In this document: in pieces, positions 1 to 63,462 of the stretch
Layout: every line of letters starts with the position of its first letter
How positions within the stretch are numbered: the first letter of the stretch is position 1
From: a virus
Taxonomy: Duplodnaviria; Caudoviricetes
Reading direction: 5' to 3' (one strand)
IMG/VR virus record: IMGVR_UViG_3300021185_002499
Location: 1-63,462 of that record
Length of the DNA stretch: 63,462 nucleotides
The notes under the pieces: model-generated
What the model was told of the DNA's origin: nothing
What the model saw: the letters and a program-made list of their open reading frames with translations, nothing else
Databases searched by the model: none
Translations under genes and position numbers: made by a program

Positions 1-473
1 GCACGTTCTGTAACGACATCACTTGGAATATCTACGTTTCTTTCTGACTTTCTAATTACATACCAATCAGTTGGTTTTAATAACCTTCCTGCTTCTTCGT
101 TTACTGCTTTCTTCTTATCTGACTTTAGTTCGTCAATATCGTAATTGTTTTCAGTAGTTACGTTATAGGTTGGATTTCCATCACTATCTAGTACAGCATC
201 TCCATTGTCATCTACAATAGCTGTAGATACGTCGTAAGTAGAAGCGAAGTCAATATCTACTACTGGATAGGTAAATACGCTGTTATCAGCATCCCACTCA
301 ATAGCACCTAACCTTTGACTTATATTATCGTAAGATGGCTTTACAACATCGTAAAAACCAAATGAGGCATGATTCGCTTTCCTGAAGTTTAAGTGCAAAC
401 CATTATCATCTCTCCATACACTTGGAAGTCTTCTATAAGTTTTAATTGTACCGTTAAAATCTTTTGCTTTCAT
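1..473 (-). CDS. Tail fibre assembly/chaperone-like protein, runs off the left edge
   Basis: Read by hand from ATG at 473: MKAKDFNGTIKTY...LLKPTDWYVIRKSERNVDIP. The TDWYVIR motif is typical of phage tail-fibre chaperone-like proteins. Not in the ORF track. Confidence 0.6.
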   Translation of the reverse strand, partial: MKAKDFNGTIKTYRRLPSVWRDDNGLHLNFRKANHASFGFYDVVKPSYDNISQRLGAIEWDADNSVFTYPVVDIDFASTYDVSTAIVDDNGDAVLDSDGNPTYNVTTENNYDIDELKSDKKKAVNEEAGRLLKPTDWYVIRKSERNVDIPSDVVTER

Positions 474-474
474 A

Positions 475-795
475 TTATGTTGCTTCTTGAGATATTGTAG
501 CCCACTGTTCTGTAGAGCCGTTAGTTGATGTTACTTGTATTAAATTGCTTACTGTACCGTCATAAGTTCCTGCAGCAATTTTTACTGAGCTAGGGAAAGT
601 TAAAGCAAAGTCTCCTGTTATTACTAAGTCCTTAACCATTCCAGTTGAAACATTTGTAAAAGTTAATGTTGCGTCTGCAGTAAGTGTTTTAGTAAATACC
701 TGAGCAGCTGAGAAATCAACAGCAGAAGCACTCATTGCTTCAATGGTTGTGAACTCATCTCCAAGTACTCCGCTTGATATTTTAGTTAATGCCAT
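475..795 (-). CDS. Small tail-fibre-associated protein, a stand-alone copy of the C-terminal module of 11484..12920
   Basis: LGDEFTT..DFSAAQVF..NLIQVT..TISQ aligns by eye with LSDEFKT..DFSTAAVF..NYIQIT..TISQA. Confidence 0.55.
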   Translation of the reverse strand: MALTKISSGVLGDEFTTIEAMSASAVDFSAAQVFTKTLTADATLTFTNVSTGMVKDLVITGDFALTFPSSVKIAAGTYDGTVSNLIQVTSTNGSTEQWATISQEAT

Positions 796-805
796 TTTTA
801 TTTAT

Positions 806-1177
806 TTATTGTGTTATTAAATCCCAACTTGTTGTTTCTTCATTCCAGGTGTACGGTTGCCCATCATCTGGATAAGCTGTAGGAGCTTCCCATAAGCAGC
901 TAGTTTCGTTTAACATCCAGCTATCATATGGCTTTGGCGGAATAAAAGCATCACGAGTTTCATCGTATGTATACCCTATGCCAGCATAGTTTTTTCTAAA
1001 AGCAACACCTCCGTCTGAATGAACTCCGCCATTTGTATTGAAAGATGTTCTTTTACAAACTTGTTCTCTTATGTTTCCATAATGAATCTCCCAGTTTATA
1101 ACCCCGTCTGTTTCGTCTTTACCTACTATCACTTCGGTAACGATGTTTTGCATATTTAAAAAAGCGTAGTGTGCCAT
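806..1177 (-). CDS. Phage protein accompanying Gly-rich tail fibres (chaperone-like)
   Basis: MAHYA..VTEVIV..FRKNYAGIGYTYD..DAFIPPKPY..W pattern; directly downstream of a Gly-rich fibre gene. Confidence 0.6.
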   Translation of the reverse strand: MAHYAFLNMQNIVTEVIVGKDETDGVINWEIHYGNIREQVCKRTSFNTNGGVHSDGGVAFRKNYAGIGYTYDETRDAFIPPKPYDSWMLNETSCLWEAPTAYPDDGQPYTWNEETTSWDLITQ

Positions 1178-1179
1178 AA

Positions 1180-2370
1180 TTAACTAAATGATATATTCCC
1201 TGTTCCTGCTGTGAAAGTTGTTACTTTGTAAGTTCCATCTGTGGATGTACTTCCTGTTAATCCAGACCCTATAGTGACTGCGTGCGTATTGGGATAGCGG
1301 ATAATTACAACTCCCGATCCTCCAGATCTTGCTACTGTTGAATTTTGCTCACCACCCCCAGCTCCTCCACCTGTGTTTGGAGTTCCGTTGGCAGCGTTAT
1401 TTTGAGCATTACCCGTTCCACCAGTTCCTCCTCCTCCGGAGCCACCAGATCCACCAGTGCTATAATAACCACCGCCACCACCACCGCCAGCATATGTGAC
1501 AGATGATCCAGTAATTGAAACAGCTAAACCAGCCCCTCCAACACCTCCTTGACTTGGATTGCTACCTCCAGACGAGTTACCACCAACAGCACTAGCACCA
1601 CCACCACCAGTACCAGCAACGGCTCCTGTATCTGGACCACCAGCATAACCTTGATCAGCGGTGCCTGAACCAGGTGTGTAAGATCCACTATTACCTCTAC
1701 CTACTCCTCCTCCAGATCCTCCTGCAGCACCATTTCCAACTCGATGTCCGCCACCACCGCCTATTGATGTTATTGTAGAAAAAACAGAATTAGATCCATT
1801 CAATGCACTGCCACCAGATGATACTACACCTGCGCCTCCAGCACCCACTGTAACTGTATAATTTGTTGCTGCTAATAAGCCTAAAGATGTTTCAACATCA
1901 GCACCTCCTCCAGAACTTGATCCATAAGACGTACGCAAACCTCCTGCTCCACCACCTCCACTTATGTCACTTGTTGCGCCAGCACCACCAGCAACCACTA
2001 AATAATCAGTATCTATAGACGTAGGAGCAATATCTTGTGATGTCCAGCCTTTTGTAACGTCTTGATATATAAGAGCTACTGTGGCATTGTTTATTATGCA
2101 TGCATAATTTTCTGTTGCTCCTTGAATCTTTTCAGAGCCATTTGCAGCCAGTATAATTTTATTAGTTGCAAATGTACCAGCATAATCTTGTATAACTATT
2201 TCAGTACCTACAGTACCTATAGGTAGAGTGACTGTGATTTCAGCGCTAGTCGTGTTAACAAAATAACCTTTACCAGCTTCTGCAGTAAAGTTAGCTGTCT
2301 TAATAGTGCTATCCCAATCTGTGCCAAAAGACGCGTCAATTAATTCTTTCTTTATTTTAGTTTGAGACAT
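1180..2370 (-). CDS. Glycine-rich tail fibre / receptor-binding protein
   Basis: YLVVAGGAG..GGGGAGG..YTVTVGAGG..GGSGVVIIRY Gly-rich domain; N-terminal module GKGYFVNTT..VTLP. Confidence 0.75.
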   Translation of the reverse strand: MSQTKIKKELIDASFGTDWDSTIKTANFTAEAGKGYFVNTTSAEITVTLPIGTVGTEIVIQDYAGTFATNKIILAANGSEKIQGATENYACIINNATVALIYQDVTKGWTSQDIAPTSIDTDYLVVAGGAGATSDISGGGGAGGLRTSYGSSSGGGADVETSLGLLAATNYTVTVGAGGAGVVSSGGSALNGSNSVFSTITSIGGGGGHRVGNGAAGGSGGGVGRGNSGSYTPGSGTADQGYAGGPDTGAVAGTGGGGASAVGGNSSGGSNPSQGGVGGAGLAVSITGSSVTYAGGGGGGGYYSTGGSGGSGGGGTGGTGNAQNNAANGTPNTGGGAGGGEQNSTVARSGGSGVVIIRYPNTHAVTIGSGLTGSTSTDGTYKVTTFTAGTGNISFS

Positions 2371-2372
2371 AT

Positions 2373-2720
2373 TTAAGGTTTAGTAGGTTTTGTATCTGGA
2401 AAGTTATCTGTTGATGGCCAGTCTCTTAATTCTTGTCTGTAAGTCATCCAAGCCGCGTGATTTGGATAATCTGTTAATGGAACAATTGAATCAGTAATTT
2501 TAATTTCACTGTTTCTCCAGGAACGAGCCATTTCCTCTGTTTCTTCACTGGTTTGCACAGGGTGACTCCAGCCATTTGTTTCGCTGTAAATATCACCAAA
2601 TCCAAATCCTTCCGGTACTTCAATCCAATTTCCATTAAAACCAGAAATGTATATTTCTTCTACATTTTGTAAACCTGATACTTTCCCGTTTGCTATTTTT
2701 CCATATGTCTTTATTGCCAT
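2373..2720 (-). CDS. Tail fibre assembly chaperone
   Basis: C-terminal RN..TD..D.P..W.TYRQELRDWP motif. Confidence 0.7.
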   Translation of the reverse strand: MAIKTYGKIANGKVSGLQNVEEIYISGFNGNWIEVPEGFGFGDIYSETNGWSHPVQTSEETEEMARSWRNSEIKITDSIVPLTDYPNHAAWMTYRQELRDWPSTDNFPDTKPTKP

Positions 2721-2731
2721 AATTAAGTTTT

Positions 2732-3397
2732 TTAATAAAATAAAATAATTGCTCCATCACTTCCTTCAAATGCACCATAGGCTACGGTCATACCGCCAGA
2801 ACCTCCAACACCAAAACCATGAGCAACCCTACTGTTACCACCCATCCACGCGTAGGCATAGGATGCGTTATTCAGTCTAAACTCCCCGGCAGATGCACCC
2901 GCACCATAGCCATTAACCCCAGGCCCCGCCGATGCACCATATTGATATTTAGTTCCTGCAGTAGCTCCAAAACCTGAGCCATTATGACCATCCGCGGTTG
3001 TTAAAGACAAACCTCCTGTAATTGTTGATTGAAGTGCCGCCCCTGTAGCATTATAGTCATAACCTGCTGAGCCATTAACAGTATTTACAGCATGACCTAC
3101 TCCAGGTGTTAGTATTAGGTTAGTTGCTGCAGTTACTATGGTTGTAATTCCTTGAATTATCATACCACCGGAAGCACCCATGTCATTGTCGTTACTCATT
3201 CCACCGCCTCCTACTAGGAAATATCCTAATGAAGCGCCATCCTCTAAACCTAAATCAGTCGCGGGATTAACAGTGTAACTTGCTGCATTATTATAATCTG
3301 CATCATCTAAACCTCTAGCTGTAGTGTATTTTAAACGTTTTGTAAATCCTCCGCCACCACCGCCTGCTGCTGGAAAAAAATCTGATAAATTTGCCAT
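2732..3397 (-). CDS. Glycine-rich fibre tip protein
   Basis: MANLSDFFPAAGGGGGG leader, YFLVGGGG and GSDGAIILFY terminus. Confidence 0.6.
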   Translation of the reverse strand: MANLSDFFPAAGGGGGGFTKRLKYTTARGLDDADYNNAASYTVNPATDLGLEDGASLGYFLVGGGGMSNDNDMGASGGMIIQGITTIVTAATNLILTPGVGHAVNTVNGSAGYDYNATGAALQSTITGGLSLTTADGHNGSGFGATAGTKYQYGASAGPGVNGYGAGASAGEFRLNNASYAYAWMGGNSRVAHGFGVGGSGGMTVAYGAFEGSDGAIILFY

Positions 3398-3409
3398 ATT
3401 ATATTTATT

Positions 3410-5206
3410 TTATGCTGCCGTACCTTCTACGCCAATTAATATCCACCCTTCTGCTGCTCCTGAGTAAATCATTTCAAAACCAGCATTTAATTTGTCTAAT
3501 GTTAAATCTGCCGCAGCACCCATTATTTTATTTCCATTTCTTGCTATAGTCGCGGTAGCTACACCACTTCTATTTGATATTTTTATACTATCTCCAGTGC
3601 TAGGAGAGCTTGGAAGAGTTAAAGTGCAAGTTCCTGTTAAAACGTATAGCTTACCAACCGTAGCTGCTGTATCTGAAGATATAACACTAACTGAGTATTT
3701 AGCATCATTAGCATTACCTAATATTGCTGTGCTAGAAGTCGTCATAACCTCTATGCTATACCCATTTTGTGGCGCGGTTAAAAAAGTTAATGAAGTGCCG
3801 CTTATACTATAAGTTGATTTTTCCTGATACACACCCTGTATAAATACCATAGTGTTATTTTCATCAGATATTGTTTCTGACAAAGTAAACGCTGTAGTAG
3901 AGCCATTACCTGTAAATTGATTTGAAGAATTAGTCGAATAGTCAACCGTCTTTAAATGAACTACCTCTATGTTCGATCCATTTGGTGGTGCTGTTGAAAA
4001 CGTTATAGTTTTACTAGATGTAGTATAGTTGTTTTTTGATTGATAAACACCATCAATATATATTTGAGTGTTGTTTTCATTCGTTATAGTCAACGCTAGA
4101 TCAAACGTAGTATCTGAACCATCACCTGTAAAGGTTTCTGTGTTTATAGCCGCTGCTAAAGAAGTTATATGAATAAGCTCAATACTTATGCCAGTAGGAG
4201 GTGCGGTCGAAAAGGTAACAGTACTTCCTGATGTAGTATAATTATCTTTACTTTGATAAACACCATCAAGATACACTTGAACATTATTTTCTGAAGTTAT
4301 TGTAGAAGTTGTATTAAACGTTGTATCTGAATTGTCACCAGTATATACGTTTTTCTCTATAGTAAGAGCACCACCGCCGCCACCACCAGAACCTGCAATT
4401 GCACCCCACTCGGTGGTATATCCTTCGAATTGATCGTCATCACTATTATAACGAAGCATTCCTGCAATACCCGTAGGTCGCTGAGCCTCAGTACCCGCTG
4501 GTATTTTTATTGCGTCGGTAGCATTGATATCTACAGATACACCAGGTGTTGTATCGTTTATACCTAATCTACTGTTTGTTTCATCTAAGTGAATAACAGT
4601 AGACGTAACTGTATTGCTATCACCAACCCATATTTTCCCAGAAGGTAAGTTAGGTACATCATTTGTTCTTAAAATAGCAGAAACTACCAAAGATCCATTT
4701 GAAGCATGCACTCTCGCTACTTTAGCTATGTTTTGTATTAAAGCTGTGCCTGTTGGTTTTGCAAGGGTTAATCCTCCTCCAGATTTAACGTAAACAGTAT
4801 CATTAGATGAAGCCGAAGTTCCATCAATAGTTGTTGTAGCTAAACCTTCTAAAAGGCCACTTTGGACACAAAAACCTTCAGCATCATCAGCTAGGGTACT
4901 TTCTAATAAACCTAAACAAGGCATTGTGGAAGATGTAGCTGAATTAGCTGGAGCAATTTCTATTTTTCCAGAAGCGCCTACTGATCCTGTTACATATACC
5001 GGTGTTCCTTTTAGTATTTGAGATCCAGATGCATTTTTTACAGGAATATGAACGCTTTCAGAAGAATCAGCACTTGATGCAACCGCACTTCCAAACGTCA
5101 GGTTTCCATTACCATCAGTTACTATTGCCTGTCCATCAGATCCATCGTTATCAGGAAAAGTGTAGGCGTCATTTATTCTTATATTATTTAAATAACGACT
5201 TGCCAT
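3410..5206 (-). CDS. Tail fibre protein with three internal beta repeats
   Basis: Three repeats of TG(D/N)..TxF..ENN..(V/I)(Y/F)(L/I)xGVYQ..TAP; GMLRYNSD..FEGY motif; C-terminal LTLP..GDSI..IARNG module. Confidence 0.7.
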   Translation of the reverse strand: MASRYLNNIRINDAYTFPDNDGSDGQAIVTDGNGNLTFGSAVASSADSSESVHIPVKNASGSQILKGTPVYVTGSVGASGKIEIAPANSATSSTMPCLGLLESTLADDAEGFCVQSGLLEGLATTTIDGTSASSNDTVYVKSGGGLTLAKPTGTALIQNIAKVARVHASNGSLVVSAILRTNDVPNLPSGKIWVGDSNTVTSTVIHLDETNSRLGINDTTPGVSVDINATDAIKIPAGTEAQRPTGIAGMLRYNSDDDQFEGYTTEWGAIAGSGGGGGGALTIEKNVYTGDNSDTTFNTTSTITSENNVQVYLDGVYQSKDNYTTSGSTVTFSTAPPTGISIELIHITSLAAAINTETFTGDGSDTTFDLALTITNENNTQIYIDGVYQSKNNYTTSSKTITFSTAPPNGSNIEVVHLKTVDYSTNSSNQFTGNGSTTAFTLSETISDENNTMVFIQGVYQEKSTYSISGTSLTFLTAPQNGYSIEVMTTSSTAILGNANDAKYSVSVISSDTAATVGKLYVLTGTCTLTLPSSPSTGDSIKISNRSGVATATIARNGNKIMGAAADLTLDKLNAGFEMIYSGAAEGWILIGVEGTAA

Positions 5207-5215
5207 AATTTTTTA

Positions 5216-6238
5216 TTAATCTATTTTAGTAACGAGCACCTTTATATCTCCTGAAGCAGGCGCGGTCGCAAATGTTATCGTAGCTGTATCTACGGTTGTT
5301 CTAACTACATCAGCATATACTGTGTCGTAAGAACTTGTGTCGTATAATTGTATAATAACGTCTCTTGTGTTTAAACTATGCGTAACTGTTATTGCTGTTG
5401 TTGAGCCATCTCCAATTGATCCGCTCCAACTTCTTGCAGCTAATCCAGAAGCTGTAACTGCTCGAGTTGTATCTGTACCGGCAAGAGCCTCAGCATCAGT
5501 TGCTAATTCAACAATACCTTCTGAAGTAGTGGTGGCTGAATTTATTGCGCCAGCTGTAGATATATCACCATATGTGGTTCCATCATTAGTTAACTGCCAT
5601 TTATCTGTTGATTCATTCCATCTAATGGCTACATTAGTAGAATCTCCTCTTTCGACCTCAATACCTGCATTCTCTGTAGGTACTGCTGCACTGTTGTTAT
5701 TTAAGACAATGATGTTATCGTCAACAGATAATGTTTCTGTATTAATAATGGTTTGCGTACCAGAAACTGTTAGATTACCATCTACTGTTACATTACCGCT
5801 AAACTGCATTGTATCACCAGAATCTGTACCTATTGTTATAGTTTCATCAGCTGTGCCACTCGTAGACTCTAGGTTTGATAATAAACTAAGCATTTTAGCA
5901 TTATCAATAAATCCATCTACAAAATCATATATTTGATCACCTGTAGCTAAACCTGTACCTCCATTTGTAACAGCACCTGTAGTAACCGCTATACTTGGAT
6001 TTGGTCCCGCTGAGTCTGTTATGGTAATAATATCACCACTTGTAGTAGTTACACTTTTAATATCACCGGACGCGTCAATCCAGTTTGTTCCGTCGTAAAA
6101 ATAAACTTTATTGTCTGTAGAGTTGTAATACACTTGACCTGCTTGAGGAGAACCAGGTGCGGTTGCCAAAACATGAAGCTTTGCATTCTGCAACTCATTC
6201 TTGTTAAGATCAATATTGTTTAAATAATTTATTGCCAT
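5216..6238 (-). CDS. Tail fibre / structural protein
   Basis: GQVYYNST, GNLTVSGTQT..VDDNIIVLN, AGIEVERG and ATTTSEGIVELAT fibre motifs. Confidence 0.7.
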   Translation of the reverse strand: MAINYLNNIDLNKNELQNAKLHVLATAPGSPQAGQVYYNSTDNKVYFYDGTNWIDASGDIKSVTTTSGDIITITDSAGPNPSIAVTTGAVTNGGTGLATGDQIYDFVDGFIDNAKMLSLLSNLESTSGTADETITIGTDSGDTMQFSGNVTVDGNLTVSGTQTIINTETLSVDDNIIVLNNNSAAVPTENAGIEVERGDSTNVAIRWNESTDKWQLTNDGTTYGDISTAGAINSATTTSEGIVELATDAEALAGTDTTRAVTASGLAARSWSGSIGDGSTTAITVTHSLNTRDVIIQLYDTSSYDTVYADVVRTTVDTATITFATAPASGDIKVLVTKID

Positions 6239-6244
6239 TTTGTT

Positions 6245-6583
6245 TTAATTTAGGTATGCTTTGCCTGAAAACGCAGAAGCGAATGTTAATGTTATTGAGC
6301 TATTGCTATTGTAAAGTATTTCGCCAACCACTACGTTATCTGAACTATCGACTACAGTAACTGATGGAAACTTTCCTAGAGTGTGAGATATATTCCATGT
6401 AGTCGCTGCCACTCCTTGTTGAAATGTTGTTGTAGAAGCGTTAAAAGTTGCGTTGCTTTCAAACCAACTAAGCATCGAGCTTAATGGGTAATTTTTTGTT
6501 ATATTATTGGATACGTCAGTACCTATAAGTTCATCATTTCCGCTTATTACCGTATCTACGGTATACTTTGATATTCTAGCCAT
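6245..6583 (-). CDS. Small tail-associated protein (start moved to ATG 6583)
   Basis: MARISKY..; TWNISHTLGKFPSVTVVDS domain resembles the C-terminus of 5216..6238. Confidence 0.55.
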   Translation of the reverse strand: MARISKYTVDTVISGNDELIGTDVSNNITKNYPLSSMLSWFESNATFNASTTTFQQGVAATTWNISHTLGKFPSVTVVDSSDNVVVGEILYNSNSSITLTFASAFSGKAYLN

Positions 6584-7043
6584 TCTTATTGTCTTTTTTA
6601 ACAGCAGAACCAAAATAATATCCAAATATACTTAAAGCAACACCTTCTACGATTCCAATCATATGAATAAATATTTCTTTATTCGTTTCAGGAACCTCTG
6701 TAGTTACTACTGTATATACTAAAAAACCAAACGCAGCTAATCCAACAATACCTGTTAATGTCATCATCCAGTCTCTACCACCAGATGCAACAATAGCAGC
6801 TTCGCGTTTTCTAGCTGAATCTCTATCCTCCACTTCTAAACGATAAAGTTCAACAAGCTGGTCATGAGCTGCTGCTTTTTCATCATCTGTCATATCAGGA
6901 TCACCATCAATAAGATTTTTAAGCACACCCATCATACCACTATCTGGTAAAAATTTAGATGCACCTTTAACAACACCAGGCAAAACACCCGTAAGTATCT
7001 TGCCTAGCCCTGTATCTTTAAAAGGTTTTTTAGTTTCTTCCAT
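6576..7043 (-). CDS. Holin (3TM-holin type)
   Basis: EVEDRDSARKRE followed by two hydrophobic helices and FGYYFGS; near the endolysin. Confidence 0.7.
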   Translation of the reverse strand: MEETKKPFKDTGLGKILTGVLPGVVKGASKFLPDSGMMGVLKNLIDGDPDMTDDEKAAAHDQLVELYRLEVEDRDSARKREAAIVASGGRDWMMTLTGIVGLAAFGFLVYTVVTTEVPETNKEIFIHMIGIVEGVALSIFGYYFGSAVKKDNKNG

Positions 7044-7321
7044 TATTTTTTCTTTCTACCTGCTCTAGTTTTACCCGCTGCAGCTGCTGGTAGATCACCT
7101 AATTGGTTTCCAACTTCTTTAACCGCTGCTCCAACGTCTTTCATTTCTTGAACTACTCGCTCAGCTCTTGTTTTGATTTCAGCAACTGCGTCTTCTGCAG
7201 CATCAGCAATCATGTCTTTATCTGCATCTTTAATTTTACCTGTATACATATATACTAGGTAAAAGTTTAATAAGATTGATAAAATGCAAATAGCGATTAG
7301 TGTAATAGTTAGTGTAGTCAT
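7043..7321 (-). CDS. Single-pass membrane protein in the lysis cluster
   Basis: N-terminal TM helix, DADKDMIAD acidic loop, helical and basic C-terminus. Confidence 0.5.
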   Translation of the reverse strand: MTTLTITLIAICILSILLNFYLVYMYTGKIKDADKDMIADAAEDAVAEIKTRAERVVQEMKDVGAAVKEVGNQLGDLPAAAAGKTRAGRKKK

Positions 7322-7336
7322 AATATAAAATTTAAA

Positions 7337-7672
7337 TTAACAATTCCATCTTCTACGAGCCGCTTTACCTCTTTCGCCGGTCCAGCCTTTTGATCTCGCA
7401 CAAAATGATTTTCTTCTTTTAGCAGCTTTACTTCCTGGCTTTAATTCGCTAGGAGGTGTTGTTACAGCTGTTTTTAATTTACTGCCAGGATTATCTCTTC
7501 TGTATTTAGCAGTACCTTTTTTTGTCATACCACCACCTGCAGCCGCACCTGTACCAGTTGGCTTTGCTTCGTTGTAGTATCCTAATGATTTCTTTTTAGA
7601 TGGTGCTGGCGGCTTAGCTTTTTTTAATGGGCTGCCTGATTGCTGCACTATTGATGTAATTGGCTTATGCAT
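7337..7672 (-). CDS. Small basic phage protein (RRKSFCAR family, DUF6321-like)
   Basis: GGMTKKG..YRRDNPGSKLKTAVT..RRKSFCARS..W.C. Confidence 0.55.
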   Translation of the reverse strand: MHKPITSIVQQSGSPLKKAKPPAPSKKKSLGYYNEAKPTGTGAAAGGGMTKKGTAKYRRDNPGSKLKTAVTTPPSELKPGSKAAKRRKSFCARSKGWTGERGKAARRRWNC

Positions 7673-8129
7673 CTGTAATGTTTATGTATTTAGTTCTTCC
7701 GTTTTCTTTAATAGCTTTTAATACGCGCATTCTATTTTTACCTAAACGGTAACTTGCGTGTACCCAAGCAGGATTGTTATCATCTCCAAACTCCCATATA
7801 AGCTGATCAAATTCTAATTTATCTTTAATATAATTAAAAAAGTCAGCATTAGTTGCTTTGCTATACACGTCGTCAATATCAATTGCTTCCCCCTCGCAAT
7901 GCTGTGAGCTAGAGGATCCTCCAATAGCTTTGTTAAGTTCAGGCGATCTATAAAAAGAAGAAACATATATCTGTTCACCAAAATGATTTCTCAAAGGTTC
8001 AAATATATGTTCTGCGGTAATTTGCATGGTAATTAACGTTTCATTGTCAGGCATATTGTTTATACTCAGCCTTTGAGCCGTATTAGAGCGTACAGCCTCT
8101 TTTAAGGAGATATGTTCGCTAATGTTCAT
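7665..8129 (-). CDS. Endolysin, peptidase M15A family (start moved to ATG 8129)
   Basis: SSFYRSPELNKAIGG..SQH..GEAIDI..WVH zinc peptidase motifs. Confidence 0.85.
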   Translation of the reverse strand: MNISEHISLKEAVRSNTAQRLSINNMPDNETLITMQITAEHIFEPLRNHFGEQIYVSSFYRSPELNKAIGGSSSSQHCEGEAIDIDDVYSKATNADFFNYIKDKLEFDQLIWEFGDDNNPAWVHASYRLGKNRMRVLKAIKENGRTKYINITDA

Positions 8130-8130
8130 A

Positions 8131-8250
8131 TTACTTCTTGTCACCTCTTTTAGAGCAACCACAGCTTCCTATGGGCTTCATACAGCTGTCACATACCTTA
8201 CTCATTGGTCGTTTTTCTGCGTGTACTTTTTTTGTGATAGGTAAATCCAT
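8131..8250 (-). CDS. 39-aa Cys-rich micro-protein
   Basis: MDLPITKKVHAEKRPMSKVCDSCMKPIGSCGCSKRGDKK; fills the gap between flanking genes. Confidence 0.5.
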   Translation of the reverse strand: MDLPITKKVHAEKRPMSKVCDSCMKPIGSCGCSKRGDKK

Positions 8251-8252
8251 AA

Positions 8253-8576
8253 TTATTTTTTCTTTTGTTTGTTGTATGCTTCTTTTTCCCAGGGTAAATT
8301 TTTAGCTCCTTCTTTCATAGAGCTACGTGGATATTTTTTTCCCTTCCAATATACAAAATCATCATCATAAGATAAATCGCCACGCTTTATTTGATCAACA
8401 TGAACTTTCTCGTGACTTATAGCTATCTTTTGCTGTATAGGTGAAAGCTTTTTGTTAATCACAATAGTGCCGTCATTTAATGTTTCGCCATGAACATCCC
8501 CTGCTAAATTTTTTTTAACAATAACCGGTTCTCCTTTTATAAGAGAATCAACATTGCTTTTCATTTTGTATCCCAT
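8253..8576 (-). CDS. Small zincin-like metallopeptidase
   Basis: HEKVH (HExxH) and downstream PWEKEAY. Confidence 0.6.
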   Translation of the reverse strand: MGYKMKSNVDSLIKGEPVIVKKNLAGDVHGETLNDGTIVINKKLSPIQQKIAISHEKVHVDQIKRGDLSYDDDFVYWKGKKYPRSSMKEGAKNLPWEKEAYNKQKKK

Positions 8577-9016
8577 TATCTTTTTAGATCTTTATTCATA
8601 TCATCTATAGCTGAATTATAAACTTTATCAGTATAGCTTTTGTTTTTATTGAACACACTACGCCGAGATATAGGTAAATCTTCTGTGCCTAGAAGTATTC
8701 TATATATTCTAGCTATTAGGTATTTGCACTTTGTAGATACCTTGTATACATTATATTTAATTGTAGTGTGATTTCTTTTTGAATAAACCTCTATCCAGCC
8801 TTCTCTTCGCAATCTTTCCCACCTATTTTTATCCCAAGAATATATATAGGTTCCTTTTATATAATCATTACGTGTAAAAGTTTGTAAGCAATCAAAATGA
8901 ATTAATAATTCTAATTCAGCATCCGTAAGCTTATAAGTCTTACAGGCCCATTTTCTAACGAGCCTATAATACTTAAATAATCCTATGTCACGTATGTCAT
9001 CTGGCTCTAGCCTCAT
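8576..9016 (-). CDS. Hypothetical protein, possibly winged-helix
   Basis: Coupled ORF; LTDAELELL..LRREGWI pattern. Confidence 0.45.
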   Translation of the reverse strand: MRLEPDDIRDIGLFKYYRLVRKWACKTYKLTDAELELLIHFDCLQTFTRNDYIKGTYIYSWDKNRWERLRREGWIEVYSKRNHTTIKYNVYKVSTKCKYLIARIYRILLGTEDLPISRRSVFNKNKSYTDKVYNSAIDDMNKDLKR

Positions 9017-9273
9017 AACACTACGACTACATCTTGTTCTTTTATAACTTGCAAAAATTCACCATCGTAGTCGATACCATATCCAGCATGCTTGTCGTAG
9101 TAAATATTATTTCCAGGGGTAATTCCCTCAACGTAATTACCAACACTACGAACTTCAGCTTTTCTATATCGTATATCATCTTGATGTTTTTCAGTAAGGA
9201 TAAGCCCAGATTTTGTTGGCTGTACTTTTTCCTTAATAGGCTTGATTATAATGTATTTGTTTACAGCTTGCAT
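9013..9273 (-). CDS. groES: Co-chaperonin GroES
   Basis: IIIKP..TKSGLIL..AEVRSVG..PG..IYYDKHAG..VIKEQDVV; adjacent to groEL. Confidence 0.9.
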   Translation of the reverse strand: MQAVNKYIIIKPIKEKVQPTKSGLILTEKHQDDIRYRKAEVRSVGNYVEGITPGNNIYYDKHAGYGIDYDGEFLQVIKEQDVVVVL

Positions 9274-10826
9274 TATTGTTCTCTTTTATTAGAAATTATA
9301 CAATCTGCTGACATAATAGTTGTTGCAACGGACACAGCATTCTTTAATGCAGTCTTTGTTACTAATACAGGATCTATAATACCTTCCTTAATTAAATTAC
9401 AAGGATCACCTGTTACAACATTAACACCCCATCCTTTTTTATAATAAGGACCATAGGTTATACCTGCGTTTTTCAATATAATTTTACAAGGAGCTTTAAT
9501 TGCTTCAAATAAAATATTATAACCAACCTTAGAGTCGGTGGCTATTTCTGATGCTGCATGATGTAATGCCATACCAGCTCCAGGAACAATACCTTCTTTT
9601 AATGCTGCTTTAACAGCATAAATAGCATCCTCAACTCTATCCTTCTTTTCTTTTAATTCTATTTTAGAATCAGCCCCTACGTATAACATTCCAACCGATC
9701 CTGATAACATAGCTTTTCTTTCCTCAAGTTTTTTAAGTAAGTAAGGATTCTTTTCATCCTTAAGCTGACCTTGAATAAGATCTAATCTTCCTTTTACTTC
9801 TTCAGAAATTTCCTCTATTGTTATAACAGTGTTCTGATCATCTGTAACAGCCTTTAAAGCTTCACCTAATACTGATTCATCAATAAGATCTAAATCATCC
9901 CCTAGTTCTTCTGAAATAACTTTTGCACCTGTTAAAGCAGCTAAGTCATCAAGCATTTCTTTTCTTAAGTTTGAAAAACCTGGAGGATCAATTACATTAA
10001 CTCTAATGTTATTGTTTACCTTATTCATTACTAAAGCTGATAAAACTTGAGGAGATACACTACCTATAATAAGTATAGCTCTCTTGTTTTTAATAGCATA
10101 TTCTAAAACAGCTTGTATTTTTCTTATTGTAGAAACTTCTGAGTCCACTAATAATACTAATGGATTCTCAAGTTCTGATTTATTTTTTTCTTTATCAGTT
10201 ATTAAGTGCTGAGACTTTAATCCTGAATCAAATTGAACACCATCAATTACTTCTACATACGTTTCATTAGTGTCTGACTCCTCCATAAGTATAACACCGT
10301 CTTTACCTACTTTATCATAAGCTCCTGCTATTAATTCTCCAAGAGTGCTATCGTTGTTTGTAGAGATGTTTGCCACATGCTCCAACATAGAATCTTTTAC
10401 AGGAGTTGATGAACTTTCTAAATAGGTTACAACTTTTTTGCTTGCTTCCAGTATTTCAGCTTTCACACGCCTTAAGTCTTTTGGAGCCTCTTTAACGTAT
10501 TGCTGTAAAATGGAGTGGGCGAGAACGGTAGATGTGGTCGTACCGTCACCCGCTTCCTTCACTGTTTTTTGTGCTGCCTCTTTAATGAGGGTTGCGCCTA
10601 TGTTCTCAACTGGATCCATAAGAACCACACTATTAGCAACAGTCACTCCGTCTTTTGTTACGATAGGTTTTCCTAAAGCGTCTTCATAAATAACACATTT
10701 ACCGGACGCTCCTAAAGTTGATGAAACTGCTTCTGCTAGTTTGTCAACCCCTACCATTATTTGTTTTTGAGCAGGATCGCCAAAAGATAAATCTTTGACA
10801 ATCTCACTAGGATGATTAAATTCCAT
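9273..10826 (-). CDS. groEL: Chaperonin GroEL (phage-type, no GGM tail)
   Basis: VTKDGVTVA, AGDGTTT, EKKDRVEDA, EGIVPGAG and GIIDP motifs. Confidence 0.95.
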   Translation of the reverse strand: MEFNHPSEIVKDLSFGDPAQKQIMVGVDKLAEAVSSTLGASGKCVIYEDALGKPIVTKDGVTVANSVVLMDPVENIGATLIKEAAQKTVKEAGDGTTTSTVLAHSILQQYVKEAPKDLRRVKAEILEASKKVVTYLESSSTPVKDSMLEHVANISTNNDSTLGELIAGAYDKVGKDGVILMEESDTNETYVEVIDGVQFDSGLKSQHLITDKEKNKSELENPLVLLVDSEVSTIRKIQAVLEYAIKNKRAILIIGSVSPQVLSALVMNKVNNNIRVNVIDPPGFSNLRKEMLDDLAALTGAKVISEELGDDLDLIDESVLGEALKAVTDDQNTVITIEEISEEVKGRLDLIQGQLKDEKNPYLLKKLEERKAMLSGSVGMLYVGADSKIELKEKKDRVEDAIYAVKAALKEGIVPGAGMALHHAASEIATDSKVGYNILFEAIKAPCKIILKNAGITYGPYYKKGWGVNVVTGDPCNLIKEGIIDPVLVTKTALKNAVSVATTIMSADCIISNKREQ

Positions 10827-10902
10827 TAAATTAAATTTTAGATTATTTTTAAATGTTTTTTGCTTTTCAGCTATATATTATATTACATTTAATTGTTTTT
10901 TT

Positions 10903-11484
10903 TTATGTTGTTTTTTTCCAATATTGTACAGGTACGCTTGAAGCTCCAACGGTTCCATCATTAATTCCTGAAGAAACAGTCCATCCTCCATAAAATCTAA
11001 TTGCATACTCTCTTCCAATAGCTGTAAACTCTTCAAGAGATATATAAGTGCTAACGGCTGCAGGCTCAAAATACGCAAATGTGCTACTAAAATTACCATC
11101 TCCATTAGTTCCTCCAGTCCCAAGCGTTAATCTAGTGAAATCAGCAGTTGATAAAGTATAGTTTGTAGATGTAGCTACATCGTTAACAGGTGTATCCGTA
11201 AGCCAACTCACTAAGTCTTTCACATAATTCAAAGCTCTCTCTTGACTATTAGCTGCCATACCTGGCCCAAATGATATATAATAATAAGGTGTTCCCACAG
11301 CGGTTAGGCCTGGGCCATTTTGCCACCAATCCTCATAAACGGATAAAGTACCGACAGGCGTATGAGTGTAATTGTATCCAAAAATAGGACCAGTGAACGG
11401 GCTTCCACCACCTTCTCCACCACCTTCTCCACCGCCACCACTAGTTACTCCATATGAACCTGGTAATATACTTGTTGGAAACAT
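10903..11484 (-). CDS. Putative fibre tip / virion protein
   Basis: Short leader then Gly linker (SGGGGEGGGEGGG); coupled to the upstream fibre gene. Confidence 0.45.
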   Translation of the reverse strand: MFPTSILPGSYGVTSGGGGEGGGEGGGSPFTGPIFGYNYTHTPVGTLSVYEDWWQNGPGLTAVGTPYYYISFGPGMAANSQERALNYVKDLVSWLTDTPVNDVATSTNYTLSTADFTRLTLGTGGTNGDGNFSSTFAYFEPAAVSTYISLEEFTAIGREYAIRFYGGWTVSSGINDGTVGASSVPVQYWKKTT

Positions 11485-12920
11485 TAAGCTTGAGATATTG
11501 TGTAAATGTATTCAGAAGCACCAATTGCTGTAATTTGAATATAATTTACTGTTGAACTTGTTTGATCTAAAGTGCCACCTAATTTAGTACCAGTAATTGT
11601 TACTGTACCAGTACCACCTGATCCTGTTACTTTTAGTATTTTTGTTTGACCAATTGTTGTGTTTGAATACGTAATAGTAGTTGCTGTTGCATCACTTGCT
11701 AATGTTATTGGAAATACTGCAGCTGTACTAAAGTCGCTTGTAGCAGTTGTTGTACTAGATGATAATGTAACTGCTGTAGCAACTGTTTTAAATTCGTCTG
11801 AAAGATGTACGAAATCAACCGAGCCGTCCACATATTGATCAGAATCTACTGAATTTACAGCCATTTTAGCATTAGTAATGTTGGCGTCTAGTATTTTTAT
11901 CGTTGTTACGGCGTTTGAAGCTATTTCATCGTCTGTAATTTCATCTAAAGTAGCAATTGCCCCTAAATCTGTTATATCTGCAGCAACATGGTTGTGATCA
12001 CCTAGCGCAACAGTTGAACTTGTAGTTCCTGTGTCTAAAAAAGCGGCAGCCCCAAAGGTATAACTTTGAGTGGAGCCTCCTGATACAACAAAATTCAGTG
12101 TATTTGTTGTTTTAGTTATATTAGATAAGAAATAATTCTGCCCTGTAGGTGTTGACCAAGAAAATGTTCCATCTCCGTCCGATGCAAGCACCTGACCGGA
12201 AGTTCCATTACCAGATATAGCTAATTTTGCGGCAGTTACTTGAGAATCTTTAATTTTTGACGTTATTACAGCGTCGGTTTTTATTTCTAATGCTGAAACC
12301 TTGTCTAATGTAGCTAAATTACCTACTCCGGTTAGCTCTGAAAGAGAATGTACATGTCCTGCAACTGCAAAATATGACGTTGACTCATATGCTGCTGAAC
12401 CTAGCGTAACTGTTATTGTTGATGTAGGTGCCCCTGTGACACTAAACTCTAAATTATTACCATTTTTAGAAATACCGTCTAAATAAAAGTTAGTGTTTGC
12501 TGTTAATGCAGCGGCCCAAGAAAAACTTCCATCACCATCTGACACTAAATACTCTCCTGCGGATCCATTACCACTTACGTTTAAATAATCTGCAGTTATA
12601 TCATTAGTAGAAAGTATGTCTGATACAGTATGTGTATGTGTTGCTGCGGAAAAAAACGATTCAGCTTTTAAAGCAGCTGTTCCAAAACTTGCTGTTAAGT
12701 CTGATAATCCATTCCTCTCTATAGTAAGTAATCCCGCAGCACTTAAAGTTAATGTTTCAGGATAATTATTTACCGATGCTCCTCCTGATAAGCCATCTTG
12801 AAAAAACGTTCTTAAATTTTCAAGTGTAAATCTTTTTGTTGAATCATCTGAACCAGAACCTAGTAGAAAATCTGAATTTTCAGGTGTTGCGTCTATTGCG
12901 TATTCCTGTATTTGTGCCAT
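11484..12920 (-). CDS. Tail fibre-like protein with internal repeats
   Basis: Two SGNG..G..L.SDGDG.FSW repeats, HxH motifs, AVTT.KI.D repeats. Confidence 0.65.
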   Translation of the reverse strand: MAQIQEYAIDATPENSDFLLGSGSDDSTKRFTLENLRTFFQDGLSGGASVNNYPETLTLSAAGLLTIERNGLSDLTASFGTAALKAESFFSAATHTHTVSDILSTNDITADYLNVSGNGSAGEYLVSDGDGSFSWAAALTANTNFYLDGISKNGNNLEFSVTGAPTSTITVTLGSAAYESTSYFAVAGHVHSLSELTGVGNLATLDKVSALEIKTDAVITSKIKDSQVTAAKLAISGNGTSGQVLASDGDGTFSWSTPTGQNYFLSNITKTTNTLNFVVSGGSTQSYTFGAAAFLDTGTTSSTVALGDHNHVAADITDLGAIATLDEITDDEIASNAVTTIKILDANITNAKMAVNSVDSDQYVDGSVDFVHLSDEFKTVATAVTLSSSTTTATSDFSTAAVFPITLASDATATTITYSNTTIGQTKILKVTGSGGTGTVTITGTKLGGTLDQTSSTVNYIQITAIGASEYIYTISQA

Positions 12921-13156
12921 TATTTAGTGTTGTTTTTCTTTGTGCCTTTTCCAAAGCCTGATCTATTTCTTGCTGCAGATACGAATGACGATGTTGTATG
13001 ATCATAGTCCATACCATCTATATTCTTACCTTCTTTTTTTGCTGCTCTGCGCTTACGTTGGTTTTCAGCCTTCATCGCACGACGCCGAGGGCTCATAGCT
13101 ACGGCCTTATCTCGGACCTTCTTACGACGCCGCGCTTCAGGAGAAAGCTTTTGCAT
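12920..13156 (-). CDS. Small basic protein with a degenerate HNH-like motif
   Basis: GMDYDH..VSAARNR; Arg/Lys-rich. Confidence 0.45.
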   Translation of the reverse strand: MQKLSPEARRRKKVRDKAVAMSPRRRAMKAENQRKRRAAKKEGKNIDGMDYDHTTSSFVSAARNRSGFGKGTKKNNTK

Positions 13157-13713
13157 TACTTTTTCTTTAATGCTTTTACACCTTTCATTTTAGCAGGTGA
13201 TTTGCCTTTATTTTTTGATTTAGCCTTAACAGTTGACTCAACTACAACCTTTGTTCCGTCAGCTAAAGTTCTATATTTAGTTCTACCAGACTTGTCTTTT
13301 GCTGTACCAGCTAATCCAGTTCCAGATCTTTTAGAGCTACCAGCTTCTATTGTAGTTTTAGTACCTATTCTACCTTCACCTTGTCTAGCTGCCATTGTGC
13401 TTTCAGATTTTCTTTCTGAAGTAGTTTTTTTCCCGGCAGAACGAGGTACTACTCTTTTTACAGTCTGCTTAGTTACTTTTTGTGTTGTACCACGACCTCC
13501 TTTTATCTTAACGTCTTTAGATTCAGCTTTGTCTATATCAACATCAACCACGTCAAGTTTCTTTTTTACAGGTGATTTGCCATATGACTTAGCTGGTGAT
13601 GATTCTGGTGCTGCTTTAATAGCATCCTGCAACTGTTGAGGTAAGTTACCCTGTTTACCCGTCAACGCTTTCATTAATGGCGTCTTCGGATTCATTTTAA
13701 ATGGTGATCCCAT
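13156..13713 (-). CDS. Lys-rich basic protein with SPxK motifs; first gene of the left late block
   Basis: SPFK, SPAK, SPVK, SPAK; highly basic. Confidence 0.55.
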   Translation of the reverse strand: MGSPFKMNPKTPLMKALTGKQGNLPQQLQDAIKAAPESSPAKSYGKSPVKKKLDVVDVDIDKAESKDVKIKGGRGTTQKVTKQTVKRVVPRSAGKKTTSERKSESTMAARQGEGRIGTKTTIEAGSSKRSGTGLAGTAKDKSGRTKYRTLADGTKVVVESTVKAKSKNKGKSPAKMKGVKALKKK

Positions 13714-13798
13714 AATTTTGTTTTAAGATTAATCTATTTTTTTTACATGTATCTTTGATAATGTTATTATCACATCATATATATAAGACTTAAAAAAG

Positions 13799-13845
13799 TG
13801 TGACGTTAGCCCCCTATTATATTATCTTAACAGGCTATTGTCGCA
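13799..13845. promoter_or_regulatory. Inverted-repeat site A
   Basis: TGTGACGTTAGC-N23-GCTATTGTCGCA; related copies at 16899 and 20112. Confidence 0.65.
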
Positions 13846-13996
13846 TTACGCTGAAATTGTTATTAGATATATAGAGGTTTTGTATTACACATAACTATTT
13901 GAGAACCAGCCACTTAACTAAAACTCATATTCTAAACCCACCCCCCTACTGATTGGTAATCAAGCACTTAAGCTTTTGCCTTTTTGTTTTTGTTTT

Positions 13997-14029
13997 TTAC
14001 AGAGTAAGCACGAGGTAGTTTGGATAATA
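13997..14029 (+). promoter_or_regulatory. Putative early promoter, copy 1
   Basis: TTACA GAGTA AGCACGA GGTAGTTT GGATAATA. Confidence 0.65.
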
Positions 14030-14074
14030 TGGTTAGGCTTTGACCTTTGTTTTGAGAAATTAATATTTTTATTT

Positions 14075-14107
14075 TTACAGAGTAAACACGAGGGATAATG
14101 GATAATA
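14075..14107 (+). promoter_or_regulatory. Putative early promoter, copy 2
   Basis: TTACA GAGTA AACACGA GGGATAAT GGATAATA; ATG at 14132. Confidence 0.8.
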
Positions 14108-14131
14108 TATATGTAACAAAAAAACAATAAT

Positions 14132-14302
14132 ATGAAAACTTTTATAACTTACAAAATTAATAATGATTTCTTTGAATTAGATTATAATAATTATAAAGAA
14201 GAAGAGAAAGAAATGTTAAACTATATTAAAGAAAATAATATAAAAGAATTTAAAAGATTAGAAAATAATAAAGGTTATAGGTTTAATGTTTTTACAAAGT
14301 AA
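14132..14302 (+). CDS. Early micro-ORF (56 aa)
   Basis: MKTFITYKINNDFF..FNVFTK; stop codon lies inside promoter copy 3. Confidence 0.6.
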   Translation: MKTFITYKINNDFFELDYNNYKEEEKEMLNYIKENNIKEFKRLENNKGYRFNVFTK

Positions 14303-14324
14303 ACACGACCTCAACTGGATAATA
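14292..14324 (+). promoter_or_regulatory. Putative early promoter, copy 3
   Basis: TTACA AAGTA AACACGA CCTCAACT GGATAATA; ATG at 14350. Confidence 0.8.
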
Positions 14325-14349
14325 TATATGAACATTAAAACACACACAC

Positions 14350-14484
14350 ATGAATAAATATCTAATAACACTTGCACTCGAAACATTACTTGAACAGGTA
14401 GTTGACTCAAGAGAAAACTCTAACGATTACAAAGATCGAATAAAAGAAATTGAAGAACAAATAAAAATAGTAAAAAAACTTTAA
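14350..14484 (+). CDS. Early micro-ORF (44 aa)
   Basis: MNKYLITLALETLLEQ..; follows promoter copy 3. Confidence 0.55.
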   Translation: MNKYLITLALETLLEQVVDSRENSNDYKDRIKEIEEQIKIVKKL

Positions 14485-14495
14485 AACATACACGC

Positions 14496-14639
14496 ATGGA
14501 ATTTAATAGACTCGAACTCGAACTACTAAGATATGCAATGGAAGACTTTGCAAACAACGATCAACATACTGAATCAAGTCAATACAAAGCATTTGAAATT
14601 GTAACTAAAATAGATAAAATGATTAACAATATTAAGTAA
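14496..14639 (+). CDS. Early micro-ORF (47 aa)
   Basis: MEFNRLELELLRYAMEDF.. Confidence 0.55.
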   Translation: MEFNRLELELLRYAMEDFANNDQHTESSQYKAFEIVTKIDKMINNIK

Positions 14640-14717
14640 AATAAGTTAATTACACACATACACACACTGAACTACACCTATACCACTAAAAATACTAATA
14701 AATAAAACACATACCTT

Positions 14718-14894
14718 ATGACTAGTGAATTAAGTAAAAGAATAGCTAAACAAAATGCTAAAACTGAAAGACAAATGGGTTTCTATACTCTTGGTATGAA
14801 AAACGTTACACGAGTTACCTTCTCACGTAATGCTCAATGGAACCAAATAGACACAACTAAGGTTTACTATGCTCAAACCAAATTACAAGCTTAA
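14718..14894 (+). CDS. Early micro-ORF (58 aa)
   Basis: MTSELSKRIAKQ..QTKLQA; stop codon lies inside promoter copy 4. Confidence 0.6.
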   Translation: MTSELSKRIAKQNAKTERQMGFYTLGMKNVTRVTFSRNAQWNQIDTTKVYYAQTKLQA

Positions 14895-14915
14895 TACGTG
14901 TTTAAACGGATAATA
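14883..14915 (+). promoter_or_regulatory. Putative early promoter, copy 4
   Basis: TTACA AGCTT AATACGT GTTTAAAC GGATAATA; ATG at 14935. Confidence 0.75.
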
Positions 14916-14934
14916 TAAATGTAAAACAACTAAT

Positions 14935-15108
14935 ATGAAATACAATACTTCACTACATAACTACTTTAATCAACACAAATCACTTGGCAAACTATTCAAT
15001 GATATGAATGACGTAGACGTCGCTATTGATCCTGACCACAACACAAAAATGTACTTAAGAGGTTTGGGTATGAGTGAAGAAAAGATAAACAAAATAATAA
15101 ATAAATAA
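14935..15108 (+). CDS. Early micro-ORF (57 aa)
   Basis: MKYNTSLHNYF.. Confidence 0.55.
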   Translation: MKYNTSLHNYFNQHKSLGKLFNDMNDVDVAIDPDHNTKMYLRGLGMSEEKINKIINK

Positions 15109-15109
15109 T

Positions 15110-15283
15110 ATGTTACAACAACTACACGAAATACATGGCAAACTAGATATGCTACAAGACTTAAAAATACAAGGTCTAGGATTATCACTCGATCAACAAC
15201 AACAACTACTTATCATTCACCAACAATTGCTCGATCAAAAGTTTCAACTAGAAAGACAAATTAAAAAAGAATATATACTATGA
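15110..15283 (+). CDS. Early micro-ORF (57 aa, Q/L-rich helical)
   Basis: MLQQLHEIHGKLDML..; coupled to neighbours. Confidence 0.5.
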   Translation: MLQQLHEIHGKLDMLQDLKIQGLGLSLDQQQQLLIIHQQLLDQKFQLERQIKKEYIL

Positions 15284-15387
15284 TGAATCAATACTACTTA
15301 GAAGAAATGCTTGCTAATACAAGCTACACTGAAGAACAGATAACTGAAATGGAAAACTGGGAAATTGAAATGCACTTAGGATTATGA
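15280..15387 (+). CDS. Early micro-ORF (35 aa, acidic)
   Basis: MMNQYYLEEML..; ATGA overlaps at both ends. Confidence 0.5.
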   Translation: MMNQYYLEEMLANTSYTEEQITEMENWEIEMHLGL

Positions 15388-15530
15388 AAACTAAAGATAA
15401 ATTATACGACTTACGTCAAGCTATTGATGACCTTGTTGCGATCGGTCCAGACTATGCACACTTTATGAATGCACAAATTGCACACAAAAATTTAAAGAAG
15501 ATTAAAAAACTATTAGAATACGTAGGCTAA
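15384..15530 (+). CDS. Early micro-ORF (48 aa)
   Basis: MKTKDKLYDLRQAIDDL.. Confidence 0.55.
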   Translation: MKTKDKLYDLRQAIDDLVAIGPDYAHFMNAQIAHKNLKKIKKLLEYVG

Positions 15531-15543
15531 ATGCTATACACAA

Positions 15544-15576
15544 TTACAAGCCTAACACGAATAATATCGGATAATA
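15544..15576 (+). promoter_or_regulatory. Putative early promoter, copy 5
   Basis: TTACA AGCCT AACACGA ATAATATC GGATAATA; ATG at 15603. Confidence 0.8.
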
Positions 15577-15602
15577 TATATGAACATTAAAACAAAACAA
15601 AT

Positions 15603-15803
15603 ATGAAAACATTTGACAGATACAAACAAAACTTAAAACAAGTCGGTAACGACATCTATTCTTACGATACTGTTGTTGCACAAATAAAAGATAACAAGCT
15701 TCATTTGATGAACTGGCATGTACCCGGCGTTGGATCACACAGCGTTACAACGTCGAAGCATGTTAACTATGTAGCACAGCAACTTAATCTTGAAATAGCA
15801 TGA
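15603..15803 (+). CDS. Early hypothetical protein
   Basis: IYSYDTVVA..SVTTSKHVNY; follows promoter copy 5. Confidence 0.65.
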   Translation: MKTFDRYKQNLKQVGNDIYSYDTVVAQIKDNKLHLMNWHVPGVGSHSVTTSKHVNYVAQQLNLEIA

Positions 15804-16006
15804 AGAAATTAATATTACAAAGACATGACATTTATAGTCATTACTACAAGGATTTTAATGATGGAAAATTTTACGAGGTTAATGCCTTTGACGTTGATCC
15901 AATAAGCAATAGAATTGTAAATAAAGATTTTAAAGATTCAGATTTCAGCAAAAGAAAAGAAATTAAAGATGAATTTAAAAACCCAAAATTTATAGAAACA
16001 ATATAA
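15800..16006 (+). CDS. Early hypothetical protein
   Basis: ATGA-coupled ORF. Confidence 0.55.
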   Translation: MKKLILQRHDIYSHYYKDFNDGKFYEVNAFDVDPISNRIVNKDFKDSDFSKRKEIKDEFKNPKFIETI

Positions 16007-16010
16007 AAGC

Positions 16011-16211
16011 ATGACAAACACATGGATATTTTATGGTAACAACCATAGCGGAATTAAAACAATTCACTACATTAAACAATGTAAACGTCCTGAAGCGACA
16101 AGTGAATACAAAGAAATGATGCACTTATTAGAAAACAATACTTATTACACAACAGGATATATGACTAGTAAAGCATGGAATAAAGAAAACCAATATATAA
16201 AAGTAATATGA
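16011..16211 (+). CDS. Early hypothetical protein
   Basis: ORF in a tightly packed run. Confidence 0.55.
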   Translation: MTNTWIFYGNNHSGIKTIHYIKQCKRPEATSEYKEMMHLLENNTYYTTGYMTSKAWNKENQYIKVI

Positions 16212-16387
16212 ACAAACTAGTACAACAAATAGCAGATGAGTGTATTGATATAATTGATGAACAAATTGACAATACAATCCACTGGGAGTTAGATGTTAAT
16301 GACCTTGAAGGTGATGATCTAAGCAAATTAGAATTAAAAATAAAACAACAAATATTATTTACATTAATTAAAAAAGTAACAAAATGA
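16208..16387 (+). CDS. Early micro-ORF (59 aa, acidic)
   Basis: MNKLVQQIADECIDIIDEQ..; ATGA overlaps at both ends. Confidence 0.55.
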   Translation: MNKLVQQIADECIDIIDEQIDNTIHWELDVNDLEGDDLSKLELKIKQQILFTLIKKVTK

Positions 16388-16704
16388 ACGACATTTACAC
16401 ACAACTAGCACAAATTTTAAACGTATCTAAAATTACTGAAGACTATACAACCACCGCTGATCTACAAATTAGCGAATATATGACTGCTGATAGCTATGAC
16501 GTACACGTTATGACCAACGAACCCATGTCACTAATGTGGGATACTGATGTGTATCAATATCAACCATCATTCAACGACATTATCGATCGCATTAAAGATT
16601 TAGACGAAGATGCTATTGTATATGTAAGCGATTTTGAAACATACTTACCAGAATATGAGGTTGATGATTATCTTGAACAACACGAAGAAGAATTACAAGA
16701 TTAA
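16384..16704 (+). CDS. Highly acidic early protein
   Basis: D/E- and Tyr-rich, 106 aa; stop codon lies inside promoter copy 6. Confidence 0.65.
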   Translation: MNDIYTQLAQILNVSKITEDYTTTADLQISEYMTADSYDVHVMTNEPMSLMWDTDVYQYQPSFNDIIDRIKDLDEDAIVYVSDFETYLPEYEVDDYLEQHEEELQD

Positions 16705-16725
16705 CACGAAGTATAACGGATAATA
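16693..16725 (+). promoter_or_regulatory. Putative early promoter, copy 6
   Basis: TTACA AGATT AACACGA AGTATAAC GGATAATA; ATG at 16752. Confidence 0.8.
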
Positions 16726-16751
16726 CTAACGAACAACAAACACAAAATAAT

Positions 16752-16898
16752 ATGACCTTACGAGACGTAAATATATTAGACAAAATAAATCAACACAAAA
16801 CGCATACAATGCGTGAGAAAACTTTTATTGCTAAAAATAAATATCAAATAAAGTTACCAACTGAAACATTAAATGATTACTTTTACAATAATAAATAA
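16752..16898 (+). CDS. Early micro-ORF (48 aa)
   Basis: MTLRDVNILDKINQH.. Confidence 0.5.
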   Translation: MTLRDVNILDKINQHKTHTMREKTFIAKNKYQIKLPTETLNDYFYNNK

Positions 16899-16936
16899 CA
16901 CGACAATAGCAATTTAAATAACAGGCTAACGTCACA
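16899..16936. promoter_or_regulatory. Inverted-repeat site B (arms match site A in reverse orientation)
   Basis: CACGACAATAGC-N14-GCTAACGTCACA; intergenic. Confidence 0.6.
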
Positions 16937-16950
16937 TAAAACAAATTGAT

Positions 16951-17100
16951 ATGGGCAAACTAACCGTAACATATAAAGGAAAACAAATTGAATACTTAAT
17001 CAATACAGAAGTTGAAGAGCATGTAACTATGAAAGCTATAAATGATATATTAAAATACTTCCCTAAAGATGCACCTGTAGATTTTGTTGAATTATATTAA
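16951..17100 (+). CDS. Early micro-ORF (49 aa)
   Basis: MGKLTVTYKGKQIEY.. Confidence 0.55.
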   Translation: MGKLTVTYKGKQIEYLINTEVEEHVTMKAINDILKYFPKDAPVDFVELY

Positions 17101-17101
17101 A

Positions 17102-17134
17102 CTACAAGATAAACACGAAGCATAACGGATAATA
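17102..17134 (+). promoter_or_regulatory. Putative early promoter, copy 7
   Basis: CTACA AGATA AACACGA AGCATAAC GGATAATA; ATG at 17162. Confidence 0.8.
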
Positions 17135-17161
17135 ATAACGAACAACAAACAATTAAATATT

Positions 17162-17392
17162 ATGAACACACAATTACAAAACTATTTAGACTTACAAAAC
17201 AAAATTGCTCGCATTGAAAAATTAACTAATGCTAGCTGGGATACAAAATATATGCTTGAAAAGTTTGTACCCACTGTATGGAACGACGGCTTTGACGTAC
17301 AAGATATAATTGACTATATAACAGTTAAACTTCACGAGGTAATAACAAAGCTTGAAAACGAAAAACAAATTGAAACAACAAATACAAAATAA
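17162..17392 (+). CDS. Early hypothetical protein
   Basis: Follows promoter copy 7. Confidence 0.6.
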   Translation: MNTQLQNYLDLQNKIARIEKLTNASWDTKYMLEKFVPTVWNDGFDVQDIIDYITVKLHEVITKLENEKQIETTNTK

Positions 17393-17393
17393 T

Positions 17394-17540
17394 ATGGCTG
17401 GTAATAAATTTGACACACAGTTTGCTATACACAAGCCAAAGTTTTATAGCTTAACATTCAAAGATCTATATGACGAAGAACGTACGATGACTGGCACACC
17501 AAGTCAAGTTATAAACTATATACTTAATCAACAATTATAA
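17394..17540 (+). CDS. Early micro-ORF (start moved to ATG 17394)
   Basis: MAGNKFDTQFAIHK.. Confidence 0.5.
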   Translation: MAGNKFDTQFAIHKPKFYSLTFKDLYDEERTMTGTPSQVINYILNQQL

Positions 17541-17543
17541 CAA

Positions 17544-17842
17544 AAATGTTATGAGAACCGTGTGGCAAAGCATTGTCCAGAGAAGCATAACATTTATGAT
17601 GGTCCTCTACCCCGTTGGCTTCGGCGAGGATAAGGAGTAATTACCTGAAGAACCCGCACAAGGGACACCATCATTATAATATTTTTTGTGTGTTTGTATG
17701 ACCAAAAAACCGTCGTACCTCTGCAGGGGTGAATAAAACCGGCGGTGAGGTCTTCACACAAATTAAAATCTACAGGGGATTACCGACGGGTAAATATAAT
17801 CTCGAGATGAAGTAAGGGTAATGTTCCTTCTCCTCTGTACCA
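17544..17842 (+). ncRNA. Candidate structured non-coding RNA block (four stem-closed domains)
   Basis: GC-richer gap between genes. Closing stems: AAATGTTATG/CATAACATTT, ATGATGGT/ACCATCAT, TTTGTGTG/CACACAAA, TACAGGGGA/TCCTCTGTA. G-U wobbles favour the plus strand. Confidence 0.65.
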
Positions 17843-17871
17843 TATTAAATAATAACTTTAAAACAAACACT

Positions 17872-18036
17872 ATGACTAAACAATACAAAAACAAAAAAGC
17901 TTTAATCATATCAGACTCTTCTAAATTTCCTGAAGACTTCTGGAACTACTGGGTAAATCCTATTGTAGGTTATTATATACCTAGCACAAGATCAAAACAA
18001 TATAAACGTAAAGATAAAACAAATGAATTATTATGA
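17872..18036 (+). CDS. Hypothetical protein (start moved to ATG 17872)
   Basis: MTKQYKNK..FWNYWVNPIVGY; A/C-rich leader. Confidence 0.55.
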   Translation: MTKQYKNKKALIISDSSKFPEDFWNYWVNPIVGYYIPSTRSKQYKRKDKTNELL

Positions 18037-18170
18037 TTGTAGATATACGCTCTAACAAATCAGTATTTATAACTATAGGCACTGAAACATATTATATAGA
18101 TAACTCAACTAATGAACATATTATGGAACACTGGCAAACAGATCCTGAACACACTAATCCCTTATACTAA
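18033..18170 (+). CDS. Micro-ORF (45 aa)
   Basis: MIVDIRSNKSVFITIGTETYYIDNSTNE..; coupled at both ends. Confidence 0.55.
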   Translation: MIVDIRSNKSVFITIGTETYYIDNSTNEHIMEHWQTDPEHTNPLY

Positions 18171-18370
18171 TGACTTATAAAGAACTAAAAGAATACGTTG
18201 CTAATAACAAAAAAGCAAAAGCAATTGAATGGAAAAAAGAAATTGCTATACACGGACACTGTAAGCCTTTCACTGACAAAGAATATAAACAAAACAAAGA
18301 CTTAATATTTACTGGTAAAAAATCACACACTAATAAAATAGCAAGTACTAAACTATGGCAAACCTATTAA
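18170..18370 (+). CDS. Hypothetical protein
   Basis: Coupled ORF. Confidence 0.55.
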   Translation: MTYKELKEYVANNKKAKAIEWKKEIAIHGHCKPFTDKEYKQNKDLIFTGKKSHTNKIASTKLWQTY

Positions 18371-18543
18371 CTACATCCGACGACCTATGGGCTTGTATTA
18401 ATGCAATCCTTGATGATCAATTTGATAGTAACAAACTATCTTATGCTGAATCTGTAGCTTTACGTAAATTGTATGACGGAGCTAAAGAATTAAATGAAAT
18501 GAATGACAAAATTGAAAAACTTTTATATAACCAATACAAATAA
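18355..18543 (+). CDS. Hypothetical protein
   Basis: Coupled ORF. Confidence 0.55.
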   Translation: MANLLTTSDDLWACINAILDDQFDSNKLSYAESVALRKLYDGAKELNEMNDKIEKLLYNQYK

Positions 18544-18546
18544 ATT

Positions 18547-18759
18547 ATGAATAAAATTAAAAAAGAAACAATTAAAGTAAAATCAACAGCAATTAAAAAA
18601 GCTAAATACAACCACAGAAAAAAAATATTATCAATTAAATTTCATAATGGTGATATATATTACTATCCTGAAATTGAACCATTTATATTTGAAGGATTAA
18701 AAGCATCTGACTCTGTAGGTAAATTTCTAAATAAATATATTATTCATGCAAACAAATAA
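18547..18759 (+). CDS. KTSC domain protein
   Basis: VKSTAIK..Y..LSIKFHNGDIYYY..ASDSVGKFLNKYI. Confidence 0.85.
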   Translation: MNKIKKETIKVKSTAIKKAKYNHRKKILSIKFHNGDIYYYPEIEPFIFEGLKASDSVGKFLNKYIIHANK

Positions 18760-18961
18760 AATAAATGCACTAAATAAAATACACACTAAACTTATCAATT
18801 GTACTAGAAAAGTACGTGAAGCTGAAGAGTTTAAAGGTTTCTGGTCTGATGATGATGCAGATGATGTTGAATCATCCAGGCAAATGCTACTAACCAGTGC
18901 TATTAAAGAACAAGAAATATATGAATATATTTATAAACTAATAAAAAATGACATTAAGTAA
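18746..18961 (+). CDS. Hypothetical protein
   Basis: Coupled ORF. Confidence 0.5.
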   Translation: MQTNKINALNKIHTKLINCTRKVREAEEFKGFWSDDDADDVESSRQMLLTSAIKEQEIYEYIYKLIKNDIK

Positions 18962-19229
18962 CGAAGAAATTGAACGCATTGCAGAATTAATATTTAAAAA
19001 AATATTAGATAAACAAGCTGCACTTGAAAAAGAATCTGAACACATATATCATATATATGACGATGTAGGTAATGTATCCGTTGTTAATGAATTAGCATTC
19101 TTACAAGTTGAATTAGATAGATGCAATGAATTAAAAGATAAATACGTTAATGAAGAGCAGTTTGAAAAAGCTATGCTACTTAAAGATAAGATAGCAGAAT
19201 TAGAATTAAAAATTAAAAACATAAAATAA
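18948..19229 (+). CDS. UvrB/UvrC (UVR) motif protein
   Basis: C-terminal EEQFEKAMLLKDKIAEL. Confidence 0.65.
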   Translation: MTLSNEEIERIAELIFKKILDKQAALEKESEHIYHIYDDVGNVSVVNELAFLQVELDRCNELKDKYVNEEQFEKAMLLKDKIAELELKIKNIK

Positions 19230-19639
19230 TGATAAAAAAAACAATACCCACAATATCTTTATCAGCTTTAAAACAATTAGTTGAAAAAGAATTAAAGATA
19301 AAAGACATAGCAGATAAGTGTAGATCAAGAGAGTTGGCTCAAGCAAGATTTATATACTATAAATTAAGTAAAAAGTTTCAACCCTTATCTAGCTTAGCAT
19401 CTATAGGTAAGCACGTTAAGCGTGATCACGCTACGGTTATTAATGGTTTAAACAAATGGGATAGTGAAATTATATATGACCCTTATATGGAAAAAGTATA
19501 TGATAGGATTAGCCTAACATTAGTTGAGTCTGCTACACTAATAGATCAAGATGAGAGTGCTTTATCACTACAAGCCTTAGAGTCAAGGATATCTGATTTA
19601 GAAGCTTCTTTAATTAATTATAAGTTACAAACCGCATAA
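19229..19639 (+). CDS. DnaA domain IV-like HTH protein
   Basis: RSRELAQAR..SLASIG..RDHATVING. Confidence 0.8.
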   Translation: MIKKTIPTISLSALKQLVEKELKIKDIADKCRSRELAQARFIYYKLSKKFQPLSSLASIGKHVKRDHATVINGLNKWDSEIIYDPYMEKVYDRISLTLVESATLIDQDESALSLQALESRISDLEASLINYKLQTA

Positions 19640-19641
19640 TT

Positions 19642-20010
19642 ATGCTATACACACACATTTTTGTATTATATTTGTTCTCTTTGTTTTCACAAGAAACAAC
19701 AGTTACAGCCACAATATATCACGCTGTAGCGGAACAAACGGATTCAACACCAGACACAACTGCAAGTATGTTTAAACTTGATTTAAATAACCCACGTAAG
19801 CATAATATAATAGCTGTGTCAAGAGATCTTGAAGCACTTGGTTTTAAATTAGGAACTAAAGTAATAGTTACGGGTGCAGGTGATTTAGACGGTGTATGGA
19901 ATATAGAAGATAGGATGAACAAACGTTTCACAAAACGTATTGATTTCCTTGTTAACACATCACTTAAGGGTGGTAAATGGGAAAACGTAAAGATTAAAAC
20001 AATCAAATAA
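19642..20010 (+). CDS. Exported 3D-domain (double-psi beta-barrel) peptidoglycan-acting protein
   Basis: Hydrophobic N-terminus; VTATIY..QTDSTP..TAS..IAVSRDL..GTKV..ED..RIDFL. Confidence 0.8.
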   Translation: MLYTHIFVLYLFSLFSQETTVTATIYHAVAEQTDSTPDTTASMFKLDLNNPRKHNIIAVSRDLEALGFKLGTKVIVTGAGDLDGVWNIEDRMNKRFTKRIDFLVNTSLKGGKWENVKIKTIK

Positions 20011-20111
20011 TGGGAAGAACAAAAGATTTGCTAATGCAAATGAATGAAGCGGAATTAAATAATTTAGAAATTATTTACGAGGTTATCCAACCAATCGATA
20101 ATAGTTCGAAG

Positions 20112-20158
20112 TGTGACGATAGTCAGTTATAATGTTATAGTAATAAGCTAATGTCACA
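20112..20158. promoter_or_regulatory. Inverted-repeat site C, overlapping the start codon of the HTH gene
   Basis: TGTGACGATAGT-N23-GCTAATGTCACA; the ATG at 20151 lies in the right arm. Confidence 0.65.
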
Positions 20159-20765
20159 TAGAAATACAAAATACCTTGATAATAAAAGAATAGTGTACAG
20201 GAGAAATCCTATTACAGATGTACCTACTGTATCTTTTGATTGGGGTAATTTTTATAAAGACGGTACTTATGAATGTTATGAGCTATTCAGAAGTAAAGCT
20301 AAGATTACAACTTATAAATCACTAAAGTGGCATGTATTAGTATTATGGTACTTAAACCCTTCTTTAAATAAAGAAGACTTTGAAGAGCTAGTATATTTTA
20401 TAGCAGATAAAGAAAATGGATTTGTTACATTCTTTACGCCTGAAAAAGTTATAAAAGATATAGTAAGCACTGTTATGCTACATGATTTAGAAGATCCACC
20501 TAAAAACAAACTCAGAAAAATAATTTTTAAAGATAATTCAGGTTTACTTATTTCACAAAAGATGTCTATAGTTGGGACATTGATTGGAAAAACAAAAAAA
20601 GCAGATGCTAGTGATATTTACGAAACAATGTTGTATCTTCACGATGGTAATGAAAAGATTACTATAAAAAAGATAGCAAATGTGTTAGATGTATCTACTA
20701 GAACCATATACCGAAACATGGATGCTAAGTTAAACCAAGAAAAAGAATTATTAAATGAGTTATGA
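20151..20765 (+). CDS. DNA-binding protein with C-terminal HTH (regulator or replication initiator)
   Basis: ITIKKIANVLDVSTRTIYRNM. Confidence 0.7.
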   Translation: MSHRNTKYLDNKRIVYRRNPITDVPTVSFDWGNFYKDGTYECYELFRSKAKITTYKSLKWHVLVLWYLNPSLNKEDFEELVYFIADKENGFVTFFTPEKVIKDIVSTVMLHDLEDPPKNKLRKIIFKDNSGLLISQKMSIVGTLIGKTKKADASDIYETMLYLHDGNEKITIKKIANVLDVSTRTIYRNMDAKLNQEKELLNEL

Positions 20766-21517
20766 AAAAATATAACATACAGAACTATGTAAGATATAAA
20801 ACAGACACCACAGAATGCATTGAATCAATACAAGAAAAAGATTACAATGAATACGAAAGAAACGAGCTGATAACAATATTGATGCCGCTCGTTGAAACTA
20901 TAGCTAGAAAATTCTCCACAGGAGAACAAGCCTCAGGCATACTTGACATTACAGACTTAATACAAGAAGGAGCCGTTGGATTAATATATGCTGTAGATAA
21001 AATTGAATGGGATGTAATAAATTCATCCACTGACCCTGAAAAAACTCTTAAATCATTTGTTTCAAAAAGAATTAAGGGTGCAATAAGGAGAGCTATTGAT
21101 ATAAATAGAGGTAACATACGTATTCCTGAGCATAAGTTAAATGAAATGCGAAAAAATACAGGAGAAGATAAACGTATTGTAGAAATGTTCTTTAATAGTA
21201 TATTTTTAAGCTTAGACAACACATTAAATGAAGACGGTTCTAGTTATGATGTGATTGATTCTAGTAAAGATTATAATATAGATTTAATGAATAAATACCT
21301 TTTAGGTATCATGGAAACTTTCTTAGATATAAGAGAGTATGATGTTCTTAGAATGAGTTACGGTTTAGACTGTGATAAGATGTCGGCTAAAGATATTGCT
21401 GAAAAGTTAAATATTAAAGGTACAGCATCATTTGTAAGAATATCACAAATAAAAAGAGAAGCTATTGATAAGCTAATCGAAAGTGTAGATCCATCACAAG
21501 TTATTGATTGGCAATAA
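20762..21517 (+). CDS. Sigma-70-family RNA polymerase sigma factor
   Basis: Region 2 DLIQEGAVGLIYAVDK..RIKGAIRRAI..IRIPEH; region 4 REYDVLRMSYGL..DIAEKLNI..RISQIKREAIDKL. Confidence 0.9.
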   Translation: MKKYNIQNYVRYKTDTTECIESIQEKDYNEYERNELITILMPLVETIARKFSTGEQASGILDITDLIQEGAVGLIYAVDKIEWDVINSSTDPEKTLKSFVSKRIKGAIRRAIDINRGNIRIPEHKLNEMRKNTGEDKRIVEMFFNSIFLSLDNTLNEDGSSYDVIDSSKDYNIDLMNKYLLGIMETFLDIREYDVLRMSYGLDCDKMSAKDIAEKLNIKGTASFVRISQIKREAIDKLIESVDPSQVIDWQ

Positions 21518-21572
21518 TTTATGAATCTATATCCATTTAAGAAATGAGTATTAACAAATAATATAATATAAT

Positions 21573-22133
21573 ATGACAATTCAAGAAAAATTAAGTTTAA
21601 TTCAGCAAGAGTTCAAAGCTAAAAAGTCGAGATATAATTCTTTTGGTAAATATAATTTTAGATCTGCTGAAGACATTTTAGAAGCACTTAAACCTATCAA
21701 TGAAAAGTATAAAGTATATTTTACTATTGAAGAGCGTGTTAGTGAAATAGCAGGCTTACCCATCATTCATTCTGTAGCAACTATGCATGATGGTGATTTA
21801 AGTATCTCTGCTACAGCTATAGTAGGTGTTGATTTAAATCAAAAAGGTATGCAAGTACCACAACAATTTGGATCAGCATCTTCTTACGGTAAAAAATATT
21901 CATTAGGTAATTTATTACTTATTGATGACACAGCAGATGCGGATGCTACTAATTCAGGTGCTGCTAAAAATAAACCTAAACTACTAAAAGGCTCAGAAAA
22001 CTGGGGTAAAGCTTTAAGCTATATTAATTCTGGAGGTGATATGAGTGCTATATTGAATAAATATACTGTTTCAATAGAGGACAAGTCAGAATTAAAATCC
22101 TATGAAGTAAAAGCTCGTAGTAAAAAATCTTAA
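21573..22133 (+). CDS. ERF-family ssDNA annealing protein
   Basis: KSRYNSFGKYNFRSAEDILEALKP..GSASSYGKKYSL..IDDTADAD. Confidence 0.88.
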   Translation: MTIQEKLSLIQQEFKAKKSRYNSFGKYNFRSAEDILEALKPINEKYKVYFTIEERVSEIAGLPIIHSVATMHDGDLSISATAIVGVDLNQKGMQVPQQFGSASSYGKKYSLGNLLLIDDTADADATNSGAAKNKPKLLKGSENWGKALSYINSGGDMSAILNKYTVSIEDKSELKSYEVKARSKKS

Positions 22134-22134
22134 A

Positions 22135-22866
22135 ATGACTAAAGATAAAATATTAAATAAATTAAGAGACGATGCACACTATTATGGGGACTTTGGCAAA
22201 CAATATCTTAGTAATTCTGACATTCAATCTTTAATTAATAACCCATTAGACTTCAAGAAGCCGATGCAACCAACCTCGGCTTTCTTGGTGGGTGGGTATT
22301 TTCACACTTGTATACTTGAACCAGATAAATTAAAGAAGTATAAAGTTGTGCAGGCCTCAACGAGGAACACAAAAGCATATAAAGAAATATCAGAAGGAGA
22401 GCTTTGTTTATTACAGCACGAGGTTGATATGATTGAGGTGCTTAGAGATAAGATGTTTGAAAATGAAATTTGTAGAGATTTTATACAAAATGAAACAAAC
22501 GATTACGAACAACCAGGTATTGTTGAATTAGAAGGCAATATGTGGAAAGGAAAAGCAGATATTATAAACCATGACGAAAAATTAATTATTGATTTAAAAA
22601 CAACAAACGATATTTCAAAATTTAAATGGAGTGCTTCTCGCTATAATTATGATAGCCAGGCTTACATTTATAGAAAAATGTTTGGATATGATTTTTTATT
22701 CTTAGTAATAGATAAAAATACGCAGCAAATTGGTATCTTTGATTGTTCAGACAGATTCTATGAGTCAGGAGCAGACAAAGTAAAGAAAGCAACTGAAGCT
22801 TACGAATTATTTTACAAAACCGAAGGGTTTGATCCTTCACAATATTTTTTAACTAAAACACTATAA
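22135..22866 (+). CDS. PD-(D/E)XK exonuclease (RecE/DUF3799-like)
   Basis: LSNSDI..G..FH..ILEP..KGKAD..IIDLKTT..Y..QAYIY. Confidence 0.8.
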   Translation: MTKDKILNKLRDDAHYYGDFGKQYLSNSDIQSLINNPLDFKKPMQPTSAFLVGGYFHTCILEPDKLKKYKVVQASTRNTKAYKEISEGELCLLQHEVDMIEVLRDKMFENEICRDFIQNETNDYEQPGIVELEGNMWKGKADIINHDEKLIIDLKTTNDISKFKWSASRYNYDSQAYIYRKMFGYDFLFLVIDKNTQQIGIFDCSDRFYESGADKVKKATEAYELFYKTEGFDPSQYFLTKTL

Positions 22867-22867
22867 A

Positions 22868-23188
22868 ATGGCAGGAATTTTAAAAGGAAGCATTAATCTT
22901 AGTGCAATCCCAAAAGACAAAATCATTCCAGGTAAGAAAGGACAGTACTTACCTGTAACAATTACTTTTAATGATGAAGTAGATCAATTTGGTAATCAAG
23001 GACCTATCATCGTTGAACAAACTAAAGAAGAAAGAGATAGCAAAGCGGCTAAGACCTATTTAGGAAACATTAAAATTGTTTGGACTAATGGTCAAGTTGA
23101 AGCAGCGCCAAGACAAGACCAAGGTATGCAACAACAAATTAATGCTGCAGTGCCTCAACCACCTTCAACACCAGATTTACCATTCTAA
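22868..23188 (+). CDS. Putative ssDNA-binding protein
   Basis: C-terminal DLPF tail after a Q/P linker; located between the exonuclease and primase genes. Confidence 0.6.
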   Translation: MAGILKGSINLSAIPKDKIIPGKKGQYLPVTITFNDEVDQFGNQGPIIVEQTKEERDSKAAKTYLGNIKIVWTNGQVEAAPRQDQGMQQQINAAVPQPPSTPDLPF

Positions 23189-23257
23189 TGGATGAGGATT
23201 ATATAAGCATTGTAAAAGATGATAATGAACAAATAACTTTAATAGAAGATTAATTAA

Positions 23258-24967
23258 ATGAACACAACGGAGATCAATGGATTCTTGATTGATAATTTCA
23301 ATCAATATGATCTACCAGAAGGAAAAACACAAGGTATATGTCCATTGTGTTCTTCTGATAGAAAACCCAAAAATCAGAAAGCAAACTGTGCTTCTTATGA
23401 TTGGGAACGTGGTCTTGGCACTTGTCACAATTGCAATAAAACATTTCAACTACATAGTTATCAGCGTAAAGGCGCATCTGACAAAGTATATGTTAGGCCC
23501 ACTACTCCTGATTTTATAGAAGAAGTTAGTACCAATGTAGAGAAATGGTTTGATGGTCGAGGTATATCTAAAGAAAGCTTAAGGCAACTTAAAGTTACTG
23601 AAGGTTCTGAATTTATGCCTCAGACTGGTCAAATGGAAAACACTATACACTTTAATTATTTTATAGGAGATCAGCTAATAAACGTAAAGTATAGAGATGG
23701 TCGTAAAAACTTTAAATTATATAAAGGAGCAGAAAAAATATTTTACAATATAAATAGTGTTGTAGGATATGATTATTGTGTTATAGTTGAAGGCGAAATG
23801 GATGTGTTAAGCTTACACGAAGCTGGAATTGAAAATGTAGTATCTGTACCTAACGGTGCAACTCTGAATAACAACAACCTCGATTACTTAGACAATTGTA
23901 TTGATTATTTTACCGATAAAGATAAGATAATAATTGCAGTTGATGATGATGATGCAGGACAAGCTCTACAACAAGAGTTAGTTAGAAGGCTAGGTGCTGA
24001 GGTTTGTTATTTGGCTACATTTGAAGATTGTAAAGACGCAAACGAATACTTATTAAAACATGGAAAAGAAAAACTGGCAAAGCGTATTACCCAAGCGAAA
24101 CCAGTCCCACTGGAAAATGTTACGACGTTCAGGGACATTGAAGGAGAAATTACAGATTTTGTGCAAAATGGTTTTAAACCCGGTTACCAAATTGGATTAC
24201 CTAATTTCGATAGTATTTTCAGTACTTATACTGGTCAGTTTATCACTGTTACTGGTATCCCTTCTAGTGGAAAGTCTGACTTTGTTGACCAAATGGTGGT
24301 TGGGTATAATGTAAATTATCAATGGAAAACAGCATTTGCTTCACCTGAAAATGCGCCCACATATTTACATGCACACAAACTAATGCGAAAAGTATGGCAA
24401 GATATGCCAACTAAAAAAGATATTGGTACAGATAAATGGAATCAAGTAGCGGAACACGTTAATGATAACTTTTACTTTATCGATATGGATAAGTATAGTT
24501 TAGAGGCTGTATTACGTAAAGGAGCTGAACTGGTTAAGCGAAAAGGTATTAAATGTTTAGTTATTGATCCATTTAATAAAGTAAGATCTAATGACTCTTC
24601 AGGAGATGTTAATGTATATACACTTGAATATCTTTCTAAAATAGAAATATTTGCAAAGAAATATGATGTATTAGTTATTGTAGTTGCTCACCCTACTAAA
24701 ATGTATAAAGATGCAAATGGTAAGATAGAGGAACCTACAATGTATAATATTAAAGGAGGAGGTGAATGGTATGATGCAAGTTATCATGGTATATTAGTTC
24801 ATAGAGATTATGAAGAAAGAACTGTTAAAGCTAAGATATTGAAAGTTAAGTTTCAAAACCTTGGCGAGAATGGTGCGGAAGCTCATTTTAAATGGGAACC
24901 TAAGTCAGGTTGCTTTATACCTCATGAACCTTTAGACTTAACTACTGAAGCAATGCCTTGGGAATAA
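23258..24967 (+). CDS. Primase-helicase (T7 gp4/Twinkle-like)
   Basis: CPLC..CHNC zinc ribbon; TOPRIM IVEGEMD, DDDDAG, KDANE; Walker A GIPSSGKS; LVIDP; VAHP. Confidence 0.93.
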   Translation: MNTTEINGFLIDNFNQYDLPEGKTQGICPLCSSDRKPKNQKANCASYDWERGLGTCHNCNKTFQLHSYQRKGASDKVYVRPTTPDFIEEVSTNVEKWFDGRGISKESLRQLKVTEGSEFMPQTGQMENTIHFNYFIGDQLINVKYRDGRKNFKLYKGAEKIFYNINSVVGYDYCVIVEGEMDVLSLHEAGIENVVSVPNGATLNNNNLDYLDNCIDYFTDKDKIIIAVDDDDAGQALQQELVRRLGAEVCYLATFEDCKDANEYLLKHGKEKLAKRITQAKPVPLENVTTFRDIEGEITDFVQNGFKPGYQIGLPNFDSIFSTYTGQFITVTGIPSSGKSDFVDQMVVGYNVNYQWKTAFASPENAPTYLHAHKLMRKVWQDMPTKKDIGTDKWNQVAEHVNDNFYFIDMDKYSLEAVLRKGAELVKRKGIKCLVIDPFNKVRSNDSSGDVNVYTLEYLSKIEIFAKKYDVLVIVVAHPTKMYKDANGKIEEPTMYNIKGGGEWYDASYHGILVHRDYEERTVKAKILKVKFQNLGENGAEAHFKWEPKSGCFIPHEPLDLTTEAMPWE

Positions 24968-25225
24968 ATGGCTAAAAAGAAAGAAACGGTTTGGATGCCA
25001 GAGTATATGACTTCTAAGAATGAAAATGAGTGGTATGCTTGGGGAATTAATAATGGAATTAGAATATCACCTAAACCGGTAACTCAAGGCCCTAATCCTA
25101 AAGAATGGTATTTAGAAGTTTTTAATAATAACAGGTGGTATAAGTCACCTAACATTTATGGGCCAGATGAAATTTGGCACGAACTTTACTTAATGTATAA
25201 ATTTTATTATGATAAATATAGATGA
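24968..25225 (+). CDS. Hypothetical protein
   Basis: Aromatic-rich coupled ORF. Confidence 0.6.
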   Translation: MAKKKETVWMPEYMTSKNENEWYAWGINNGIRISPKPVTQGPNPKEWYLEVFNNNRWYKSPNIYGPDEIWHELYLMYKFYYDKYR

Positions 25226-26036
25226 AGAGTACAGAGGATTATTGTCAGGTGTATTTCACGCTGGCAAGCCTAAAGAAGATAGAACCGGTACAGGCACAAA
25301 GTCTGTGTTTGGTAGGACAATAAGGCATGATATGAAAGCTGGATTTCCTTTATTAACCACTAAAAAAATATACTTTAAAAATGCAGTCACAGAATTATTA
25401 TGGATATTACAAGGGCGCACTGATATGCAATATTTGCGTAACCATGGTGTTAGTTATTGGGATGCTGATTATGAAAGATCCAATAGAACCGACGGCACTC
25501 TTGGTAAAGTTTACGGCCACCAGTGGAGAGATAGTAATGGTGTTGATCAGTTGTATACTTTACTTCAGGAAATCAAATCAAGACCATATTCAAGAAGACT
25601 TATGGTCAATGCGTGGAATCCTAGTGACCTCGATGATATGGCATTACCTCCTTGTCATTACGGCTTTCAAGTTTATATAAATGATGGTAAATTGGATTTA
25701 ATGTGGCAACAAAGATCAGTAGATGTATTTTTAGGTTTACCTTATGATATTGCCATGTACGGATTATTACTTTTAATGCTAGCAAAAGGATTTGGATATG
25801 AGCCTGGACAATTAATAGGACAATTAGGTGATTGCCATTTATACAATAATCACTTAAAACAAGCTTCATTGCAATTATCAAGAGACTTTAAACCTTTATC
25901 TACAGTTGATATAGACTTTGGATTAAAAATAGTCGAAGGAGCCTCTAATTTTGTATTTATACCAACACATAAAATGATTAAATTAAACAATTATGAGTCA
26001 CACGGACCAATCAAAGCCCCTCTCTCAGTCGGATGA
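25209..26036 (+). CDS. thyA: Thymidylate synthase
   Basis: DRTGTGT, FPLLTTKK, MALPPCH, QRSVDVFLGLPYD, DCHLYNNH. Confidence 0.95.
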   Translation: MINIDEEYRGLLSGVFHAGKPKEDRTGTGTKSVFGRTIRHDMKAGFPLLTTKKIYFKNAVTELLWILQGRTDMQYLRNHGVSYWDADYERSNRTDGTLGKVYGHQWRDSNGVDQLYTLLQEIKSRPYSRRLMVNAWNPSDLDDMALPPCHYGFQVYINDGKLDLMWQQRSVDVFLGLPYDIAMYGLLLLMLAKGFGYEPGQLIGQLGDCHLYNNHLKQASLQLSRDFKPLSTVDIDFGLKIVEGASNFVFIPTHKMIKLNNYESHGPIKAPLSVG

Positions 26037-26121
26037 GTTGTGGTTTAAAAAAACAAATTATCCCGACAAATGGCTTAGTGCCAAAAGCAAAGAAATAATT
26101 AATAAAATAAAACAAAAACAA

Positions 26122-26541
26122 ATGAAAAAATTAATTTTTACACTATTATTACCTTTAATGTCATTCGCTCAAACGGACGCTTTAGATGCTTTAATTTTCC
26201 AGAACAGTATAAGAAGCTACTTTAATGTAGATAACTTAACATACAGCCCCGAATTAGCCACAGAGGCTCAATTTTGGGCAGAACACTTAGCTGATGTTGA
26301 TGATTTTGTTGTAAGTGATGATCCTTATGGTGAAAGTTTATATTGGATTGAAAAAAATCATTTAAAAAACAAAAAACAAAATGTTTTATTATCAGCATCA
26401 ATGAATTGGATATTAGAGTCAGAAGACATGAACACTTATAACCAAATGATATATAGTAAAGCTTCACAAATAGGCTTTGGTATTGCGGAGTCAATTGATG
26501 GAGTGTATGTAGTTGCTAAATACGATAAGTTATATGAGTAA
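26122..26541 (+). CDS. Exported CAP (SCP/PR-1-like) domain protein (start moved to ATG 26122)
   Basis: Signal peptide MKKLIFTLLLPLMSFAQ; LTYSPELATEAQFWAEHL, YGESLYW, QMIY..QIGFG..VYVVAKY. Confidence 0.75.
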   Translation: MKKLIFTLLLPLMSFAQTDALDALIFQNSIRSYFNVDNLTYSPELATEAQFWAEHLADVDDFVVSDDPYGESLYWIEKNHLKNKKQNVLLSASMNWILESEDMNTYNQMIYSKASQIGFGIAESIDGVYVVAKYDKLYE

Positions 26542-27295
26542 TAAGTATTATATTTACCATATACCAGGTAAAAAAATTGGTGTAACACGTAATTTAAAAG
26601 ACAGAGTTACGCTGGTGCAGGGTTATAAGCCTAATGAATATGAAGTTCTTGATTCTTCCGATGATATAGATTATGTGTCTCGCAAGGAAATAGAACTTCA
26701 AAAGTCTTATGGCTATAAAATAGATAGAGGATTATATAAAAATTTATTTAAAAAAATGAAAATAAACGCTACAGAACAGACGTCAACTTTTCCTTATTCC
26801 ATGCTTGAATTAAAAGCTCATTTAAGTAATGATATTGGGACTAAATGGGAAACATCATTAGGTGAATTTGAATTAACAAAAGAAACTGTTAATTGGATTT
26901 TAGCTAATGCTAAAAAATCAATGTATAATGAAAATCGTTCATTCATTTATAATAAAGCTTTTTATGAAGCTTTTTTGGCAGAACCATCATACAACAAAGA
27001 AAACGTATTTGGACTCATTAGACAATGGGCACAAGAACGTGGTATATATGATAAGGGAGATTCTAAAACTCAATATATAAAATTAATGGAAGAGTCTGGT
27101 GAATTAGCACAGGCTATATTGAAAAACGATGAATCTGAAGTTATAGACGCTATAGGTGATATGGTTGTTGTTTTAACAAACTTAGCTAAATTGCGTGGTC
27201 ATAATATTGAAGATTGTATACAATCTGCATATGATGAAATAAAAAATCGCAAAGGTAAGATGAATAATGGAACTTTTGTTAAAACTACACTATGA
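26534..27295 (+). CDS. MazG-like NTP pyrophosphohydrolase with an N-terminal GIY-YIG-like segment
   Basis: C-terminal KLMEESGELA..DAIGDMVVVL..AYDEIKNRKG; N-terminal YYIYH..KIGVTRNLKDR. Confidence 0.8.
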   Translation: MSNKYYIYHIPGKKIGVTRNLKDRVTLVQGYKPNEYEVLDSSDDIDYVSRKEIELQKSYGYKIDRGLYKNLFKKMKINATEQTSTFPYSMLELKAHLSNDIGTKWETSLGEFELTKETVNWILANAKKSMYNENRSFIYNKAFYEAFLAEPSYNKENVFGLIRQWAQERGIYDKGDSKTQYIKLMEESGELAQAILKNDESEVIDAIGDMVVVLTNLAKLRGHNIEDCIQSAYDEIKNRKGKMNNGTFVKTTL

Positions 27296-27522
27296 GAGAT
27301 AAAGTAATACAAGATGTAGTTGAAAAGTTTCAACAACGTTCAGACGTTGGATATAAAAAATATGGCGTTACACTTCATGATGATGAACCTAACTTACACA
27401 AATGGCTTAATCATCTTCAAGAAGAATTAATGGATGCAGTAAATTATATTCAAAAGCTTAAAATGGAATCAACTACGGCATTAGAAGAAAAATTACTTAA
27501 AGATTTTGAAGAAGATGCTTAG
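27292..27522 (+). CDS. Small all-alpha NTP-pyrophosphatase-like protein
   Basis: G.KKYG.TL..WLNHLQEELMDAVNY. Confidence 0.6.
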   Translation: MRDKVIQDVVEKFQQRSDVGYKKYGVTLHDDEPNLHKWLNHLQEELMDAVNYIQKLKMESTTALEEKLLKDFEEDA

Positions 27523-27973
27523 TAGAAATAGAAAAGGAAGAAAGAAGAGAGGTCCTGTTAGAGCTAAGAAAGTTAGTTTTGATGGGATTGACTTTGCTTC
27601 AGGTTTAGAAAAGTATATGTATACTGCTTTAAAGAAAGCAAAGATTAAAAATAAATATGAAGGAGAAACTTTTGTTTTAGTAAATGGTTTTCATTTTGAA
27701 AATGAAGCTTATGAAAGGCAGTCTAATGGTAAAGGTGAATTGGTTAATAGAGGTAGTAAAAGAATATTACCAATTAAATATACGCCAGACTTTATTGGAG
27801 AAGACTTTATAATAGAAACTAAAGGTAGAGCTAATGAATCATTTCCAATAAGATGGAAGCTTTTTAAAAAATTAGTTACTGAACAGTTCCCTCAATACAC
27901 TTTGTATAAACCACAAAATCAAAAAGAATGCGACAGAGTAATAGAAATAATCCTGAGCAAGAAAAAAAGATAG
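27515..27973 (+). CDS. T7 endonuclease I-like Holliday junction resolvase
   Basis: FASGLE..YE..YTPDF..IETKG. Confidence 0.8.
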   Translation: MLSRNRKGRKKRGPVRAKKVSFDGIDFASGLEKYMYTALKKAKIKNKYEGETFVLVNGFHFENEAYERQSNGKGELVNRGSKRILPIKYTPDFIGEDFIIETKGRANESFPIRWKLFKKLVTEQFPQYTLYKPQNQKECDRVIEIILSKKKR

Positions 27974-28101
27974 CAAGACTTAGATATGCTCAAAGACAAA
28001 TTGAAAAGTGGATTAAGTGGTCTATTGAAAACAGAGGCTACGTAAAGTACAGAGAAATAGTAGAAATACACGATAAATACAATATAAAATGTTATGAGTA
28101 A
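27928..28101 (+). CDS. Micro-ORF (57 aa)
   Basis: MRQSNRNNPEQEKKIAR..; fills the gap. Confidence 0.45.
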   Translation: MRQSNRNNPEQEKKIARLRYAQRQIEKWIKWSIENRGYVKYREIVEIHDKYNIKCYE

Positions 28102-28237
28102 AGGATGGGAAATAAGTGTAGGGATGTATCCTGGTGCTTTAATAGGTGCTAGAAGTTATGTGGAACCTCACCAGGTAGACCATGTTTTGTACATACCTTT
28201 TTTAGAATTATGTTTAACTATATATTATGAAGATTAA
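28094..28237 (+). CDS. Micro-ORF (47 aa)
   Basis: MSKGWEISVGMYPG..HVLYIPF; TAATG-coupled to nrdB. Confidence 0.55.
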   Translation: MSKGWEISVGMYPGALIGARSYVEPHQVDHVLYIPFLELCLTIYYED

Positions 28238-29205
28238 TGGGATTATTTGATGAAAGAATTGCATACAAACCGTTTGAGTACCCAGAGTACTATACTGAGG
28301 GATGGCTTAAACAAGCTCAAGCTTTCTGGTTGCATACCGAAATACCAATGTCAGGTGACGTTAAGGATTGGAATGAAAAACTAACACCAGAGGAAAAAAG
28401 TTTAGTAGGTAATATACTATTAGGATTTGCACAAACAGAATGTGCAGTTTCTGATTATTGGACACAAAAAGTTGTTGGTTGGTTTCCTAAACATGAAATT
28501 CAACAAATGGCTATGATGTTTGGCTCACAAGAGACTATTCATGCTGTGGCATACAGTTACTTAAATGAAACACTAGGCCTTGAAGATTTTGAAGCATTCC
28601 TTCAAGACGAGGCTACAATGGAAAGATTTGATAATTTAGTTAGTTATGATGGAAATGATAAAACCCGAATCGCAAGAAGCCTTGCGGTCTTTAGTGCTTT
28701 TGCAGAAGGAGTTAGCTTGTATTCTGCTTTTGCTGTGCTTTATAGCTTTCAATTACGTAACCTCCTTAAAGGTATAGGACAACAAATGAAATGGAGTGTA
28801 AGAGATGAATCATTACATTCTAAAATGGGTTGCAGGTTGTTTAGACATATGTGTGAAGAAGATAGTAAACTTTTAGATGATTGTAGAGAAGATATTGTTG
28901 CAGCCGCAACTTCAATGCTTAAAGCCGAAGAACGATATATTGATAAAATGTTTGAAGCAGGAGACGTTGATGGTATTAAAGCCTACGACCTCAAACAATT
29001 TATTAGAAAGAGACTTAATGAAAAATTACAAGAACTTGGTTACTTCGACCTCGGGCTGTACTTTGAATTTAATGAAGAAGCAGCAGCAAACCTTGACTGG
29101 TTCTACCATCTTACTGGCGGGCATACTCATACTGATTTTTTTGCTGTTAGATCAACAGATTATTCTAAAGCTAACGAAGGAGAAGATTTTGAAGATATTT
29201 GGTAA
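28237..29205 (+). CDS. nrdB: Class I ribonucleotide reductase beta subunit
   Basis: ETIHAVAYS, EGVSLYSAF, RDESLH di-metal ligands; TDFFA tail. Confidence 0.95.
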   Translation: MGLFDERIAYKPFEYPEYYTEGWLKQAQAFWLHTEIPMSGDVKDWNEKLTPEEKSLVGNILLGFAQTECAVSDYWTQKVVGWFPKHEIQQMAMMFGSQETIHAVAYSYLNETLGLEDFEAFLQDEATMERFDNLVSYDGNDKTRIARSLAVFSAFAEGVSLYSAFAVLYSFQLRNLLKGIGQQMKWSVRDESLHSKMGCRLFRHMCEEDSKLLDDCREDIVAAATSMLKAEERYIDKMFEAGDVDGIKAYDLKQFIRKRLNEKLQELGYFDLGLYFEFNEEAAANLDWFYHLTGGHTHTDFFAVRSTDYSKANEGEDFEDIW

Positions 29206-29555
29206 TGAGAAAATGCAATAAATGTCATAAGCCTAAAAATGATAAAAAGTTTAGATATGGCAAAAGAACTTGTATTAAATGTGAGTATAGATTTAAACAA
29301 CGTTTTTTAAGATCTTTAGTATTAGATAAAAGATTATCCGCTAAAGAACGAATTGCAAATAGACTAGGGTATATGGGGACGGCATTTATAATAATGTCGC
29401 CTCATTTATTACCCTATGGAAAAATAGGAGGATTTACTTATGTTATTGGTGGTATATTATCAATAGCTCAAGTTTTTGTAGCTAAACAATGGAACTTAGT
29501 AATAGTAAATTTAAACGTAGTAATTGGATATTTAATTTATTTATATAACACTTAA
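29205..29555 (+). CDS. Zinc-finger plus membrane-domain protein
   Basis: CNKC..CIKC followed by about three hydrophobic helices. Confidence 0.6.
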   Translation: MRKCNKCHKPKNDKKFRYGKRTCIKCEYRFKQRFLRSLVLDKRLSAKERIANRLGYMGTAFIIMSPHLLPYGKIGGFTYVIGGILSIAQVFVAKQWNLVIVNLNVVIGYLIYLYNT

Positions 29556-29568
29556 ATGCAAAACAAAA

Positions 29569-29778
29569 ATGAAAGAAAGCAAACTAATAGAGATGTGGAA
29601 CAGGATAGAAATACTGGGTCAAAATATGCAGACAATAATACAAGAGATGGGGAATTTAAAAGACCTCTCAGTTGGGACGCTAGAAACATTAAAACGAACC
29701 CCGGGTTACGAGGAGGCACTGGAGAGTATGAAAACAGATTTTTTGAATAAAAATAAAGAAGAAAAGAATGTGGAATAA
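29569..29778 (+). CDS. Hypothetical helical protein
   Basis: MKESKLIEM..; overlaps the nrdA start. Confidence 0.55.
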   Translation: MKESKLIEMWNRIEILGQNMQTIIQEMGNLKDLSVGTLETLKRTPGYEEALESMKTDFLNKNKEEKNVE

Positions 29779-31513
29779 TGAATGGGTAAAGGGTAAAGAC
29801 TACCCAGAATGGGGTGATACCGAAGTGTATAAGAAAACCATCGCTGGTGGTTACTTATTGCAACAGGAGACGCCTAGAGAAGCATATGAGCGTGTAGCGA
29901 ATGCTGTAGCTAAACGTTTATATAAGCCAGAACTAGCTGATACATTTTTTGATTATATTTGGAAAGGTTGGTTGTGTTTAGCTTCACCAGTTTTGTCAAA
30001 TACAGGCACAGATAGAGGTTTACCTATAAGTTGTTTTGGTATTGACGTAGCGGATAGCATAAATGATATCGGACAAAAGAATTTAGAAATGATGCTCTTA
30101 GCCAAGCATGGAGGCGGTGTTGGCTTAGGAATTAATATGATAAGACCCGCTGGTGCTAAAATTACAGGTAATGGAACAAGTGATGGAGTGGTCCCGTTTT
30201 GCAAGATATACGATTCAACAATACTTGCCACTAATCAAGGATCTGTCCGCAGAGGAGCTGCGTCAGTTAATATCAATATTGATCACGCCGACTTTGAAGA
30301 ATGGTTGGAGATCAGAGAACCAAAAGGAGATGTTAATAGACAGTCACTCAATCTACACCAGTGCGCTGTGGTCGGTGACAAGTTTATGCGAAGACTTGAA
30401 CAAGGAGATTCAGATGCTAGAAGGAAATGGGGAAAGTTATTACAAAAACGTAAAGCAACTGGAGAACCTTATATCCTCTTTAAGGGAAATACAAACAAGA
30501 ATAATCCAAAAGCGTACAAATCAAATGGGCTCAAAGTTCATATGACAAACATATGCAGCGAAATTACATTACATACTGATGAATCACATTCTTTTGTTTG
30601 CTGCTTATCTTCACTTAACTTAGATAAATACGATGAATGGAAAAATACAAATTTAATATATGATGCAACATGGTTTTTAGACGGAGTACTGGAAGAATTT
30701 ATTCAGAAGGCAAAAAACATGAAAGGGTTCGAAAACTCTGTCCGCAGTGCGGAGAAAGGACGTGCCCTTGGGCTGGGAGTATTAGGATGGCACAGTCTAC
30801 TCCAAAAGAATGGCATTGCGTTCGAAGGTTTATTAGCTCAGTTTAAGACACGTGAAATTTTTAGTAAAATTCAGATTGAGTCTGAAAGAGCATCGCGAGA
30901 TCTTGCAGAGGTATATGGGGAGCCGCTCTGGTGCGTCGGTACTGGTATGCGCAACACTCATCTTCGGGCAGTGGCCCCTACTGTCTCTAACAGCAAGCTT
31001 AGTGGAAATATATCTCCTGGAATTGAGCCTTGGGCTGCTAACGTATTTACAGAGCAGTCAGCTAAAGGAACGTTTATTAGAAAGAATAAGGAACTTAAAA
31101 AAGTATTAAGAAAAATTGGAATCGATAATAAAGAAACTTGGGATAAAATTTTGGAAGATGGTGGATCCATTCAAGGAATTAAAGAATTCGATGGATGGGT
31201 TTATGATCACACAGGAAAACTTACCCAAGGAGAAGAAGGAGAACCTCTAAAGAATGTATTTAAAACATTTAAAGAGATTAATCAGCTAGAGTTAGTTAAT
31301 CAAGCTGGTATACGTCAAGATTATATAGATCAATCTGTAAGTTTAAATTTAGCTTTCCCATCTGAAGCAGATCCTAAATGGCTTAATAAAGTACATTTAG
31401 AAGCATGGAAGCGAGGAGTTAAGACTTTATATTATATGAGGACTGAATCTGTATTAAGAGGTGATATTGCAGCTAAAGCAATGGATCCAGATTGTTTATC
31501 CTGTGATGGATAA
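29768..31513 (+). CDS. nrdA: Class I ribonucleotide reductase alpha subunit (short, no ATP cone)
   Basis: PISCF, GGGVG, RRGA, TNICSEI, APTVS, DQSVS, KTLYY and C-terminal CLSC. Confidence 0.95.
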   Translation: MWNNEWVKGKDYPEWGDTEVYKKTIAGGYLLQQETPREAYERVANAVAKRLYKPELADTFFDYIWKGWLCLASPVLSNTGTDRGLPISCFGIDVADSINDIGQKNLEMMLLAKHGGGVGLGINMIRPAGAKITGNGTSDGVVPFCKIYDSTILATNQGSVRRGAASVNINIDHADFEEWLEIREPKGDVNRQSLNLHQCAVVGDKFMRRLEQGDSDARRKWGKLLQKRKATGEPYILFKGNTNKNNPKAYKSNGLKVHMTNICSEITLHTDESHSFVCCLSSLNLDKYDEWKNTNLIYDATWFLDGVLEEFIQKAKNMKGFENSVRSAEKGRALGLGVLGWHSLLQKNGIAFEGLLAQFKTREIFSKIQIESERASRDLAEVYGEPLWCVGTGMRNTHLRAVAPTVSNSKLSGNISPGIEPWAANVFTEQSAKGTFIRKNKELKKVLRKIGIDNKETWDKILEDGGSIQGIKEFDGWVYDHTGKLTQGEEGEPLKNVFKTFKEINQLELVNQAGIRQDYIDQSVSLNLAFPSEADPKWLNKVHLEAWKRGVKTLYYMRTESVLRGDIAAKAMDPDCLSCDG

Positions 31514-31583
31514 AATTAATATTTATTTTTTATTACGTAAATATATTGTATATTCACAACGTTTTAATCTAGTTCATAAGAAG

Positions 31584-31617
31584 AAAAGGGGAAGCTTAAT
31601 CGCAACCCCTTTTTTTT
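31584..31617. terminator. Bidirectional intrinsic terminator at the convergence of the two gene blocks
   Basis: AAAAGGGG..CCCCTTTT stem, with a T-run on plus and an A-run upstream. Confidence 0.75.
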
Positions 31618-31912
31618 ATTTACTCTTTTTTCTATCAATATCTCGCCTGAGATATTCAATGTCTTTCATAAACGCTCGCATTTCTGCTTCCAACGTTTTA
31701 ACTTCCTCTTCTGTTTTTCTTTGGCTAGGCCATGTGTATTTTTGTTCGTTTTCCTTTAATTTTTTAGCCTGTACTTCTACAGCTTCAACCCTAGCGTTTA
31801 GAGTATAGTAGGACCCTACTATTGAAGCAAACATAGCTGCTATAGTTATTATTTGTGGAATGCTAATTGAAACATCAGCTTTCCCGTCACCGTCTAAATC
31901 AATTTTTGCCAT
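31616..31912 (-). CDS. Membrane-anchored coiled-coil protein
   Basis: DLDGDG loop, one TM helix, coiled coil. Confidence 0.6.
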   Translation of the reverse strand: MAKIDLDGDGKADVSISIPQIITIAAMFASIVGSYYTLNARVEAVEVQAKKLKENEQKYTWPSQRKTEEEVKTLEAEMRAFMKDIEYLRRDIDRKKSK

Positions 31913-31914
31913 AT

Positions 31915-32058
31915 TTATTTTTTTAATCGTTTATAAATCCCGATTGAAGTATATATGATTGATAATATTAAAACTGTAGTTTGAAGTTGTGGGTCTATGT
32001 CCGTAAAGCTAAAAATTAAAGCCCCTAAATTTACTGAATATATTTTCAAATCTTCCAT
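31915..32058 (-). CDS. 47-aa two-TM micro-protein (holin-like)
   Basis: MEDLKIYSVNLGALIFSF..LQTTVLILSIIYTSIGIYKRLKK. Confidence 0.55.
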   Translation of the reverse strand: MEDLKIYSVNLGALIFSFTDIDPQLQTTVLILSIIYTSIGIYKRLKK

Positions 32059-32061
32059 GGT

Positions 32062-32349
32062 TTAATATTTGCAGGAAGCCTTCATTGTTAAAGGGCTTAC
32101 TCTTTTAGGCTTACCCGCAGGTTGTCCTAGTTGTTTTTTTTCTTTTATTTTTTTACTTTTTTCAGATGAAGACATTTCACCTGCTGTTTTAGGTGTTTTA
32201 GAAGATATTCTTTTTTTAGGTCTGCAATAAGGCACGCCTCTACTTTCTTCTTTGCTTCTTCCGCAAGCTTTTCCTGTGCGTACATCTGTCCATTCTTCTT
32301 TAAACCATCGTTTAAGAGAAGCCCCTTTTGCAGTTTTTCTTACAGCCAT
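32062..32349 (-). CDS. Small basic phage protein (DUF5872-like)
   Basis: LKRWFKEEW..CGR..PYCRP..KTPKT. Confidence 0.55.
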   Translation of the reverse strand: MAVRKTAKGASLKRWFKEEWTDVRTGKACGRSKEESRGVPYCRPKKRISSKTPKTAGEMSSSEKSKKIKEKKQLGQPAGKPKRVSPLTMKASCKY

Positions 32350-32492
32350 TACTTAATATTTCCCCCTCTTTTACGGCATTTAGCAATATAACCAGAAGCA
32401 TATGCAGATGGAAATACTCTGTATTTAGCTTTTGCTTTATTATAGCAAGCGTCTTTCTTTTTAAAAGGGGATGTTACAATGTTATATTTCAT
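32349..32492 (-). CDS. 47-aa basic micro-protein
   Basis: MKYNIVTSPFKKKDACY..FPSAYASG..CRK; coupled at both ends. Confidence 0.6.
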   Translation of the reverse strand: MKYNIVTSPFKKKDACYNKAKAKYRVFPSAYASGYIAKCRKRGGNIK

Positions 32493-35400
32493 TTTCTTTT
32501 GAATTTTTTAGTTTTAAGACCAGTTTTAAACTTTTTAGTTTTAATAAAAGTTTTAGCTTTGCTTGGTTTTTTAGTATTTTTTTCAATCATTCCTAAATCC
32601 CATTCTGAATAACCTAAAGCAAGTGCTATTGATTGCCATAATTCAGTTTCAGATTCCATTGCAGTTTTTAAATGATCTGCCTTCATTATAGCTCTATCCG
32701 CAGGAAGATTAGTTAATGCGGAAACTATTCTACCTCCTGCTAAAAAAGCTGGATTGTCTAAGCTGAATCCCTCTGTTCTCATTTTTTCCTTATCTTGTCT
32801 ATAAGTAAAAGCTTTTGCAGCGGAGTTTAATTTATTTAATTTAGAGTTTATTGGCGGAGATAAAGAAGTTGCTTTCATAACAGCTTTTGTGTAGTCTGTT
32901 CTTTTAGCTTTGTTCTGTTTTATAATTTCAAGAATAACATTTTTAGATGTTGATGCTATTGCTCCGTACAAACCAGTTCCGCGTAGCAGAGTGTCCATTG
33001 ATCCATTTGCTATATTCCACAATCTATCTTTTTCTTTTTCATCTTCTTCATCGGAAAATAACAAAGCAAATAAAGCTTGTTGCAAGGCAGAGAACACTAT
33101 GTTTTGTATTACGCTATAATACATTAACTTACTCACATTTGTTTTCCAATCACCCCGACCTGCTATTAAATCTTTCATTGCCTTTTTAGTTAGTCTAGCA
33201 TATTGCATCGGTGTGTTAGCAAAAGCTAATATAACTCTTCCTAAGGAGCTCGCTTGTTGCATACTTATTCTATCAGGCCTAGAAGACTGCTGCGATTCTT
33301 CTGCAGTTTCTGCAAAATCTAAGAATGCTTGTTCTTGTGCAGCTTTTGGTTCCATTCCTTCTTTTACATATCTATTCAGTCTGTTTCTATAAAATGAAGC
33401 ACCTCCAACAGCAATAGCAAAACTATCAGCCATTTGAGTAGGTAAGAATCCAAACTTTAATATAGCATTGAAAGCAGCCCTAACTTTATTATCAGCAGTT
33501 GAAGCAGCACTAGCAATTTCATCAGCATTAACATCTGTTTTTAATCCTGCTCTTCTTTGCTTCAAAAAGTCTGAATTAAATAAAAATCCAAAATCATCCC
33601 AAAATTGTTTTTGATTAGCAAAAGACTTTGCTGCCATTAATGGGTTATTATCGGTAAAGTTTATAAAGTTTACTGCTGATATGGTTTGTAGTAAAGCAGA
33701 TCGAGCATTTAAGAACATGATAGACCCTACTGATCCATTAACCCACTCTAACCAAGCCCTTTCTAATTTATTACCACCTTTTCTACGGTTTCTTCCATCT
33801 TTCATTCTGTACAGAATGTCCGTAAGTGATTCTATATATTCTTTACCATATAAAGCACGCAGTTTATTAATATTAGGTCCTTCAAGTTTACCTTGTTTAA
33901 ATTCACCAAATATCTCCTCTACATTATCTATCCATTCGCTCATATACTCAGAACGCTTTACTTGGTTAACGTAAGAAAGCATATCTGTTGTTATTGTACC
34001 TTCCATCCAATTACCACTTGGATTTGAATATTCTCCAGGAGGCGCTAATGTAATAAGCTGATTAGCAAAATCTTTTAAAGCTTCGTTCTTATTTATAAAT
34101 TTAATAACCTCATTTACATCTTGTCTACTAGAACCTTCAGGTAAAGTATCTTGTTTATTCCAAATATACAACCTAACAACTTGTTCGTTTGTGTATCCAG
34201 TTTCGTTGGTTTTACCAAGTTTAGCAGGAGTATTGTTTATTCTCTTTTTTAATTCCGCCCATGCATTCATAGACATTTGCTTATCTGTCTCAAATTGACG
34301 GATAGCTTTAGCGAACGGAGTCAAAAGATTATCCTTATAAAACTGCATTTGTTGATCTCCTTTTTCTTTTCTAGCTAAAGTTGTATATAATAAGCCTACA
34401 AAATCTTCTGCAGAATATGGTACAAAGAATTTATATTTACCTTTACCTTTGCCTATTATAGATGCTTTATCGGCTGAATATTCTTTTGCAAATTCTACAC
34501 CTGAAGATAATTCAAGAAATTTGTTAAAGTCTGTACTTAAAGATTTAGAAAATTTAATCTGTACGCCTTTGCTATTGTATTTTTCAAAAGGATTTTCTGA
34601 TTCTAATAGCCATTTTTGATTGTTAGGATTTATTCCATTATTTATTTTTGCTATTTCAGGATTTAAATATCTTTGCCACCAAAAATCATTATACACATTC
34701 CATTCTTTACCATTTATTAAGGGCATGGACGAAGTATATTCTCTTAACTTTGCATTATCTTTTATTGAAAGAGCTATTAAAGTATAATTATCTTTTAAAG
34801 CCTTAAGTGCTTTTTGAAAATTAATATTTTTATCTAAAGATGCATTAATTAAAAAATTAAAAGCCCAAACATTAGGCACTGCATGCTCCCATTCTGCTTT
34901 TCCATTATTTATATTGTCAATAGAAGCAATTTTAGCACCCATTCTATGAGGATGTGCTTTTTCATTTGTGGATGCTTCTAGCATGTAATAAATTGCTAAA
35001 AGATCTTTTTTATATTCTAAATCATTAGAAACTTTATTTATAAAATTCCAAAAATCAGTAAACATTATATCTACTTTTTGATTATAAATGCTAATAGCCT
35101 CTTTTGTAGCTTTTTTTCTAATTGTTTCAAGTTTTCCAGTAAACTTAGCACTATGATTAGCCGGCACTTTAGAATATAACTTGTTTTTACCAAGTACAAT
35201 TTTTAATTCATTAAATTTTTTTCTAGCATAAAGATCTAAGCCATAATATCTTTCTTTATCTAATGCCATCATGCTTGGGCTAAATAAACCGGTAGGATAA
35301 TCAAGCCTTTCGGCTATTCTCTTTATAGAATCAAAATATCTATTTATATTTTTTTCTGAGTTTAAATCATAATATTCAATATTATTTTTATTTGCAAATG

Positions 35401-38400
35401 CAATTGCGCTATTTTTACTAAATTTAAAAGACACAGGGCGGCCAACCTTTAAACTTATTTGATCAATAAAATTATCAGAAATTGGAATGCCTTGCAGTTC
35501 CGCTATAGCTTGTGCTTTTTCTAAAACCTTAGGATCAGAAACAACTTCCATAGTAGCATCAAAAGCAAAGGCTTCCGCCACCGCCTCAACTATTGCTGTT
35601 TTTCTTGCACCTTTTGTTGACCCACCAACATCATTACCTAAAAAATATTTAATAAATTCAGCTTTTGAAATTTTCTTTTTAGTAAATACTTTATTTCCTT
35701 CTGCGGTACGCTCACGTAATTGTTTTCCTTCTTTATCTAATACAGGCTCAGCAAAATCTTTTAATCTTTTATTAAAAATAGATTGAGGCAAAGCTTCATA
35801 TATTGATTCAAAATTATTAGCAAGAAAAGATCTATAATCTTCACCTTTACCAAATAATTTAGAAATAGGTTTTTTAAGTTCTGTTCTAAAACTTTTTTCT
35901 AATTCTTTTTTAAAAGTTTTTTCGGTAACATTTGGTAACTTTGTACCAAAAGTTTTTCTTACAGCATCAAATACTACCGGCTTTATTTCATCGCTAATAT
36001 TCATTTTTTTACGTAAGCTTTGCAGTTCTTTAGTTGGTTTTTCTTCAACTATTTCACTTGTCTCTTCTGTTGTTGTATCAGTAACAGCTTTAGCTTCTGT
36101 AACATCTAGTTTAAACTCTGTATCTAATATACGATTGGCCGCTTCAATAGATCTGTTAGCTAATTGACCTTGCACGTATGTATTTAAAGTAGCTCCTTTA
36201 GAAGGATCATATGCATTGATAAGATCTAACAAACCGCGTTTTCCAATTTCAATTTCACTTTGAAGTAGCTCAAAATCAAAGCCGGGTACATCTCTGTATT
36301 TATTTGTAAGTCTTGTAGTTAATGGCTTATAAGCTTCAATTATTTCAAACGCGCCATCTTTACCTTTTTCTTCATATATTTTTTGAACTTTATTTGGAGG
36401 TATTTTTCGAGATTCTTTTCTTACTATTCCTTGTGTCTGTTCTTTTTCATCACCTATTAATTCTTTAGATAATTCTTTTTCAATAATACTTCCTTCAAGC
36501 TTATCAAATCCTTGAGCTATTCTTATTTGTTCCTTAGTAAGAGTACCTTTATCTACACTTTTATTTATGTCTCTTATAAAGTCAATTACATCTTGCCCTG
36601 TATTAAATTTTGTTTTTATTCCAAAAGTCTGCATAACAGATCTTATTCCATCTGATATTTTATCTTCATTTAACGTTATATCTCCTGATTTTAATGCATC
36701 AGAAAACAAAGTTAAAGCCTCTTCCGCTGCCTGAGAGCTGCTTACATCGGGGTCTTGTAAATATTCTTTTAATCTTTCTCTATATATTGAGTTATTTATT
36801 TGGTCAATATCTATTTTATTTAATTCTTCATTTAAAGCTATTGCTAGTTTTTTAGAAGCAGCTGGATTTTCTTTTAATGCTTTAAATAGTAAAGCATGCA
36901 TAAATTCATGATTTGCCACATTAACCCCCTCAGCGGTTTTAGATGCTTGACTAGAGTTTATTACTATTGTTTGCTTATCTGTATTTGGGTCTTGTATTAT
37001 AAAACCATAATCACTAGATTGTTTTTTAAGTCTATTTTTATCGTCTGTGTTTAAATACCCTTGTTTATCTAAAAATTCGTTTATTTGCTCTTCATTATCA
37101 AATTTTTCTATTTCTAAATTATCAACATATTGAGCCGCTCTTTTTACTTTTTCTGTTTGTTTAGTTAGCTCTTCAGCATTTTTTCTTATATTAAATATTC
37201 CTGTTTGGGCCTCAGCTATTCTTTGCTCAAGACCAAGTAATATTTCTTTTTTTGTATTGTTATCTAATGATGTATCATTATTTACCGCACGAGCTGTTTT
37301 ATTAGTTTGTTGTATTATTTCAGCTTTAGAGTTAATTTCTTTAATTTGATCATCAGTTAAAGAAAATAATATTTGATTATTTTTTTCAACATTTGATTTT
37401 ATTTCAGATATTAATTTATTTTGCTGTTCAGATATGCTATTAATAGACTCTTCCGAAAGCCCCTTTTTAAGTTTTGCTCTTTCTAAATCACCAATTTTAG
37501 TAATTTTTTTTCTTAAAGCAGAATAATCATCTTTATTTCTTAAATTAGCAGCACTTTTTATTCCTTTTGCTCCAAGCACAATGCCTGTTGATCCAAAAGC
37601 TCCTTGCAAAAAACTTTCATAACCTTCTTTAGAAGTCATAAACTTCCAAGCTTCTGCTTCCGCTTCTTGTTGAGTCTTACCCTCAGCTAGTGATGTGTTT
37701 ATTGTTTCTAAACCTACATCTACCCATTCTTGTGTGCCGTTAAATCCGGTTGTAAAAGTAAGGTCTATTATATTTTTTGTAATAGATGGGTTAGTTCCTA
37801 AAATAGATTTAGAAAGCCTATCTAGTCCAATTTTTTCTAATTTATATCTAAGTGCACCTATAGTTAATGGGGTTACTACATCAAACATGCCGCTTGCCTG
37901 TAGCTGTTCTAAATTCATGCCTTTTGTTTGCGCTAATATTCTATTATGTTCGGCAATAGTTTGACCTATTATTTCAACCCCTAATCCAACCCCTCCAGTA
38001 GAAGCGGATAAGATAGCACTAGAACCAACATTCATTATAGCATTAATTGCACCCCCCGCGCCATACGCTATATTTTTACCAATACTTTCATTTTTTGAAA
38101 TATCAGTAAAACCAAATGCAGGTTTTGTTAAAGTAGCATATTTTTTAAGTTTAGCTTCTTGCTTACCTAATTCAACTCTATTGTGTTTTAAAACTTTATT
38201 ACCAAACTCTTCACCAAATATATTGTAGGCTATATCTGTATCAGATAAAACCATATGATATAGATACTGACCATAATCATCTATTTGAGCAAATCTATTC
38301 ATAGCTTGTCCTGTACTATTAGCTATAGATTGCATTAAAGTTTTAGGTTTTTCTGGCGCTTCTTTTCTTCGCTCTATTTCAGCTTTAGATATTCTTTGAG

Positions 38401-38851
38401 TTTCTTCAAAAGCGGTTATAGGCTTTAATTCTCCTGCACTCTTTTTTTCTATTTCAGGTATTCCAAAATCAGTTAATATATTTCTAGCAACTTCTGACTC
38501 TTTTTTAGAGTACTCATCAGCTGTTACAATAACTTCTTCTAGCGGAACACTTGTTATAGCCCAACCCCCCTTTTCAAAAGGCTGGCCTGTTAAAAGAATT
38601 TCACCTTTTTCTGTAAAACCCGAAGAAGTAACTCCCGGCTTGGAATCCGTATTGGGCGCTGCATTTCCCTCCACAACCGCACCCGGTATTGTGGGGTCTG
38701 TCTTTCCCGGCTTTTTAGTTGATTCTCTATTATCAATTAATCCGCTTTCTTTAGAAGCTTTATCTATATAAGAATCAATATCCATACCAGATGCTTCTGC
38801 AGCTTTTTGTATCTGCTCTAGAGTGTATTCTTTTTCGTTTAGTTCAAACAT
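32489..38851 (-). CDS. 2120-aa multidomain putative injected virion protein (metallopeptidase motif plus sigma-70 region-2-like domain)
   Basis: Last of three genes after the tail genes (ejection-protein position). HEFMH..EE motif; GLLDLINAYDPSKGATLNTYV..L.NR sigma-like motif; helical C-terminus. Confidence 0.7.
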   Translation of the reverse strand: MFELNEKEYTLEQIQKAAEASGMDIDSYIDKASKESGLIDNRESTKKPGKTDPTIPGAVVEGNAAPNTDSKPGVTSSGFTEKGEILLTGQPFEKGGWAITSVPLEEVIVTADEYSKKESEVARNILTDFGIPEIEKKSAGELKPITAFEETQRISKAEIERRKEAPEKPKTLMQSIANSTGQAMNRFAQIDDYGQYLYHMVLSDTDIAYNIFGEEFGNKVLKHNRVELGKQEAKLKKYATLTKPAFGFTDISKNESIGKNIAYGAGGAINAIMNVGSSAILSASTGGVGLGVEIIGQTIAEHNRILAQTKGMNLEQLQASGMFDVVTPLTIGALRYKLEKIGLDRLSKSILGTNPSITKNIIDLTFTTGFNGTQEWVDVGLETINTSLAEGKTQQEAEAEAWKFMTSKEGYESFLQGAFGSTGIVLGAKGIKSAANLRNKDDYSALRKKITKIGDLERAKLKKGLSEESINSISEQQNKLISEIKSNVEKNNQILFSLTDDQIKEINSKAEIIQQTNKTARAVNNDTSLDNNTKKEILLGLEQRIAEAQTGIFNIRKNAEELTKQTEKVKRAAQYVDNLEIEKFDNEEQINEFLDKQGYLNTDDKNRLKKQSSDYGFIIQDPNTDKQTIVINSSQASKTAEGVNVANHEFMHALLFKALKENPAASKKLAIALNEELNKIDIDQINNSIYRERLKEYLQDPDVSSSQAAEEALTLFSDALKSGDITLNEDKISDGIRSVMQTFGIKTKFNTGQDVIDFIRDINKSVDKGTLTKEQIRIAQGFDKLEGSIIEKELSKELIGDEKEQTQGIVRKESRKIPPNKVQKIYEEKGKDGAFEIIEAYKPLTTRLTNKYRDVPGFDFELLQSEIEIGKRGLLDLINAYDPSKGATLNTYVQGQLANRSIEAANRILDTEFKLDVTEAKAVTDTTTEETSEIVEEKPTKELQSLRKKMNISDEIKPVVFDAVRKTFGTKLPNVTEKTFKKELEKSFRTELKKPISKLFGKGEDYRSFLANNFESIYEALPQSIFNKRLKDFAEPVLDKEGKQLRERTAEGNKVFTKKKISKAEFIKYFLGNDVGGSTKGARKTAIVEAVAEAFAFDATMEVVSDPKVLEKAQAIAELQGIPISDNFIDQISLKVGRPVSFKFSKNSAIAFANKNNIEYYDLNSEKNINRYFDSIKRIAERLDYPTGLFSPSMMALDKERYYGLDLYARKKFNELKIVLGKNKLYSKVPANHSAKFTGKLETIRKKATKEAISIYNQKVDIMFTDFWNFINKVSNDLEYKKDLLAIYYMLEASTNEKAHPHRMGAKIASIDNINNGKAEWEHAVPNVWAFNFLINASLDKNINFQKALKALKDNYTLIALSIKDNAKLREYTSSMPLINGKEWNVYNDFWWQRYLNPEIAKINNGINPNNQKWLLESENPFEKYNSKGVQIKFSKSLSTDFNKFLELSSGVEFAKEYSADKASIIGKGKGKYKFFVPYSAEDFVGLLYTTLARKEKGDQQMQFYKDNLLTPFAKAIRQFETDKQMSMNAWAELKKRINNTPAKLGKTNETGYTNEQVVRLYIWNKQDTLPEGSSRQDVNEVIKFINKNEALKDFANQLITLAPPGEYSNPSGNWMEGTITTDMLSYVNQVKRSEYMSEWIDNVEEIFGEFKQGKLEGPNINKLRALYGKEYIESLTDILYRMKDGRNRRKGGNKLERAWLEWVNGSVGSIMFLNARSALLQTISAVNFINFTDNNPLMAAKSFANQKQFWDDFGFLFNSDFLKQRRAGLKTDVNADEIASAASTADNKVRAAFNAILKFGFLPTQMADSFAIAVGGASFYRNRLNRYVKEGMEPKAAQEQAFLDFAETAEESQQSSRPDRISMQQASSLGRVILAFANTPMQYARLTKKAMKDLIAGRGDWKTNVSKLMYYSVIQNIVFSALQQALFALLFSDEEDEKEKDRLWNIANGSMDTLLRGTGLYGAIASTSKNVILEIIKQNKAKRTDYTKAVMKATSLSPPINSKLNKLNSAAKAFTYRQDKEKMRTEGFSLDNPAFLAGGRIVSALTNLPADRAIMKADHLKTAMESETELWQSIALALGYSEWDLGMIEKNTKKPSKAKTFIKTKKFKTGLKTKKFKRK

Positions 38852-38861
38852 GTTATTATAT

Positions 38862-40205
38862 TTAATTAAATGTTGGTAATCCTAATATATCACTAGGTGT
38901 AATATCATTATTTTTAGTATTAAAAAGATCAGGTCTTTCTTTCACCCATTTTCTAGCTGCTATTAACATTTTACTTTTTTCTGAAGAAGTGTGAATATTT
39001 TGCGTTATTACAGTCTCTATAAAGCTCATATAATCAGACGCATTTTTTAAATCATATTTTTCAGGTTCTATAGGATTACCATCATCATCATTTCCAAACG
39101 TTAAAGTGATTATTTTATTAACCTTATCATATTGTATAGGCGTATTACGACTAACTTCTTTAAATTGAGAAACTGGATCTTTAAGAATATTCTCTGCTAT
39201 TTCTTCTCCCATTAACTCAAAATCGTTCTTCTTTTCAGTATCAGCTGGATCCGGTTTAAACCAGTTTTTATACGTTTTTTGAGCAGCCTGTTTTAGTTGG
39301 CCTTTAAGCCATTCGTTTAATTCATCTTCAGTATTAATGCCATCGCCGTTTAAATCCGCACCAGCTAAATCAGCCTCTGTTTTTCCTAACTGATCATAAG
39401 CAATAGATCTTGCTTGATCTTTTGTAAACTTTAAGCCTCCTACATAATTTTCCATTTCTGAATTAAATTGACTTTGAGTCAATCCTTTTGTAGCCATATT
39501 TTTAGCGGCAGAATGCAGATTTTCTTGTGTTTCTTTAAATCCTTTCCAATCTTGAAGAATTGGTTTGTGCATTTTTTCAAGCTCATCTAAAGGTATAACA
39601 ATAGATTCTCCCTGCTTGTAGTTCTTAACCATTTCTTTAAAATCAGGATCCTCAGGGTTATCTTTATCAAATCTATCCATGCTAATAACCGCATTGTCTC
39701 CAATAATACTATACCCATCAGGGTCGTGCTTTATATTATCAAAGTGTGTAACAAACCCACTATTAGCTTTACTTAGTAAATCACCAGAGTCCAAATATTC
39801 TTCATCAGCTTTGTATAACTGTATGCTTCTTTGACGCATTCGGCTGATAGGCTCGTTAACACGCTCTTGTATTTGAAGACTTCTTTCTGCTTCTGAAAGA
39901 TTTGAATCATTAATGATTGATCTAGCAATATTTCTCACTTCGTGCATACTCATAGTTGCACTTGCTAAAAGTTTAGGGTGAACTTTTTCAAAATCATATG
40001 ATTCAATAGACTTTACTAATCTTGCGTTAACTTCCTCTTTTTCTTTTAAAGCTTTTTGATTAGCGGCGGCCTCCATCGCATTTCTCTTATTCTGCATTAA
40101 AGCGGCTCGCTCTCCTCTTATAACGGCTGGCCTTACAGCTTTCGCTAAATCTAACGGGCGGCCACCACCCATTGCTTGTCCAATTAATTTTGTATCTATT
40201 GCCAT
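38862..40205 (-). CDS. Putative internal virion / ejection protein
   Basis: Position, helical composition, DLNGDG loop. Confidence 0.55.
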   Translation of the reverse strand: MAIDTKLIGQAMGGGRPLDLAKAVRPAVIRGERAALMQNKRNAMEAAANQKALKEKEEVNARLVKSIESYDFEKVHPKLLASATMSMHEVRNIARSIINDSNLSEAERSLQIQERVNEPISRMRQRSIQLYKADEEYLDSGDLLSKANSGFVTHFDNIKHDPDGYSIIGDNAVISMDRFDKDNPEDPDFKEMVKNYKQGESIVIPLDELEKMHKPILQDWKGFKETQENLHSAAKNMATKGLTQSQFNSEMENYVGGLKFTKDQARSIAYDQLGKTEADLAGADLNGDGINTEDELNEWLKGQLKQAAQKTYKNWFKPDPADTEKKNDFELMGEEIAENILKDPVSQFKEVSRNTPIQYDKVNKIITLTFGNDDDGNPIEPEKYDLKNASDYMSFIETVITQNIHTSSEKSKMLIAARKWVKERPDLFNTKNNDITPSDILGLPTFN

Positions 40206-40216
40206 AATATTTTATT

Positions 40217-40864
40217 TTACCCAATGCCTGTCACAACCCTAGCGGCTCCAACTCCAATGTTTGCAATTCCCCCTACTAAACCTTCAGTTGCTTGTTTTCT
40301 AGCCTCATCTGCAGTTGCTTTTCTAGCCGCAGCTGTTTCGTACATTTGTTCTGTTCTGCTAAATTGCTTATTCTGCAAGTCAGCAGCGCCTCTAGCTTGT
40401 GCTGCTTCTAAGTTTTGTTGGCCTTGTGCTCTTGCCATTTGATTACGAGACTCTTGTTGACCTATATTTGCTGCAGACTGCTGTAGATTAGCTGAGGATT
40501 GTTGAGCAAGTGTTTGCGCTAAAGCAGCAATACCTGAGCCTCCTGCTGTGCTTCTTAACGACCCTAAGGTTCCAGCTAGAGCCTGTTGTTGTTGTTGCGC
40601 AGCAAAATCAGAAGCTTGAGTGCTTACTTTTAAATCTTCAAAAGCGTTAGTCATATTTGCTGTAGTATCTTCAAATTGAAACTGCTCATAAGCCTGCCTT
40701 TGTTTTCGTAAATCCGCCTTTGCTTCTCTCTGCTCTCGCCTTCTAGCTCCACCGCCTATGATACCGCCCGCAACGCCAGCTAATCCTTCCGCAATTTGAC
40801 CAAAAGCTCCTGGATCTGATTTTGCTACTTTCCCTAAAGATTGTCCAAAAGATTGTTCTTCCAT
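40217..40864 (-). CDS. Putative ejection (pilot) protein
   Basis: A/Q/G-rich with Gly-rich hydrophobic ends, as in podovirus ejection proteins. Confidence 0.65.
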   Translation of the reverse strand: MEEQSFGQSLGKVAKSDPGAFGQIAEGLAGVAGGIIGGGARRREQREAKADLRKQRQAYEQFQFEDTTANMTNAFEDLKVSTQASDFAAQQQQQALAGTLGSLRSTAGGSGIAALAQTLAQQSSANLQQSAANIGQQESRNQMARAQGQQNLEAAQARGAADLQNKQFSRTEQMYETAAARKATADEARKQATEGLVGGIANIGVGAARVVTGIG

Positions 40865-40866
40865 AA

Positions 40867-41190
40867 TTAATTACTGCTTAAATGTGCTTCTGTATTTACT
40901 GCAAATAGTTCAACTTTATCTGTTGATGTATTTATTAGTTTTACATTGGCATAATAGCCAATAATACCAGAACTGTTAATTTTATTGTTTTTTCCAAAGA
41001 ATATATAAGACTCTTCGGTAGGCCTAATAGCCTTATCCTCAATATCTGCTACAAAACTTTTTCTGTCTGTAGCTATTGATTTACATTCACCTACAACTGA
41101 AGTTTTACTGTTCAGCTGCTGATATATAATATCACCTGTTTGTAGTGAAGAATTAAGTTTATTTGTAAACGTTATAGTTATATCTGCCAT
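40867..41190 (-). CDS. Tail-associated protein
   Basis: Small beta-rich ORF directly after the tail gene. Confidence 0.55.
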   Translation of the reverse strand: MADITITFTNKLNSSLQTGDIIYQQLNSKTSVVGECKSIATDRKSFVADIEDKAIRPTEESYIFFGKNNKINSSGIIGYYANVKLINTSTDKVELFAVNTEAHLSSN

Positions 41191-41192
41191 AA

Positions 41193-44100
41193 TTATAATT
41201 TAAAATTCATATTGCCACTATCCCAATCATTTCCCCGTGTAACAATAGGTATTTCAATTTTCAAAGTATCTGGTATATTTTTTATAAAATTTGTAATATT
41301 ACCAGAAAAAGAAGTATTATTTAATAAGTGATCTTTATTAACTGTCATTATTACTTTATCTACTGTTGTAATTGAAGGCTTTTTAGAATCGTCAAATGAA
41401 AATATATTTATACCACCTTGCCGTGTTATTTTAGCATTTGTTGCTGTATAATTATCAATTATTTTGTAACCATTTTCATAAAATACATTTATTTTATTTA
41501 CATAATCAGAATCTAAATAAAATGTCGCTTCTGATATGCCTTCTGGAAAAATTCTATATTGATAAGATGGCTTTTTACGATATGGAATAGGTGGAACCCA
41601 AACTAAAGGCTGGCTATATTGTTTACCAACATTATTTTCTATCCAAAATTGAAAAGCTATAATTTCTGTTTCATTTGATTGATTATATGAATCTTTAAGT
41701 TCATACGATATATTATTACCATTTTTAGTAAAATATTTATTTTTATAACCTTTATCATAAAAAAGAACCTCAAACCCCGTTTTTTGAAGATCAAATGAAT
41801 AAATTGAAAGACCTATGTTAGAAAAAGAATCCGTATTAGAAATTACAGCATTTATTTTTAAATCAACTTCTCCGTACCCGGTAACATTTTGCATATCCAA
41901 TGGCTGCATTGTTATTGCAGGAAGCACTAATGATTTGTTTGTAGTAAATGTTAAAATTTCATTACTATAACCATAACCACCTGAATTTTTAGCATAAGAT
42001 CTAAAAGAATACGTTGTATTTTCTGCTAACCCAGAAATTGCTTTTGAAAAATTACCTGAAAAATCAGTTGTATCAGCAATTTTAACCCCAGCGTAATTTA
42101 TATCAAAGTTAGCTGTATTTAAACCGGTTCCTGCAAAATATATAAACCCAGACTCTGTAACCGAAGAATTACCTCCAGATATTATTTCTCCATTTAGTAT
42201 TCCAGAATTTTCAGTTAAAGATGTTGCTGCTGATATATCTACCGAGGGCACAATAGAATCTTCTAATGTAAATGTTTTAATGTCTCCGTAAGAATATCCC
42301 TTTTCTCCTTCACCAAATGCTCTGTATCTATAATTAATGTTAGTTAATAAATTGTCTACTGTCTTATTAAACGCGCCAGTGTTTTGTCCGCCAATGCTAA
42401 AAATAAAGTCGCTGTTTATAATGTCAGGAATTCCTTGTGCTGATAATACAAATCCTTTGCCGAATAATGTAGCTCCATTAATGTTTGTTATATTACCGTT
42501 TAACTCAACACTGCTATTTGTTTTATCGGTAGCGTCATTAGTTACAACAGTCGGCAAACCAAATGTTTGAGTAGTTATACTTTTTGAAGTGCCATAATAT
42601 ATTGTAGTGCCAATTCCTTGCCAGTTGTTTTTTAAAGTAACTCCATAGGGATACACTTTTGCGTTATTGTCTGAAATATAAGGAATTGCACTAGCTGTAT
42701 TACCTTTTATCCAAGCAAAAGCTTTATAGTAATATGTAGTGTCAGGGCTTAAGTTGTATATACTAGAATTGCCAGTAACTGCAGTACCTACGTTGTTATC
42801 AAAAACAAACATTTTTGTGTCTGAAGGTAGTGTAAAATCTTGATTAAAAGAAGGATTGCTGTTTTGGTCTGAAACTAAAACTCCATAAGATATATAATCG
42901 GTATTTATTTTAGAAGTGTTAGTCAAAACCGCTCCAAAATCAGCTTTATATCCTTCCTGCCAATTACCAACTTGTAAATTGCTAGATAAACTATTTTTCT
43001 TAATATAGCTAGAGTTATTAGCTGTTGTTGTTGTCACCCCTAGAGATATAGATTTATTATAAACTATAGGCACTTGTATTGTGTCTGAATAGCCAACGTT
43101 ATTTGATGTTTTGGTATTAGAAGCATATGCTTTTAAATAAAAAACAGGAGTGTGCTCATAAAGAGGATTTAAAGATGTCACTGCTCCACCGTCTTTTGTT
43201 ACAAATAAAGGCCCTGTGTGATCAGTTGGTTTCTGAACAGTTATTTTTATTGTAGCTCCATTAGTATCAACATTTAGACTAGGTATATTCATACTGCTGT
43301 ACCCATCAACATATTTACCTTTATTTATTGTATTAACAGGTAAGTTTATAGATCCGGTTAACCCATTAGGTACTTGATATATAGTGTCGTAAGTTACATT
43401 AACGTCTGCAATATCTGCTCCCCCAGAATAAGACAATTTTATTAAAGCTATAAAATAAGTGTATTCATTTTCTATTATTTGAATGCTATCAATTATTGGT
43501 TTTGTACCTTTATCAATTTTACTTTTATTTATCACAACATTTACTGATCCCCCACTAACTTCAATAACATCGTTTCCAAAAGAATAATATAAATCATCTA
43601 ACAATATTGCTCCATCTTCGTCTTCAAAAAATTTGTCTCCAGGCTGTGGATCATTAGGATCTCCATTTGTATAAACGGTGGTGGTCGTTGAAACATTATC
43701 AGATGCAGCATCTTTTTTGTCGTTAAAACCTACAGATATAACAATAGGTGTTATTTTCCTAATTGGGTCTGGAGCTTCTATAATAATGTCTAATCTTGCG
43801 TTTTCTGCTGTTGGAGTATATGGTATTCCGCAAACAATTTGTCCGGCGCTATTTACAGTAGCAGTAACCCCGCCGCTGCCAATTGTAATATTTGTTGCTG
43901 ATGTTGTTACAGAAATTGTACCTGCTCCGGTAAAAGTAAATCCATCTAATGGAACAATTGTTTTTGTGATTGTTTTAGCTACATTGACTTCAGCGTTATC
44001 AGAAAAAGAATCATTTAAGTTAGCATTACTACCTGCTGTAGATACATATGGAATGCTACCAACAGGGTTATCATCCGAGTCTTGTACGTAAATGTTTATT

Positions 44101-47100
44101 AAAGAATTAGATATAACTTTATTAGCAGCATCAAAGGTTGATGACGTTTTTGGTTTAAAAGTTACTGTTGAATCTGTTGAGGGGAATAAAACTGATTTAT
44201 TAATTTTAAAACCTACAAATATACTTTTATCATCATTTTCTTCATAAATTAAAGAATCAATATATTTAGATGTAACATCAGTAGAGTTTTCTTCTAAAAT
44301 AAAATTATCAGTTAAAAAAGTTTTTATATTAGTTGGCCTTTCAAAACTAAAACTAGATGTAGATATAAGTTTAAATAGCAAAAGATTAGTTGCGCTATCT
44401 CCTATTGATGATCCAGCATTACCTGTAACATCTATATCATTAGCAGATGAGTAGCTGTAATTTTTACCGCCTGGGACACTAAACGTAAATGTTAAAGTAA
44501 CTTGCTTACTTACTATATTGTCTATGTTCAAAACTATCTCTTGGTTGCCAACAAACTCTTCAACATACACATCTGCGGTCACTTTTAAATATCCTATATT
44601 TCCTGAAGTCAACACTTCATTTGTTAAATTAGAATACTTTATTATGTTAGCTTCTCCAGATATAGATACAAAGTCATCACTGATAATATCTCTAACTTCA
44701 TTCCATGAAACTCCTGCAGGTGGACCAATTTCCCATGAAACCGTTTTAATGCCATTGGAGCTTTCATCTTTATAACCTGTTATTACTTGAGTATTTGATG
44801 TAGAAGCTGGATATATTATACCGTTTGTAAAAACATAAGAAGTTGCTGATATTTTTATTTCGCTAATATCGTTTTGCTTCTGCTCTACTGAAAAAGGTTC
44901 ACCTAATTTAATGCCCGGAGCTGTGTCTGTATTGTCACCTGTATCTATTTGTACAGAAAGAGTTTTGTCATCAGTTGATGGTGGGGCAATGAAATCTACA
45001 TACGCTTCGCCCTCTTCTGGAATTATAGCTTTTTCACTTGCGATTAAATCTCCATCTTCATCAAGTAATAACACATCTACTTCCGCGCCTTCATCACCTA
45101 TTATTTCAACAGTAATTTCACCACCAATTAAAGGAATTACCGGTTCTAAAACTGTAAAGCCTTCTATTACAGGATTAGGTATTACTTTTTCAACAGCATC
45201 TAAAGATATTTCATAGTCAATGTTTGATTCATTAATCCCGTCAATTGAAACAAACTCTGTTACAGTAATGCTTCCATCATCATTTTTAATAGCTTCAAAA
45301 GTTGCTCTATTACTATTAGTAGTTATGTCATCTACAAATATGCTATACCCGTCGTCTGGAGTAATTTTTCTAATTACAGTTTGTACTTTCCTGTTTTTTG
45401 TATTATTTATAGTGTAATCGCCTGTATCAATATTTATAGAGCTATTTGTTAAAGTTGCATTATAACTTCCGGATACTGTAAAATCTTTTTCTTTAGCTTC
45501 ACCCTCAAAAGGTATTTCAAATATTTTATCAATACCATCCTCAACCGGCCCTGATTCATCACCTAAAGGTTTTCCATCACCGTTTGTAGATTCCACTTCA
45601 TCTATTATTATAGTATCGTTTTCTTTGAAGTTACTATCTTCATTTTTATTTTCAATTTCTTCTAACTCTTCTACTGGAATCTCTGCCACAAGGTTATCTC
45701 CATCTTTTGTCCAATCAATTCCAGATGTTTTAAAGTCGTCTGGATCTAATTCGTACCCATCAGTTGGCTGAATTTCTATTTTAGCTAAATCATTAGTGTC
45801 ATTAAATGAAATAATAGTTTCTTTTGTAAAAATACCATTTGTGTTTACTATCGGCTTATTACAGCTAAAACCAGCAATTGTTTTGGGTTTTAATTTTACT
45901 TTAAAAGTTTTCTGTTGCTTTTCTGATACTGAAGAAACATTGCTAGGCTTTCCAATACCTTGAACAGAGAAGTTTTTTAAATCAATATTTGATATTGTTT
46001 TTTCTTCCCCTTGTATATTGCTAAAGTATTTGTTTTCTTTTTCAACAAAGGATAAAGTAGTGCTAGTGTTTTGATCTGTTACTAGTTTAGCTTGCCAATC
46101 TTTTGTGCCTTCATAGCCTATAGTTCTAAATCGCTTAACTACAGAAGATTCTTGGTTCGCTACATATTGAATAGAAGACAAATATTGAACCCCATAAAAG
46201 TTGTTTCTTAAAGCTTTCTTAGAATCTTGTAAATATAATTCACCATTATTATATGTATAAAATTTACTATTTAAAGAAATCCCTGTGTCTGGGACGAATG
46301 ATTTTCTACTTGTCCAGCCTCCAGAAGCCTCGTCAAAACAAACAGTGTCTAAACATGGGATACTTACATTATAACATCTATTATACTCATCATAAGATCC
46401 TAAAAAAGTGTTATAAGTAGAAAGCCTATTGTTGAAAAAGTCAGACATTCCTGTATTTGATATGTCTGTAAGCCCATCCATAGATAACCTTAATATTGCA
46501 CCTCTAACTTTATCTACAAAATATACTCGATAACCATAAACAGCAAATGATTCTGGATTTAAACCAATACCATACTCCCCATTGAAAGGGATTGCTGAAC
46601 CTAACACAAGATTTGATGCTGATAGGTTGCTGGAGCCGTCAGCGTTATAAAGCATGTCCTTATCTGCTAAAACCTTTACAATTTTATCTTCACACAAGGC
46701 TATTAAATCACTGTCTCTACTATATAGTTTTTGAATACTACCATAAGAGGGTAGCAAGTTTTTGGTAATACTAAGGGCTTGTATAAATTGATTTGATTCG
46801 TTAACACCGTTTTTAGAGTTAATTATACCAGACCATATAAGTCCATTAGACACCCTGTCTTCTTTGTATTTTTCCTCAAGTGTTGTTGACACTCTAACCC
46901 CCTTACCTATAGTGGGGGCATTGAAATCGTCTCTTATTCTGTTTGATTCAACACCATTAAAATTAAAAGCATTATACCACCTTAAAGTTTGTTCTTTTCC
47001 GTGTTGCTCTATAGAATAACTGTCTTGAGTTTCGTAGTATAAGTCAAGGTCTGTTACGTTTTCTTTAGGCTCTGTTTCAAATATAGCTGGACTAAGACTG

Positions 47101-50100
47101 CTAAATTCACTGTCTTGCGTTATTTTTTCTTTTAAAATAGAAAATCCAAATTCAGGAGTATCATTACCAAAGGTGCATAAATCTTCTTTTAATCTTTCGG
47201 TAAACCTAATGTGTAAGTAACTTTGTTTTTCTCCACCTAAGAATTGGGTCCAGCCATGATCGGTTAGTTCAATAATTTTATAATCTAAAACCTCATATAA
47301 GTGGTCATGTGTACTAAATCTAATTTTAGAACCTGGTTCGATTATACTTAATAAAGTTTCGTCTGTATAAGAGCTTGACTGAGTTATTGTTATGTCATAT
47401 TCAGTTTTAGATTTTTTATCTTTATATCTTTTACCGTCTCTACCTCTTTTTCCATCAGTTGTTTTACCTCCACCATTTTTCAATCCCCCATGAGAAACAA
47501 AGTATGGAAATGAGCTTTTAGCCGCCCGTCTAGATCCAGTGTTTCCGTTTTCAACGTCATTACCAGCTATTCCAGACTCTGTGTGTATTGATATATACTC
47601 TTTTTCGTCTTCTTTTGTTAATTTTTCAATAATGTTCCGTTCAAAAACATTGTTGTTTTTAAATTTAACAAAAAACCTACCTGCAAACTCAGCTGTGTTA
47701 ACGTTTGGCTCTTTTTCTGATACTTGTAAAGTGATATTGCTTTTTATAGGACCAGCATTAGTATATAGTGATAATACATCAGTGTCAAAAGAACCATATA
47801 CAGTGACCTGAATATAGCTTTCAGTAGTTGATCCAGGGTAAGTTTTTATGTTTTTTATCTTGTATTCTTTACTTTCAGACCCATCACTTTCAGCTACAAA
47901 CTTAATGCTTTGACCTATTGCAAGTAACTTTGATTTAGAATCGCTTATACCATTTGACCCATCAGCTTGCCCTATTATAAAAGAAATTCCACCGCTTAAG
48001 GGAGTTTGATTCATGCCTTTGGTTGACACACTACCAGCAGTGTAAGCTCCTAATCTTTGTAAGAATGTCACTGAAGAAAAGTTTGTTACAACTTTTTGTT
48101 TAGCTGTTATAAACTCAGGTGGTTCGTTTTGAATATCTAATACTTTAAATTTATTATCAGCATCTACAACGGCTTCATCAGAATCATGCGCTTTTTTAAG
48201 AAGCAAATAATCTTCTTTATTTATCTTATTTACATCTGCAGATGAAAACGAAGCCCATACAAAGTTGGGGTCATCATCTTCTTGATAAATTCTATCTAGA
48301 GCTAAATTGTAGTACTCATTACTTGTCTCTTTGATGAAGTACTTAAAGTGAGTGGCCCACGCGGGCGCAGGGCTTGTAATTTTAGATTTTATAGCATTGT
48401 TTTTGCTAGAAAACTTTTTATTTATAGGTAAACTTCCTGATGGATTGGAAATAACAGGCGATTGTCTGTTAAATTCGTCAAGGTACACTACGCCTATTTG
48501 ATAATTTCTATTTGACTTTACCGTTCTTTGCCCAGCTACTGCAGCATTTTTAGGATAATCTCCTCTTGACACTGTAAAATTTACATCATTTGTTATGTTG
48601 TAATTTTGCAAATAATTAGCATATATTACCCTATTGGAAGATACCTCTTGTGCTTTAGCTTTCCTAGGTACATTATCCCATTGTCTTAACAGTTGATTGT
48701 TTTCAATTACAGAATGTATAATTTCTTTGTTTAATTCATACACTCCATTAAAATCTTTTTTCTTTTTTTTCTCAACAACATATAGGTTAGCGTTGCTGCT
48801 ATCTTTGTACACAATCTGTATTTCTTCAACATCATCATCTCCTAGCGATATGTCAGTTAGCTTTATTTTTCTAACGTTGTTTGTCATAGCTAGGTTATAG
48901 CCTTCTTTATTGTTATAAGAAAACAAGGTACCAGGTAAAAATGCGGCTTCGGAGAATGGTGCTAATACAGAATACTCCCCGTCAATGTACTTCCATCTAT
49001 AAGAAAAATGGGGAAATTTAAACTCATATAATGTTTTTTCTAAATCTTGCTTTAATTCAAAAACAAAATCTCCATCGTCTGGAGTAGAATATAATCTTAA
49101 TATTTTTAATACAATAGTTTTTTGGACGTCGCCTGTTATAGAAACAACTTCAAGCTCTCCTTTCAGTAAAGTTGATTGCCCAGACCTAGGTGTTAATGTG
49201 ATAGTGCTACCTATTTCCCATTGAATATTACTTGCATTCCAAGTTATGGTAAACTCATTATTATCATTTTCATCTAATCCAAACAAATTTAAGCTTACAG
49301 ACCTTATATAATCCCCTAATTCTACAGGATTGGCGTTTAGATCTAGTTTAGGAGCTGATAGAGGGGCTTTTTTCGCAACAGCTATATCTTTTTCAGAAAA
49401 AGATTTTCCATTAATCTGGGTGCGTATATGATCGTTCCCATCTGTATATTTTTTAAACTTAGCTATGTCTATTTTTCTTGGCTGATTGAAGTCATCTGTC
49501 CAAAAAAGAATACCATCTATTATATTAATTCCTGTAATAAAAGAATTTTTATTAAAATTTAATATAGTATTGTATATGTACTCAGCGTCTAAATCTAAAA
49601 CCTCAAGCGTGCTTCCTAAATACTCAATATCATAAAACACTAGTTCATTCCCCGCTGTATACTCTATTATAGTATTTTTAGGAATTTCAATGTCTATACC
49701 AAAAATATCATTTTTTAAGTATATTGTATTTTTTATAAGAGTTTGATCTCCTACCGAAAAAGTCTTTAGCTCCGCTCCTATTATTAACTCTAATTCTCTT
49801 TTTATATAATGCTTAACTACCAGTTCAGAACTTTCATTAGATCTTATAGTTACGCCGCCTAAGGTAGCGTTGTTTTTACTTTTTAAATCGGTAAGTATAG
49901 GCGTTACTTTGTTTTGAATTTCATTATATTCATAAATAGCGTCTACATAGTCGCTTGTAACAAACCAATATATTTTTTCTTGCAAGTCCCACTTTGCAGT
50001 ACCTATTGTTTTAGAATTCTCAAGAGTGCTGGTAATTTTAGAAACCTGCTCGTTACCTAGTAAATTTTCTATTGCGCCAACATCAGAGCCTTCAGAATTT

Positions 50101-50207
50101 GTAATATTAACGTTAAGAGCATCACGGTATTCTCCATTGGGAACTAATCTTTCATCAAGATCTTTATTCATTCTCCCTGAAGTGAAAGTATTTTTAATTT
50201 CCGCCAT
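41193..50207 (-). CDS. 3004-aa tail stabilisation/nozzle protein with a long C-terminal extension
   Basis: GRMNKDLDERLVPNGEYRDALN, LFWTD..PRKI, GIGLNPESFA..YFVDK.RG..RLS.DG, GWTSRKSF; C-terminal Ig/FN3-like repeats. Confidence 0.8.
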   Translation of the reverse strand: MAEIKNTFTSGRMNKDLDERLVPNGEYRDALNVNITNSEGSDVGAIENLLGNEQVSKITSTLENSKTIGTAKWDLQEKIYWFVTSDYVDAIYEYNEIQNKVTPILTDLKSKNNATLGGVTIRSNESSELVVKHYIKRELELIIGAELKTFSVGDQTLIKNTIYLKNDIFGIDIEIPKNTIIEYTAGNELVFYDIEYLGSTLEVLDLDAEYIYNTILNFNKNSFITGINIIDGILFWTDDFNQPRKIDIAKFKKYTDGNDHIRTQINGKSFSEKDIAVAKKAPLSAPKLDLNANPVELGDYIRSVSLNLFGLDENDNNEFTITWNASNIQWEIGSTITLTPRSGQSTLLKGELEVVSITGDVQKTIVLKILRLYSTPDDGDFVFELKQDLEKTLYEFKFPHFSYRWKYIDGEYSVLAPFSEAAFLPGTLFSYNNKEGYNLAMTNNVRKIKLTDISLGDDDVEEIQIVYKDSSNANLYVVEKKKKKDFNGVYELNKEIIHSVIENNQLLRQWDNVPRKAKAQEVSSNRVIYANYLQNYNITNDVNFTVSRGDYPKNAAVAGQRTVKSNRNYQIGVVYLDEFNRQSPVISNPSGSLPINKKFSSKNNAIKSKITSPAPAWATHFKYFIKETSNEYYNLALDRIYQEDDDPNFVWASFSSADVNKINKEDYLLLKKAHDSDEAVVDADNKFKVLDIQNEPPEFITAKQKVVTNFSSVTFLQRLGAYTAGSVSTKGMNQTPLSGGISFIIGQADGSNGISDSKSKLLAIGQSIKFVAESDGSESKEYKIKNIKTYPGSTTESYIQVTVYGSFDTDVLSLYTNAGPIKSNITLQVSEKEPNVNTAEFAGRFFVKFKNNNVFERNIIEKLTKEDEKEYISIHTESGIAGNDVENGNTGSRRAAKSSFPYFVSHGGLKNGGGKTTDGKRGRDGKRYKDKKSKTEYDITITQSSSYTDETLLSIIEPGSKIRFSTHDHLYEVLDYKIIELTDHGWTQFLGGEKQSYLHIRFTERLKEDLCTFGNDTPEFGFSILKEKITQDSEFSSLSPAIFETEPKENVTDLDLYYETQDSYSIEQHGKEQTLRWYNAFNFNGVESNRIRDDFNAPTIGKGVRVSTTLEEKYKEDRVSNGLIWSGIINSKNGVNESNQFIQALSITKNLLPSYGSIQKLYSRDSDLIALCEDKIVKVLADKDMLYNADGSSNLSASNLVLGSAIPFNGEYGIGLNPESFAVYGYRVYFVDKVRGAILRLSMDGLTDISNTGMSDFFNNRLSTYNTFLGSYDEYNRCYNVSIPCLDTVCFDEASGGWTSRKSFVPDTGISLNSKFYTYNNGELYLQDSKKALRNNFYGVQYLSSIQYVANQESSVVKRFRTIGYEGTKDWQAKLVTDQNTSTTLSFVEKENKYFSNIQGEEKTISNIDLKNFSVQGIGKPSNVSSVSEKQQKTFKVKLKPKTIAGFSCNKPIVNTNGIFTKETIISFNDTNDLAKIEIQPTDGYELDPDDFKTSGIDWTKDGDNLVAEIPVEELEEIENKNEDSNFKENDTIIIDEVESTNGDGKPLGDESGPVEDGIDKIFEIPFEGEAKEKDFTVSGSYNATLTNSSINIDTGDYTINNTKNRKVQTVIRKITPDDGYSIFVDDITTNSNRATFEAIKNDDGSITVTEFVSIDGINESNIDYEISLDAVEKVIPNPVIEGFTVLEPVIPLIGGEITVEIIGDEGAEVDVLLLDEDGDLIASEKAIIPEEGEAYVDFIAPPSTDDKTLSVQIDTGDNTDTAPGIKLGEPFSVEQKQNDISEIKISATSYVFTNGIIYPASTSNTQVITGYKDESSNGIKTVSWEIGPPAGVSWNEVRDIISDDFVSISGEANIIKYSNLTNEVLTSGNIGYLKVTADVYVEEFVGNQEIVLNIDNIVSKQVTLTFTFSVPGGKNYSYSSANDIDVTGNAGSSIGDSATNLLLFKLISTSSFSFERPTNIKTFLTDNFILEENSTDVTSKYIDSLIYEENDDKSIFVGFKINKSVLFPSTDSTVTFKPKTSSTFDAANKVISNSLINIYVQDSDDNPVGSIPYVSTAGSNANLNDSFSDNAEVNVAKTITKTIVPLDGFTFTGAGTISVTTSATNITIGSGGVTATVNSAGQIVCGIPYTPTAENARLDIIIEAPDPIRKITPIVISVGFNDKKDAASDNVSTTTTVYTNGDPNDPQPGDKFFEDEDGAILLDDLYYSFGNDVIEVSGGSVNVVINKSKIDKGTKPIIDSIQIIENEYTYFIALIKLSYSGGADIADVNVTYDTIYQVPNGLTGSINLPVNTINKGKYVDGYSSMNIPSLNVDTNGATIKITVQKPTDHTGPLFVTKDGGAVTSLNPLYEHTPVFYLKAYASNTKTSNNVGYSDTIQVPIVYNKSISLGVTTTTANNSSYIKKNSLSSNLQVGNWQEGYKADFGAVLTNTSKINTDYISYGVLVSDQNSNPSFNQDFTLPSDTKMFVFDNNVGTAVTGNSSIYNLSPDTTYYYKAFAWIKGNTASAIPYISDNNAKVYPYGVTLKNNWQGIGTTIYYGTSKSITTQTFGLPTVVTNDATDKTNSSVELNGNITNINGATLFGKGFVLSAQGIPDIINSDFIFSIGGQNTGAFNKTVDNLLTNINYRYRAFGEGEKGYSYGDIKTFTLEDSIVPSVDISAATSLTENSGILNGEIISGGNSSVTESGFIYFAGTGLNTANFDINYAGVKIADTTDFSGNFSKAISGLAENTTYSFRSYAKNSGGYGYSNEILTFTTNKSLVLPAITMQPLDMQNVTGYGEVDLKINAVISNTDSFSNIGLSIYSFDLQKTGFEVLFYDKGYKNKYFTKNGNNISYELKDSYNQSNETEIIAFQFWIENNVGKQYSQPLVWVPPIPYRKKPSYQYRIFPEGISEATFYLDSDYVNKINVFYENGYKIIDNYTATNAKITRQGGINIFSFDDSKKPSITTVDKVIMTVNKDHLLNNTSFSGNITNFIKNIPDTLKIEIPIVTRGNDWDSGNMNFKL

Positions 50208-50212
50208 TTAAA

Positions 50213-51103
50213 TTAGTGTTTGATGTGTTTAGACTTACCTCTCATTAATTGCGTCATTTCAGCTAAATTCAATCTTGATAATCTTAATTTGGCTGCTCTT
50301 ATAGCCGCTCTCTTTTCTTTTTTGTATCTATTTATTTGATACTCAGGTACATTTTCTTTTACAGAAATTATAGAATGCATGATACTTTTATACATAGCTT
50401 CTTCTGCAAACTTGTGAACTATCATATCCCCGTCAATAGCTAAACCATCTGAAATATATTTAATTACAATAATTCTACCCGTAAAGTCGCCACTAAATGA
50501 TATAAGCCCATTAGCTTCATCAATGCTATACACGCCGTTTTTAGTAGCATTAACCGAATCTAATCCATATCTTTTTCCATTATTTACATTATAACCAAAC
50601 CCTTCTTCTAATGCGTTTATATTCGAGTTAGCTGTGGTGTTTGGTGTAGAGCTGCTTGCATGCCACTTTTTTTCTGTTTCAGATTTAGTTGCAAAAGCAA
50701 TATTTTGATCAGCATCATATATATAATCGTAGTTGCTGTCTTGAAGTACTGGTCTAGGTGTGCTAGATAATCTGTTTGGCAAAACAAGCATCTCCACCCC
50801 GTCACTATTCACCCATGTAATCTTAGCTATATTAACACAATCATGTGGTATAGAAACAGATAATGATGGCGGTATTTCAAGCTCTTGTGATTTTGCCGAC
50901 TTTAAAGTGTCATAATTTAATTCTTGAATAGCTCTTTGTGCGTAAAATGCAACGTCTGTTCTTTTAGCCTTCTTTATAATTCTTTCTTCACCTGTATATC
51001 CCACAATAAAGTTTGAAATAATATCAGGTAATGTTATAAATTTATAATTGCCTTTGTCTTGGCTATCATAATATTCTTGTGGAGTGTTTGTTAAAAGAGC
51101 CAT
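50213..51103 (-). CDS. Tail tubular / ring protein
   Basis: Position; AQRAIQEL..IPHDCVN..YISDGL..VHKFAEEA. Confidence 0.65.
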   Translation of the reverse strand: MALLTNTPQEYYDSQDKGNYKFITLPDIISNFIVGYTGEERIIKKAKRTDVAFYAQRAIQELNYDTLKSAKSQELEIPPSLSVSIPHDCVNIAKITWVNSDGVEMLVLPNRLSSTPRPVLQDSNYDYIYDADQNIAFATKSETEKKWHASSSTPNTTANSNINALEEGFGYNVNNGKRYGLDSVNATKNGVYSIDEANGLISFSGDFTGRIIVIKYISDGLAIDGDMIVHKFAEEAMYKSIMHSIISVKENVPEYQINRYKKEKRAAIRAAKLRLSRLNLAEMTQLMRGKSKHIKH

Positions 51104-51106
51104 TTA

Positions 51107-51781
51107 TTATGATTTTTCTTGATTTATTTTTTTGTTGCTGACACCTTCAATTACTTGTGTTATATCAGTTTGCTTAATTGAAACTCCAGCGTAAGAAAGT
51201 ATTTTTAAAACTAAATTAGTTTCGTCGGATTCATGCAACTCAAAATTTGTTGAATTAGATGAATCATATAAAGCTGTGTTGTTTATTTCGGTATAAGCCC
51301 ACTCTACTGTTTTAGGAATTTTAACGTAGTTTATACTTATTGAGCTTAAAAAAGGGAATGTAAATATAGAAGTTCCTTTTTTAGTGTAAACCGGATAGGT
51401 TTCCGTAGGCGCAGTCAAGGGTGATGCACTTATTTCTTTTAATTCTTTTTCACTAACATAACCAACTTCTATGTTCCCAAGAGTAATAGATCCTATCCTA
51501 TATAAATCCTCAGGAGTAACGTGAGATAATTCGTCTGTAACAACATTAACTGTTGTTTCAAGTAGACTTATTTTATCTTCAATGTTGTTTATAATGTTTG
51601 CGTATTCTGAGCTATTAGAACCAGCTCTTGTAAATTGATTTAAATCATAAAAATATTGTTCAAATATTTCTAATTGACTTTGATTAGCCATAAGATTAAA
51701 CTCTTGAGGAGTAATGTAACCTCTATTCTCTTTGTTAAGAATAGCTAGTACTCTTTGATATACTGTATCTATGCTAACCAT
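51107..51781 (-). CDS. Head-tail adaptor / ring protein
   Basis: VLAILNKENRGYITPQEFN..FELH..LVLKIL.YAG; position. Confidence 0.65.
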   Translation of the reverse strand: MVSIDTVYQRVLAILNKENRGYITPQEFNLMANQSQLEIFEQYFYDLNQFTRAGSNSSEYANIINNIEDKISLLETTVNVVTDELSHVTPEDLYRIGSITLGNIEVGYVSEKELKEISASPLTAPTETYPVYTKKGTSIFTFPFLSSISINYVKIPKTVEWAYTEINNTALYDSSNSTNFELHESDETNLVLKILSYAGVSIKQTDITQVIEGVSNKKINQEKS

Positions 51782-51839
51782 ATTTTTTTTGTTTATAGGA
51801 GTAAGGCCACCTATAAGATGGCCATACCACTATAGATGA

Positions 51840-52673
51840 TTACTTAATTTTCTTTTCTATTGATTTGTAAATTTCAACACCTTCATCTGTTTTTAAATAT
51901 GCTGCAAATGCAGAATATGGATTTTCATCAAAAGGAATTGACATTAACTTTTTATTATTACTAGCCCAATGAAAACTTCTTTGATCACCTGACAGACTTA
52001 TTATACCTGCTTCAGCTGCTTTAATACCAAAGTTTCTTAATTGAACATTTTCGTCATTAACTAAACTAATGAATAATTCCGGATCTCTTCTTGAGAATAA
52101 TAATAAATCTCTTTTAATTTCAGATGATGTCATTTTAGACACTCCAGAACCTTGTTCTACTCTTAAAACCGCTTCAGCATGATCAATATCTAAATCTCTT
52201 GCTAAGTTTAATGCTTCGATTTCAAGCTCAATATCAGCTAATTCATCCTTTGCTTCAGCTATGTTGTCAAGTTCATAGTAAGTCAAATTATTTTGTGGAT
52301 GATATAGCGATAATAGTTTTTGTAATGATTGCTTAGACTTTGGAACAAATAAAGTTCCATCTCTAAACACAATGTGGCTTAATGTTGAATAACCACTCTG
52401 TTCGTCTCTAAAAGGAGACCTCTGATTAGAGGCATACCTCAATTCTCTTTCTTCATTCTTACTTTCATCCCACCACATTAAAGGGTTTTTTGAATGATGT
52501 CTAGACGCTAACGTATATGTTATTGGAGACTTATCACCAGTTAAGACATATGTGCGATCTTTGATTTCCCACGAGTCTTTTGGTTTTTTAACTTCAACTG
52601 GAGCTGCTGCTACAGGAGTTATTTCTTGTTGAGGCATATCTTCAACTATTGCCTCGGCTTTCTTTTTTGCCAT
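51840..52673 (-). CDS. Hypothetical protein downstream of the capsid gene
   Basis: Long clean ORF in the head module. Confidence 0.6.
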   Translation of the reverse strand: MAKKKAEAIVEDMPQQEITPVAAAPVEVKKPKDSWEIKDRTYVLTGDKSPITYTLASRHHSKNPLMWWDESKNEERELRYASNQRSPFRDEQSGYSTLSHIVFRDGTLFVPKSKQSLQKLLSLYHPQNNLTYYELDNIAEAKDELADIELEIEALNLARDLDIDHAEAVLRVEQGSGVSKMTSSEIKRDLLLFSRRDPELFISLVNDENVQLRNFGIKAAEAGIISLSGDQRSFHWASNNKKLMSIPFDENPYSAFAAYLKTDEGVEIYKSIEKKIK

Positions 52674-52695
52674 GATATAATATAATAAAATTTGT

Positions 52696-52738
52696 AAAAA
52701 GTAAAGGTAGGGACGCCGTTAAGCGCCCCATTCTTTAC
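52696..52738 (-). terminator. Intrinsic terminator after the major capsid gene
   Basis: Minus strand GTAAAGAATGGGGCGC-TTAACG-GCGTCCCTACCTTTAC-TTTTT. Confidence 0.8.
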
Positions 52739-52746
52739 ATTAGTAA

Positions 52747-54177
52747 TTATGATTGAGTAACAGACTTAAACAAAGTAAAGTTGTTCGCTCCTTGTACACA
52801 TAAACATCTTTCAGACAAGAAGTGTACGTTCATTTCATCCTTGTCAGTTGTGTAAACTCCACCTACAGATCCAGTGATCCAAGATTTCATTTTTCTATCA
52901 TCTGCTTCAGATGCACGGTAACGTACATGCAAGAAAGGACGCTTAATGTTCTTACCTAACTGCTGATCGTATACAGTAGAAGTACCAGCTGGTACAAGTA
53001 CACCATCAATATCAGAAGTAAGACCACGTGTAGCAGCATCATTTAAGTATTTCCAGTCAGTTTTGTAGAAGTCATAAGAACCTCTGCGGAAACCACTAAA
53101 TCCTAAGTTAAGTGCCATATCCTCACTGTTGTTGAATACTCCGAAAGAAGATCCACCATTATAGTGAGCATTAACAGCTCCTAGCATATCATCAAAAGCA
53201 AGCGCAGTTGTACGATTTAAGAAAAGCATGTTTTCCTCAATAGCTCCTTGCTTGTCAAGATTCTTAAGAATTTCATCAAAATCTTGCATTGCAGATCTGT
53301 TTGCTCCAGCATCTGCTAAAGTAGCTTCACCTGAATTGAAGTTTTGATAAATATTTCCTCTTGATTCAATAGCAGCAAAAAGACCTTCAGTACCTTTGTA
53401 GCTAGCACCAATTGCTCCAGAACCTGTAGCAGCTAGTTCACCTTCTACCATAGACATTTCTAAGTAGTCTTCAAAACGTAAACGAGTTTCGTGCTCAGAC
53501 TTTAAGTACCATAGGTATCCTCCAGCTCCATTTTCAGTAGTTACTTCAACCCACCCGATTTGAGCAGCGTCAGAACCTGAAATTGAATACTTATCTTTGA
53601 TGATGATTGGAGAATTGCTAAACTGTTGGAAACCAGCATCTACAGATCCTTCCATTCCATTAGTTCCTTTCTTAAATTCAGAACCATATACAAATACTTT
53701 TACAGCTACCGCAGTACCTGTAGAAAGTCCAGCAGCATCTAATGTTGCTCCAGCATAAGCTAATACAGTGAAAGTGTTTGTTGTTACAGCACTTACAACA
53801 CCTTTAACAGTCGCTAACCCTTCAGCAATAGCTACAGTTTGTCCAACGCGTACAGCGTGTCCATTTTCTGTAATTACTCCTGTAGCAGTGTTTGCAGCTG
53901 CATTGTCATAAGCAATGTGTAATCTTCCTTGTTCTGACCAGATAACTTGATCTGACGCAGAAGGAATTTCAGCACCTACCATACGTAAGAAAGACGATAC
54001 AGAACGATTTCCGTATCTTTCAACTTCCTTTTCGTATACGTCTGGTAAAAATTGTTGAGCAAAAGTTCCTCCTCCAGAACCAGAGTCGAATGTTAGATAG
54101 TTTGTTCCAAACAAACTTTTAGTTGGTGATGGTGTTAATCCCGCGGGAAACGATCCACCTGTTTCAAATAATCCCAT
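52747..54177 (-). CDS. Major capsid protein
   Basis: Follows portal and scaffold, is followed by a terminator, and has plausible size and composition. Confidence 0.85.
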   Translation of the reverse strand: MGLFETGGSFPAGLTPSPTKSLFGTNYLTFDSGSGGGTFAQQFLPDVYEKEVERYGNRSVSSFLRMVGAEIPSASDQVIWSEQGRLHIAYDNAAANTATGVITENGHAVRVGQTVAIAEGLATVKGVVSAVTTNTFTVLAYAGATLDAAGLSTGTAVAVKVFVYGSEFKKGTNGMEGSVDAGFQQFSNSPIIIKDKYSISGSDAAQIGWVEVTTENGAGGYLWYLKSEHETRLRFEDYLEMSMVEGELAATGSGAIGASYKGTEGLFAAIESRGNIYQNFNSGEATLADAGANRSAMQDFDEILKNLDKQGAIEENMLFLNRTTALAFDDMLGAVNAHYNGGSSFGVFNNSEDMALNLGFSGFRRGSYDFYKTDWKYLNDAATRGLTSDIDGVLVPAGTSTVYDQQLGKNIKRPFLHVRYRASEADDRKMKSWITGSVGGVYTTDKDEMNVHFLSERCLCVQGANNFTLFKSVTQS

Positions 54178-54196
54178 TTTTAAATGTTAATTAGTG

Positions 54197-55396
54197 TTAA
54201 TTTTTAATTTTAAATTTTAAACGACTCGCATCATCACCGCTAATTGCTCTTACTTTTAGACCACTAGTAGCTGTTACTTTTTCATGAGATCCCCTAGGGT
54301 CCATGTCTATGTTTTTGGAATTCTTCATTTGGCTTTTAACCGCATCAGCTTTTCCTTGTTCATAGAAGTGATTAGCTATAGCATCTGAGTTCATAGCTGT
54401 AAACAAAGCTTTGTGATATCCCTTAGCATCCGTCATTTCGTTGTTATCATTAACAAATTTGCTAACCAACGTGTTTATGTCAGATTGAGATCCTTTTACT
54501 TTATCTACATCTTTAACGTTAAATCTATAATTTGAATCGCCTACTTTATATTCAAAACCTTTGAAATCAGTAGAAAATAACTCATTCGTTCTTTGTTCAA
54601 ATACAGATCTTTGTTCTTGCTTAGATGTTTGATTCGTTTTATAATCATTGTAAAACTCAACCGCTTCTTTCTGTTCGGGATTTAACTTTGAACTTAACTT
54701 AAGATCTCTGTAATATTTATCCTTTAAATTGGTAAGACTCGATTTTGCTTCAGCTATTGATTCCTTGAATGCAAGTTTTTTGCGTTTTATATCACGCTCA
54801 TCATCCACCTCTTCATCATAAGCGAAATTGTCTTCTATTAAAAATTCAACTTCGTCTGGTGCTAAATGAGGTTTTGTTTTCCGGTAGTATTCGCGTAACA
54901 ACTCAGTGTCATTCATTTCACTGTAATCTTTGTTAAGATTTACATAGTCTTCAACGGTACCGCCGGTCTCTTCTAGAAAGCTTACTAGCTTGTCTATATT
55001 GTCAGGAAGCTCTCTATTACTATTTACATCTTCCTCTTCTTCTTTAAGCTTATTAGGAATATCTTTTATCTTATCTGCTAAGCTAGTAGGTTCCTCTTCT
55101 ACTTGTTCTTCTTGTACGAGCTCGACGATTGGACTTTCATCGTTATCGGGCCGTACTTCTTCGTCCACTTCTTCGCTATCTGTGGTTCGTTCGCCCACAT
55201 CCACGCTTGTTGTTTCTTGCTCTTGAATGGCATCTTCTTCTTGTGTTTCTGGTTGCTGTCTTAAGTCTAGCTTTATAGTGCCATCTTCATCAACACTAAC
55301 ATTGCTAGGAGCTTCTTCTTGTGTTTCTTGAGCAGGAGCAGTTTGATCTTCCACTACTTCCTGTACTGTTTCTTCTTGATTTGTTTCTTCTGACAT
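54197..55396 (-). CDS. Capsid scaffolding protein
   Basis: Very acidic disordered N-terminus, helical C-terminus; between portal and capsid genes. Confidence 0.75.
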   Translation of the reverse strand: MSEETNQEETVQEVVEDQTAPAQETQEEAPSNVSVDEDGTIKLDLRQQPETQEEDAIQEQETTSVDVGERTTDSEEVDEEVRPDNDESPIVELVQEEQVEEEPTSLADKIKDIPNKLKEEEEDVNSNRELPDNIDKLVSFLEETGGTVEDYVNLNKDYSEMNDTELLREYYRKTKPHLAPDEVEFLIEDNFAYDEEVDDERDIKRKKLAFKESIAEAKSSLTNLKDKYYRDLKLSSKLNPEQKEAVEFYNDYKTNQTSKQEQRSVFEQRTNELFSTDFKGFEYKVGDSNYRFNVKDVDKVKGSQSDINTLVSKFVNDNNEMTDAKGYHKALFTAMNSDAIANHFYEQGKADAVKSQMKNSKNIDMDPRGSHEKVTATSGLKVRAISGDDASRLKFKIKN

Positions 55397-55429
55397 GATA
55401 AAATATTATAAAATTAATTGTGGGTGTTA

Positions 55430-57853
55430 CTATCTTGGCTCAAAAGCCTCTAAGTTGAATCCACTACCCATGGTGTCATTACCGGCAGATTCAAATGTTT
55501 GTTCGCCTTTTTTATCTTTGCGCTGTTCTATTAGTTGAGATTGTTGCGAAGCTTGTATTCTAGTTCTTTCGTCTTTTCTATCTTCTTTATATTTTTCTTT
55601 ATTATTAAAAGCTTCACCTTCTTTATCTTTAAGAGCCATATTAAGATCAAACTCGTATTTCATAAGTTCTTTCTTAAACTCTTTTTCTTGTTGCATTTTT
55701 TGCATTTCAAGATCTAATTCAATTTGAATAAGCTGTGCTTTCTGACCTGTTATAGCTTCATTCTTTTGAATTTCCATTTGTGCAGCAACTTGAGTGTTTT
55801 GAGAATTTGCATCTGCCTGAGCTTGAATATTCGCTTGTTGTGTCTCTCTATCTAATTCTTGTTTCTTACGTCTGCGGACTTTTATTAATTGATTAGCTAA
55901 CTTGATATTTTTTATTTCTCTAATATCAATTGCATCCTCTAAGTATATCTGATCTTTAGATAACGCTTGCTGAATATTGTTTTCCAGCATTGCTTTCTCT
56001 TCTTCATCAGGTGACAACTCGATGAAAATACCAAAGTCATGCAGATGCATGTCTTTTATATCATCAAGTGTTGCTACGTTAAATCTTCCTATACTAGATA
56101 TGAATGCGTCTCTGGTTGGTGAATACTCAATAACATCTGATATTCTTAAGCTTATTGCTTCAGCAGTCTTTGCTGTTAAATATAAACTAGATTGTAATAT
56201 ATGTCTTGTAGCTGTGTTCGAGTTTGCTGCAGCTAGCTTTTGAATTCCTACCAAAGCATTTTGATCAGGCATAGAACCATCCCGAGCTTCATTTAATCCA
56301 GTTACATCGCGAATCATTTGTAAGTAATAATTATACGTACTTATTAATGATGATATTTTATTGTTACCACCATTTGATGTTAATTCTTGAATAGGAACTT
56401 TACCTGGATTCATATCACCATCCTGCGTTAGTGATCTACCTATAACAGATCCTGTTTGGAAAAACATGTTTAAAGCTTCCTGAGGATTATAATTGGTTCC
56501 ATTACCCAAATCTATTTCAGCTAAACCATCTGCATCTAAATAAACCCCATCAGGTATCATTCTTGACATTACCTGTTGAAGTTTTAAATGAGTTAATTGA
56601 ATCATATCAGCAAAGCTTGTTACTCTACTTACTAAAGATTCAATTTTACCTTTATATATTCTCGGAGCAACAATATTGTAATTCATCATTACTTTAGTAG
56701 TATCACTCTTAGGTCTTACCATATTCTTAGCAAGTTCCCATTTAAGAAGTTTTCCTGTACCTAAAACAAAAGCTCCATCATATACAACCTCTAAAGATCT
56801 AGATTCTTTGGTAAATGGAAGTTCTTCATCTGCAGGAGGATTAAACTGATCGTCTTTTTGAATAGCTTTATCAGCGCCAGATGCTGTTTTCTTTATTTTA
56901 TATACTTCATTATTATAAGTCTTATAATTAAAGTATAAAATTTGTATTGTATTTGCATCTAATACACTATCCTCATTTATAAATTTATTATGCGAAGCTG
57001 CTGTTTGAACACCTTGTTTAGTTAAAGATTTAAGCTCTTCATCTGATAAATTAGGAAATTGTTTCTTTATCTCATTGATTGTCACGCTTTTAACTTCTCC
57101 TACGTAGTATATGTCATCAAAATAAGGTGAATAAGTGTAAGAGTAAACTAAGTCTGCAGGGTCTACATATTTTACTCTTATCCCCTCAGAATGATTAAAC
57201 TCATGTTTACTTGCACCAATTCCAATTACTGCTAAATCATAATTAAACCTTCTTCTGGTTAGATCGTAATCGTTTGTATTAAACACGTGATTAACTGCTT
57301 GCTCTTCTGCAATTTCGATAGCTTGTTTATATTCAAGCTGCATTTGTAAACTTAATTCTTCTTCGTTCTCTGGTAATTTTGAAGGATCATTGCTATACAC
57401 GTTGATACCAAGGTCATTCATTATTTTATCAGAAATCTCTTTTGTTTGCATATCAGCTAATACTGATTCAACATAATCTGTTCTTTTCTTTACAGATGAT
57501 GGATCTTGTGAAAATGCTTTAATATCATAAAGTCTATCCGACATTCCATTAACTACTATGTCTACAAACTTTGGAATAATAGGCACAGGCTTCCAATCTA
57601 AATTTAAATAAGACAAATCACCATTAATAGATAATTCATCTTTATATTTCTTTATAGACTGCTCTCCTCTAGCATATAATCTTAAATTGTGATATTCATC
57701 TCTGTTAGAATAAAAACGGGTGGCACCAGAATCTTTTTTGAACCACTCGTGTTCAATAGCTCTAGCTACTTTTAATCCGTACTCTGAACTTGCTTTTTCA
57801 GCATCGCTCGCTATCTGACTTGGAAATGAACTTTTTAATATTGTTTCAGCCAT
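55430..57853 (-). CDS. Portal protein
   Basis: PIIPKFVDIVVNG..TGLNEARDG; Q-rich coiled-coil tail; follows terminase. Confidence 0.88.
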   Translation of the reverse strand: MAETILKSSFPSQIASDAEKASSEYGLKVARAIEHEWFKKDSGATRFYSNRDEYHNLRLYARGEQSIKKYKDELSINGDLSYLNLDWKPVPIIPKFVDIVVNGMSDRLYDIKAFSQDPSSVKKRTDYVESVLADMQTKEISDKIMNDLGINVYSNDPSKLPENEEELSLQMQLEYKQAIEIAEEQAVNHVFNTNDYDLTRRRFNYDLAVIGIGASKHEFNHSEGIRVKYVDPADLVYSYTYSPYFDDIYYVGEVKSVTINEIKKQFPNLSDEELKSLTKQGVQTAASHNKFINEDSVLDANTIQILYFNYKTYNNEVYKIKKTASGADKAIQKDDQFNPPADEELPFTKESRSLEVVYDGAFVLGTGKLLKWELAKNMVRPKSDTTKVMMNYNIVAPRIYKGKIESLVSRVTSFADMIQLTHLKLQQVMSRMIPDGVYLDADGLAEIDLGNGTNYNPQEALNMFFQTGSVIGRSLTQDGDMNPGKVPIQELTSNGGNNKISSLISTYNYYLQMIRDVTGLNEARDGSMPDQNALVGIQKLAAANSNTATRHILQSSLYLTAKTAEAISLRISDVIEYSPTRDAFISSIGRFNVATLDDIKDMHLHDFGIFIELSPDEEEKAMLENNIQQALSKDQIYLEDAIDIREIKNIKLANQLIKVRRRKKQELDRETQQANIQAQADANSQNTQVAAQMEIQKNEAITGQKAQLIQIELDLEMQKMQQEKEFKKELMKYEFDLNMALKDKEGEAFNNKEKYKEDRKDERTRIQASQQSQLIEQRKDKKGEQTFESAGNDTMGSGFNLEAFEPR

Positions 57854-57854
57854 G

Positions 57855-60062
57855 CTACTTAATTATTTGAGAATGCATTCCTTTATTGTTAAATCTTTTT
57901 ATTTGTATACCCACTGCTTGTTTTTCGTATTTAGGTTTAGGATGATATAAATGTCTATTGCAAGCCATTATAGCTAGCCCTGAACTTATTGTTGCATCAA
58001 ACTTGGTTCTTTTGTTTATATCAAACCTAGCCCAATCATTCAGTGTTCTGTTAAAATATATATTACCCCCGCCATCTTCATTAATACCTACATACTTTTC
58101 TATATAAGTTTCAATAGCAGCCGCGTGAGCTTGTTTAATATCTTCAGATGTATTGGGTATGCCTCCAATTTCTTTTTCGGTTACAGATAGTTTGTTCCAA
58201 ACCTTGTCTGGTCTATTCATTGAAAAATTCCTATAGCCTCTTCGCTTAATATGATATAACAATCTAGGTTTGTTATTCTCACATAGTATTGGCATACCAT
58301 AAAATATAATTGCCATTAGCATATCCTCAAAAAACATTTCTGCTGTCTGTGGACGTGCTACGTATTCTAAAAAGAATGAATTAGGCGGAGCATCTTCCAT
58401 GCTAAACTTAGTTAGTCCGTGTAATGCACCTTTAGATCCAACACCATCAACTGTTCCTGATATATCATAAGAGTCACATCCAAAAGCTCCCATATGATCA
58501 TTACCAGGATGTTTCACTCCATTCTTTACTATTACATTGTTTTGCAGGTTCTTAGGAGGAACCCATGAAACAAGAAACCTCCCTGAAGGGTTTGGGCTAA
58601 AAATAACTTTACTATCTTTAATACCATTCTCCCATGAGAAAGACCCTTTTGTTACAATCCCTTGTCTAACAAGGTCTTCGTTAAAGTCTATTTGCTCGTA
58701 TATTTTAGTTAAATTGAATATACTGTTTTTAGCTTCATCTCTAAACGCATGCTCCTCTGTTCTTGGAAATTGTCTATAATATTCATTTAAACCGTCTGAG
58801 TCGTGCTTAAGCCCATCAACTTCATTTTCCCAAAAGTCAATTACGCCTGTGTCGATATAATCTCCGGTATTTCCAAGGAGGGGTTCTTCTGGAGTATCAA
58901 ATACAGGGTATCCATGAGAATCAATGTATCCTTCGTAGTTCCATTCCATAGGGATGAACAAACTATATAATCCCGAGCTAGTCTGGCCATTCTTATTTCT
59001 TCTTGTGACGTCTGAGTCTCCATATAATTTTTTAAAGTTTCCTCCTCCTTTTTCTAAAGCATTTGATGTTGATCCCATCATACACTTTCCTATAATTCTA
59101 CTTCCTAATCGTAACGTAGTTTTTGTTACCCTCCAGTTATTTAATATATTATCAGGTCTTTCCCATTTACCAGATTCATCATGCACCAGTAATTTTAACT
59201 TCTCACCATCATAACTGTTATCTCCTGTGTTTTTCCAATCAATAGTGGTATCTAGTCCCTCTAGTATTTGCTTTTCAGTATTTGAGGTGATGGATTTCTT
59301 GGTAAGCTTGGAAGCGGGGACTCTGTAGGCAAGTTCCGATTTAGGCCGGTCCATTCCGTCTTGTATTGGTTTAAAGAAGAAGGGGTAGTTAACCGATATT
59401 GGCACGACTTTGTCAGTAAACATCTTTTTCGCATCCGCTCCAGTCTTAGAAAGAATTCCAAATCTTGAATCGGATGATATTGTTGCCTGGTTAACGGTCT
59501 CCCCTGACGCCATAAAACTAAAACCTGATCGTCTGTTTTTGAGGTAGCAAAGTCCGTAGCATCGTTTATCAGCTTTGCAAGCTTCCCAGAAGATAAAGAA
59601 TAATCTGTTGGCTTCTCTAAAATCCGGTCTCCCCACATCAATCTTAGTCCACTGCAGGTACATGTAGTGAGTGCCAGTAATATAAGTACTAACGCCTTTG
59701 TTATTGAACCAATGACCATTTTCACGCTTAGTAAACTCTTCGTCAATATATTCATACCAATTTGATTTAAATGTTTCTGGATAGCTTTCCCAATCAAATA
59801 TACTCTTAATTTGTTTTAACTCCTTAGGGTACTCGTATGGTGTCCACCTGTTGTTTGTTTTATCTATTGACTTGGGTGTTTCTGGTAATGCTATACATAA
59901 GTTTTGTATTTCAATGATCTCACCTATCTTACCAGTCTTACTTATGACCACTATGTCATACTCCTTGTTGTGCCCATATTCCCATTTGCTATAACGATTC
60001 ATTCGTTTTATAACATTTGGTTTTATAGGTGTTACAGTCTTTACTAAATATTGTTCGTACAT
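57855..60062 (-). CDS. Terminase large subunit
   Basis: LKNRRSGFS (Walker A variant), LVHDESGK (Walker B), GCDSYD nuclease motif, ENN, terminal D..IS. Confidence 0.9.
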   Translation of the reverse strand: MYEQYLVKTVTPIKPNVIKRMNRYSKWEYGHNKEYDIVVISKTGKIGEIIEIQNLCIALPETPKSIDKTNNRWTPYEYPKELKQIKSIFDWESYPETFKSNWYEYIDEEFTKRENGHWFNNKGVSTYITGTHYMYLQWTKIDVGRPDFREANRLFFIFWEACKADKRCYGLCYLKNRRSGFSFMASGETVNQATISSDSRFGILSKTGADAKKMFTDKVVPISVNYPFFFKPIQDGMDRPKSELAYRVPASKLTKKSITSNTEKQILEGLDTTIDWKNTGDNSYDGEKLKLLVHDESGKWERPDNILNNWRVTKTTLRLGSRIIGKCMMGSTSNALEKGGGNFKKLYGDSDVTRRNKNGQTSSGLYSLFIPMEWNYEGYIDSHGYPVFDTPEEPLLGNTGDYIDTGVIDFWENEVDGLKHDSDGLNEYYRQFPRTEEHAFRDEAKNSIFNLTKIYEQIDFNEDLVRQGIVTKGSFSWENGIKDSKVIFSPNPSGRFLVSWVPPKNLQNNVIVKNGVKHPGNDHMGAFGCDSYDISGTVDGVGSKGALHGLTKFSMEDAPPNSFFLEYVARPQTAEMFFEDMLMAIIFYGMPILCENNKPRLLYHIKRRGYRNFSMNRPDKVWNKLSVTEKEIGGIPNTSEDIKQAHAAAIETYIEKYVGINEDGGGNIYFNRTLNDWARFDINKRTKFDATISSGLAIMACNRHLYHPKPKYEKQAVGIQIKRFNNKGMHSQIIK

Positions 60063-60337
60063 TACTTAGATCTTCTTTCTGCAAAACCACTGAAGCTTTG
60101 TTTGTCTTCAATAGGTTTGTTTTCCATTAAATTCTTTTCTGCTTCAATACGAGTTAGTATTTCGAAAGCATCGAAGATTGCTAATTTTTTAGTAGCAGCC
60201 GCATTCTTTAGTCTATCAGCGGCTAATTCATCTTCACCACCCTCAACTATAATCTCTTCTTCTGCTACTCTTATTAATTCGTGTACCGCTTTATAACCAG
60301 CTTGGATTATATTCGGCTTCAGATCCTTTACGTCCAT
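60062..60337 (-). CDS. Putative terminase small subunit
   Basis: Small helical ORF coupled to the large terminase gene. Confidence 0.55.
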   Translation of the reverse strand: MDVKDLKPNIIQAGYKAVHELIRVAEEEIIVEGGEDELAADRLKNAAATKKLAIFDAFEILTRIEAEKNLMENKPIEDKQSFSGFAERRSK

Positions 60338-60890
60338 ATTTAATTGAAATTGAATTTAGTGGTACTCTGTATAATTTATCTCCATCTACAACAAACTCAT
60401 ATTCGCTGTTTGGTGTGAAACCTATTAAATCATTGTCTTCTAAGTTAAAGCTTCTTAAATCTTGTCCTAGGTGCTTTAAAACGCCCATAAGCGGCTCTTC
60501 TTGATCTACTGTTAACTTATTTAGACTATGAATGGGCTTTACAAAACAAAACCCTGGTGGTGTGCACCACTTTCCGTTTCTTTTGTATAAAAATATTTGG
60601 TCGCTATAACAAAAATACTTATCTTCTTGAAAATAACTTCTACTGTTTTTTTCGTCACCCCTCATGTCATAAAATCTTCTAAACACATTGTGGTGTACAA
60701 TAACTTCATCACCTATCTGTAGATATTCATTATCATTGACTAAAGGCAATTCTTTTATTACACCATTTCTGTTTACAAACTTATGGTCTTCTATTGAGGT
60801 ATTTAATATAAGTTCTTTATCATCAACACTTTTTTTATTATTGTATCTACCGTTAATTGGTTCAACAATATAAGCGTGAGTGTTTCTCAT
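60291..60890 (-). CDS. GroES-like protein with two tandem GroES-type halves
   Basis: YIVEP..LIL..GVI..P..IGDEVIV and FVKP..GVL..DLIGF..VDGDKLYRV. Confidence 0.55.
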   Translation of the reverse strand: MRNTHAYIVEPINGRYNNKKSVDDKELILNTSIEDHKFVNRNGVIKELPLVNDNEYLQIGDEVIVHHNVFRRFYDMRGDEKNSRSYFQEDKYFCYSDQIFLYKRNGKWCTPPGFCFVKPIHSLNKLTVDQEEPLMGVLKHLGQDLRSFNLEDNDLIGFTPNSEYEFVVDGDKLYRVPLNSISIKYGRKGSEAEYNPSWL

Positions 60891-61109
60891 TTAGTATTGT
60901 AAATTATATTCAATTGAGATAGCCATGTTTTTATTAAACTGCTTCCATGGCAAAGCTTCATCAGCTTTATTAATATATATTCTATAACTATCTTCTTCTT
61001 CTATTATTTCTGATATAGTGTGTCCGCCAAAGACTTCTTGGCCTACACTGTAGTGCATCGCATCGTTCTTGTAATCTCTACCAATGCTAATTTTTCTTAT
61101 TAGATTCAT
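60891..61109 (-). CDS. Hypothetical protein
   Basis: IRKISIGRDYK..AMHY.VGQ; coupled ORF. Confidence 0.6.
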   Translation of the reverse strand: MNLIRKISIGRDYKNDAMHYSVGQEVFGGHTISEIIEEEDSYRIYINKADEALPWKQFNKNMAISIEYNLQY

Positions 61110-61236
61110 TTTTATTATTATTTGATTCTTGCAAAATTGTAGAGATAGCTTGTACTTTAGCTAGCTCTTTAATTGGAAACTCATTTAATATTTGAGTTAT
61201 TTTATTAATTTGTTCTTGATTTAATTTAATTTCCAT
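61087..61236 (-). CDS. Micro-ORF (49 aa)
   Basis: MEIKLNQEQINKITQILNEFPIKE.. Confidence 0.45.
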   Translation of the reverse strand: MEIKLNQEQINKITQILNEFPIKELAKVQAISTILQESNNNKNESNKKN

Positions 61237-61295
61237 TTTATTTATATTTAGTTAATTATATTATTACGTATTAGTTATTATCTTCAAATCTTGCA

Positions 61296-63462
61296 TTATG
61301 CTATTGCTAAGTAAATGTAAGTGCTACCACTCGCATTTGAATTTCCAGAATCTCCGCTAATTGTAAAGCCATCAACATCAAAACTCATATACCTGCCTGC
61401 ACCTGCATCTGCTTCAGCAGCGTTACTGTTTGCAAATAAAGTGTCGTTATTATTGTTGTCAGCACTTGGATTTCTTAAAGAATCCCAGATTTCCCAATTT
61501 CCCACTGCGTTTGTTCTTTTTACCATTACAAATCTTGGTTGAAATCCTGTATCTACTTCTCTGCTTGTGTTATTCCCCGTATAACTCCCCACCTTCTGAT
61601 AACCATCTACTGAATGGAAGGCGTAAGATATGTATTCGTTACTGTTATTTTTATTCATCTCATTAGCACTAGAAACTCCTACTTTAAAAGTACTATCTCC
61701 GTATGACTGGTAGAACGTAGATGAACTACCCTTTGCAGCAGTCGTAAACGTTAAGTAATCATTAACACCAAATCCAGAAATTCCACCTATCCCAATAACC
61801 CAACTCGTAGGGTTACTTAACCCTTTTGTTATTATTAATTCTGGGTTATCATTAAGTCCGTGACCTATTGTAGAACCAGACACTCCATTTCCTGTCCACT
61901 TCACAACACTAAACCCACTTGCAGGATTCGCACTAACCACACTTGATATACTACCGTCATTATTTATAGTACTGTCATTAGATGCTTTCCAAGCCCAAGC
62001 GACGTAATCTTCGTTATTAGTATTTGTGGATAATGCTGTTCCTACTGTAAATCCATCAGAATCTAATGAAGAAAAATTAGCCGAAGAGTTAGTTTGAGTA
62101 TTAGTTAAATTAGGTATTATATAATTTGTCGCTCCCCTTATTGAATCTACTAATCTATGGTTGTCTGGTTGGTCACGATTCTTTACCCATAAAAGGTCTG
62201 GTTGGAATCCTAATCCAGTTATAGATTGAGTACTACCATTCCCTGTATAAGTAACTACGTTAAAACTATTAGCTAACTTTGGTTCTGGTTGTGTGTTCTC
62301 TTCTGCTATTGCTAAATAAATATAGTTTTTACCAGAAGCGTTAGTTGTTAACCCTGTTTCTGGTAAAGTAAAACCGTTAGAAGCAAAAGAAACACTATTA
62401 TTTCCATTTGCATCAGCTGAGGTTGCATCTGCTCTTAACATTAAGTCTCCCCCTCTTTTATTATCAAATAGTCCCCAAGAAGCACTATCATTTGTTACTT
62501 TAATCATAACAAAAGCAGGTCTAAACCCTGTTACAATACTATTCCCGCTTGCTCCAGTCCCTGTGTAAGAACCTACTTTAGACATTCCCTCTACGCTGTG
62601 GAAGCAGTAGTTGATATGGGAATCAGAGGAACTATTTTCATTCGTATATTGGTCTTTTGTTATATAAAACACATCTTGTGTTGAAGGTGGTTGACTAGCA
62701 TTTCCTTTTGCCGCTGTAGTATTTAAAAAAAGAAAATCATTACTTCCGTCTATTACTGTAGTAAGTGCTGCCCAACCTCCTGTTCCATTTATTTTTTTTC
62801 TTATCACTAATTCAGGAGCTTGAGATAATCCGTGTCCCACAGAAATATTTCCACTTACGTCATTTCCTGTATACTTCACAATACTAAATCCTGCCTCTGT
62901 AGAAGCTGATACTTGACTTGTAATTGTACCGCTCGTGTCTGTTACTTCTGCCCCTCCTGCTTTCCAGTTCCAAGAAACGTAATCTTCTCCGTTTTGATTA
63001 CTACCATTATCTGCCCCAACTTGAAATCCGTTATCAAGAAGCACCTCACCTGCTGCAACCTCGCTTTCTGCGTTGGTTACATTTGTAAATATTCTTTTCT
63101 TGTCACCCCTTACGGAATCAACTATCCTATGAGATGAAGTACTTGTTCTTTCTTTTATCCAAACCATATCTGGTTTTAGACCTGTATTGACAGTTATGTC
63201 TGTACCATTACCAGTATATAAAACAGGTTCAAAATAATCTGTCGGTACAATAGTAGGTTGACAATAAACCTCGTCATAAAGTGTAGTTACTTCGTCTGAT
63301 GTTATTGCTCTGTCGAATATGCGTACTTGGTCTAGTTTGCCGTTTAAAGGTCTTGTTGTATAAGCGCCTGATCTACCAAAAGTAAAGTTTGTACTGTGTG
63401 TTATAGCTGCATTACTTGCTGATACGGATGTGCCGTTATTAACATATAAATAGTTAGTTCCA
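61296..63462 (-). CDS. Large tail/virion protein, N-terminus beyond the right edge (LamG-like domain plus two repeated beta modules)
   Basis: The frame stays open upstream of Met 63167 to the edge: LNGKLDQVRIFDRAITSDEV (LamG-like). Two YTGNG..PD(M/L).W.K.R..YIYLAIA repeats. Confidence 0.75.
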   Translation of the reverse strand, partial: GTNYLYVNNGTSVSASNAAITHSTNFTFGRSGAYTTRPLNGKLDQVRIFDRAITSDEVTTLYDEVYCQPTIVPTDYFEPVLYTGNGTDITVNTGLKPDMVWIKERTSTSSHRIVDSVRGDKKRIFTNVTNAESEVAAGEVLLDNGFQVGADNGSNQNGEDYVSWNWKAGGAEVTDTSGTITSQVSASTEAGFSIVKYTGNDVSGNISVGHGLSQAPELVIRKKINGTGGWAALTTVIDGSNDFLFLNTTAAKGNASQPPSTQDVFYITKDQYTNENSSSDSHINYCFHSVEGMSKVGSYTGTGASGNSIVTGFRPAFVMIKVTNDSASWGLFDNKRGGDLMLRADATSADANGNNSVSFASNGFTLPETGLTTNASGKNYIYLAIAEENTQPEPKLANSFNVVTYTGNGSTQSITGLGFQPDLLWVKNRDQPDNHRLVDSIRGATNYIIPNLTNTQTNSSANFSSLDSDGFTVGTALSTNTNNEDYVAWAWKASNDSTINNDGSISSVVSANPASGFSVVKWTGNGVSGSTIGHGLNDNPELIITKGLSNPTSWVIGIGGISGFGVNDYLTFTTAAKGSSSTFYQSYGDSTFKVGVSSANEMNKNNSNEYISYAFHSVDGYQKVGSYTGNNTSREVDTGFQPRFVMVKRTNAVGNWEIWDSLRNPSADNNNNDTLFANSNAAEADAGAGRYMSFDVDGFTISGDSGNSNASGSTYIYLAIA

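What the first reader, a model, noticed from the sequence alone, without database searches (positions are those of the whole stretch)
17544..17842. About 300-nt block of four abutting structured RNA domains
Seen: D1 17544-17595 is closed by a perfect 10-bp stem. D2 17596-17674 is closed by 8 bp and starts at the very next base. D3 17685-17762 is a nested rod (TTTGTGTG/CACACAAA, GACC/GGTC, ACCGTCG/CGGCGGT, TACCTC-TGCA-GGGGTG). D4 17771-17839 is closed by 9 bp. Several mismatches are G-U wobbles on the plus strand, the block is GC-richer than its flanks, and it lies downstream of promoter copy 7. I cannot assign a known family. Inference: an early phage ncRNA or an array of processed small RNAs (decoy, antitoxin mimic, ribozyme or aptamer).
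Basis: partly seen in the sequence, partly recalled or inferred. Interest (0 to 1): 0.8.

Follow-up and report, generated by a model that had tools for sequence, protein, structure and literature searches.

The report
Mosaic array of phage small-RNA cassettes
The 300-base gap between two early genes of this marine flavobacterial phage holds four separate, tRNA-sized folded RNA genes of unknown families that related phages shuffle, gain and lose like cassettes, often beside a tRNA and a tmRNA-like decoy.

Summary
Window 17544-17839 is ORF-poor, richer in G+C than its flanks, and folds on the + strand into the four stem-closed domains described.

It is not one 300-nt RNA. It is four independent units.
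- In 75 related phage loci the same families occur in different orders and subsets. D3 precedes D4 in 8 loci and D4 precedes D3 in 13.
- They sit in tight arrays that also hold a tRNA-Met gene (17 of 75) and a tmRNA-like tRNA-like domain without a tag frame (24 of 75).

Covariation supports three structures:
- D3: 7 of 18 pairs change on both sides.
- D4: 11 of 17 pairs.
- D2: 4 of 24 pairs.
- D1 rests on one divergent homologue.

No Rfam family, tRNA finder, cultured phage or Flavobacteriaceae genome that I searched matches them.

D2, D3 and D4 each keep one self-complementary single-stranded element.

Best reading: small RNAs co-transcribed early and acting in trans, probably as decoys. That function is inferred, not shown.

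The parts
17100..17164 (+). Seventh and last copy of the early promoter-like repeat; the presumed start of the transcript that runs through the block
   Evidence: Repeat families D1 and D2 of the repeat finder together give seven copies between 13988 and 17164. No + strand terminator-like site in 13000-21000. Promoter activity is inferred.
17394..17540 (+). Conserved 48-aa ORF that ends just before D1; the anchor used to find the same slot in relatives
   Evidence: Alignment A1 of 10 homologues, 38-98% identical to the window's protein. Used. No Pfam family.
17544..17595 (+). Cassette D1: a 10-bp closing stem, a conserved internal loop and an inner 5-bp hairpin
   Evidence: Fold z = -2.88. 11 nhmmer hits in 72 slots, 6 of them distinct sequences. 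The divergent L135 copy keeps both helices with different letters and folds the same way, z = -4.03. L012 has a shortened form.
17596..17674 (+). Cassette D2: a 79-nt four-way junction (cloverleaf-like) with an 8-bp closing stem, a long arm ending in a 7-nt loop, a 3-bp arm with an 8-nt loop, and a short arm
   Evidence: Model R3 matches 28 of 75 sources, once each. 98.0% of cells paired, against 30-58% for slid controls; 4 of 24 pairs change on both sides. Mean column identity 91%.
17638..17643 (+). Self-complementary hexamer in the 8-nt loop of D2 (TAATTA here, TAGCTA in most relatives)
   Evidence: Columns 46-51 of A4. The central pair is GC in 16 rows, AU in 3 and not paired in 2, of 21 distinct rows. 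Adjacent bases cannot pair within one hairpin.
17685..17762 (+). Cassette D3: a rod of three stacked helices with two conserved A-rich bulges (core 17700-17752), plus an outer 8-bp stem found only in this sub-clade
   Evidence: Model R2 matches 47 times in 75 sources. 90.8% of cells paired, against 31-44% slid; 7 of 18 pairs and 69 cells change on both sides (hand alignment). z = -2.96 on the + strand and -1.29 on the - strand.
17722..17725 (+). Self-complementary apical tetraloop of D3 (TGCA)
   Evidence: 39 of 40 distinct rows carry TGCA, CGCG or CTAG at the apex. The exception is the L152 chimera.
17771..17839 (+). Cassette D4: a three-way junction with a 9-bp closing stem, a hairpin with a GACG loop and a hairpin with an 8-nt loop
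   Evidence: Model R1 matches 35 times in 75 sources, in two subtypes. 93.2% of cells paired, against 40-52% slid; 11 of 17 pairs and 97 cells change on both sides.
17800..17807 (+). Self-complementary octamer in the single-stranded joint of D4 (TCTCGAGA)
   Evidence: 25 of 26 distinct rows carry TCTCGAGA, ACTCGAGT or ACTAGT here. The outer pair switches A-U to U-A in 5 of 24 rows.
17842..17871 (+). Leader-like stretch in front of the next ORF (ATG at 17872; ORF 17872-18036)
   Evidence: Resembles the downstream half of the early promoter repeat (repeat family D3). Conserved in front of the next gene in relatives.

Best explanation
The block is a tight array of four independent small structured RNA genes (cassettes D1-D4, 52-79 nt each) on the + strand. 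It lies inside an early transcription unit of a marine flavobacterial podophage.

Shown:
- Each cassette is a separate, conserved unit of evolution.
- D2, D3 and D4 have structures supported by covariation. D1 is supported by one divergent homologue.
- Related phages shuffle, gain and lose these cassettes at the same kind of locus. There they sit a few bases from a tRNA-Met gene and from a tmRNA-like tRNA-like domain that has no tag frame.
- The cassettes were found only in phage sequence.

Inferred:
- The array is read through from the last early promoter copy.
- It is cut in the short A/U-rich linkers. In relatives, the enzymes that trim tRNAs would do part of this. The result would be stable 50-80-nt RNAs whose paired ends protect them.
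- These RNAs act in trans on host factors as accessory take-over or counter-defence decoys. A tRNA-like-domain-only RNA has been reported to inhibit tmRNA, perhaps by binding up SmpB, which is the model for this idea.
- The single self-complementary element kept in D2, D3 and D4 suggests that each works as a homodimer, or is read by a dimeric partner.
For: Modularity
- nhmmer and covariance models find the four families in different orders and subsets.
- D1-D2-D3-D4 as in the window occurs in 2 of 75 loci. D3 precedes D4 in 8 and D4 precedes D3 in 13.
- Cassette identity to the window is uncoupled from identity of the neighbouring ORF. For L154 the ORF is 73% identical but D2 is 94%. For L011 the ORF is 95% but D2 is 84%.

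Structure
- D3, D4, D2, D1.

Strand
- Cells that pair only on the + strand (G-U) against cells that would pair only on the - strand (A-C): D3 72 vs 24; D2 29 vs 4.
- The tRNA-Met and tmRNA-like genes of the arrays lie on the same strand.

Not coding
- No + strand ORF of 30 aa or more lies wholly inside the block.
- Indels of 1-2 nt occur within the families.

Context
- 17 of 75 arrays hold tRNA-Met and 24 of 75 hold the tmRNA-like element.
- Rfam's tmRNA model matches that element end to end at 26-33 bits (gathering score 47) in 8 of the 20 loci scanned.

Expression
- One metatranscriptome holds identical contigs over most of the block. Three others, each from a different study, hold contigs over 17465-17654.

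Transcription unit
- No + strand terminator-like site between the promoter copy and the genes beyond the block.
Against: - No RNA ends, processing or abundance are shown. The RNA data are contigs, and their ends fall where the assembly graph branches, so they say nothing about RNA termini. DNA carried over into those libraries is not excluded.
- The window's own array has neither the tRNA nor the tmRNA-like element, so the analogy rests on relatives.
- No host RNA resembling a cassette was found that a decoy could be imitating. A decoy need not resemble one at that level.
- D2 varies little, so only 4 of its 24 pairs are informative. D2 and D4 fold no better than many shuffles.
- D4 shows no G-U excess (11 vs 15 cells).
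- The homologous sequences are related to each other, so the shuffle controls overstate significance, as the counting tool itself warns.
- Self-complementary elements would also suit DNA-level recognition.
Confidence: 0.55

Rival explanations
1. The cassettes are processing devices: self-cleaving ribozymes of new classes, or guides for host RNases. They would cut the early polycistronic transcript and mature the neighbouring tRNA and tmRNA-like RNAs, as HDV-like theta ribozymes do beside phage tRNAs.
For: - In relatives the cassettes lie 5-9 nt from the tRNA-Met and tmRNA-like genes.
- Small ribozymes directly beside tRNAs occur in phages whose predicted hosts are about 90% Bacteroidota (PMC10879173, sections 7 and 13 read).
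- Junction and loop nucleotides are strongly conserved while the stems covary.
Against: - No Rfam ribozyme family matches at E up to 10 in the window's block, or up to 0.5 in 20 array loci.
- The hammerhead-like CUGACGA in one D4 subtype lies inside a helix supported by covariation, and the window's subtype lacks it.
- The window's array has no tRNA to mature.
- Four unrelated folds for a single cutting job is not economical.
Confidence: 0.12
2. The cassettes are cis-acting mRNA elements. They would be stabilisers or insulators between cistrons, or regulators of the translation or transcription of the flanking early genes.
For: - The block lies between two + strand ORFs with no terminator.
- Stem-closed domains can block exonucleases (general knowledge).
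Against: - The same downstream gene follows quite different cassette sets, and the window has a different downstream gene behind cassettes seen elsewhere.
- Some arrays follow a different upstream gene.
- Loop and junction sequences are conserved far beyond what a stability element needs.
- The cassettes share their arrays with tRNA genes.
Confidence: 0.12
3. The cassettes work as DNA. They would be single-strand hairpins or cruciforms serving replication, recombination or packaging, binding sites for dimeric proteins, or miniature mobile elements with inverted ends.
For: - Every cassette is bounded by an inverted repeat and moves as a unit.
- D2, D3 and D4 each hold a true palindrome of 4-8 bp.
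- Replication genes lie 2-6 kb downstream.
- G-T pairs also stabilise single-stranded DNA.
Against: - Three- and four-way junctions with covarying short helices and conserved loops are typical of RNA.
- The cassettes are co-oriented and interleaved with tRNA genes.
- No target-site duplication is visible at the window's cassette edges (read).
- Each cassette has a single copy in the window.
- No transposase or integrase is found beside it.
- The sequence is present in RNA libraries.
Confidence: 0.08
4. The block is one multi-domain RNA of about 300 nt that functions as a whole.
For: - The four domains abut; D1 and D2 have no spacer between them.
- L105 has the same order as the window.
Against: Only 2 of 75 loci have this composition and order. 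Every domain occurs without the others, and D3 and D4 occur in both orders.
Confidence: 0.05

Closest known systems
GOLLD and ROOL RNAs (large phage and prophage ncRNAs near tRNA islands)
   Same: - Phage-encoded structured RNAs of unknown function, often beside tRNA genes. One GOLLD was found downstream of a Met-tRNA.
- They self-assemble through kissing loops and A-minor contacts (passages of bioRxiv 10.1101/2024.12.08.627333).
- Here the cassette families sit beside tRNA-Met in relatives, have A-rich bulges, and keep self-complementary loops.
   Different: - Those RNAs are single molecules hundreds of nucleotides long.
- These are 52-79-nt units in a mosaic array.
- Rfam's models do not match.
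- Self-association here is only inferred.
tRNA-like-domain-only tmRNA relative of mycobacteriophage DS6A
   Same: [quoted passage not shown] - The tmRNA-like element in 24 of 75 related arrays has the same make-up: a 7-bp acceptor stem (with a G-U pair at the third position in most copies I read), a T arm and no tag frame.
   Different: - That element is absent from the window.
- D1-D4 have no tRNA-like or tmRNA-like features.
- It serves as a model for the decoy idea, not as a family for the block.
Theta (minimal HDV-like) ribozymes beside phage tRNAs
   Same: Small structured RNAs set directly against tRNA genes in phages whose predicted hosts are about 90% Bacteroidota (PMC10879173, abstract and sections 7 and 13).
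   Different: - No HDV-type match was found.
- The covariation-supported folds are a rod, a three-way junction and a four-way junction, not a nested double pseudoknot.
- The paper's own search descriptor could not be run here.
Candidate structured RNAs catalogued from IMG/VR intergenic regions (Fremin et al. 2023)
   Same: 8,495 unnamed candidates, 67 nt long on average, were predicted from the collection this window belongs to (PMC10690425, abstract and passages). D2-D4 may be among them.
   Different: The parts of the main text I read do not mention cassette arrays, shuffling or the tRNA/tmRNA-like context.
Stable RNAs 'species 1 and 2' in the tRNA gene cluster of phage T4
   Same: Non-tRNA small stable RNAs co-transcribed and processed together with phage tRNAs. 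This is recalled from memory; a search for it found nothing relevant.
   Different: A different phage, host and sequences. No comparison was made.

Membership tests
tRNA (Rfam RF00005; ARAGORN) | Cloverleaf with a 7-bp acceptor stem, a 7-nt anticodon loop and a T arm with the conserved T-loop sequence | tested here: not met
   ARAGORN finds 0 genes in the window. No tRNA match at E up to 10 in 17300-18100. D2 is a 79-nt four-way junction, but its arm lengths and loops differ from a tRNA's. The same tools do find tRNA-Met in relatives.
tmRNA, or a tmRNA tRNA-like domain alone | Acceptor stem with a G-U pair at the third position, a T arm, and a match to both ends of RF00023 | tested here: not met
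   No RF00023 match in the window. The element in relatives does match, at 26-33 bits against a gathering score of 47, in 8 of 20 loci scanned.
HDV-like / theta ribozyme | Nested double pseudoknot with a catalytic C, and a cleavage site at the 3' end of a tRNA | tested here: inconclusive
   No match to any Rfam family of this type, and the supported folds are unknotted. The published RNArobo descriptor was not available, and cleavage cannot be tested here.
Hammerhead ribozyme | Unpaired CUGANGA and GAAA core between three helices | tested here: not met
   CUGACGA occurs only in one D4 subtype and lies within helix P2, which is 100% paired with 3 of 4 pairs covarying. The window has CCGACGG at that place. 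No Rfam match.
CRISPR-repeat mimic (RNA anti-CRISPR) | Close likeness to a CRISPR repeat of the host | tested here: not met
   The only CRISPR-repeat model hits are weak (E 1.4 and 3.4) and fall at the block's 3' edge (17837-17864, mostly leader) and upstream of it (17324-17359), not on a cassette core. In 401 Flavobacteriaceae genomes, 3 weak matches fall on the A/T-rich linker only. The true host is unknown, so this is not exhaustive.
GOLLD / ROOL type phage RNA | A large single RNA matching RF01998, RF03087 or similar; near tRNA islands; homo-oligomeric | tested here: not met
   No Rfam match, and the units are 52-79 nt. The context near tRNAs is met in relatives. Oligomerisation cannot be tested with these tools.
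Intrinsic terminator | G+C-rich hairpin followed by a run of T | tested here: not met
   No + strand terminator-like site in 13000-21000.
Miniature inverted-repeat element / integron attC site | Terminal inverted repeats with a target-site duplication, or attC core sites beside an integrase; many copies | tested here: not met
   One copy of each cassette in the window. No flanking duplication is seen in the sequence. No integrase or transposase among the neighbours examined.

The most novel reading that the evidence does not exclude
The locus is an RNA 'toolkit'. It would be a hypervariable array in which marine flavobacterial phages collect and exchange tRNA-sized RNA decoys, each a homodimer-forming fold that binds up a different host RNA-binding or defence protein. 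The tmRNA-like element (acting against SmpB and trans-translation) would be the one member whose target can be guessed. D1-D4 would then be four new classes of RNA-only host take-over or counter-defence effectors.
Probability: 0.25. Interest if true: 0.85.

Novelty: new variant of a known kind. Interest (0 to 1): 0.62.

Why it matters
Phage accessory functions are almost always looked for among proteins. Here a clade of marine phages devotes an early, fast-evolving locus to RNA alone. The primase-helicase scan confirmed 373 related viral contigs. The locus holds at least eleven recognisable cassette families, three of them with folds supported by covariation, interleaved with a tRNA and a tmRNA-like decoy.

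If the cassettes act in trans, they are new classes of small viral RNA effectors in a host group (Bacteroidota) whose RNA biology is poorly known.

The self-complementary elements give a simple hypothesis that can be tested at the bench: do these RNAs dimerise?

Even if the function stays unknown, D2, D3 and D4 are ready-made new RNA families with alignments, structures and models.

Tried and rejected
- **Known RNA families.** Rfam at gathering scores found nothing in the whole window or in six related loci. With permissive thresholds, only chance-level hits appeared.
- **tRNA and tmRNA finders.** ARAGORN found nothing in the window or in 12 related loci.
- **Cultured phages.** No blastn match for 17400-18000 or for 10000-30000. 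For a related array, only its tRNA-Met part matched.
- **Exact D2 pattern in viral contigs.** 6 loci, all close relatives.
- **D3 pattern in bacterial genome contigs.** All are chance by profile scoring; the best, L265, matches only partly.
- **Host copies.** Models for D3, D4 and D2 each gave 0 of 151 Flavobacteriaceae genomes. BLAST of the block against 401 genomes gave 3 weak hits, on the A/T-rich linker only. These genomes are samples, and no positive-control genome exists.
- **Hammerhead reading of D4.** Rejected; see the membership tests.
- **A recalled likeness of D4 to the 5' part of E. coli tmRNA.** Three flavobacterial tmRNAs fetched for comparison do not share the motif. The 9-nt stretch that D4 shares with some tmRNA-like elements is not conserved in either family. 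Dropped.
- **Restriction-site avoidance as the reason for the palindromes.** Their counts in the window are unremarkable.
- **Contig ends as RNA ends.** A 77-nt RNA-library contig spans D2 almost exactly. But neighbouring contigs overlap it by about 28 nt at points where the variants branch, so the ends reflect the assembly.
- **Contig depths.** Depths are higher over 17465-17654 than elsewhere. They cannot rank expression, because that conserved stretch pools reads from many strains.
- **RNAalifold on the first D3 alignment.** It recovered only 9 pairs. The full structure was then named by hand and counted.
- **Realignment of the trimmed D3 core (A5).** It shifted one helix and was not used.
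- **Literature searches.** Searches found no description of these cassettes or of such arrays. The library is incomplete, and the supplement of PMC10690425 could not be read.

Full report
**What the window is.** The window is a complete IMG/VR virus record of 63,462 bp.
- Its portal protein is 44% identical to that of Flavobacterium phage vB_FspP_elemo. All 87 matching cultured phages fall below 60% identity. Of these, 86 are named for Flavobacterium, Cellulophaga, Tenacibaculum or Maribacter, and 1 is an unclassified Caudoviricetes record.
- It encodes a primase-helicase, a ribonucleotide reductase and a GroEL-like protein.
- It also encodes weak, below-cut-off matches to sigma-70 regions 2 and 4, an ERF recombinase and a DnaA-type HTH protein.
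- A 3004-aa virion protein carries a crAss 'muzzle' C-terminal domain.
- Genes at 13.9-31.5 kb run on the + strand.
- A promoter-like repeat occurs seven times between 13988 and 17164.

**Observation.** The stretch 17541-17871 lies between a 48-aa ORF that ends at 17540 and an ORF that starts at 17872.
- No + strand ORF of 30 aa or more lies wholly inside the block. The nominal 71-aa frame from 17821 is an upstream extension of the next gene.
- G+C rises to 0.445.
The four domains stay separate when the whole block is folded.
- Folding energy alone is significant for D1 and D3 only. z-scores are -2.88 for D1, -0.98 for D2, -2.96 for D3 and -1.56 for D4. The whole block gives -1.90 on the + strand and -1.06 on the - strand.
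- No + strand terminator-like site occurs in 13000-21000.

**Known families.**
- Rfam finds nothing at gathering scores and only chance-level hits at E up to 10.
- ARAGORN finds no tRNA or tmRNA.
- Cultured phages have no similar DNA.

**Homologues and modularity.**
- A scan with the primase-helicase confirmed 373 related viral contigs, of which 80 were fetched.
- nhmmer with the block found parts of it in five of them, already in other arrangements: D1-D2-D4-D3 in L012, D2-D4 in L006 and D2-D3 in L011.
- I then used the conserved upstream ORF (alignment A1) as an anchor. This gave 14 viral loci and 80 metagenome loci, which reduce to 72 distinct downstream 'slots'.
- I added three arrays found through a D3 pattern, making 75 loci.
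- 58 of the 75 hold at least one recognised element. The 17 without one are mostly the most distant relatives or short contigs. In five of them model R2 found D3 further away.
- Composition varies widely.
  - D1-D2-D3-D4 as in the window occurs in 2 loci.
  - Other arrangements include D1-D2-D4 with a further cassette G, D2-D3, D2-D4-D3, D3-D4 followed by the tmRNA-like element, and tmRNA-like element-(D1)-D4-D3-tRNA-Met.
  - D3 precedes D4 in 8 loci and follows it in 13.
- Besides D1-D4 I recognised cassette families E, G, H, I, K and M.
- Units are separated by 0-20 nt.
- Identity of a cassette to the window's copy does not follow identity of the neighbouring ORF. This points to exchange by recombination together with strong constraint.

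**Structures.**
- *D3.*
  - The hand-named structure on a MAFFT alignment of 32 sequences gave 90.1% of cells paired, against 33-46% when the partners were slid. 7 of 18 pairs and 48 cells changed on both sides, and 0 of 500 shuffles reached the covariation score.
  - After realignment with model R2 (47 matches, 40 distinct rows) the figures were 90.8%, 7 of 18 pairs and 69 cells.
  - The fold is a rod of three helices with two conserved A-rich bulges. The window adds an outer 8-bp stem that many relatives lack.
- *D4.*
  - Iterated nhmmer joined it to a second subtype.
  - With model R1 (35 matches, 26 distinct rows), 93.2% of cells pair, against 40-52% slid. 11 of 17 pairs and 97 cells changed on both sides.
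  - Both hairpins covary at 3 of 4 pairs.
- *D2.*
  - It is 91% identical on average across 22 sequences.
  - 98% of cells pair, against 30-58% slid, but only 4 of 24 pairs are informative.
- *D1.*
  - It has six distinct sequences.
  - The one divergent copy (L135) keeps the closing stem and the inner hairpin through different letters, and folds alike.
- *Caveats.* The sequences are related to each other, so the shuffle controls are generous. The realigned alignments lean towards the model.

**Strand and coding.**
- G-U cells outnumber A-C cells 72 to 24 in D3 and 29 to 4 in D2. D4 shows no bias (11 to 15).
- The tRNA-Met and tmRNA-like genes in the arrays are on the same strand as the cassettes.
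- The - strand ORFs across the block (55, 48 and 32 aa) cannot be conserved, given the rearrangements and the 1-2-nt indels.

**Self-complementary elements.** Each of D2, D3 and D4 keeps exactly one self-complementary element that is single-stranded in the supported fold.
- *D3.* The apical tetraloop is UGCA, CGCG or CUAG in 39 of 40 distinct rows.
- *D4.* The joint between its hairpins holds UCUCGAGA, ACUCGAGU or ACUAGU in 25 of 26 rows.
- *D2.* The 8-nt loop holds UAAUUA or UAGCUA. The central pair is G-C in 16 rows, A-U in 3 and not paired in 2, of 21 distinct rows.
- These elements cannot pair within one molecule. The other loops of the cassettes are not self-complementary.
- I read this as a sign of homodimer formation or of recognition by a dimeric partner. 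This is inference.

**Context in relatives.**
- 17 of 75 arrays end with a tRNA-Met (CAU) gene.
- 24 of 75 hold an element of 75-85 nt with these parts:
  - a 7-bp acceptor stem, with a G-U pair at the third position in most copies I read;
  - a hairpin with a conserved 20-nt loop;
  - a canonical T arm;
  - no tag frame and no encoded CCA.
- Rfam's tmRNA model aligns both of its ends to this element at 26-33 bits in 8 of 20 loci scanned, below the gathering score of 47. ARAGORN does not call it.
- Its layout parallels the ends of three flavobacterial tmRNAs fetched for comparison.
- The window itself has neither element.

**Distribution.** The cassettes were found only in this phage clade.
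- The D3 pattern hit 13 viral contigs, 7 of them true by profile scoring.
- Its 120 hits in bacterial genome contigs are chance.
- Models R2, R1 and R3 each matched 0 of 151 Flavobacteriaceae genomes.
- BLAST of the block against 401 such genomes matched only the linker, in 3.
- No cultured phage carries them.

**Expression.**
- Of 23 runs listed, one metatranscriptome holds 75% of the sampled words.
- Its contigs are identical to the window over 17208-17776 and 17789-18400, at depth 3-5.
- Three other metatranscriptomes, each from a different study, hold contigs over 17465-17654. These include a variant without D1.
- This shows presence in RNA libraries. It does not show transcription, RNA ends or levels.

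**Interpretation.**
- The data fit an array of independent small RNA genes, organised like a phage tRNA cluster. It sits in an accessory, rapidly reshuffled early locus.
- The only member whose role can be guessed is the tmRNA-like element, a likely decoy.
- By extension, I favour trans-acting decoy or take-over RNAs for D1-D4. They would be released by cuts in the A/U-rich linkers and protected by their terminal helices.
- The rivals remain open: processing ribozymes, cis elements, DNA-level elements and a single large RNA. They are listed with their tests.

**Comparison with what is known.** The nearest precedents are:
- GOLLD and ROOL, which are phage RNAs near tRNA islands that self-assemble;
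- theta ribozymes beside phage tRNAs;
- the DS6A tRNA-like-domain-only RNA;
- phage-encoded tmRNAs in 2.3% of phage genomes (passages of PMC9004378).

A catalogue of 8,495 candidate structured RNAs from IMG/VR may already list D2-D4 under anonymous numbers (PMC10690425).

Seven literature searches found no description of these families or of a mosaic RNA-cassette array.

I therefore rate the finding a new variant of a known kind.

Noticed in passing
L162:2319-2397; also L040:3823-3908, L045, L108, L111, L118, L135, L141, L143, L148, L151, L165, L311, L313, L314: A tmRNA-like tRNA-like domain without a tag frame. It has a 7-bp acceptor stem (G-U at the third pair in most copies I read), a hairpin with a conserved 20-nt loop, a T arm and no CCA. 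It is present in 24 of 75 related arrays and absent from the window. Rfam's tmRNA model matches its two ends below the gathering score. In L160 another cassette (K) replaces its hairpin.
   Followed up: partly
L098:1883-1955, L174:2641-2713, L143:994-1066 and 14 other loci: A tRNA-Met (CAU) gene ends 17 of 75 arrays, 7-9 nt after D3. Some copies have three G-C pairs at the foot of the anticodon stem, and Rfam's alignment shows a mismatch at the first acceptor pair. I recall both as features of initiator tRNAs; I did not analyse this.
   Followed up: no
window 13988-17164: Seven copies of a repeat of about 45-65 nt lie in front of early + strand ORFs. It does not resemble the usual Bacteroidota promoter as I recall it. 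It may serve a phage-specific or virion-borne RNA polymerase. The 2120-aa protein (32489-38851) matches no family.
   Followed up: no
window 13796-13846 and 20109-20159 (partial third copy 16919-16937): A 51-nt repeat, 75% identical between its two full copies, brackets the early gene block. The first copy lies where the - strand and + strand genes diverge. The second lies just before the HTH and sigma-like genes. It may be a regulatory site.
   Followed up: no
L152:2074-2159: A chimera of the 5' half of D4 and the 3' half of D3, joined at a 9-nt stretch that the two share. It looks like a deletion between neighbouring cassettes, and it shows one way the arrays change.
   Followed up: partly
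L045:3814-3875, L040:3751-3819, L154, L098, L158, L313: At least six further cassette families (E, G, H, I, K, M) occur in related arrays. None matched Rfam at E up to 0.5. Unassigned gaps of 40-165 nt remain in several arrays, for example L140 between D3 and the tRNA.
   Followed up: partly
window 17685-17697 and the same place in L011, L012, L040, L045, L089, L006: A T/G-rich 13-mer precedes cassettes of different families (D3, E, G, H) in the D2-bearing sub-clade. In the window it forms the outer stem of D3. In other loci it has no pairing partner. In the window it is not more frequent than chance (15 near-matches against 11.9 expected).
   Followed up: partly
window 41193-50207: The 3004-aa virion protein carries a crAss-type 'muzzle' C-terminal domain (Pfam PF25729, E = 4e-11). 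This hints at a distant structural link between this 63-kb podophage group and crAss-like phages.
   Followed up: no

Follow-up and report, generated by a model that had tools for sequence, protein, structure and literature searches.

A diverged sigma-70 domain 2 embedded in a giant virion-operon protein of a marine phage, a candidate module for docking on host RNA polymerase

Introduction

Phages are known to begin transcription by one of two routes, relying on the unaltered host holoenzyme or injecting a polymerase of their own, the latter in N4, crAss-like and phiKZ-like phages. The locus described here raises the question of whether a phage might bring only a part of a sigma factor. The window, by which we mean the whole stretch of DNA analysed (63,462 nucleotides, IMG/VR record IMGVR_UViG_3300021185_002499), derives from an uncultured marine phage. 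An original prediction, made from its letters, had drawn attention to a sigma region 2-like peptide within a giant putative ejection protein and had proposed that such a module might be injected, in place of a whole polymerase, and redirect the host enzyme before any phage gene is expressed. The explanation that we consider best, and hold only tentatively, is that a diverged sigma-2 domain resides in a giant protein that would be packed, ejected and perhaps cleaved, and that it would dock on the core RNA polymerase of the host.

The giant protein, its neighbours and its modules

The giant open reading frame, P0001 (Table 1), belongs to the late minus-strand virion operon, with portal, terminase and a crAss-type muzzle domain upstream, and it comes last, after the 3,004-residue muzzle-like gene and then the genes for 107, 215 and 447 residues. 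The ORF list, PHROG and Pfam bear out the predicted place of the gene at the end of a small-medium-large series behind the tail/muzzle gene, and this order is kept in relatives of the phage. The muzzle-like protein matched PF25729 crAss_MUZ_C in Pfam (E 4.3e-11) and phrog_14478, 'virion structural protein' (E 5e-128), and the 107-residue protein matched phrog_18548. There are at least 425 relatives of P0001 at 90% clustering; a tblastn search with the whole giant against 50,697 phage records gave no match. Relatives sharing the portal protein infect marine and freshwater flavobacteria.

Table 1. Features of the window discussed in the text, in order of coordinates.
Feature	Coordinates	Strand	Description and basis
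Seven copies of TTACA-N8-ACG-N9-GGATAAT	13997..17133	+	promoter-like, before small early-region genes
Free-standing phage sigma factor	20762..21517	+	251 aa; Pfam r2 and r4 matches just under cut-offs
Giant ORF P0001	32489..38851	-	2,120 aa, 238 kDa, no cysteine (ORF list, translation, composition)
Conserved C-terminal domain	32582..34540	-	aa 1438-2090; conservation 0.41-0.81
Border motif 3	34541..34555	-	aa 1433-1437, KFSKS; exact FSK in 10-residue alignment bin in 18/43 sequences
Variable middle region	34556..35410	-	aa 1148-1432, EWEHAVP motif; column identity 0.11-0.21
Border motif 2	35411..35425	-	aa 1143-1147, KFSKN; exact FSK in 10-residue alignment bin in 29/43 sequences
Domain B	35426..36016	-	aa 946-1142; conserved, basic, helical
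Acidic linker (DTEFxLDVTE...)	36017..36118	-	aa 912-945; conserved, predicted disordered
Sigma-2-like domain	36119..36403	-	aa 817-911; regions 1.2 to 2.4 by fold
Peptide of the original prediction	36143..36352	-	aa 834-903; 70 residues, exact string match
Region-2.2-like helix	36227..36286	-	aa 856-875; predicted beta-prime contact
Border motif 1	36404..36418	-	aa 812-816, KESRK here, KFSKS or KESKS in relatives; positional conservation in alignment
HExxH...E zincin-like region	36419..37051	-	aa 601-811; HEFMH at 36896-36910 (aa 648-652)
N-terminal glycine-rich domain and coiled coil	37178..38041	-	aa 271-558; also present in giants labelled 'structural protein' in cultured relatives
Genes of 447, 215 and 107 aa upstream of the giant	38862..41190	-	small-medium-large series (ORF list)
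Muzzle-like virion protein	41193..50207	-	3,004 aa; PF25729 crAss_MUZ_C, phrog_14478

The modules of the giant follow one another as N-terminal domain, zincin-like region, sigma-2-like domain, acidic linker, domain B, variable region and C-terminal domain, and a K-F-S-K-S-like motif marks three of the domain borders and frames a 37-kDa unit of sigma-2 plus domain B; the sequences without an exact FSK at the third border carry variants such as ESK and ASK. Conservation is concentrated in a block at residues 851-1100, where 43 homologues are 58-72% identical; in the same comparison, identity drops to 11-23% over most of the first 600 residues and in the middle region. The sigma-2-like domain was found in 327 representatives (50% clustering, E<=0.001), and the family has 204 stretches in IMG/VR. 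Of the stored homologues, 209 are at least 1,500 residues long and have a BLAST match to P0001; all six regions are present in 33 of these, and 104 combine the zincin region with sigma-2, domain B and the C-terminal domain but have no detectable N-terminal match; some relatives carry other module combinations.

Outside the sigma-2-like domain, the modules gave few leads. The neighbouring HExxH noticed in the original prediction proved to be an invariant HExxH...E upstream of the sigma-2 domain, with H648, E649, H652, Y697 and E711 unchanged in 43 sequences; in Pfam this region gave a weak Peptidase_M78 match (E 0.11), and against the PDB no sequence match. The linker (pI 4.2, pLDDT <50 at model residues 117-141) keeps F913, D916, V917 and E919 invariant in 43 sequences. 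The middle region had a weak Endonuclease_1 match in Pfam (E 0.018, under the cut-off), and the C-terminal domain, with one hydrophobic helix at its hydropathy peak (residues 1914-1932), had no match in Pfam, PHROG or the PDB, LPD39 and LPD38 being ESM Atlas leads only. In agreement with the proposal that no whole polymerase is brought along, RNA polymerase PF00623 was not found in the phage genome by a search whose control was found in 14 of 14 genomes, no D-x-D-x-D motif occurs in the giant, and a PDB sequence search with the giant returned no polymerase match at E<=1.

Whether the giant travels with the phage DNA has to be judged from its surroundings. The N-terminal domain is homologous to giants labelled structural in cultured relatives, as hhalign of the family alignment indicated for the Elemovirus 3,667-residue protein (prob 97.4, E 1e-11) and phi38:1 gp101 (prob 94.3, E 1e-7), and the position of the gene matches that of the ejected cargo of crAss-like phages, as reported for these phages. 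Judging from gene order, the record labels of relatives and N-terminal homology, the giant may be packaged and ejected. Both the homology and the position argue against a reading in which the giant binds host polymerase but is never ejected, either acting late in the producing cell, e.g., by sequestering core enzyme, or being packaged and not released. That reading accords with the location of the gene in a late virion operon; even so, we regard it as distinctly unlikely.

Sequence signals and fold of the sigma-2-like domain

The peptide on which the original prediction was built is present at residues 834-903 (36143-36352), enclosed by the interval 36122-36360 that it had given. All three sequence matches of the 181-residue segment against the PDB at E<=10 were sigma factors in the register of region 2, and the best matches of an 18-sequence family profile were sigma-K (E 0.018) and the SigE N-terminal domain (E 0.025), the third-best following only at E 0.37. 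Sigma models accounted for 8 of the 9 NCBIfam families matched by the segment and for 13 of the 16 matched over the 18 family members, PF04542 for 27 of 30 named-cluster matches in the ESM Atlas, and hhalign brought the family together with that of the phage's own free sigma in region 2 register (E 0.0015, probability 16.8%). The curated Pfam profile Sigma70_r2 (PF04542) matched neither the whole giant, nor the segment at E<=10, nor any of the 18 family members (0/18), and in a six-frame search of the genome it found the separate free sigma gene only; likewise, the full-length family profile had no sigma among its 11 PDB matches, which were mostly helical repeats.

In the AlphaFold model of residues 800-1150 (mean pLDDT 78.8), the domain occupies model residues 20-110 at pLDDT 83-93. 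When this model was compared by VIA-align with 48,161 PDB chains, the top 29 rows were sigma chains, including SigB (8x6g_H; best, Z 9.3, rmsd 2.6 Å over 86 residues), pro-sigma-K (Z 8.3), and RpoS, sigma-32 and AlgU (Z 8.1-8.2), although a Z below about 13 may mean an arrangement common in helical proteins. Chain F of 7d7d matched as well (Z 8.2, rmsd 2.9 Å over 90 residues). With Foldseek, none of the matches reached E<=0.001, and all 12 rows with prob >=0.95 were sigma chains, e.g., 5uhb_F (77 columns, 2.6 Å, 25% identity). The predicted likeness to sigma region 2 was therefore upheld as a sigma-70 domain-2 fold by AlphaFold, Foldseek and the top 29 rows of VIA-align, while a match to the curated Pfam profile failed to appear.

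Domain B, a confident helical model of its own (pLDDT 89.4, pTM 0.85; pI 9.5), matched no known fold in the same search, yielding a mixed list that peaked at Z 5.4 in VIA-align and at E 0.35 in Foldseek, and no sigma-3 or sigma-4 chain was among the 50 VIA-align and 50 Foldseek matches listed. Since domain B returned only noise, the sigma signal is not a general property of helical models. This contrast between one family in 29 rows and a mixed list, together with the agreement of sequence profiles, language-model features, fold and docking and with sequence alignments that all fall in region 2, speaks against convergence, that is, an unrelated five-helix bundle resembling sigma-2 by chance. 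Convergence could appeal to the weak E-values of the sequence matches (best 0.0015-0.02) and to a best Z of 9.3 that lies within the range called common for helical proteins, and we consider it very improbable.

Region 4 (PF04545) was found in six frames only in the free sigma gene and at a weak site at 20631-20708. Sigma-70 domain 2 is where the weak sequence signals, the language-model features and the AlphaFold model converge. By predicted fold, residues of about 817-911 are a genuine domain 2 of the sigma-70 family (regions 1.2 to 2.4), though a strongly diverged one, and no domain 3 or 4 was found with it. The segment would accordingly be sigma-2 only rather than a complete sigma factor.

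Predicted docking and the residues behind it

The most conserved stretch of the domain is the region-2.2-like helix, also the predicted contact with beta-prime, and P856, E866 and G873 do not vary among the 81 sequences compared. When ESMFold2 modelled the domain together with a stand-in beta-prime fragment from Flavobacterium johnsoniae (RPOC_FLAJ1, residues 1-420, folded without alignment), the score was 0.65 vs 0.00 for the best of three controls. Of 80 solved complexes, 58 attained this mark, as did 2 of 110 mismatched pairs. Individual runs gave 0.16, 0.65 and 0.70, with at least 14% of contacts in agreement and a partner pLDDT of at least 71. The predicted interface joins residues 856-857, 859, 861-862, 865, 869-870 and 875 to beta-prime 291-312, by position presumably the clamp helices, where the host's own sigma factors are seated. 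A complex prediction with a Flavobacteriia beta-prime, the check suggested with the original prediction, thus places the region-2.2-like helix on it. Docking is a prediction, and the pass may reflect likeness to, or memory of, solved sigma/beta-prime complexes.

In sigma-70, the aromatic residues of region 2.3 are Y430, W433 and W434, and the tryptophan pair opens the -10 element. From the sigma-70 sequence and the PDB alignments, Y430 would correspond to Tyr892 and W433/W434 to residues 895 and 896. All but two of 81 sequences (79 of 81) keep the tyrosine at 892; the tryptophan-pair positions in the giant are Gly895 and Gln896, so that the region 2.3 aromatic set is incomplete here, although 58 of 81 relatives have an aromatic residue, Phe or Tyr, at 896. 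Of the sigma-like module originally proposed, the domain 2 fold therefore stands, whereas the -10-opening tryptophan pair is replaced by Gly-Gln and no region 4 was found.

Another reading keeps the fold and dispenses with the polymerase: the sigma-2 fold may have been reused as, e.g., a protein-protein or DNA-end-binding module in the particle or ejection channel, its conservation reflecting assembly constraints. It would suit the distance from canonical sigma factors (no Pfam match, and the 16.8% hhalign probability against the phage's own sigma), the constant location of the domain inside giant multi-domain proteins, the equal conservation of domain B and the C-terminal domain beside it, neither of which could be assigned a fold, and possibly the lack of cysteine and the hydrophobic helix, which would fit a protein travelling unfolded. 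Nevertheless, every sigma-2 domain known to us binds an RNA polymerase, and the stretch conserved most is the very helix predicted to contact beta-prime. We therefore hold polymerase-free use to be unlikely.

A family-wide promoter-like motif and its candidate readers

The tripartite motif TTACA-N8-ACG-N9-GGATAAT occurs seven times, where shuffled sequence predicts 0.27; every copy lies on the plus strand, ahead of small genes at 14-17 kb. It recurs in 12 of 12 near-complete relatives in 4-13 clustered copies (reversed-pattern control, 0-2), whereas two sister phages in which no sigma-2 domain could be detected have one and zero matches and no cluster. The motif seems unlike the Bacteroidota -33/-7 consensus.

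The phage also encodes a free-standing sigma factor, whose family profile matched SigA and FliA in the PDB at E 1e-10. Because its gene lies downstream of the motif copies, this sigma would not be available at time zero unless packaged. It is present in the same 12 of 12 relatives with the motif and missing from the same two sister phages, and, since both track these genomes alike, co-occurrence cannot separate the embedded sigma-2 from the free sigma. One complete genome carries a TGATAAT box and, at the near-invariant R872 and E903, Gly and Ala; it represents, however, a single lineage with unique changes in the free sigma too, and the eight further contigs of this subclade are without the early region. 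RNA-library contigs cover the early region, and transcript starts are not readable from them. In phi14:2, the pattern TTACA-N8-ACG-N9-GGATAAT gave noise only; the report on phi14:2 describes phage promoters with a different tripartite motif that are transcribed by the host polymerase and, in vitro, by E. coli sigma-70 holoenzyme. The embedded domain, the free sigma or the host holoenzyme may each be the reader of the motif.

A bolder reading carries the original prediction through in full: once ejected, the module, which would probably comprise sigma-2 and domain B, would act as a true minimal sigma and, with host core, recognise and open this motif before phage proteins are present, in the way that T4 gp55 reads its -10-like element. 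The fold and predicted docking apply to it equally, and it would further draw on the excess and family-wide recurrence of the motif, its absence as a cluster from the two sisters, its apparent departure from the Bacteroidota consensus, the position of the free sigma gene, the near-constant Tyr892 and the frequent aromatic residue at 896, the basic domain B behind an acidic linker, the fold likeness to 7d7d chain F (presumably gp55), and the substitutions in the TGATAAT genome. Weighing against it are the lack, among the folds found, of region 4 or another known DNA-reading fold, Gly895-Gln896 in place of the tryptophan pair, the parallel distribution of a complete free sigma, the single lineage behind the TGATAAT case, and the tripartite phi14:2 promoters reported to be used by host polymerase, though with another motif. 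We rate a true minimal sigma as quite unlikely, and just as doubtful, if not slightly more so, its specific form, in which a freed 37-kDa piece of the packed, ejected giant (sigma-2, acidic linker and basic domain B) would be a new two-domain sigma reading the family-wide motif before phage expression.

Proposed mechanism and its significance

Returning to the explanation that we prefer, a diverged sigma-2 domain that docks on host core polymerase, the giant would most likely be packed in the particle and leave it with the DNA, like the crAss-like cargo encoded at the same gene position. To judge from sequence, it is perhaps cut at the K-F-S-K-S-like borders, one piece being the 37-kDa unit of sigma-2 and domain B. 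The sigma-2 module would then dock on the host core enzyme, its region-2.2-like helix lying against the clamp helices of beta-prime. Such docking would hold the polymerase at the genome as it enters and set the module in competition with host sigma. Promoter selection and opening by the docked module would be a separate step, less likely than docking itself.

If true, a sigma docking domain in a probable ejection protein would amount to an intermediate strategy, in which the phage brings only the part that grips the polymerase; a minimal sigma, if true, would give a podovirus a third means of launching its programme, next to host holoenzyme and injected polymerase. Given the number of representatives and IMG/VR stretches and the flavobacterial hosts of the relatives by portal, the mechanism would matter for a common group of ocean phages.

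Comparison with known systems

The closest likeness is to sigma-2 of the sigma-70 family (PF04542), nearest to group 3 (SigB, sigma-K, SigE and FliA), with which the domain shares the fold (Z 8-9.3, rmsd 2.6-3.7 Å, 80-93 residues), the G-x-x-G-L...Y-D-P-x-K-G...T-Y motif in region 2 register and, by prediction, the 2.2-like helix on beta-prime. It differs in having no curated profile match, in being embedded in 2,120 residues with no region 3 or 4 found, and in the Gly-Gln at the tryptophan-pair positions. Among phage proteins, the T4 late sigma gp55 has a sigma-2-like domain only and reads a -10-like element; it is a small free protein made during infection, which needs gp33 and the sliding clamp. 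Presumably represented by chain F of 7d7d, a T4 late-transcription complex, it resembles our domain as a sigma-2-only phage module of similar fold, whereas the module of the giant is embedded in a protein of the virion operon.

In gene position and in the N-terminal glycine-rich domain, the only domain in common, the giant resembles those of Elemovirus MT497118.1 (3,667 residues) and Callevirus phi38:1 gp101 (1,691 residues). The records of relatives label the giant at this position 'structural protein', an annotation by similarity. The sigma-2-like domain was not detected by hhalign in the Elemovirus and phi38:1 giants (prob 0.25 and 2.2), and neither the promoter motif nor a free sigma gene was found in the Elemovirus record.

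Polyvalent proteins (Iyer et al. 2017, PMC5512222) are, according to that paper, thought to be processed by a zincin-like peptidase and are proposed to enter with DNA and jump-start transcription. The giant is like them as one polypeptide of several unrelated modules, one of them a putative zincin-like region, and unlike them in carrying no Pfam LPD domain, LPD38 and LPD39 appearing only as ESM Atlas leads. The word 'sigma' has 0 occurrences in the main text of PMC5512222, and in the literature searched, including passages of PMC5512222 and PMC7824862, no virion or ejection protein was described as carrying a sigma domain.

Finally, with the phi14:2 gp65-gp66-gp67 and N4 gp50 virion RNA polymerase block, the giant shares its place after the tail/muzzle genes, its size and a putative zincin-like HExxH region; according to the phi14:2 report, gp65-gp66-gp67 form part of the virion and enter the cell along with the DNA, and some phages encode them as a single fused polyprotein. 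Where that block has a polymerase, none was found here, and the giant carries instead a domain fitting the polymerase of the host.

A diverged sigma region 2 domain in the giant protein

The peptide from which the original prediction had read a sigma-70 region 2 was located within the giant 2,120-aa protein (see the table of features). The assignment to region 2 was upheld by fold searches with an AlphaFold model and not by the curated profile: Pfam Sigma70_r2 was absent from the whole giant protein, from its 181-aa segment (E <= 10) and from all of 18 family members (0/18), and a six-frame search of the genome with PF04542 gave a sole match, at 20870-21013, in a separate sigma gene.

Features of the giant protein and of related genes in the window
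Feature	Position in the window	Strand	Evidence
Giant ORF, 2,120 aa	32489..38851	minus	ORF list and translation
Peptide of the original prediction, aa 834-903 of the giant	36143-36352	minus	Located in the window
HEFMH, aa 648-652 of the giant		minus	String position
Border motif 1, aa 812-816	36404-36418	minus	Exact FSK at the alignment position in 13/43
Border motif 2, aa 1143-1147	35411-35425	minus	Exact FSK at the alignment position in 29/43
Border motif 3, aa 1433-1437	34541-34555	minus	Exact FSK at the alignment position in 18/43
Part of the variable middle region, aa ~1255-1330	~34860-35090	minus	Conserved E-H-x-x-P motif (EWEHAVP)
Muzzle-like protein, 3,004 aa	41193-50207	minus	PF25729, crAss muzzle C-terminal domain, E 4.3e-11
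Free-standing sigma factor	20762-21517		Pfam regions 2 and 4 just under cut-offs; family profile against PDB SigA and FliA, E 1e-10

Residues 800-1150, modelled from a 67-sequence alignment, gave a mean pLDDT of 78.8, with a first domain at 83-93, then a disordered acidic linker, and then a confident second domain (domain B, aa 946-1142). When this model was compared by VIA-align with 48,161 representative chains, the best 29 rows were all sigma chains, 28 of them named as sigma in the row itself or elsewhere in the analysis and the remaining one being 7d7d_F, which we take to be T4 gp55. SigB came first (Z 9.3, rmsd 2.6 Å over 86 residues), and further rows included pro-sigma-K (Z 8.3) and RpoS, sigma-32 and AlgU (Z 8.1-8.2); Z values of such size can be common among helical proteins, a caveat that is countered because domain B, likewise searched, gives a mixed list only (best VIA-align Z 5.4, best Foldseek E 0.35). 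With Foldseek the model had no match at E <= 0.001, and the rows with a probability of at least 0.95, 12 in number, were all sigma chains, among them 5uhb_F (77 columns, 2.6 Å, 25% identity).

Sequence comparison pointed the same way. A search of the PDB with the full-length family profile recovered no sigma, only helical-repeat noise, and therefore a sub-profile of the domain was used; built from 18 sequences over aa 812-930, it matched sigma-K (E 0.018) and the SigE N-terminal domain (E 0.025), the next match lying at E 0.37. All three PDB sequence matches of the segment itself were sigma, namely FliA (E 0.3, two entries) and the SigE N-terminal domain (E 0.9). In NCBIfam, 8 of the 9 families matched by the segment were sigma models (SigK, 0.0018; FliA, 0.0033), as were 13 of the 16 matched over the 18 family members, and in the ESM Atlas PF04542 stood on 27 of 30 named-cluster matches, with a top score of 0.95. 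By hhalign, the domain profile aligned weakly over region 2 both with the single free-standing sigma factor of the phage (probability 1.4%) and with a 12-sequence profile of that phage sigma family (E 0.0015, probability 16.8%). All lines other than the curated profiles agree, weakly, on a sigma domain, and on the modelled fold we regard aa 817-911 as very probably a real and very diverged sigma-2 domain.

The giant protein does not appear to be a whole sigma factor. Region 4 was not found, PF04545 matching the free-standing sigma gene only in the genome profile search. Domain B, modelled alone with a pLDDT of 89.4 and a pTM of 0.85, had no sigma-3 or sigma-4 chain among the matches listed by VIA-align and Foldseek, and its one Foldseek match in BFVD was a giant protein of an uncultured virus with no function. 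Tyr892, presumably the equivalent of Tyr430 in sigma-70, is Tyr in 79 of 81 sequences; the residues which we take to stand for the sigma-70 tryptophan pair are Gly895-Gln896, the second of which is replaced by Phe or Tyr in 58 of 81 relatives.

Genomic setting, spread and architecture

The IMG/VR record of the window (63,462 bases, G+C 33.8%) has a CheckV completeness of 100%. Genes of terminase, portal and capsid type lie upstream of the giant on the same strand, and three genes of 107, 215 and 447 aa, in that order and on the same strand, stand between the muzzle-like protein and the giant. The muzzle-like protein is about twice as long as its counterparts in relatives (1,324-1,551 aa). For the nearest cultured phages by portal protein (87 records matched), the hosts were Flavobacterium (68), Cellulophaga (15), Tenacibaculum (2) and Maribacter (1).

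No match to the giant was obtained by tblastn against 50,697 phage records, and PHROGs holds no family for it. At 90% clustering the giant has 425 relatives or more, and almost all of them are unnamed and 2,000-2,700 aa long. The domain profile reached 204 stretches in IMG/VR and, with sequences clustered at 50%, 327 representatives (E <= 0.001); 274 of these had E <= 1e-10, and the best 150, those listed, all had E <= 3.5e-40. Of 209 homologues that were at least 1,500 aa long and matched the giant by BLAST, 137 combine the zincin-like HExxH region (aa 601-811) with the sigma-2 domain, domain B and the C-terminal domain, and in a few the sigma-2 domain is paired with other partners.

Across 43 homologues, two blocks are strongly kept, aa 851-1100 (conservation 0.58-0.72) and aa 1451-2100 (0.41-0.81), and residues 1-600 and 1151-1400 are variable. 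Within the HExxH region, H648, E649, H652, Y697 and E711 are invariant in the 43 sequences; phmmer against the PDB found no match for this region, and no peptidase profile was significant. Pfam gave sub-threshold matches only on the C-terminal and middle parts of the giant. One such match, to Endonuclease_1 (E 0.018), falls in the middle region, which may be a nuclease module. As to polymerase signs, the giant lacks a DxDxD motif and matched no polymerase in the PDB, and PF00623 was absent from the genome, the control giving a signal in 14 of 14 genomes. The giant contains zero cysteines and one hydrophobic helix (aa 1914-1932), and its terminal 30-residue tail holds 15 Lys/Arg and no acidic residue.

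The conserved blocks are separated by border motifs of the form K-(F/E)-S-K-S, whose placement is conserved in the alignment; among the 43 homologues, most sequences that do not have the exact FSK carry close variants, and composition would lead one to expect 0.71 FSK per protein. Motifs 1 and 2 bound a 326-residue, 36.7-kDa unit comprising the sigma-2 domain (pI 5.4), the acidic linker (pI 4.2) and domain B (pI 9.5). The border motifs may represent candidate cleavage sites.

Predicted docking on beta-prime

A seat of the module on host RNA polymerase, as originally proposed, found support in a complex prediction with a Flavobacteriia beta-prime, in which the region-2.2-like helix was placed on that subunit. 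Here the sigma-2 domain, with its own alignment, was paired with the first 420 residues of beta-prime from Flavobacterium johnsoniae. The docking score was 0.65 vs 0.00 for the best of three controls (runs at 0.16, 0.65 and 0.70; contacts agreeing to at least 14%; partner pLDDT at least 71), a mark that 58 of 80 solved complexes attained, as did 2 of 110 mismatched pairs; because sigma/beta-prime complexes have been solved many times over, this pass shows likeness and not binding by this copy. The confident predicted contacts link the region-2.2-like helix (aa 856-875) to beta-prime 41-47 and 291-312, the latter being, by position, what we take to be the clamp helices. Within the domain, conservation is highest in the predicted contact helix, where P856, E866 and G873 are invariant in all 81 sequences and L863 is shared by 77 of them.

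A promoter-like motif and its candidate readers

The putative promoters that had been placed at 14-17 kb were recovered as the pattern TTACA-N8-ACG-N9-GGATAAT, which is present seven times at 13997-17133, always on the plus strand, vs 0.27 expected. At up to two mismatches, 4-13 clustered, one-strand copies occur in all 12 near-complete IMG/VR relatives with the sigma-2 giant (0-2 in the reversed control), and two sister phages gave 1 and 0 matches. Upstream sequences of late genes yielded no clear second motif.

Across the 12 relatives (G001-G012), the tripartite motif is better kept than the proteins, with variants by lineage: G012 has TGATAAT, G008 has TACGG, and in G009 the middle box differs. 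In G003, the only relative with direct terminal repeats, a motif copy lies inside the repeat (G003:19-50 and G003:63836-63867) and the cluster fills the final 3.4 kb of the record; this repeat may mark a real end of the genome or may stem from overlap in the assembly. In two metatranscriptome libraries (runs), contigs span much of 13500-22000 at low depth, although contigs carry no information on transcription, its starts, strand or level, and in both libraries the bin 13784-14067, between divergent operons, has almost no coverage.

A reader of the motif other than the giant may be the complete free-standing sigma factor, which is present in the same 12 relatives and in neither sister phage. 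The motif cluster, this sigma factor and the sigma-2 giant stand together in all 12 relatives, and in the two sisters the first two are absent and the sigma-2 domain is undetected; since the three are inherited together, their co-occurrence cannot tell what reads the motif. In G012, the one complete genome with TGATAAT, the sigma-2 domain carries R872G and E903A and the free-standing sigma factor has unique changes too, and eight further contigs of its subclade are without the early region. The free-standing gene is present in two copies in G007 (L097, L100), and its match is split into two pieces in G004 (L098, L101) and G005 (L099), the G004 piece having 2 TAA stops.

Host polymerase alone is likewise still a candidate reader, because the promoters of phage phi14:2 are served by it: according to the published account, host polymerase transcribes phi14:2 promoters whose tripartite motif includes two blocks similar to -35 and -10, and these promoters are transcribed in vitro by E. 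coli sigma-70 holoenzyme. The motif of the window itself is not in the phi14:2 record, which has 29 matches at up to three mismatches vs 18 in the reversed control and none at fewer than two.

The idea of an injected sigma-like module is thus supported in part: a giant that is probably a virion protein contains a sigma-2 domain, which has, on the model, a plausible seat on host polymerase, although it does not appear to be a whole sigma factor. A delivered module that docks on the host enzyme but reads no promoters is a tentative, somewhat doubtful possibility, and that it acts as a true injected sigma for early promoters seems to us quite improbable.

Comparison with known giant phage proteins

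In the literature searched, whose supplements may hold more, no virion or ejection protein was described as containing a sigma domain; in their accessible parts, the Cellulophaga phage proteomics papers offered nothing on the giant protein, and PMC13288928 made no mention of gp100 or gp101. The sigma-2-like domain was not detected in the Elemovirus 3,667-aa giant, in gp101 of Cellulophaga phage phi38:1 or in the 3,859-aa giant of MW202828.1. The N-terminal glycine-rich domain and coiled coil (aa 271-558) of our protein are homologous to the Elemovirus giant (prob 97.4, E 1e-11) and to phi38:1 gp101 (prob 94.3, E 1e-7), both of which occupy the same gene position and are labelled as structural proteins, gp101 by similarity.
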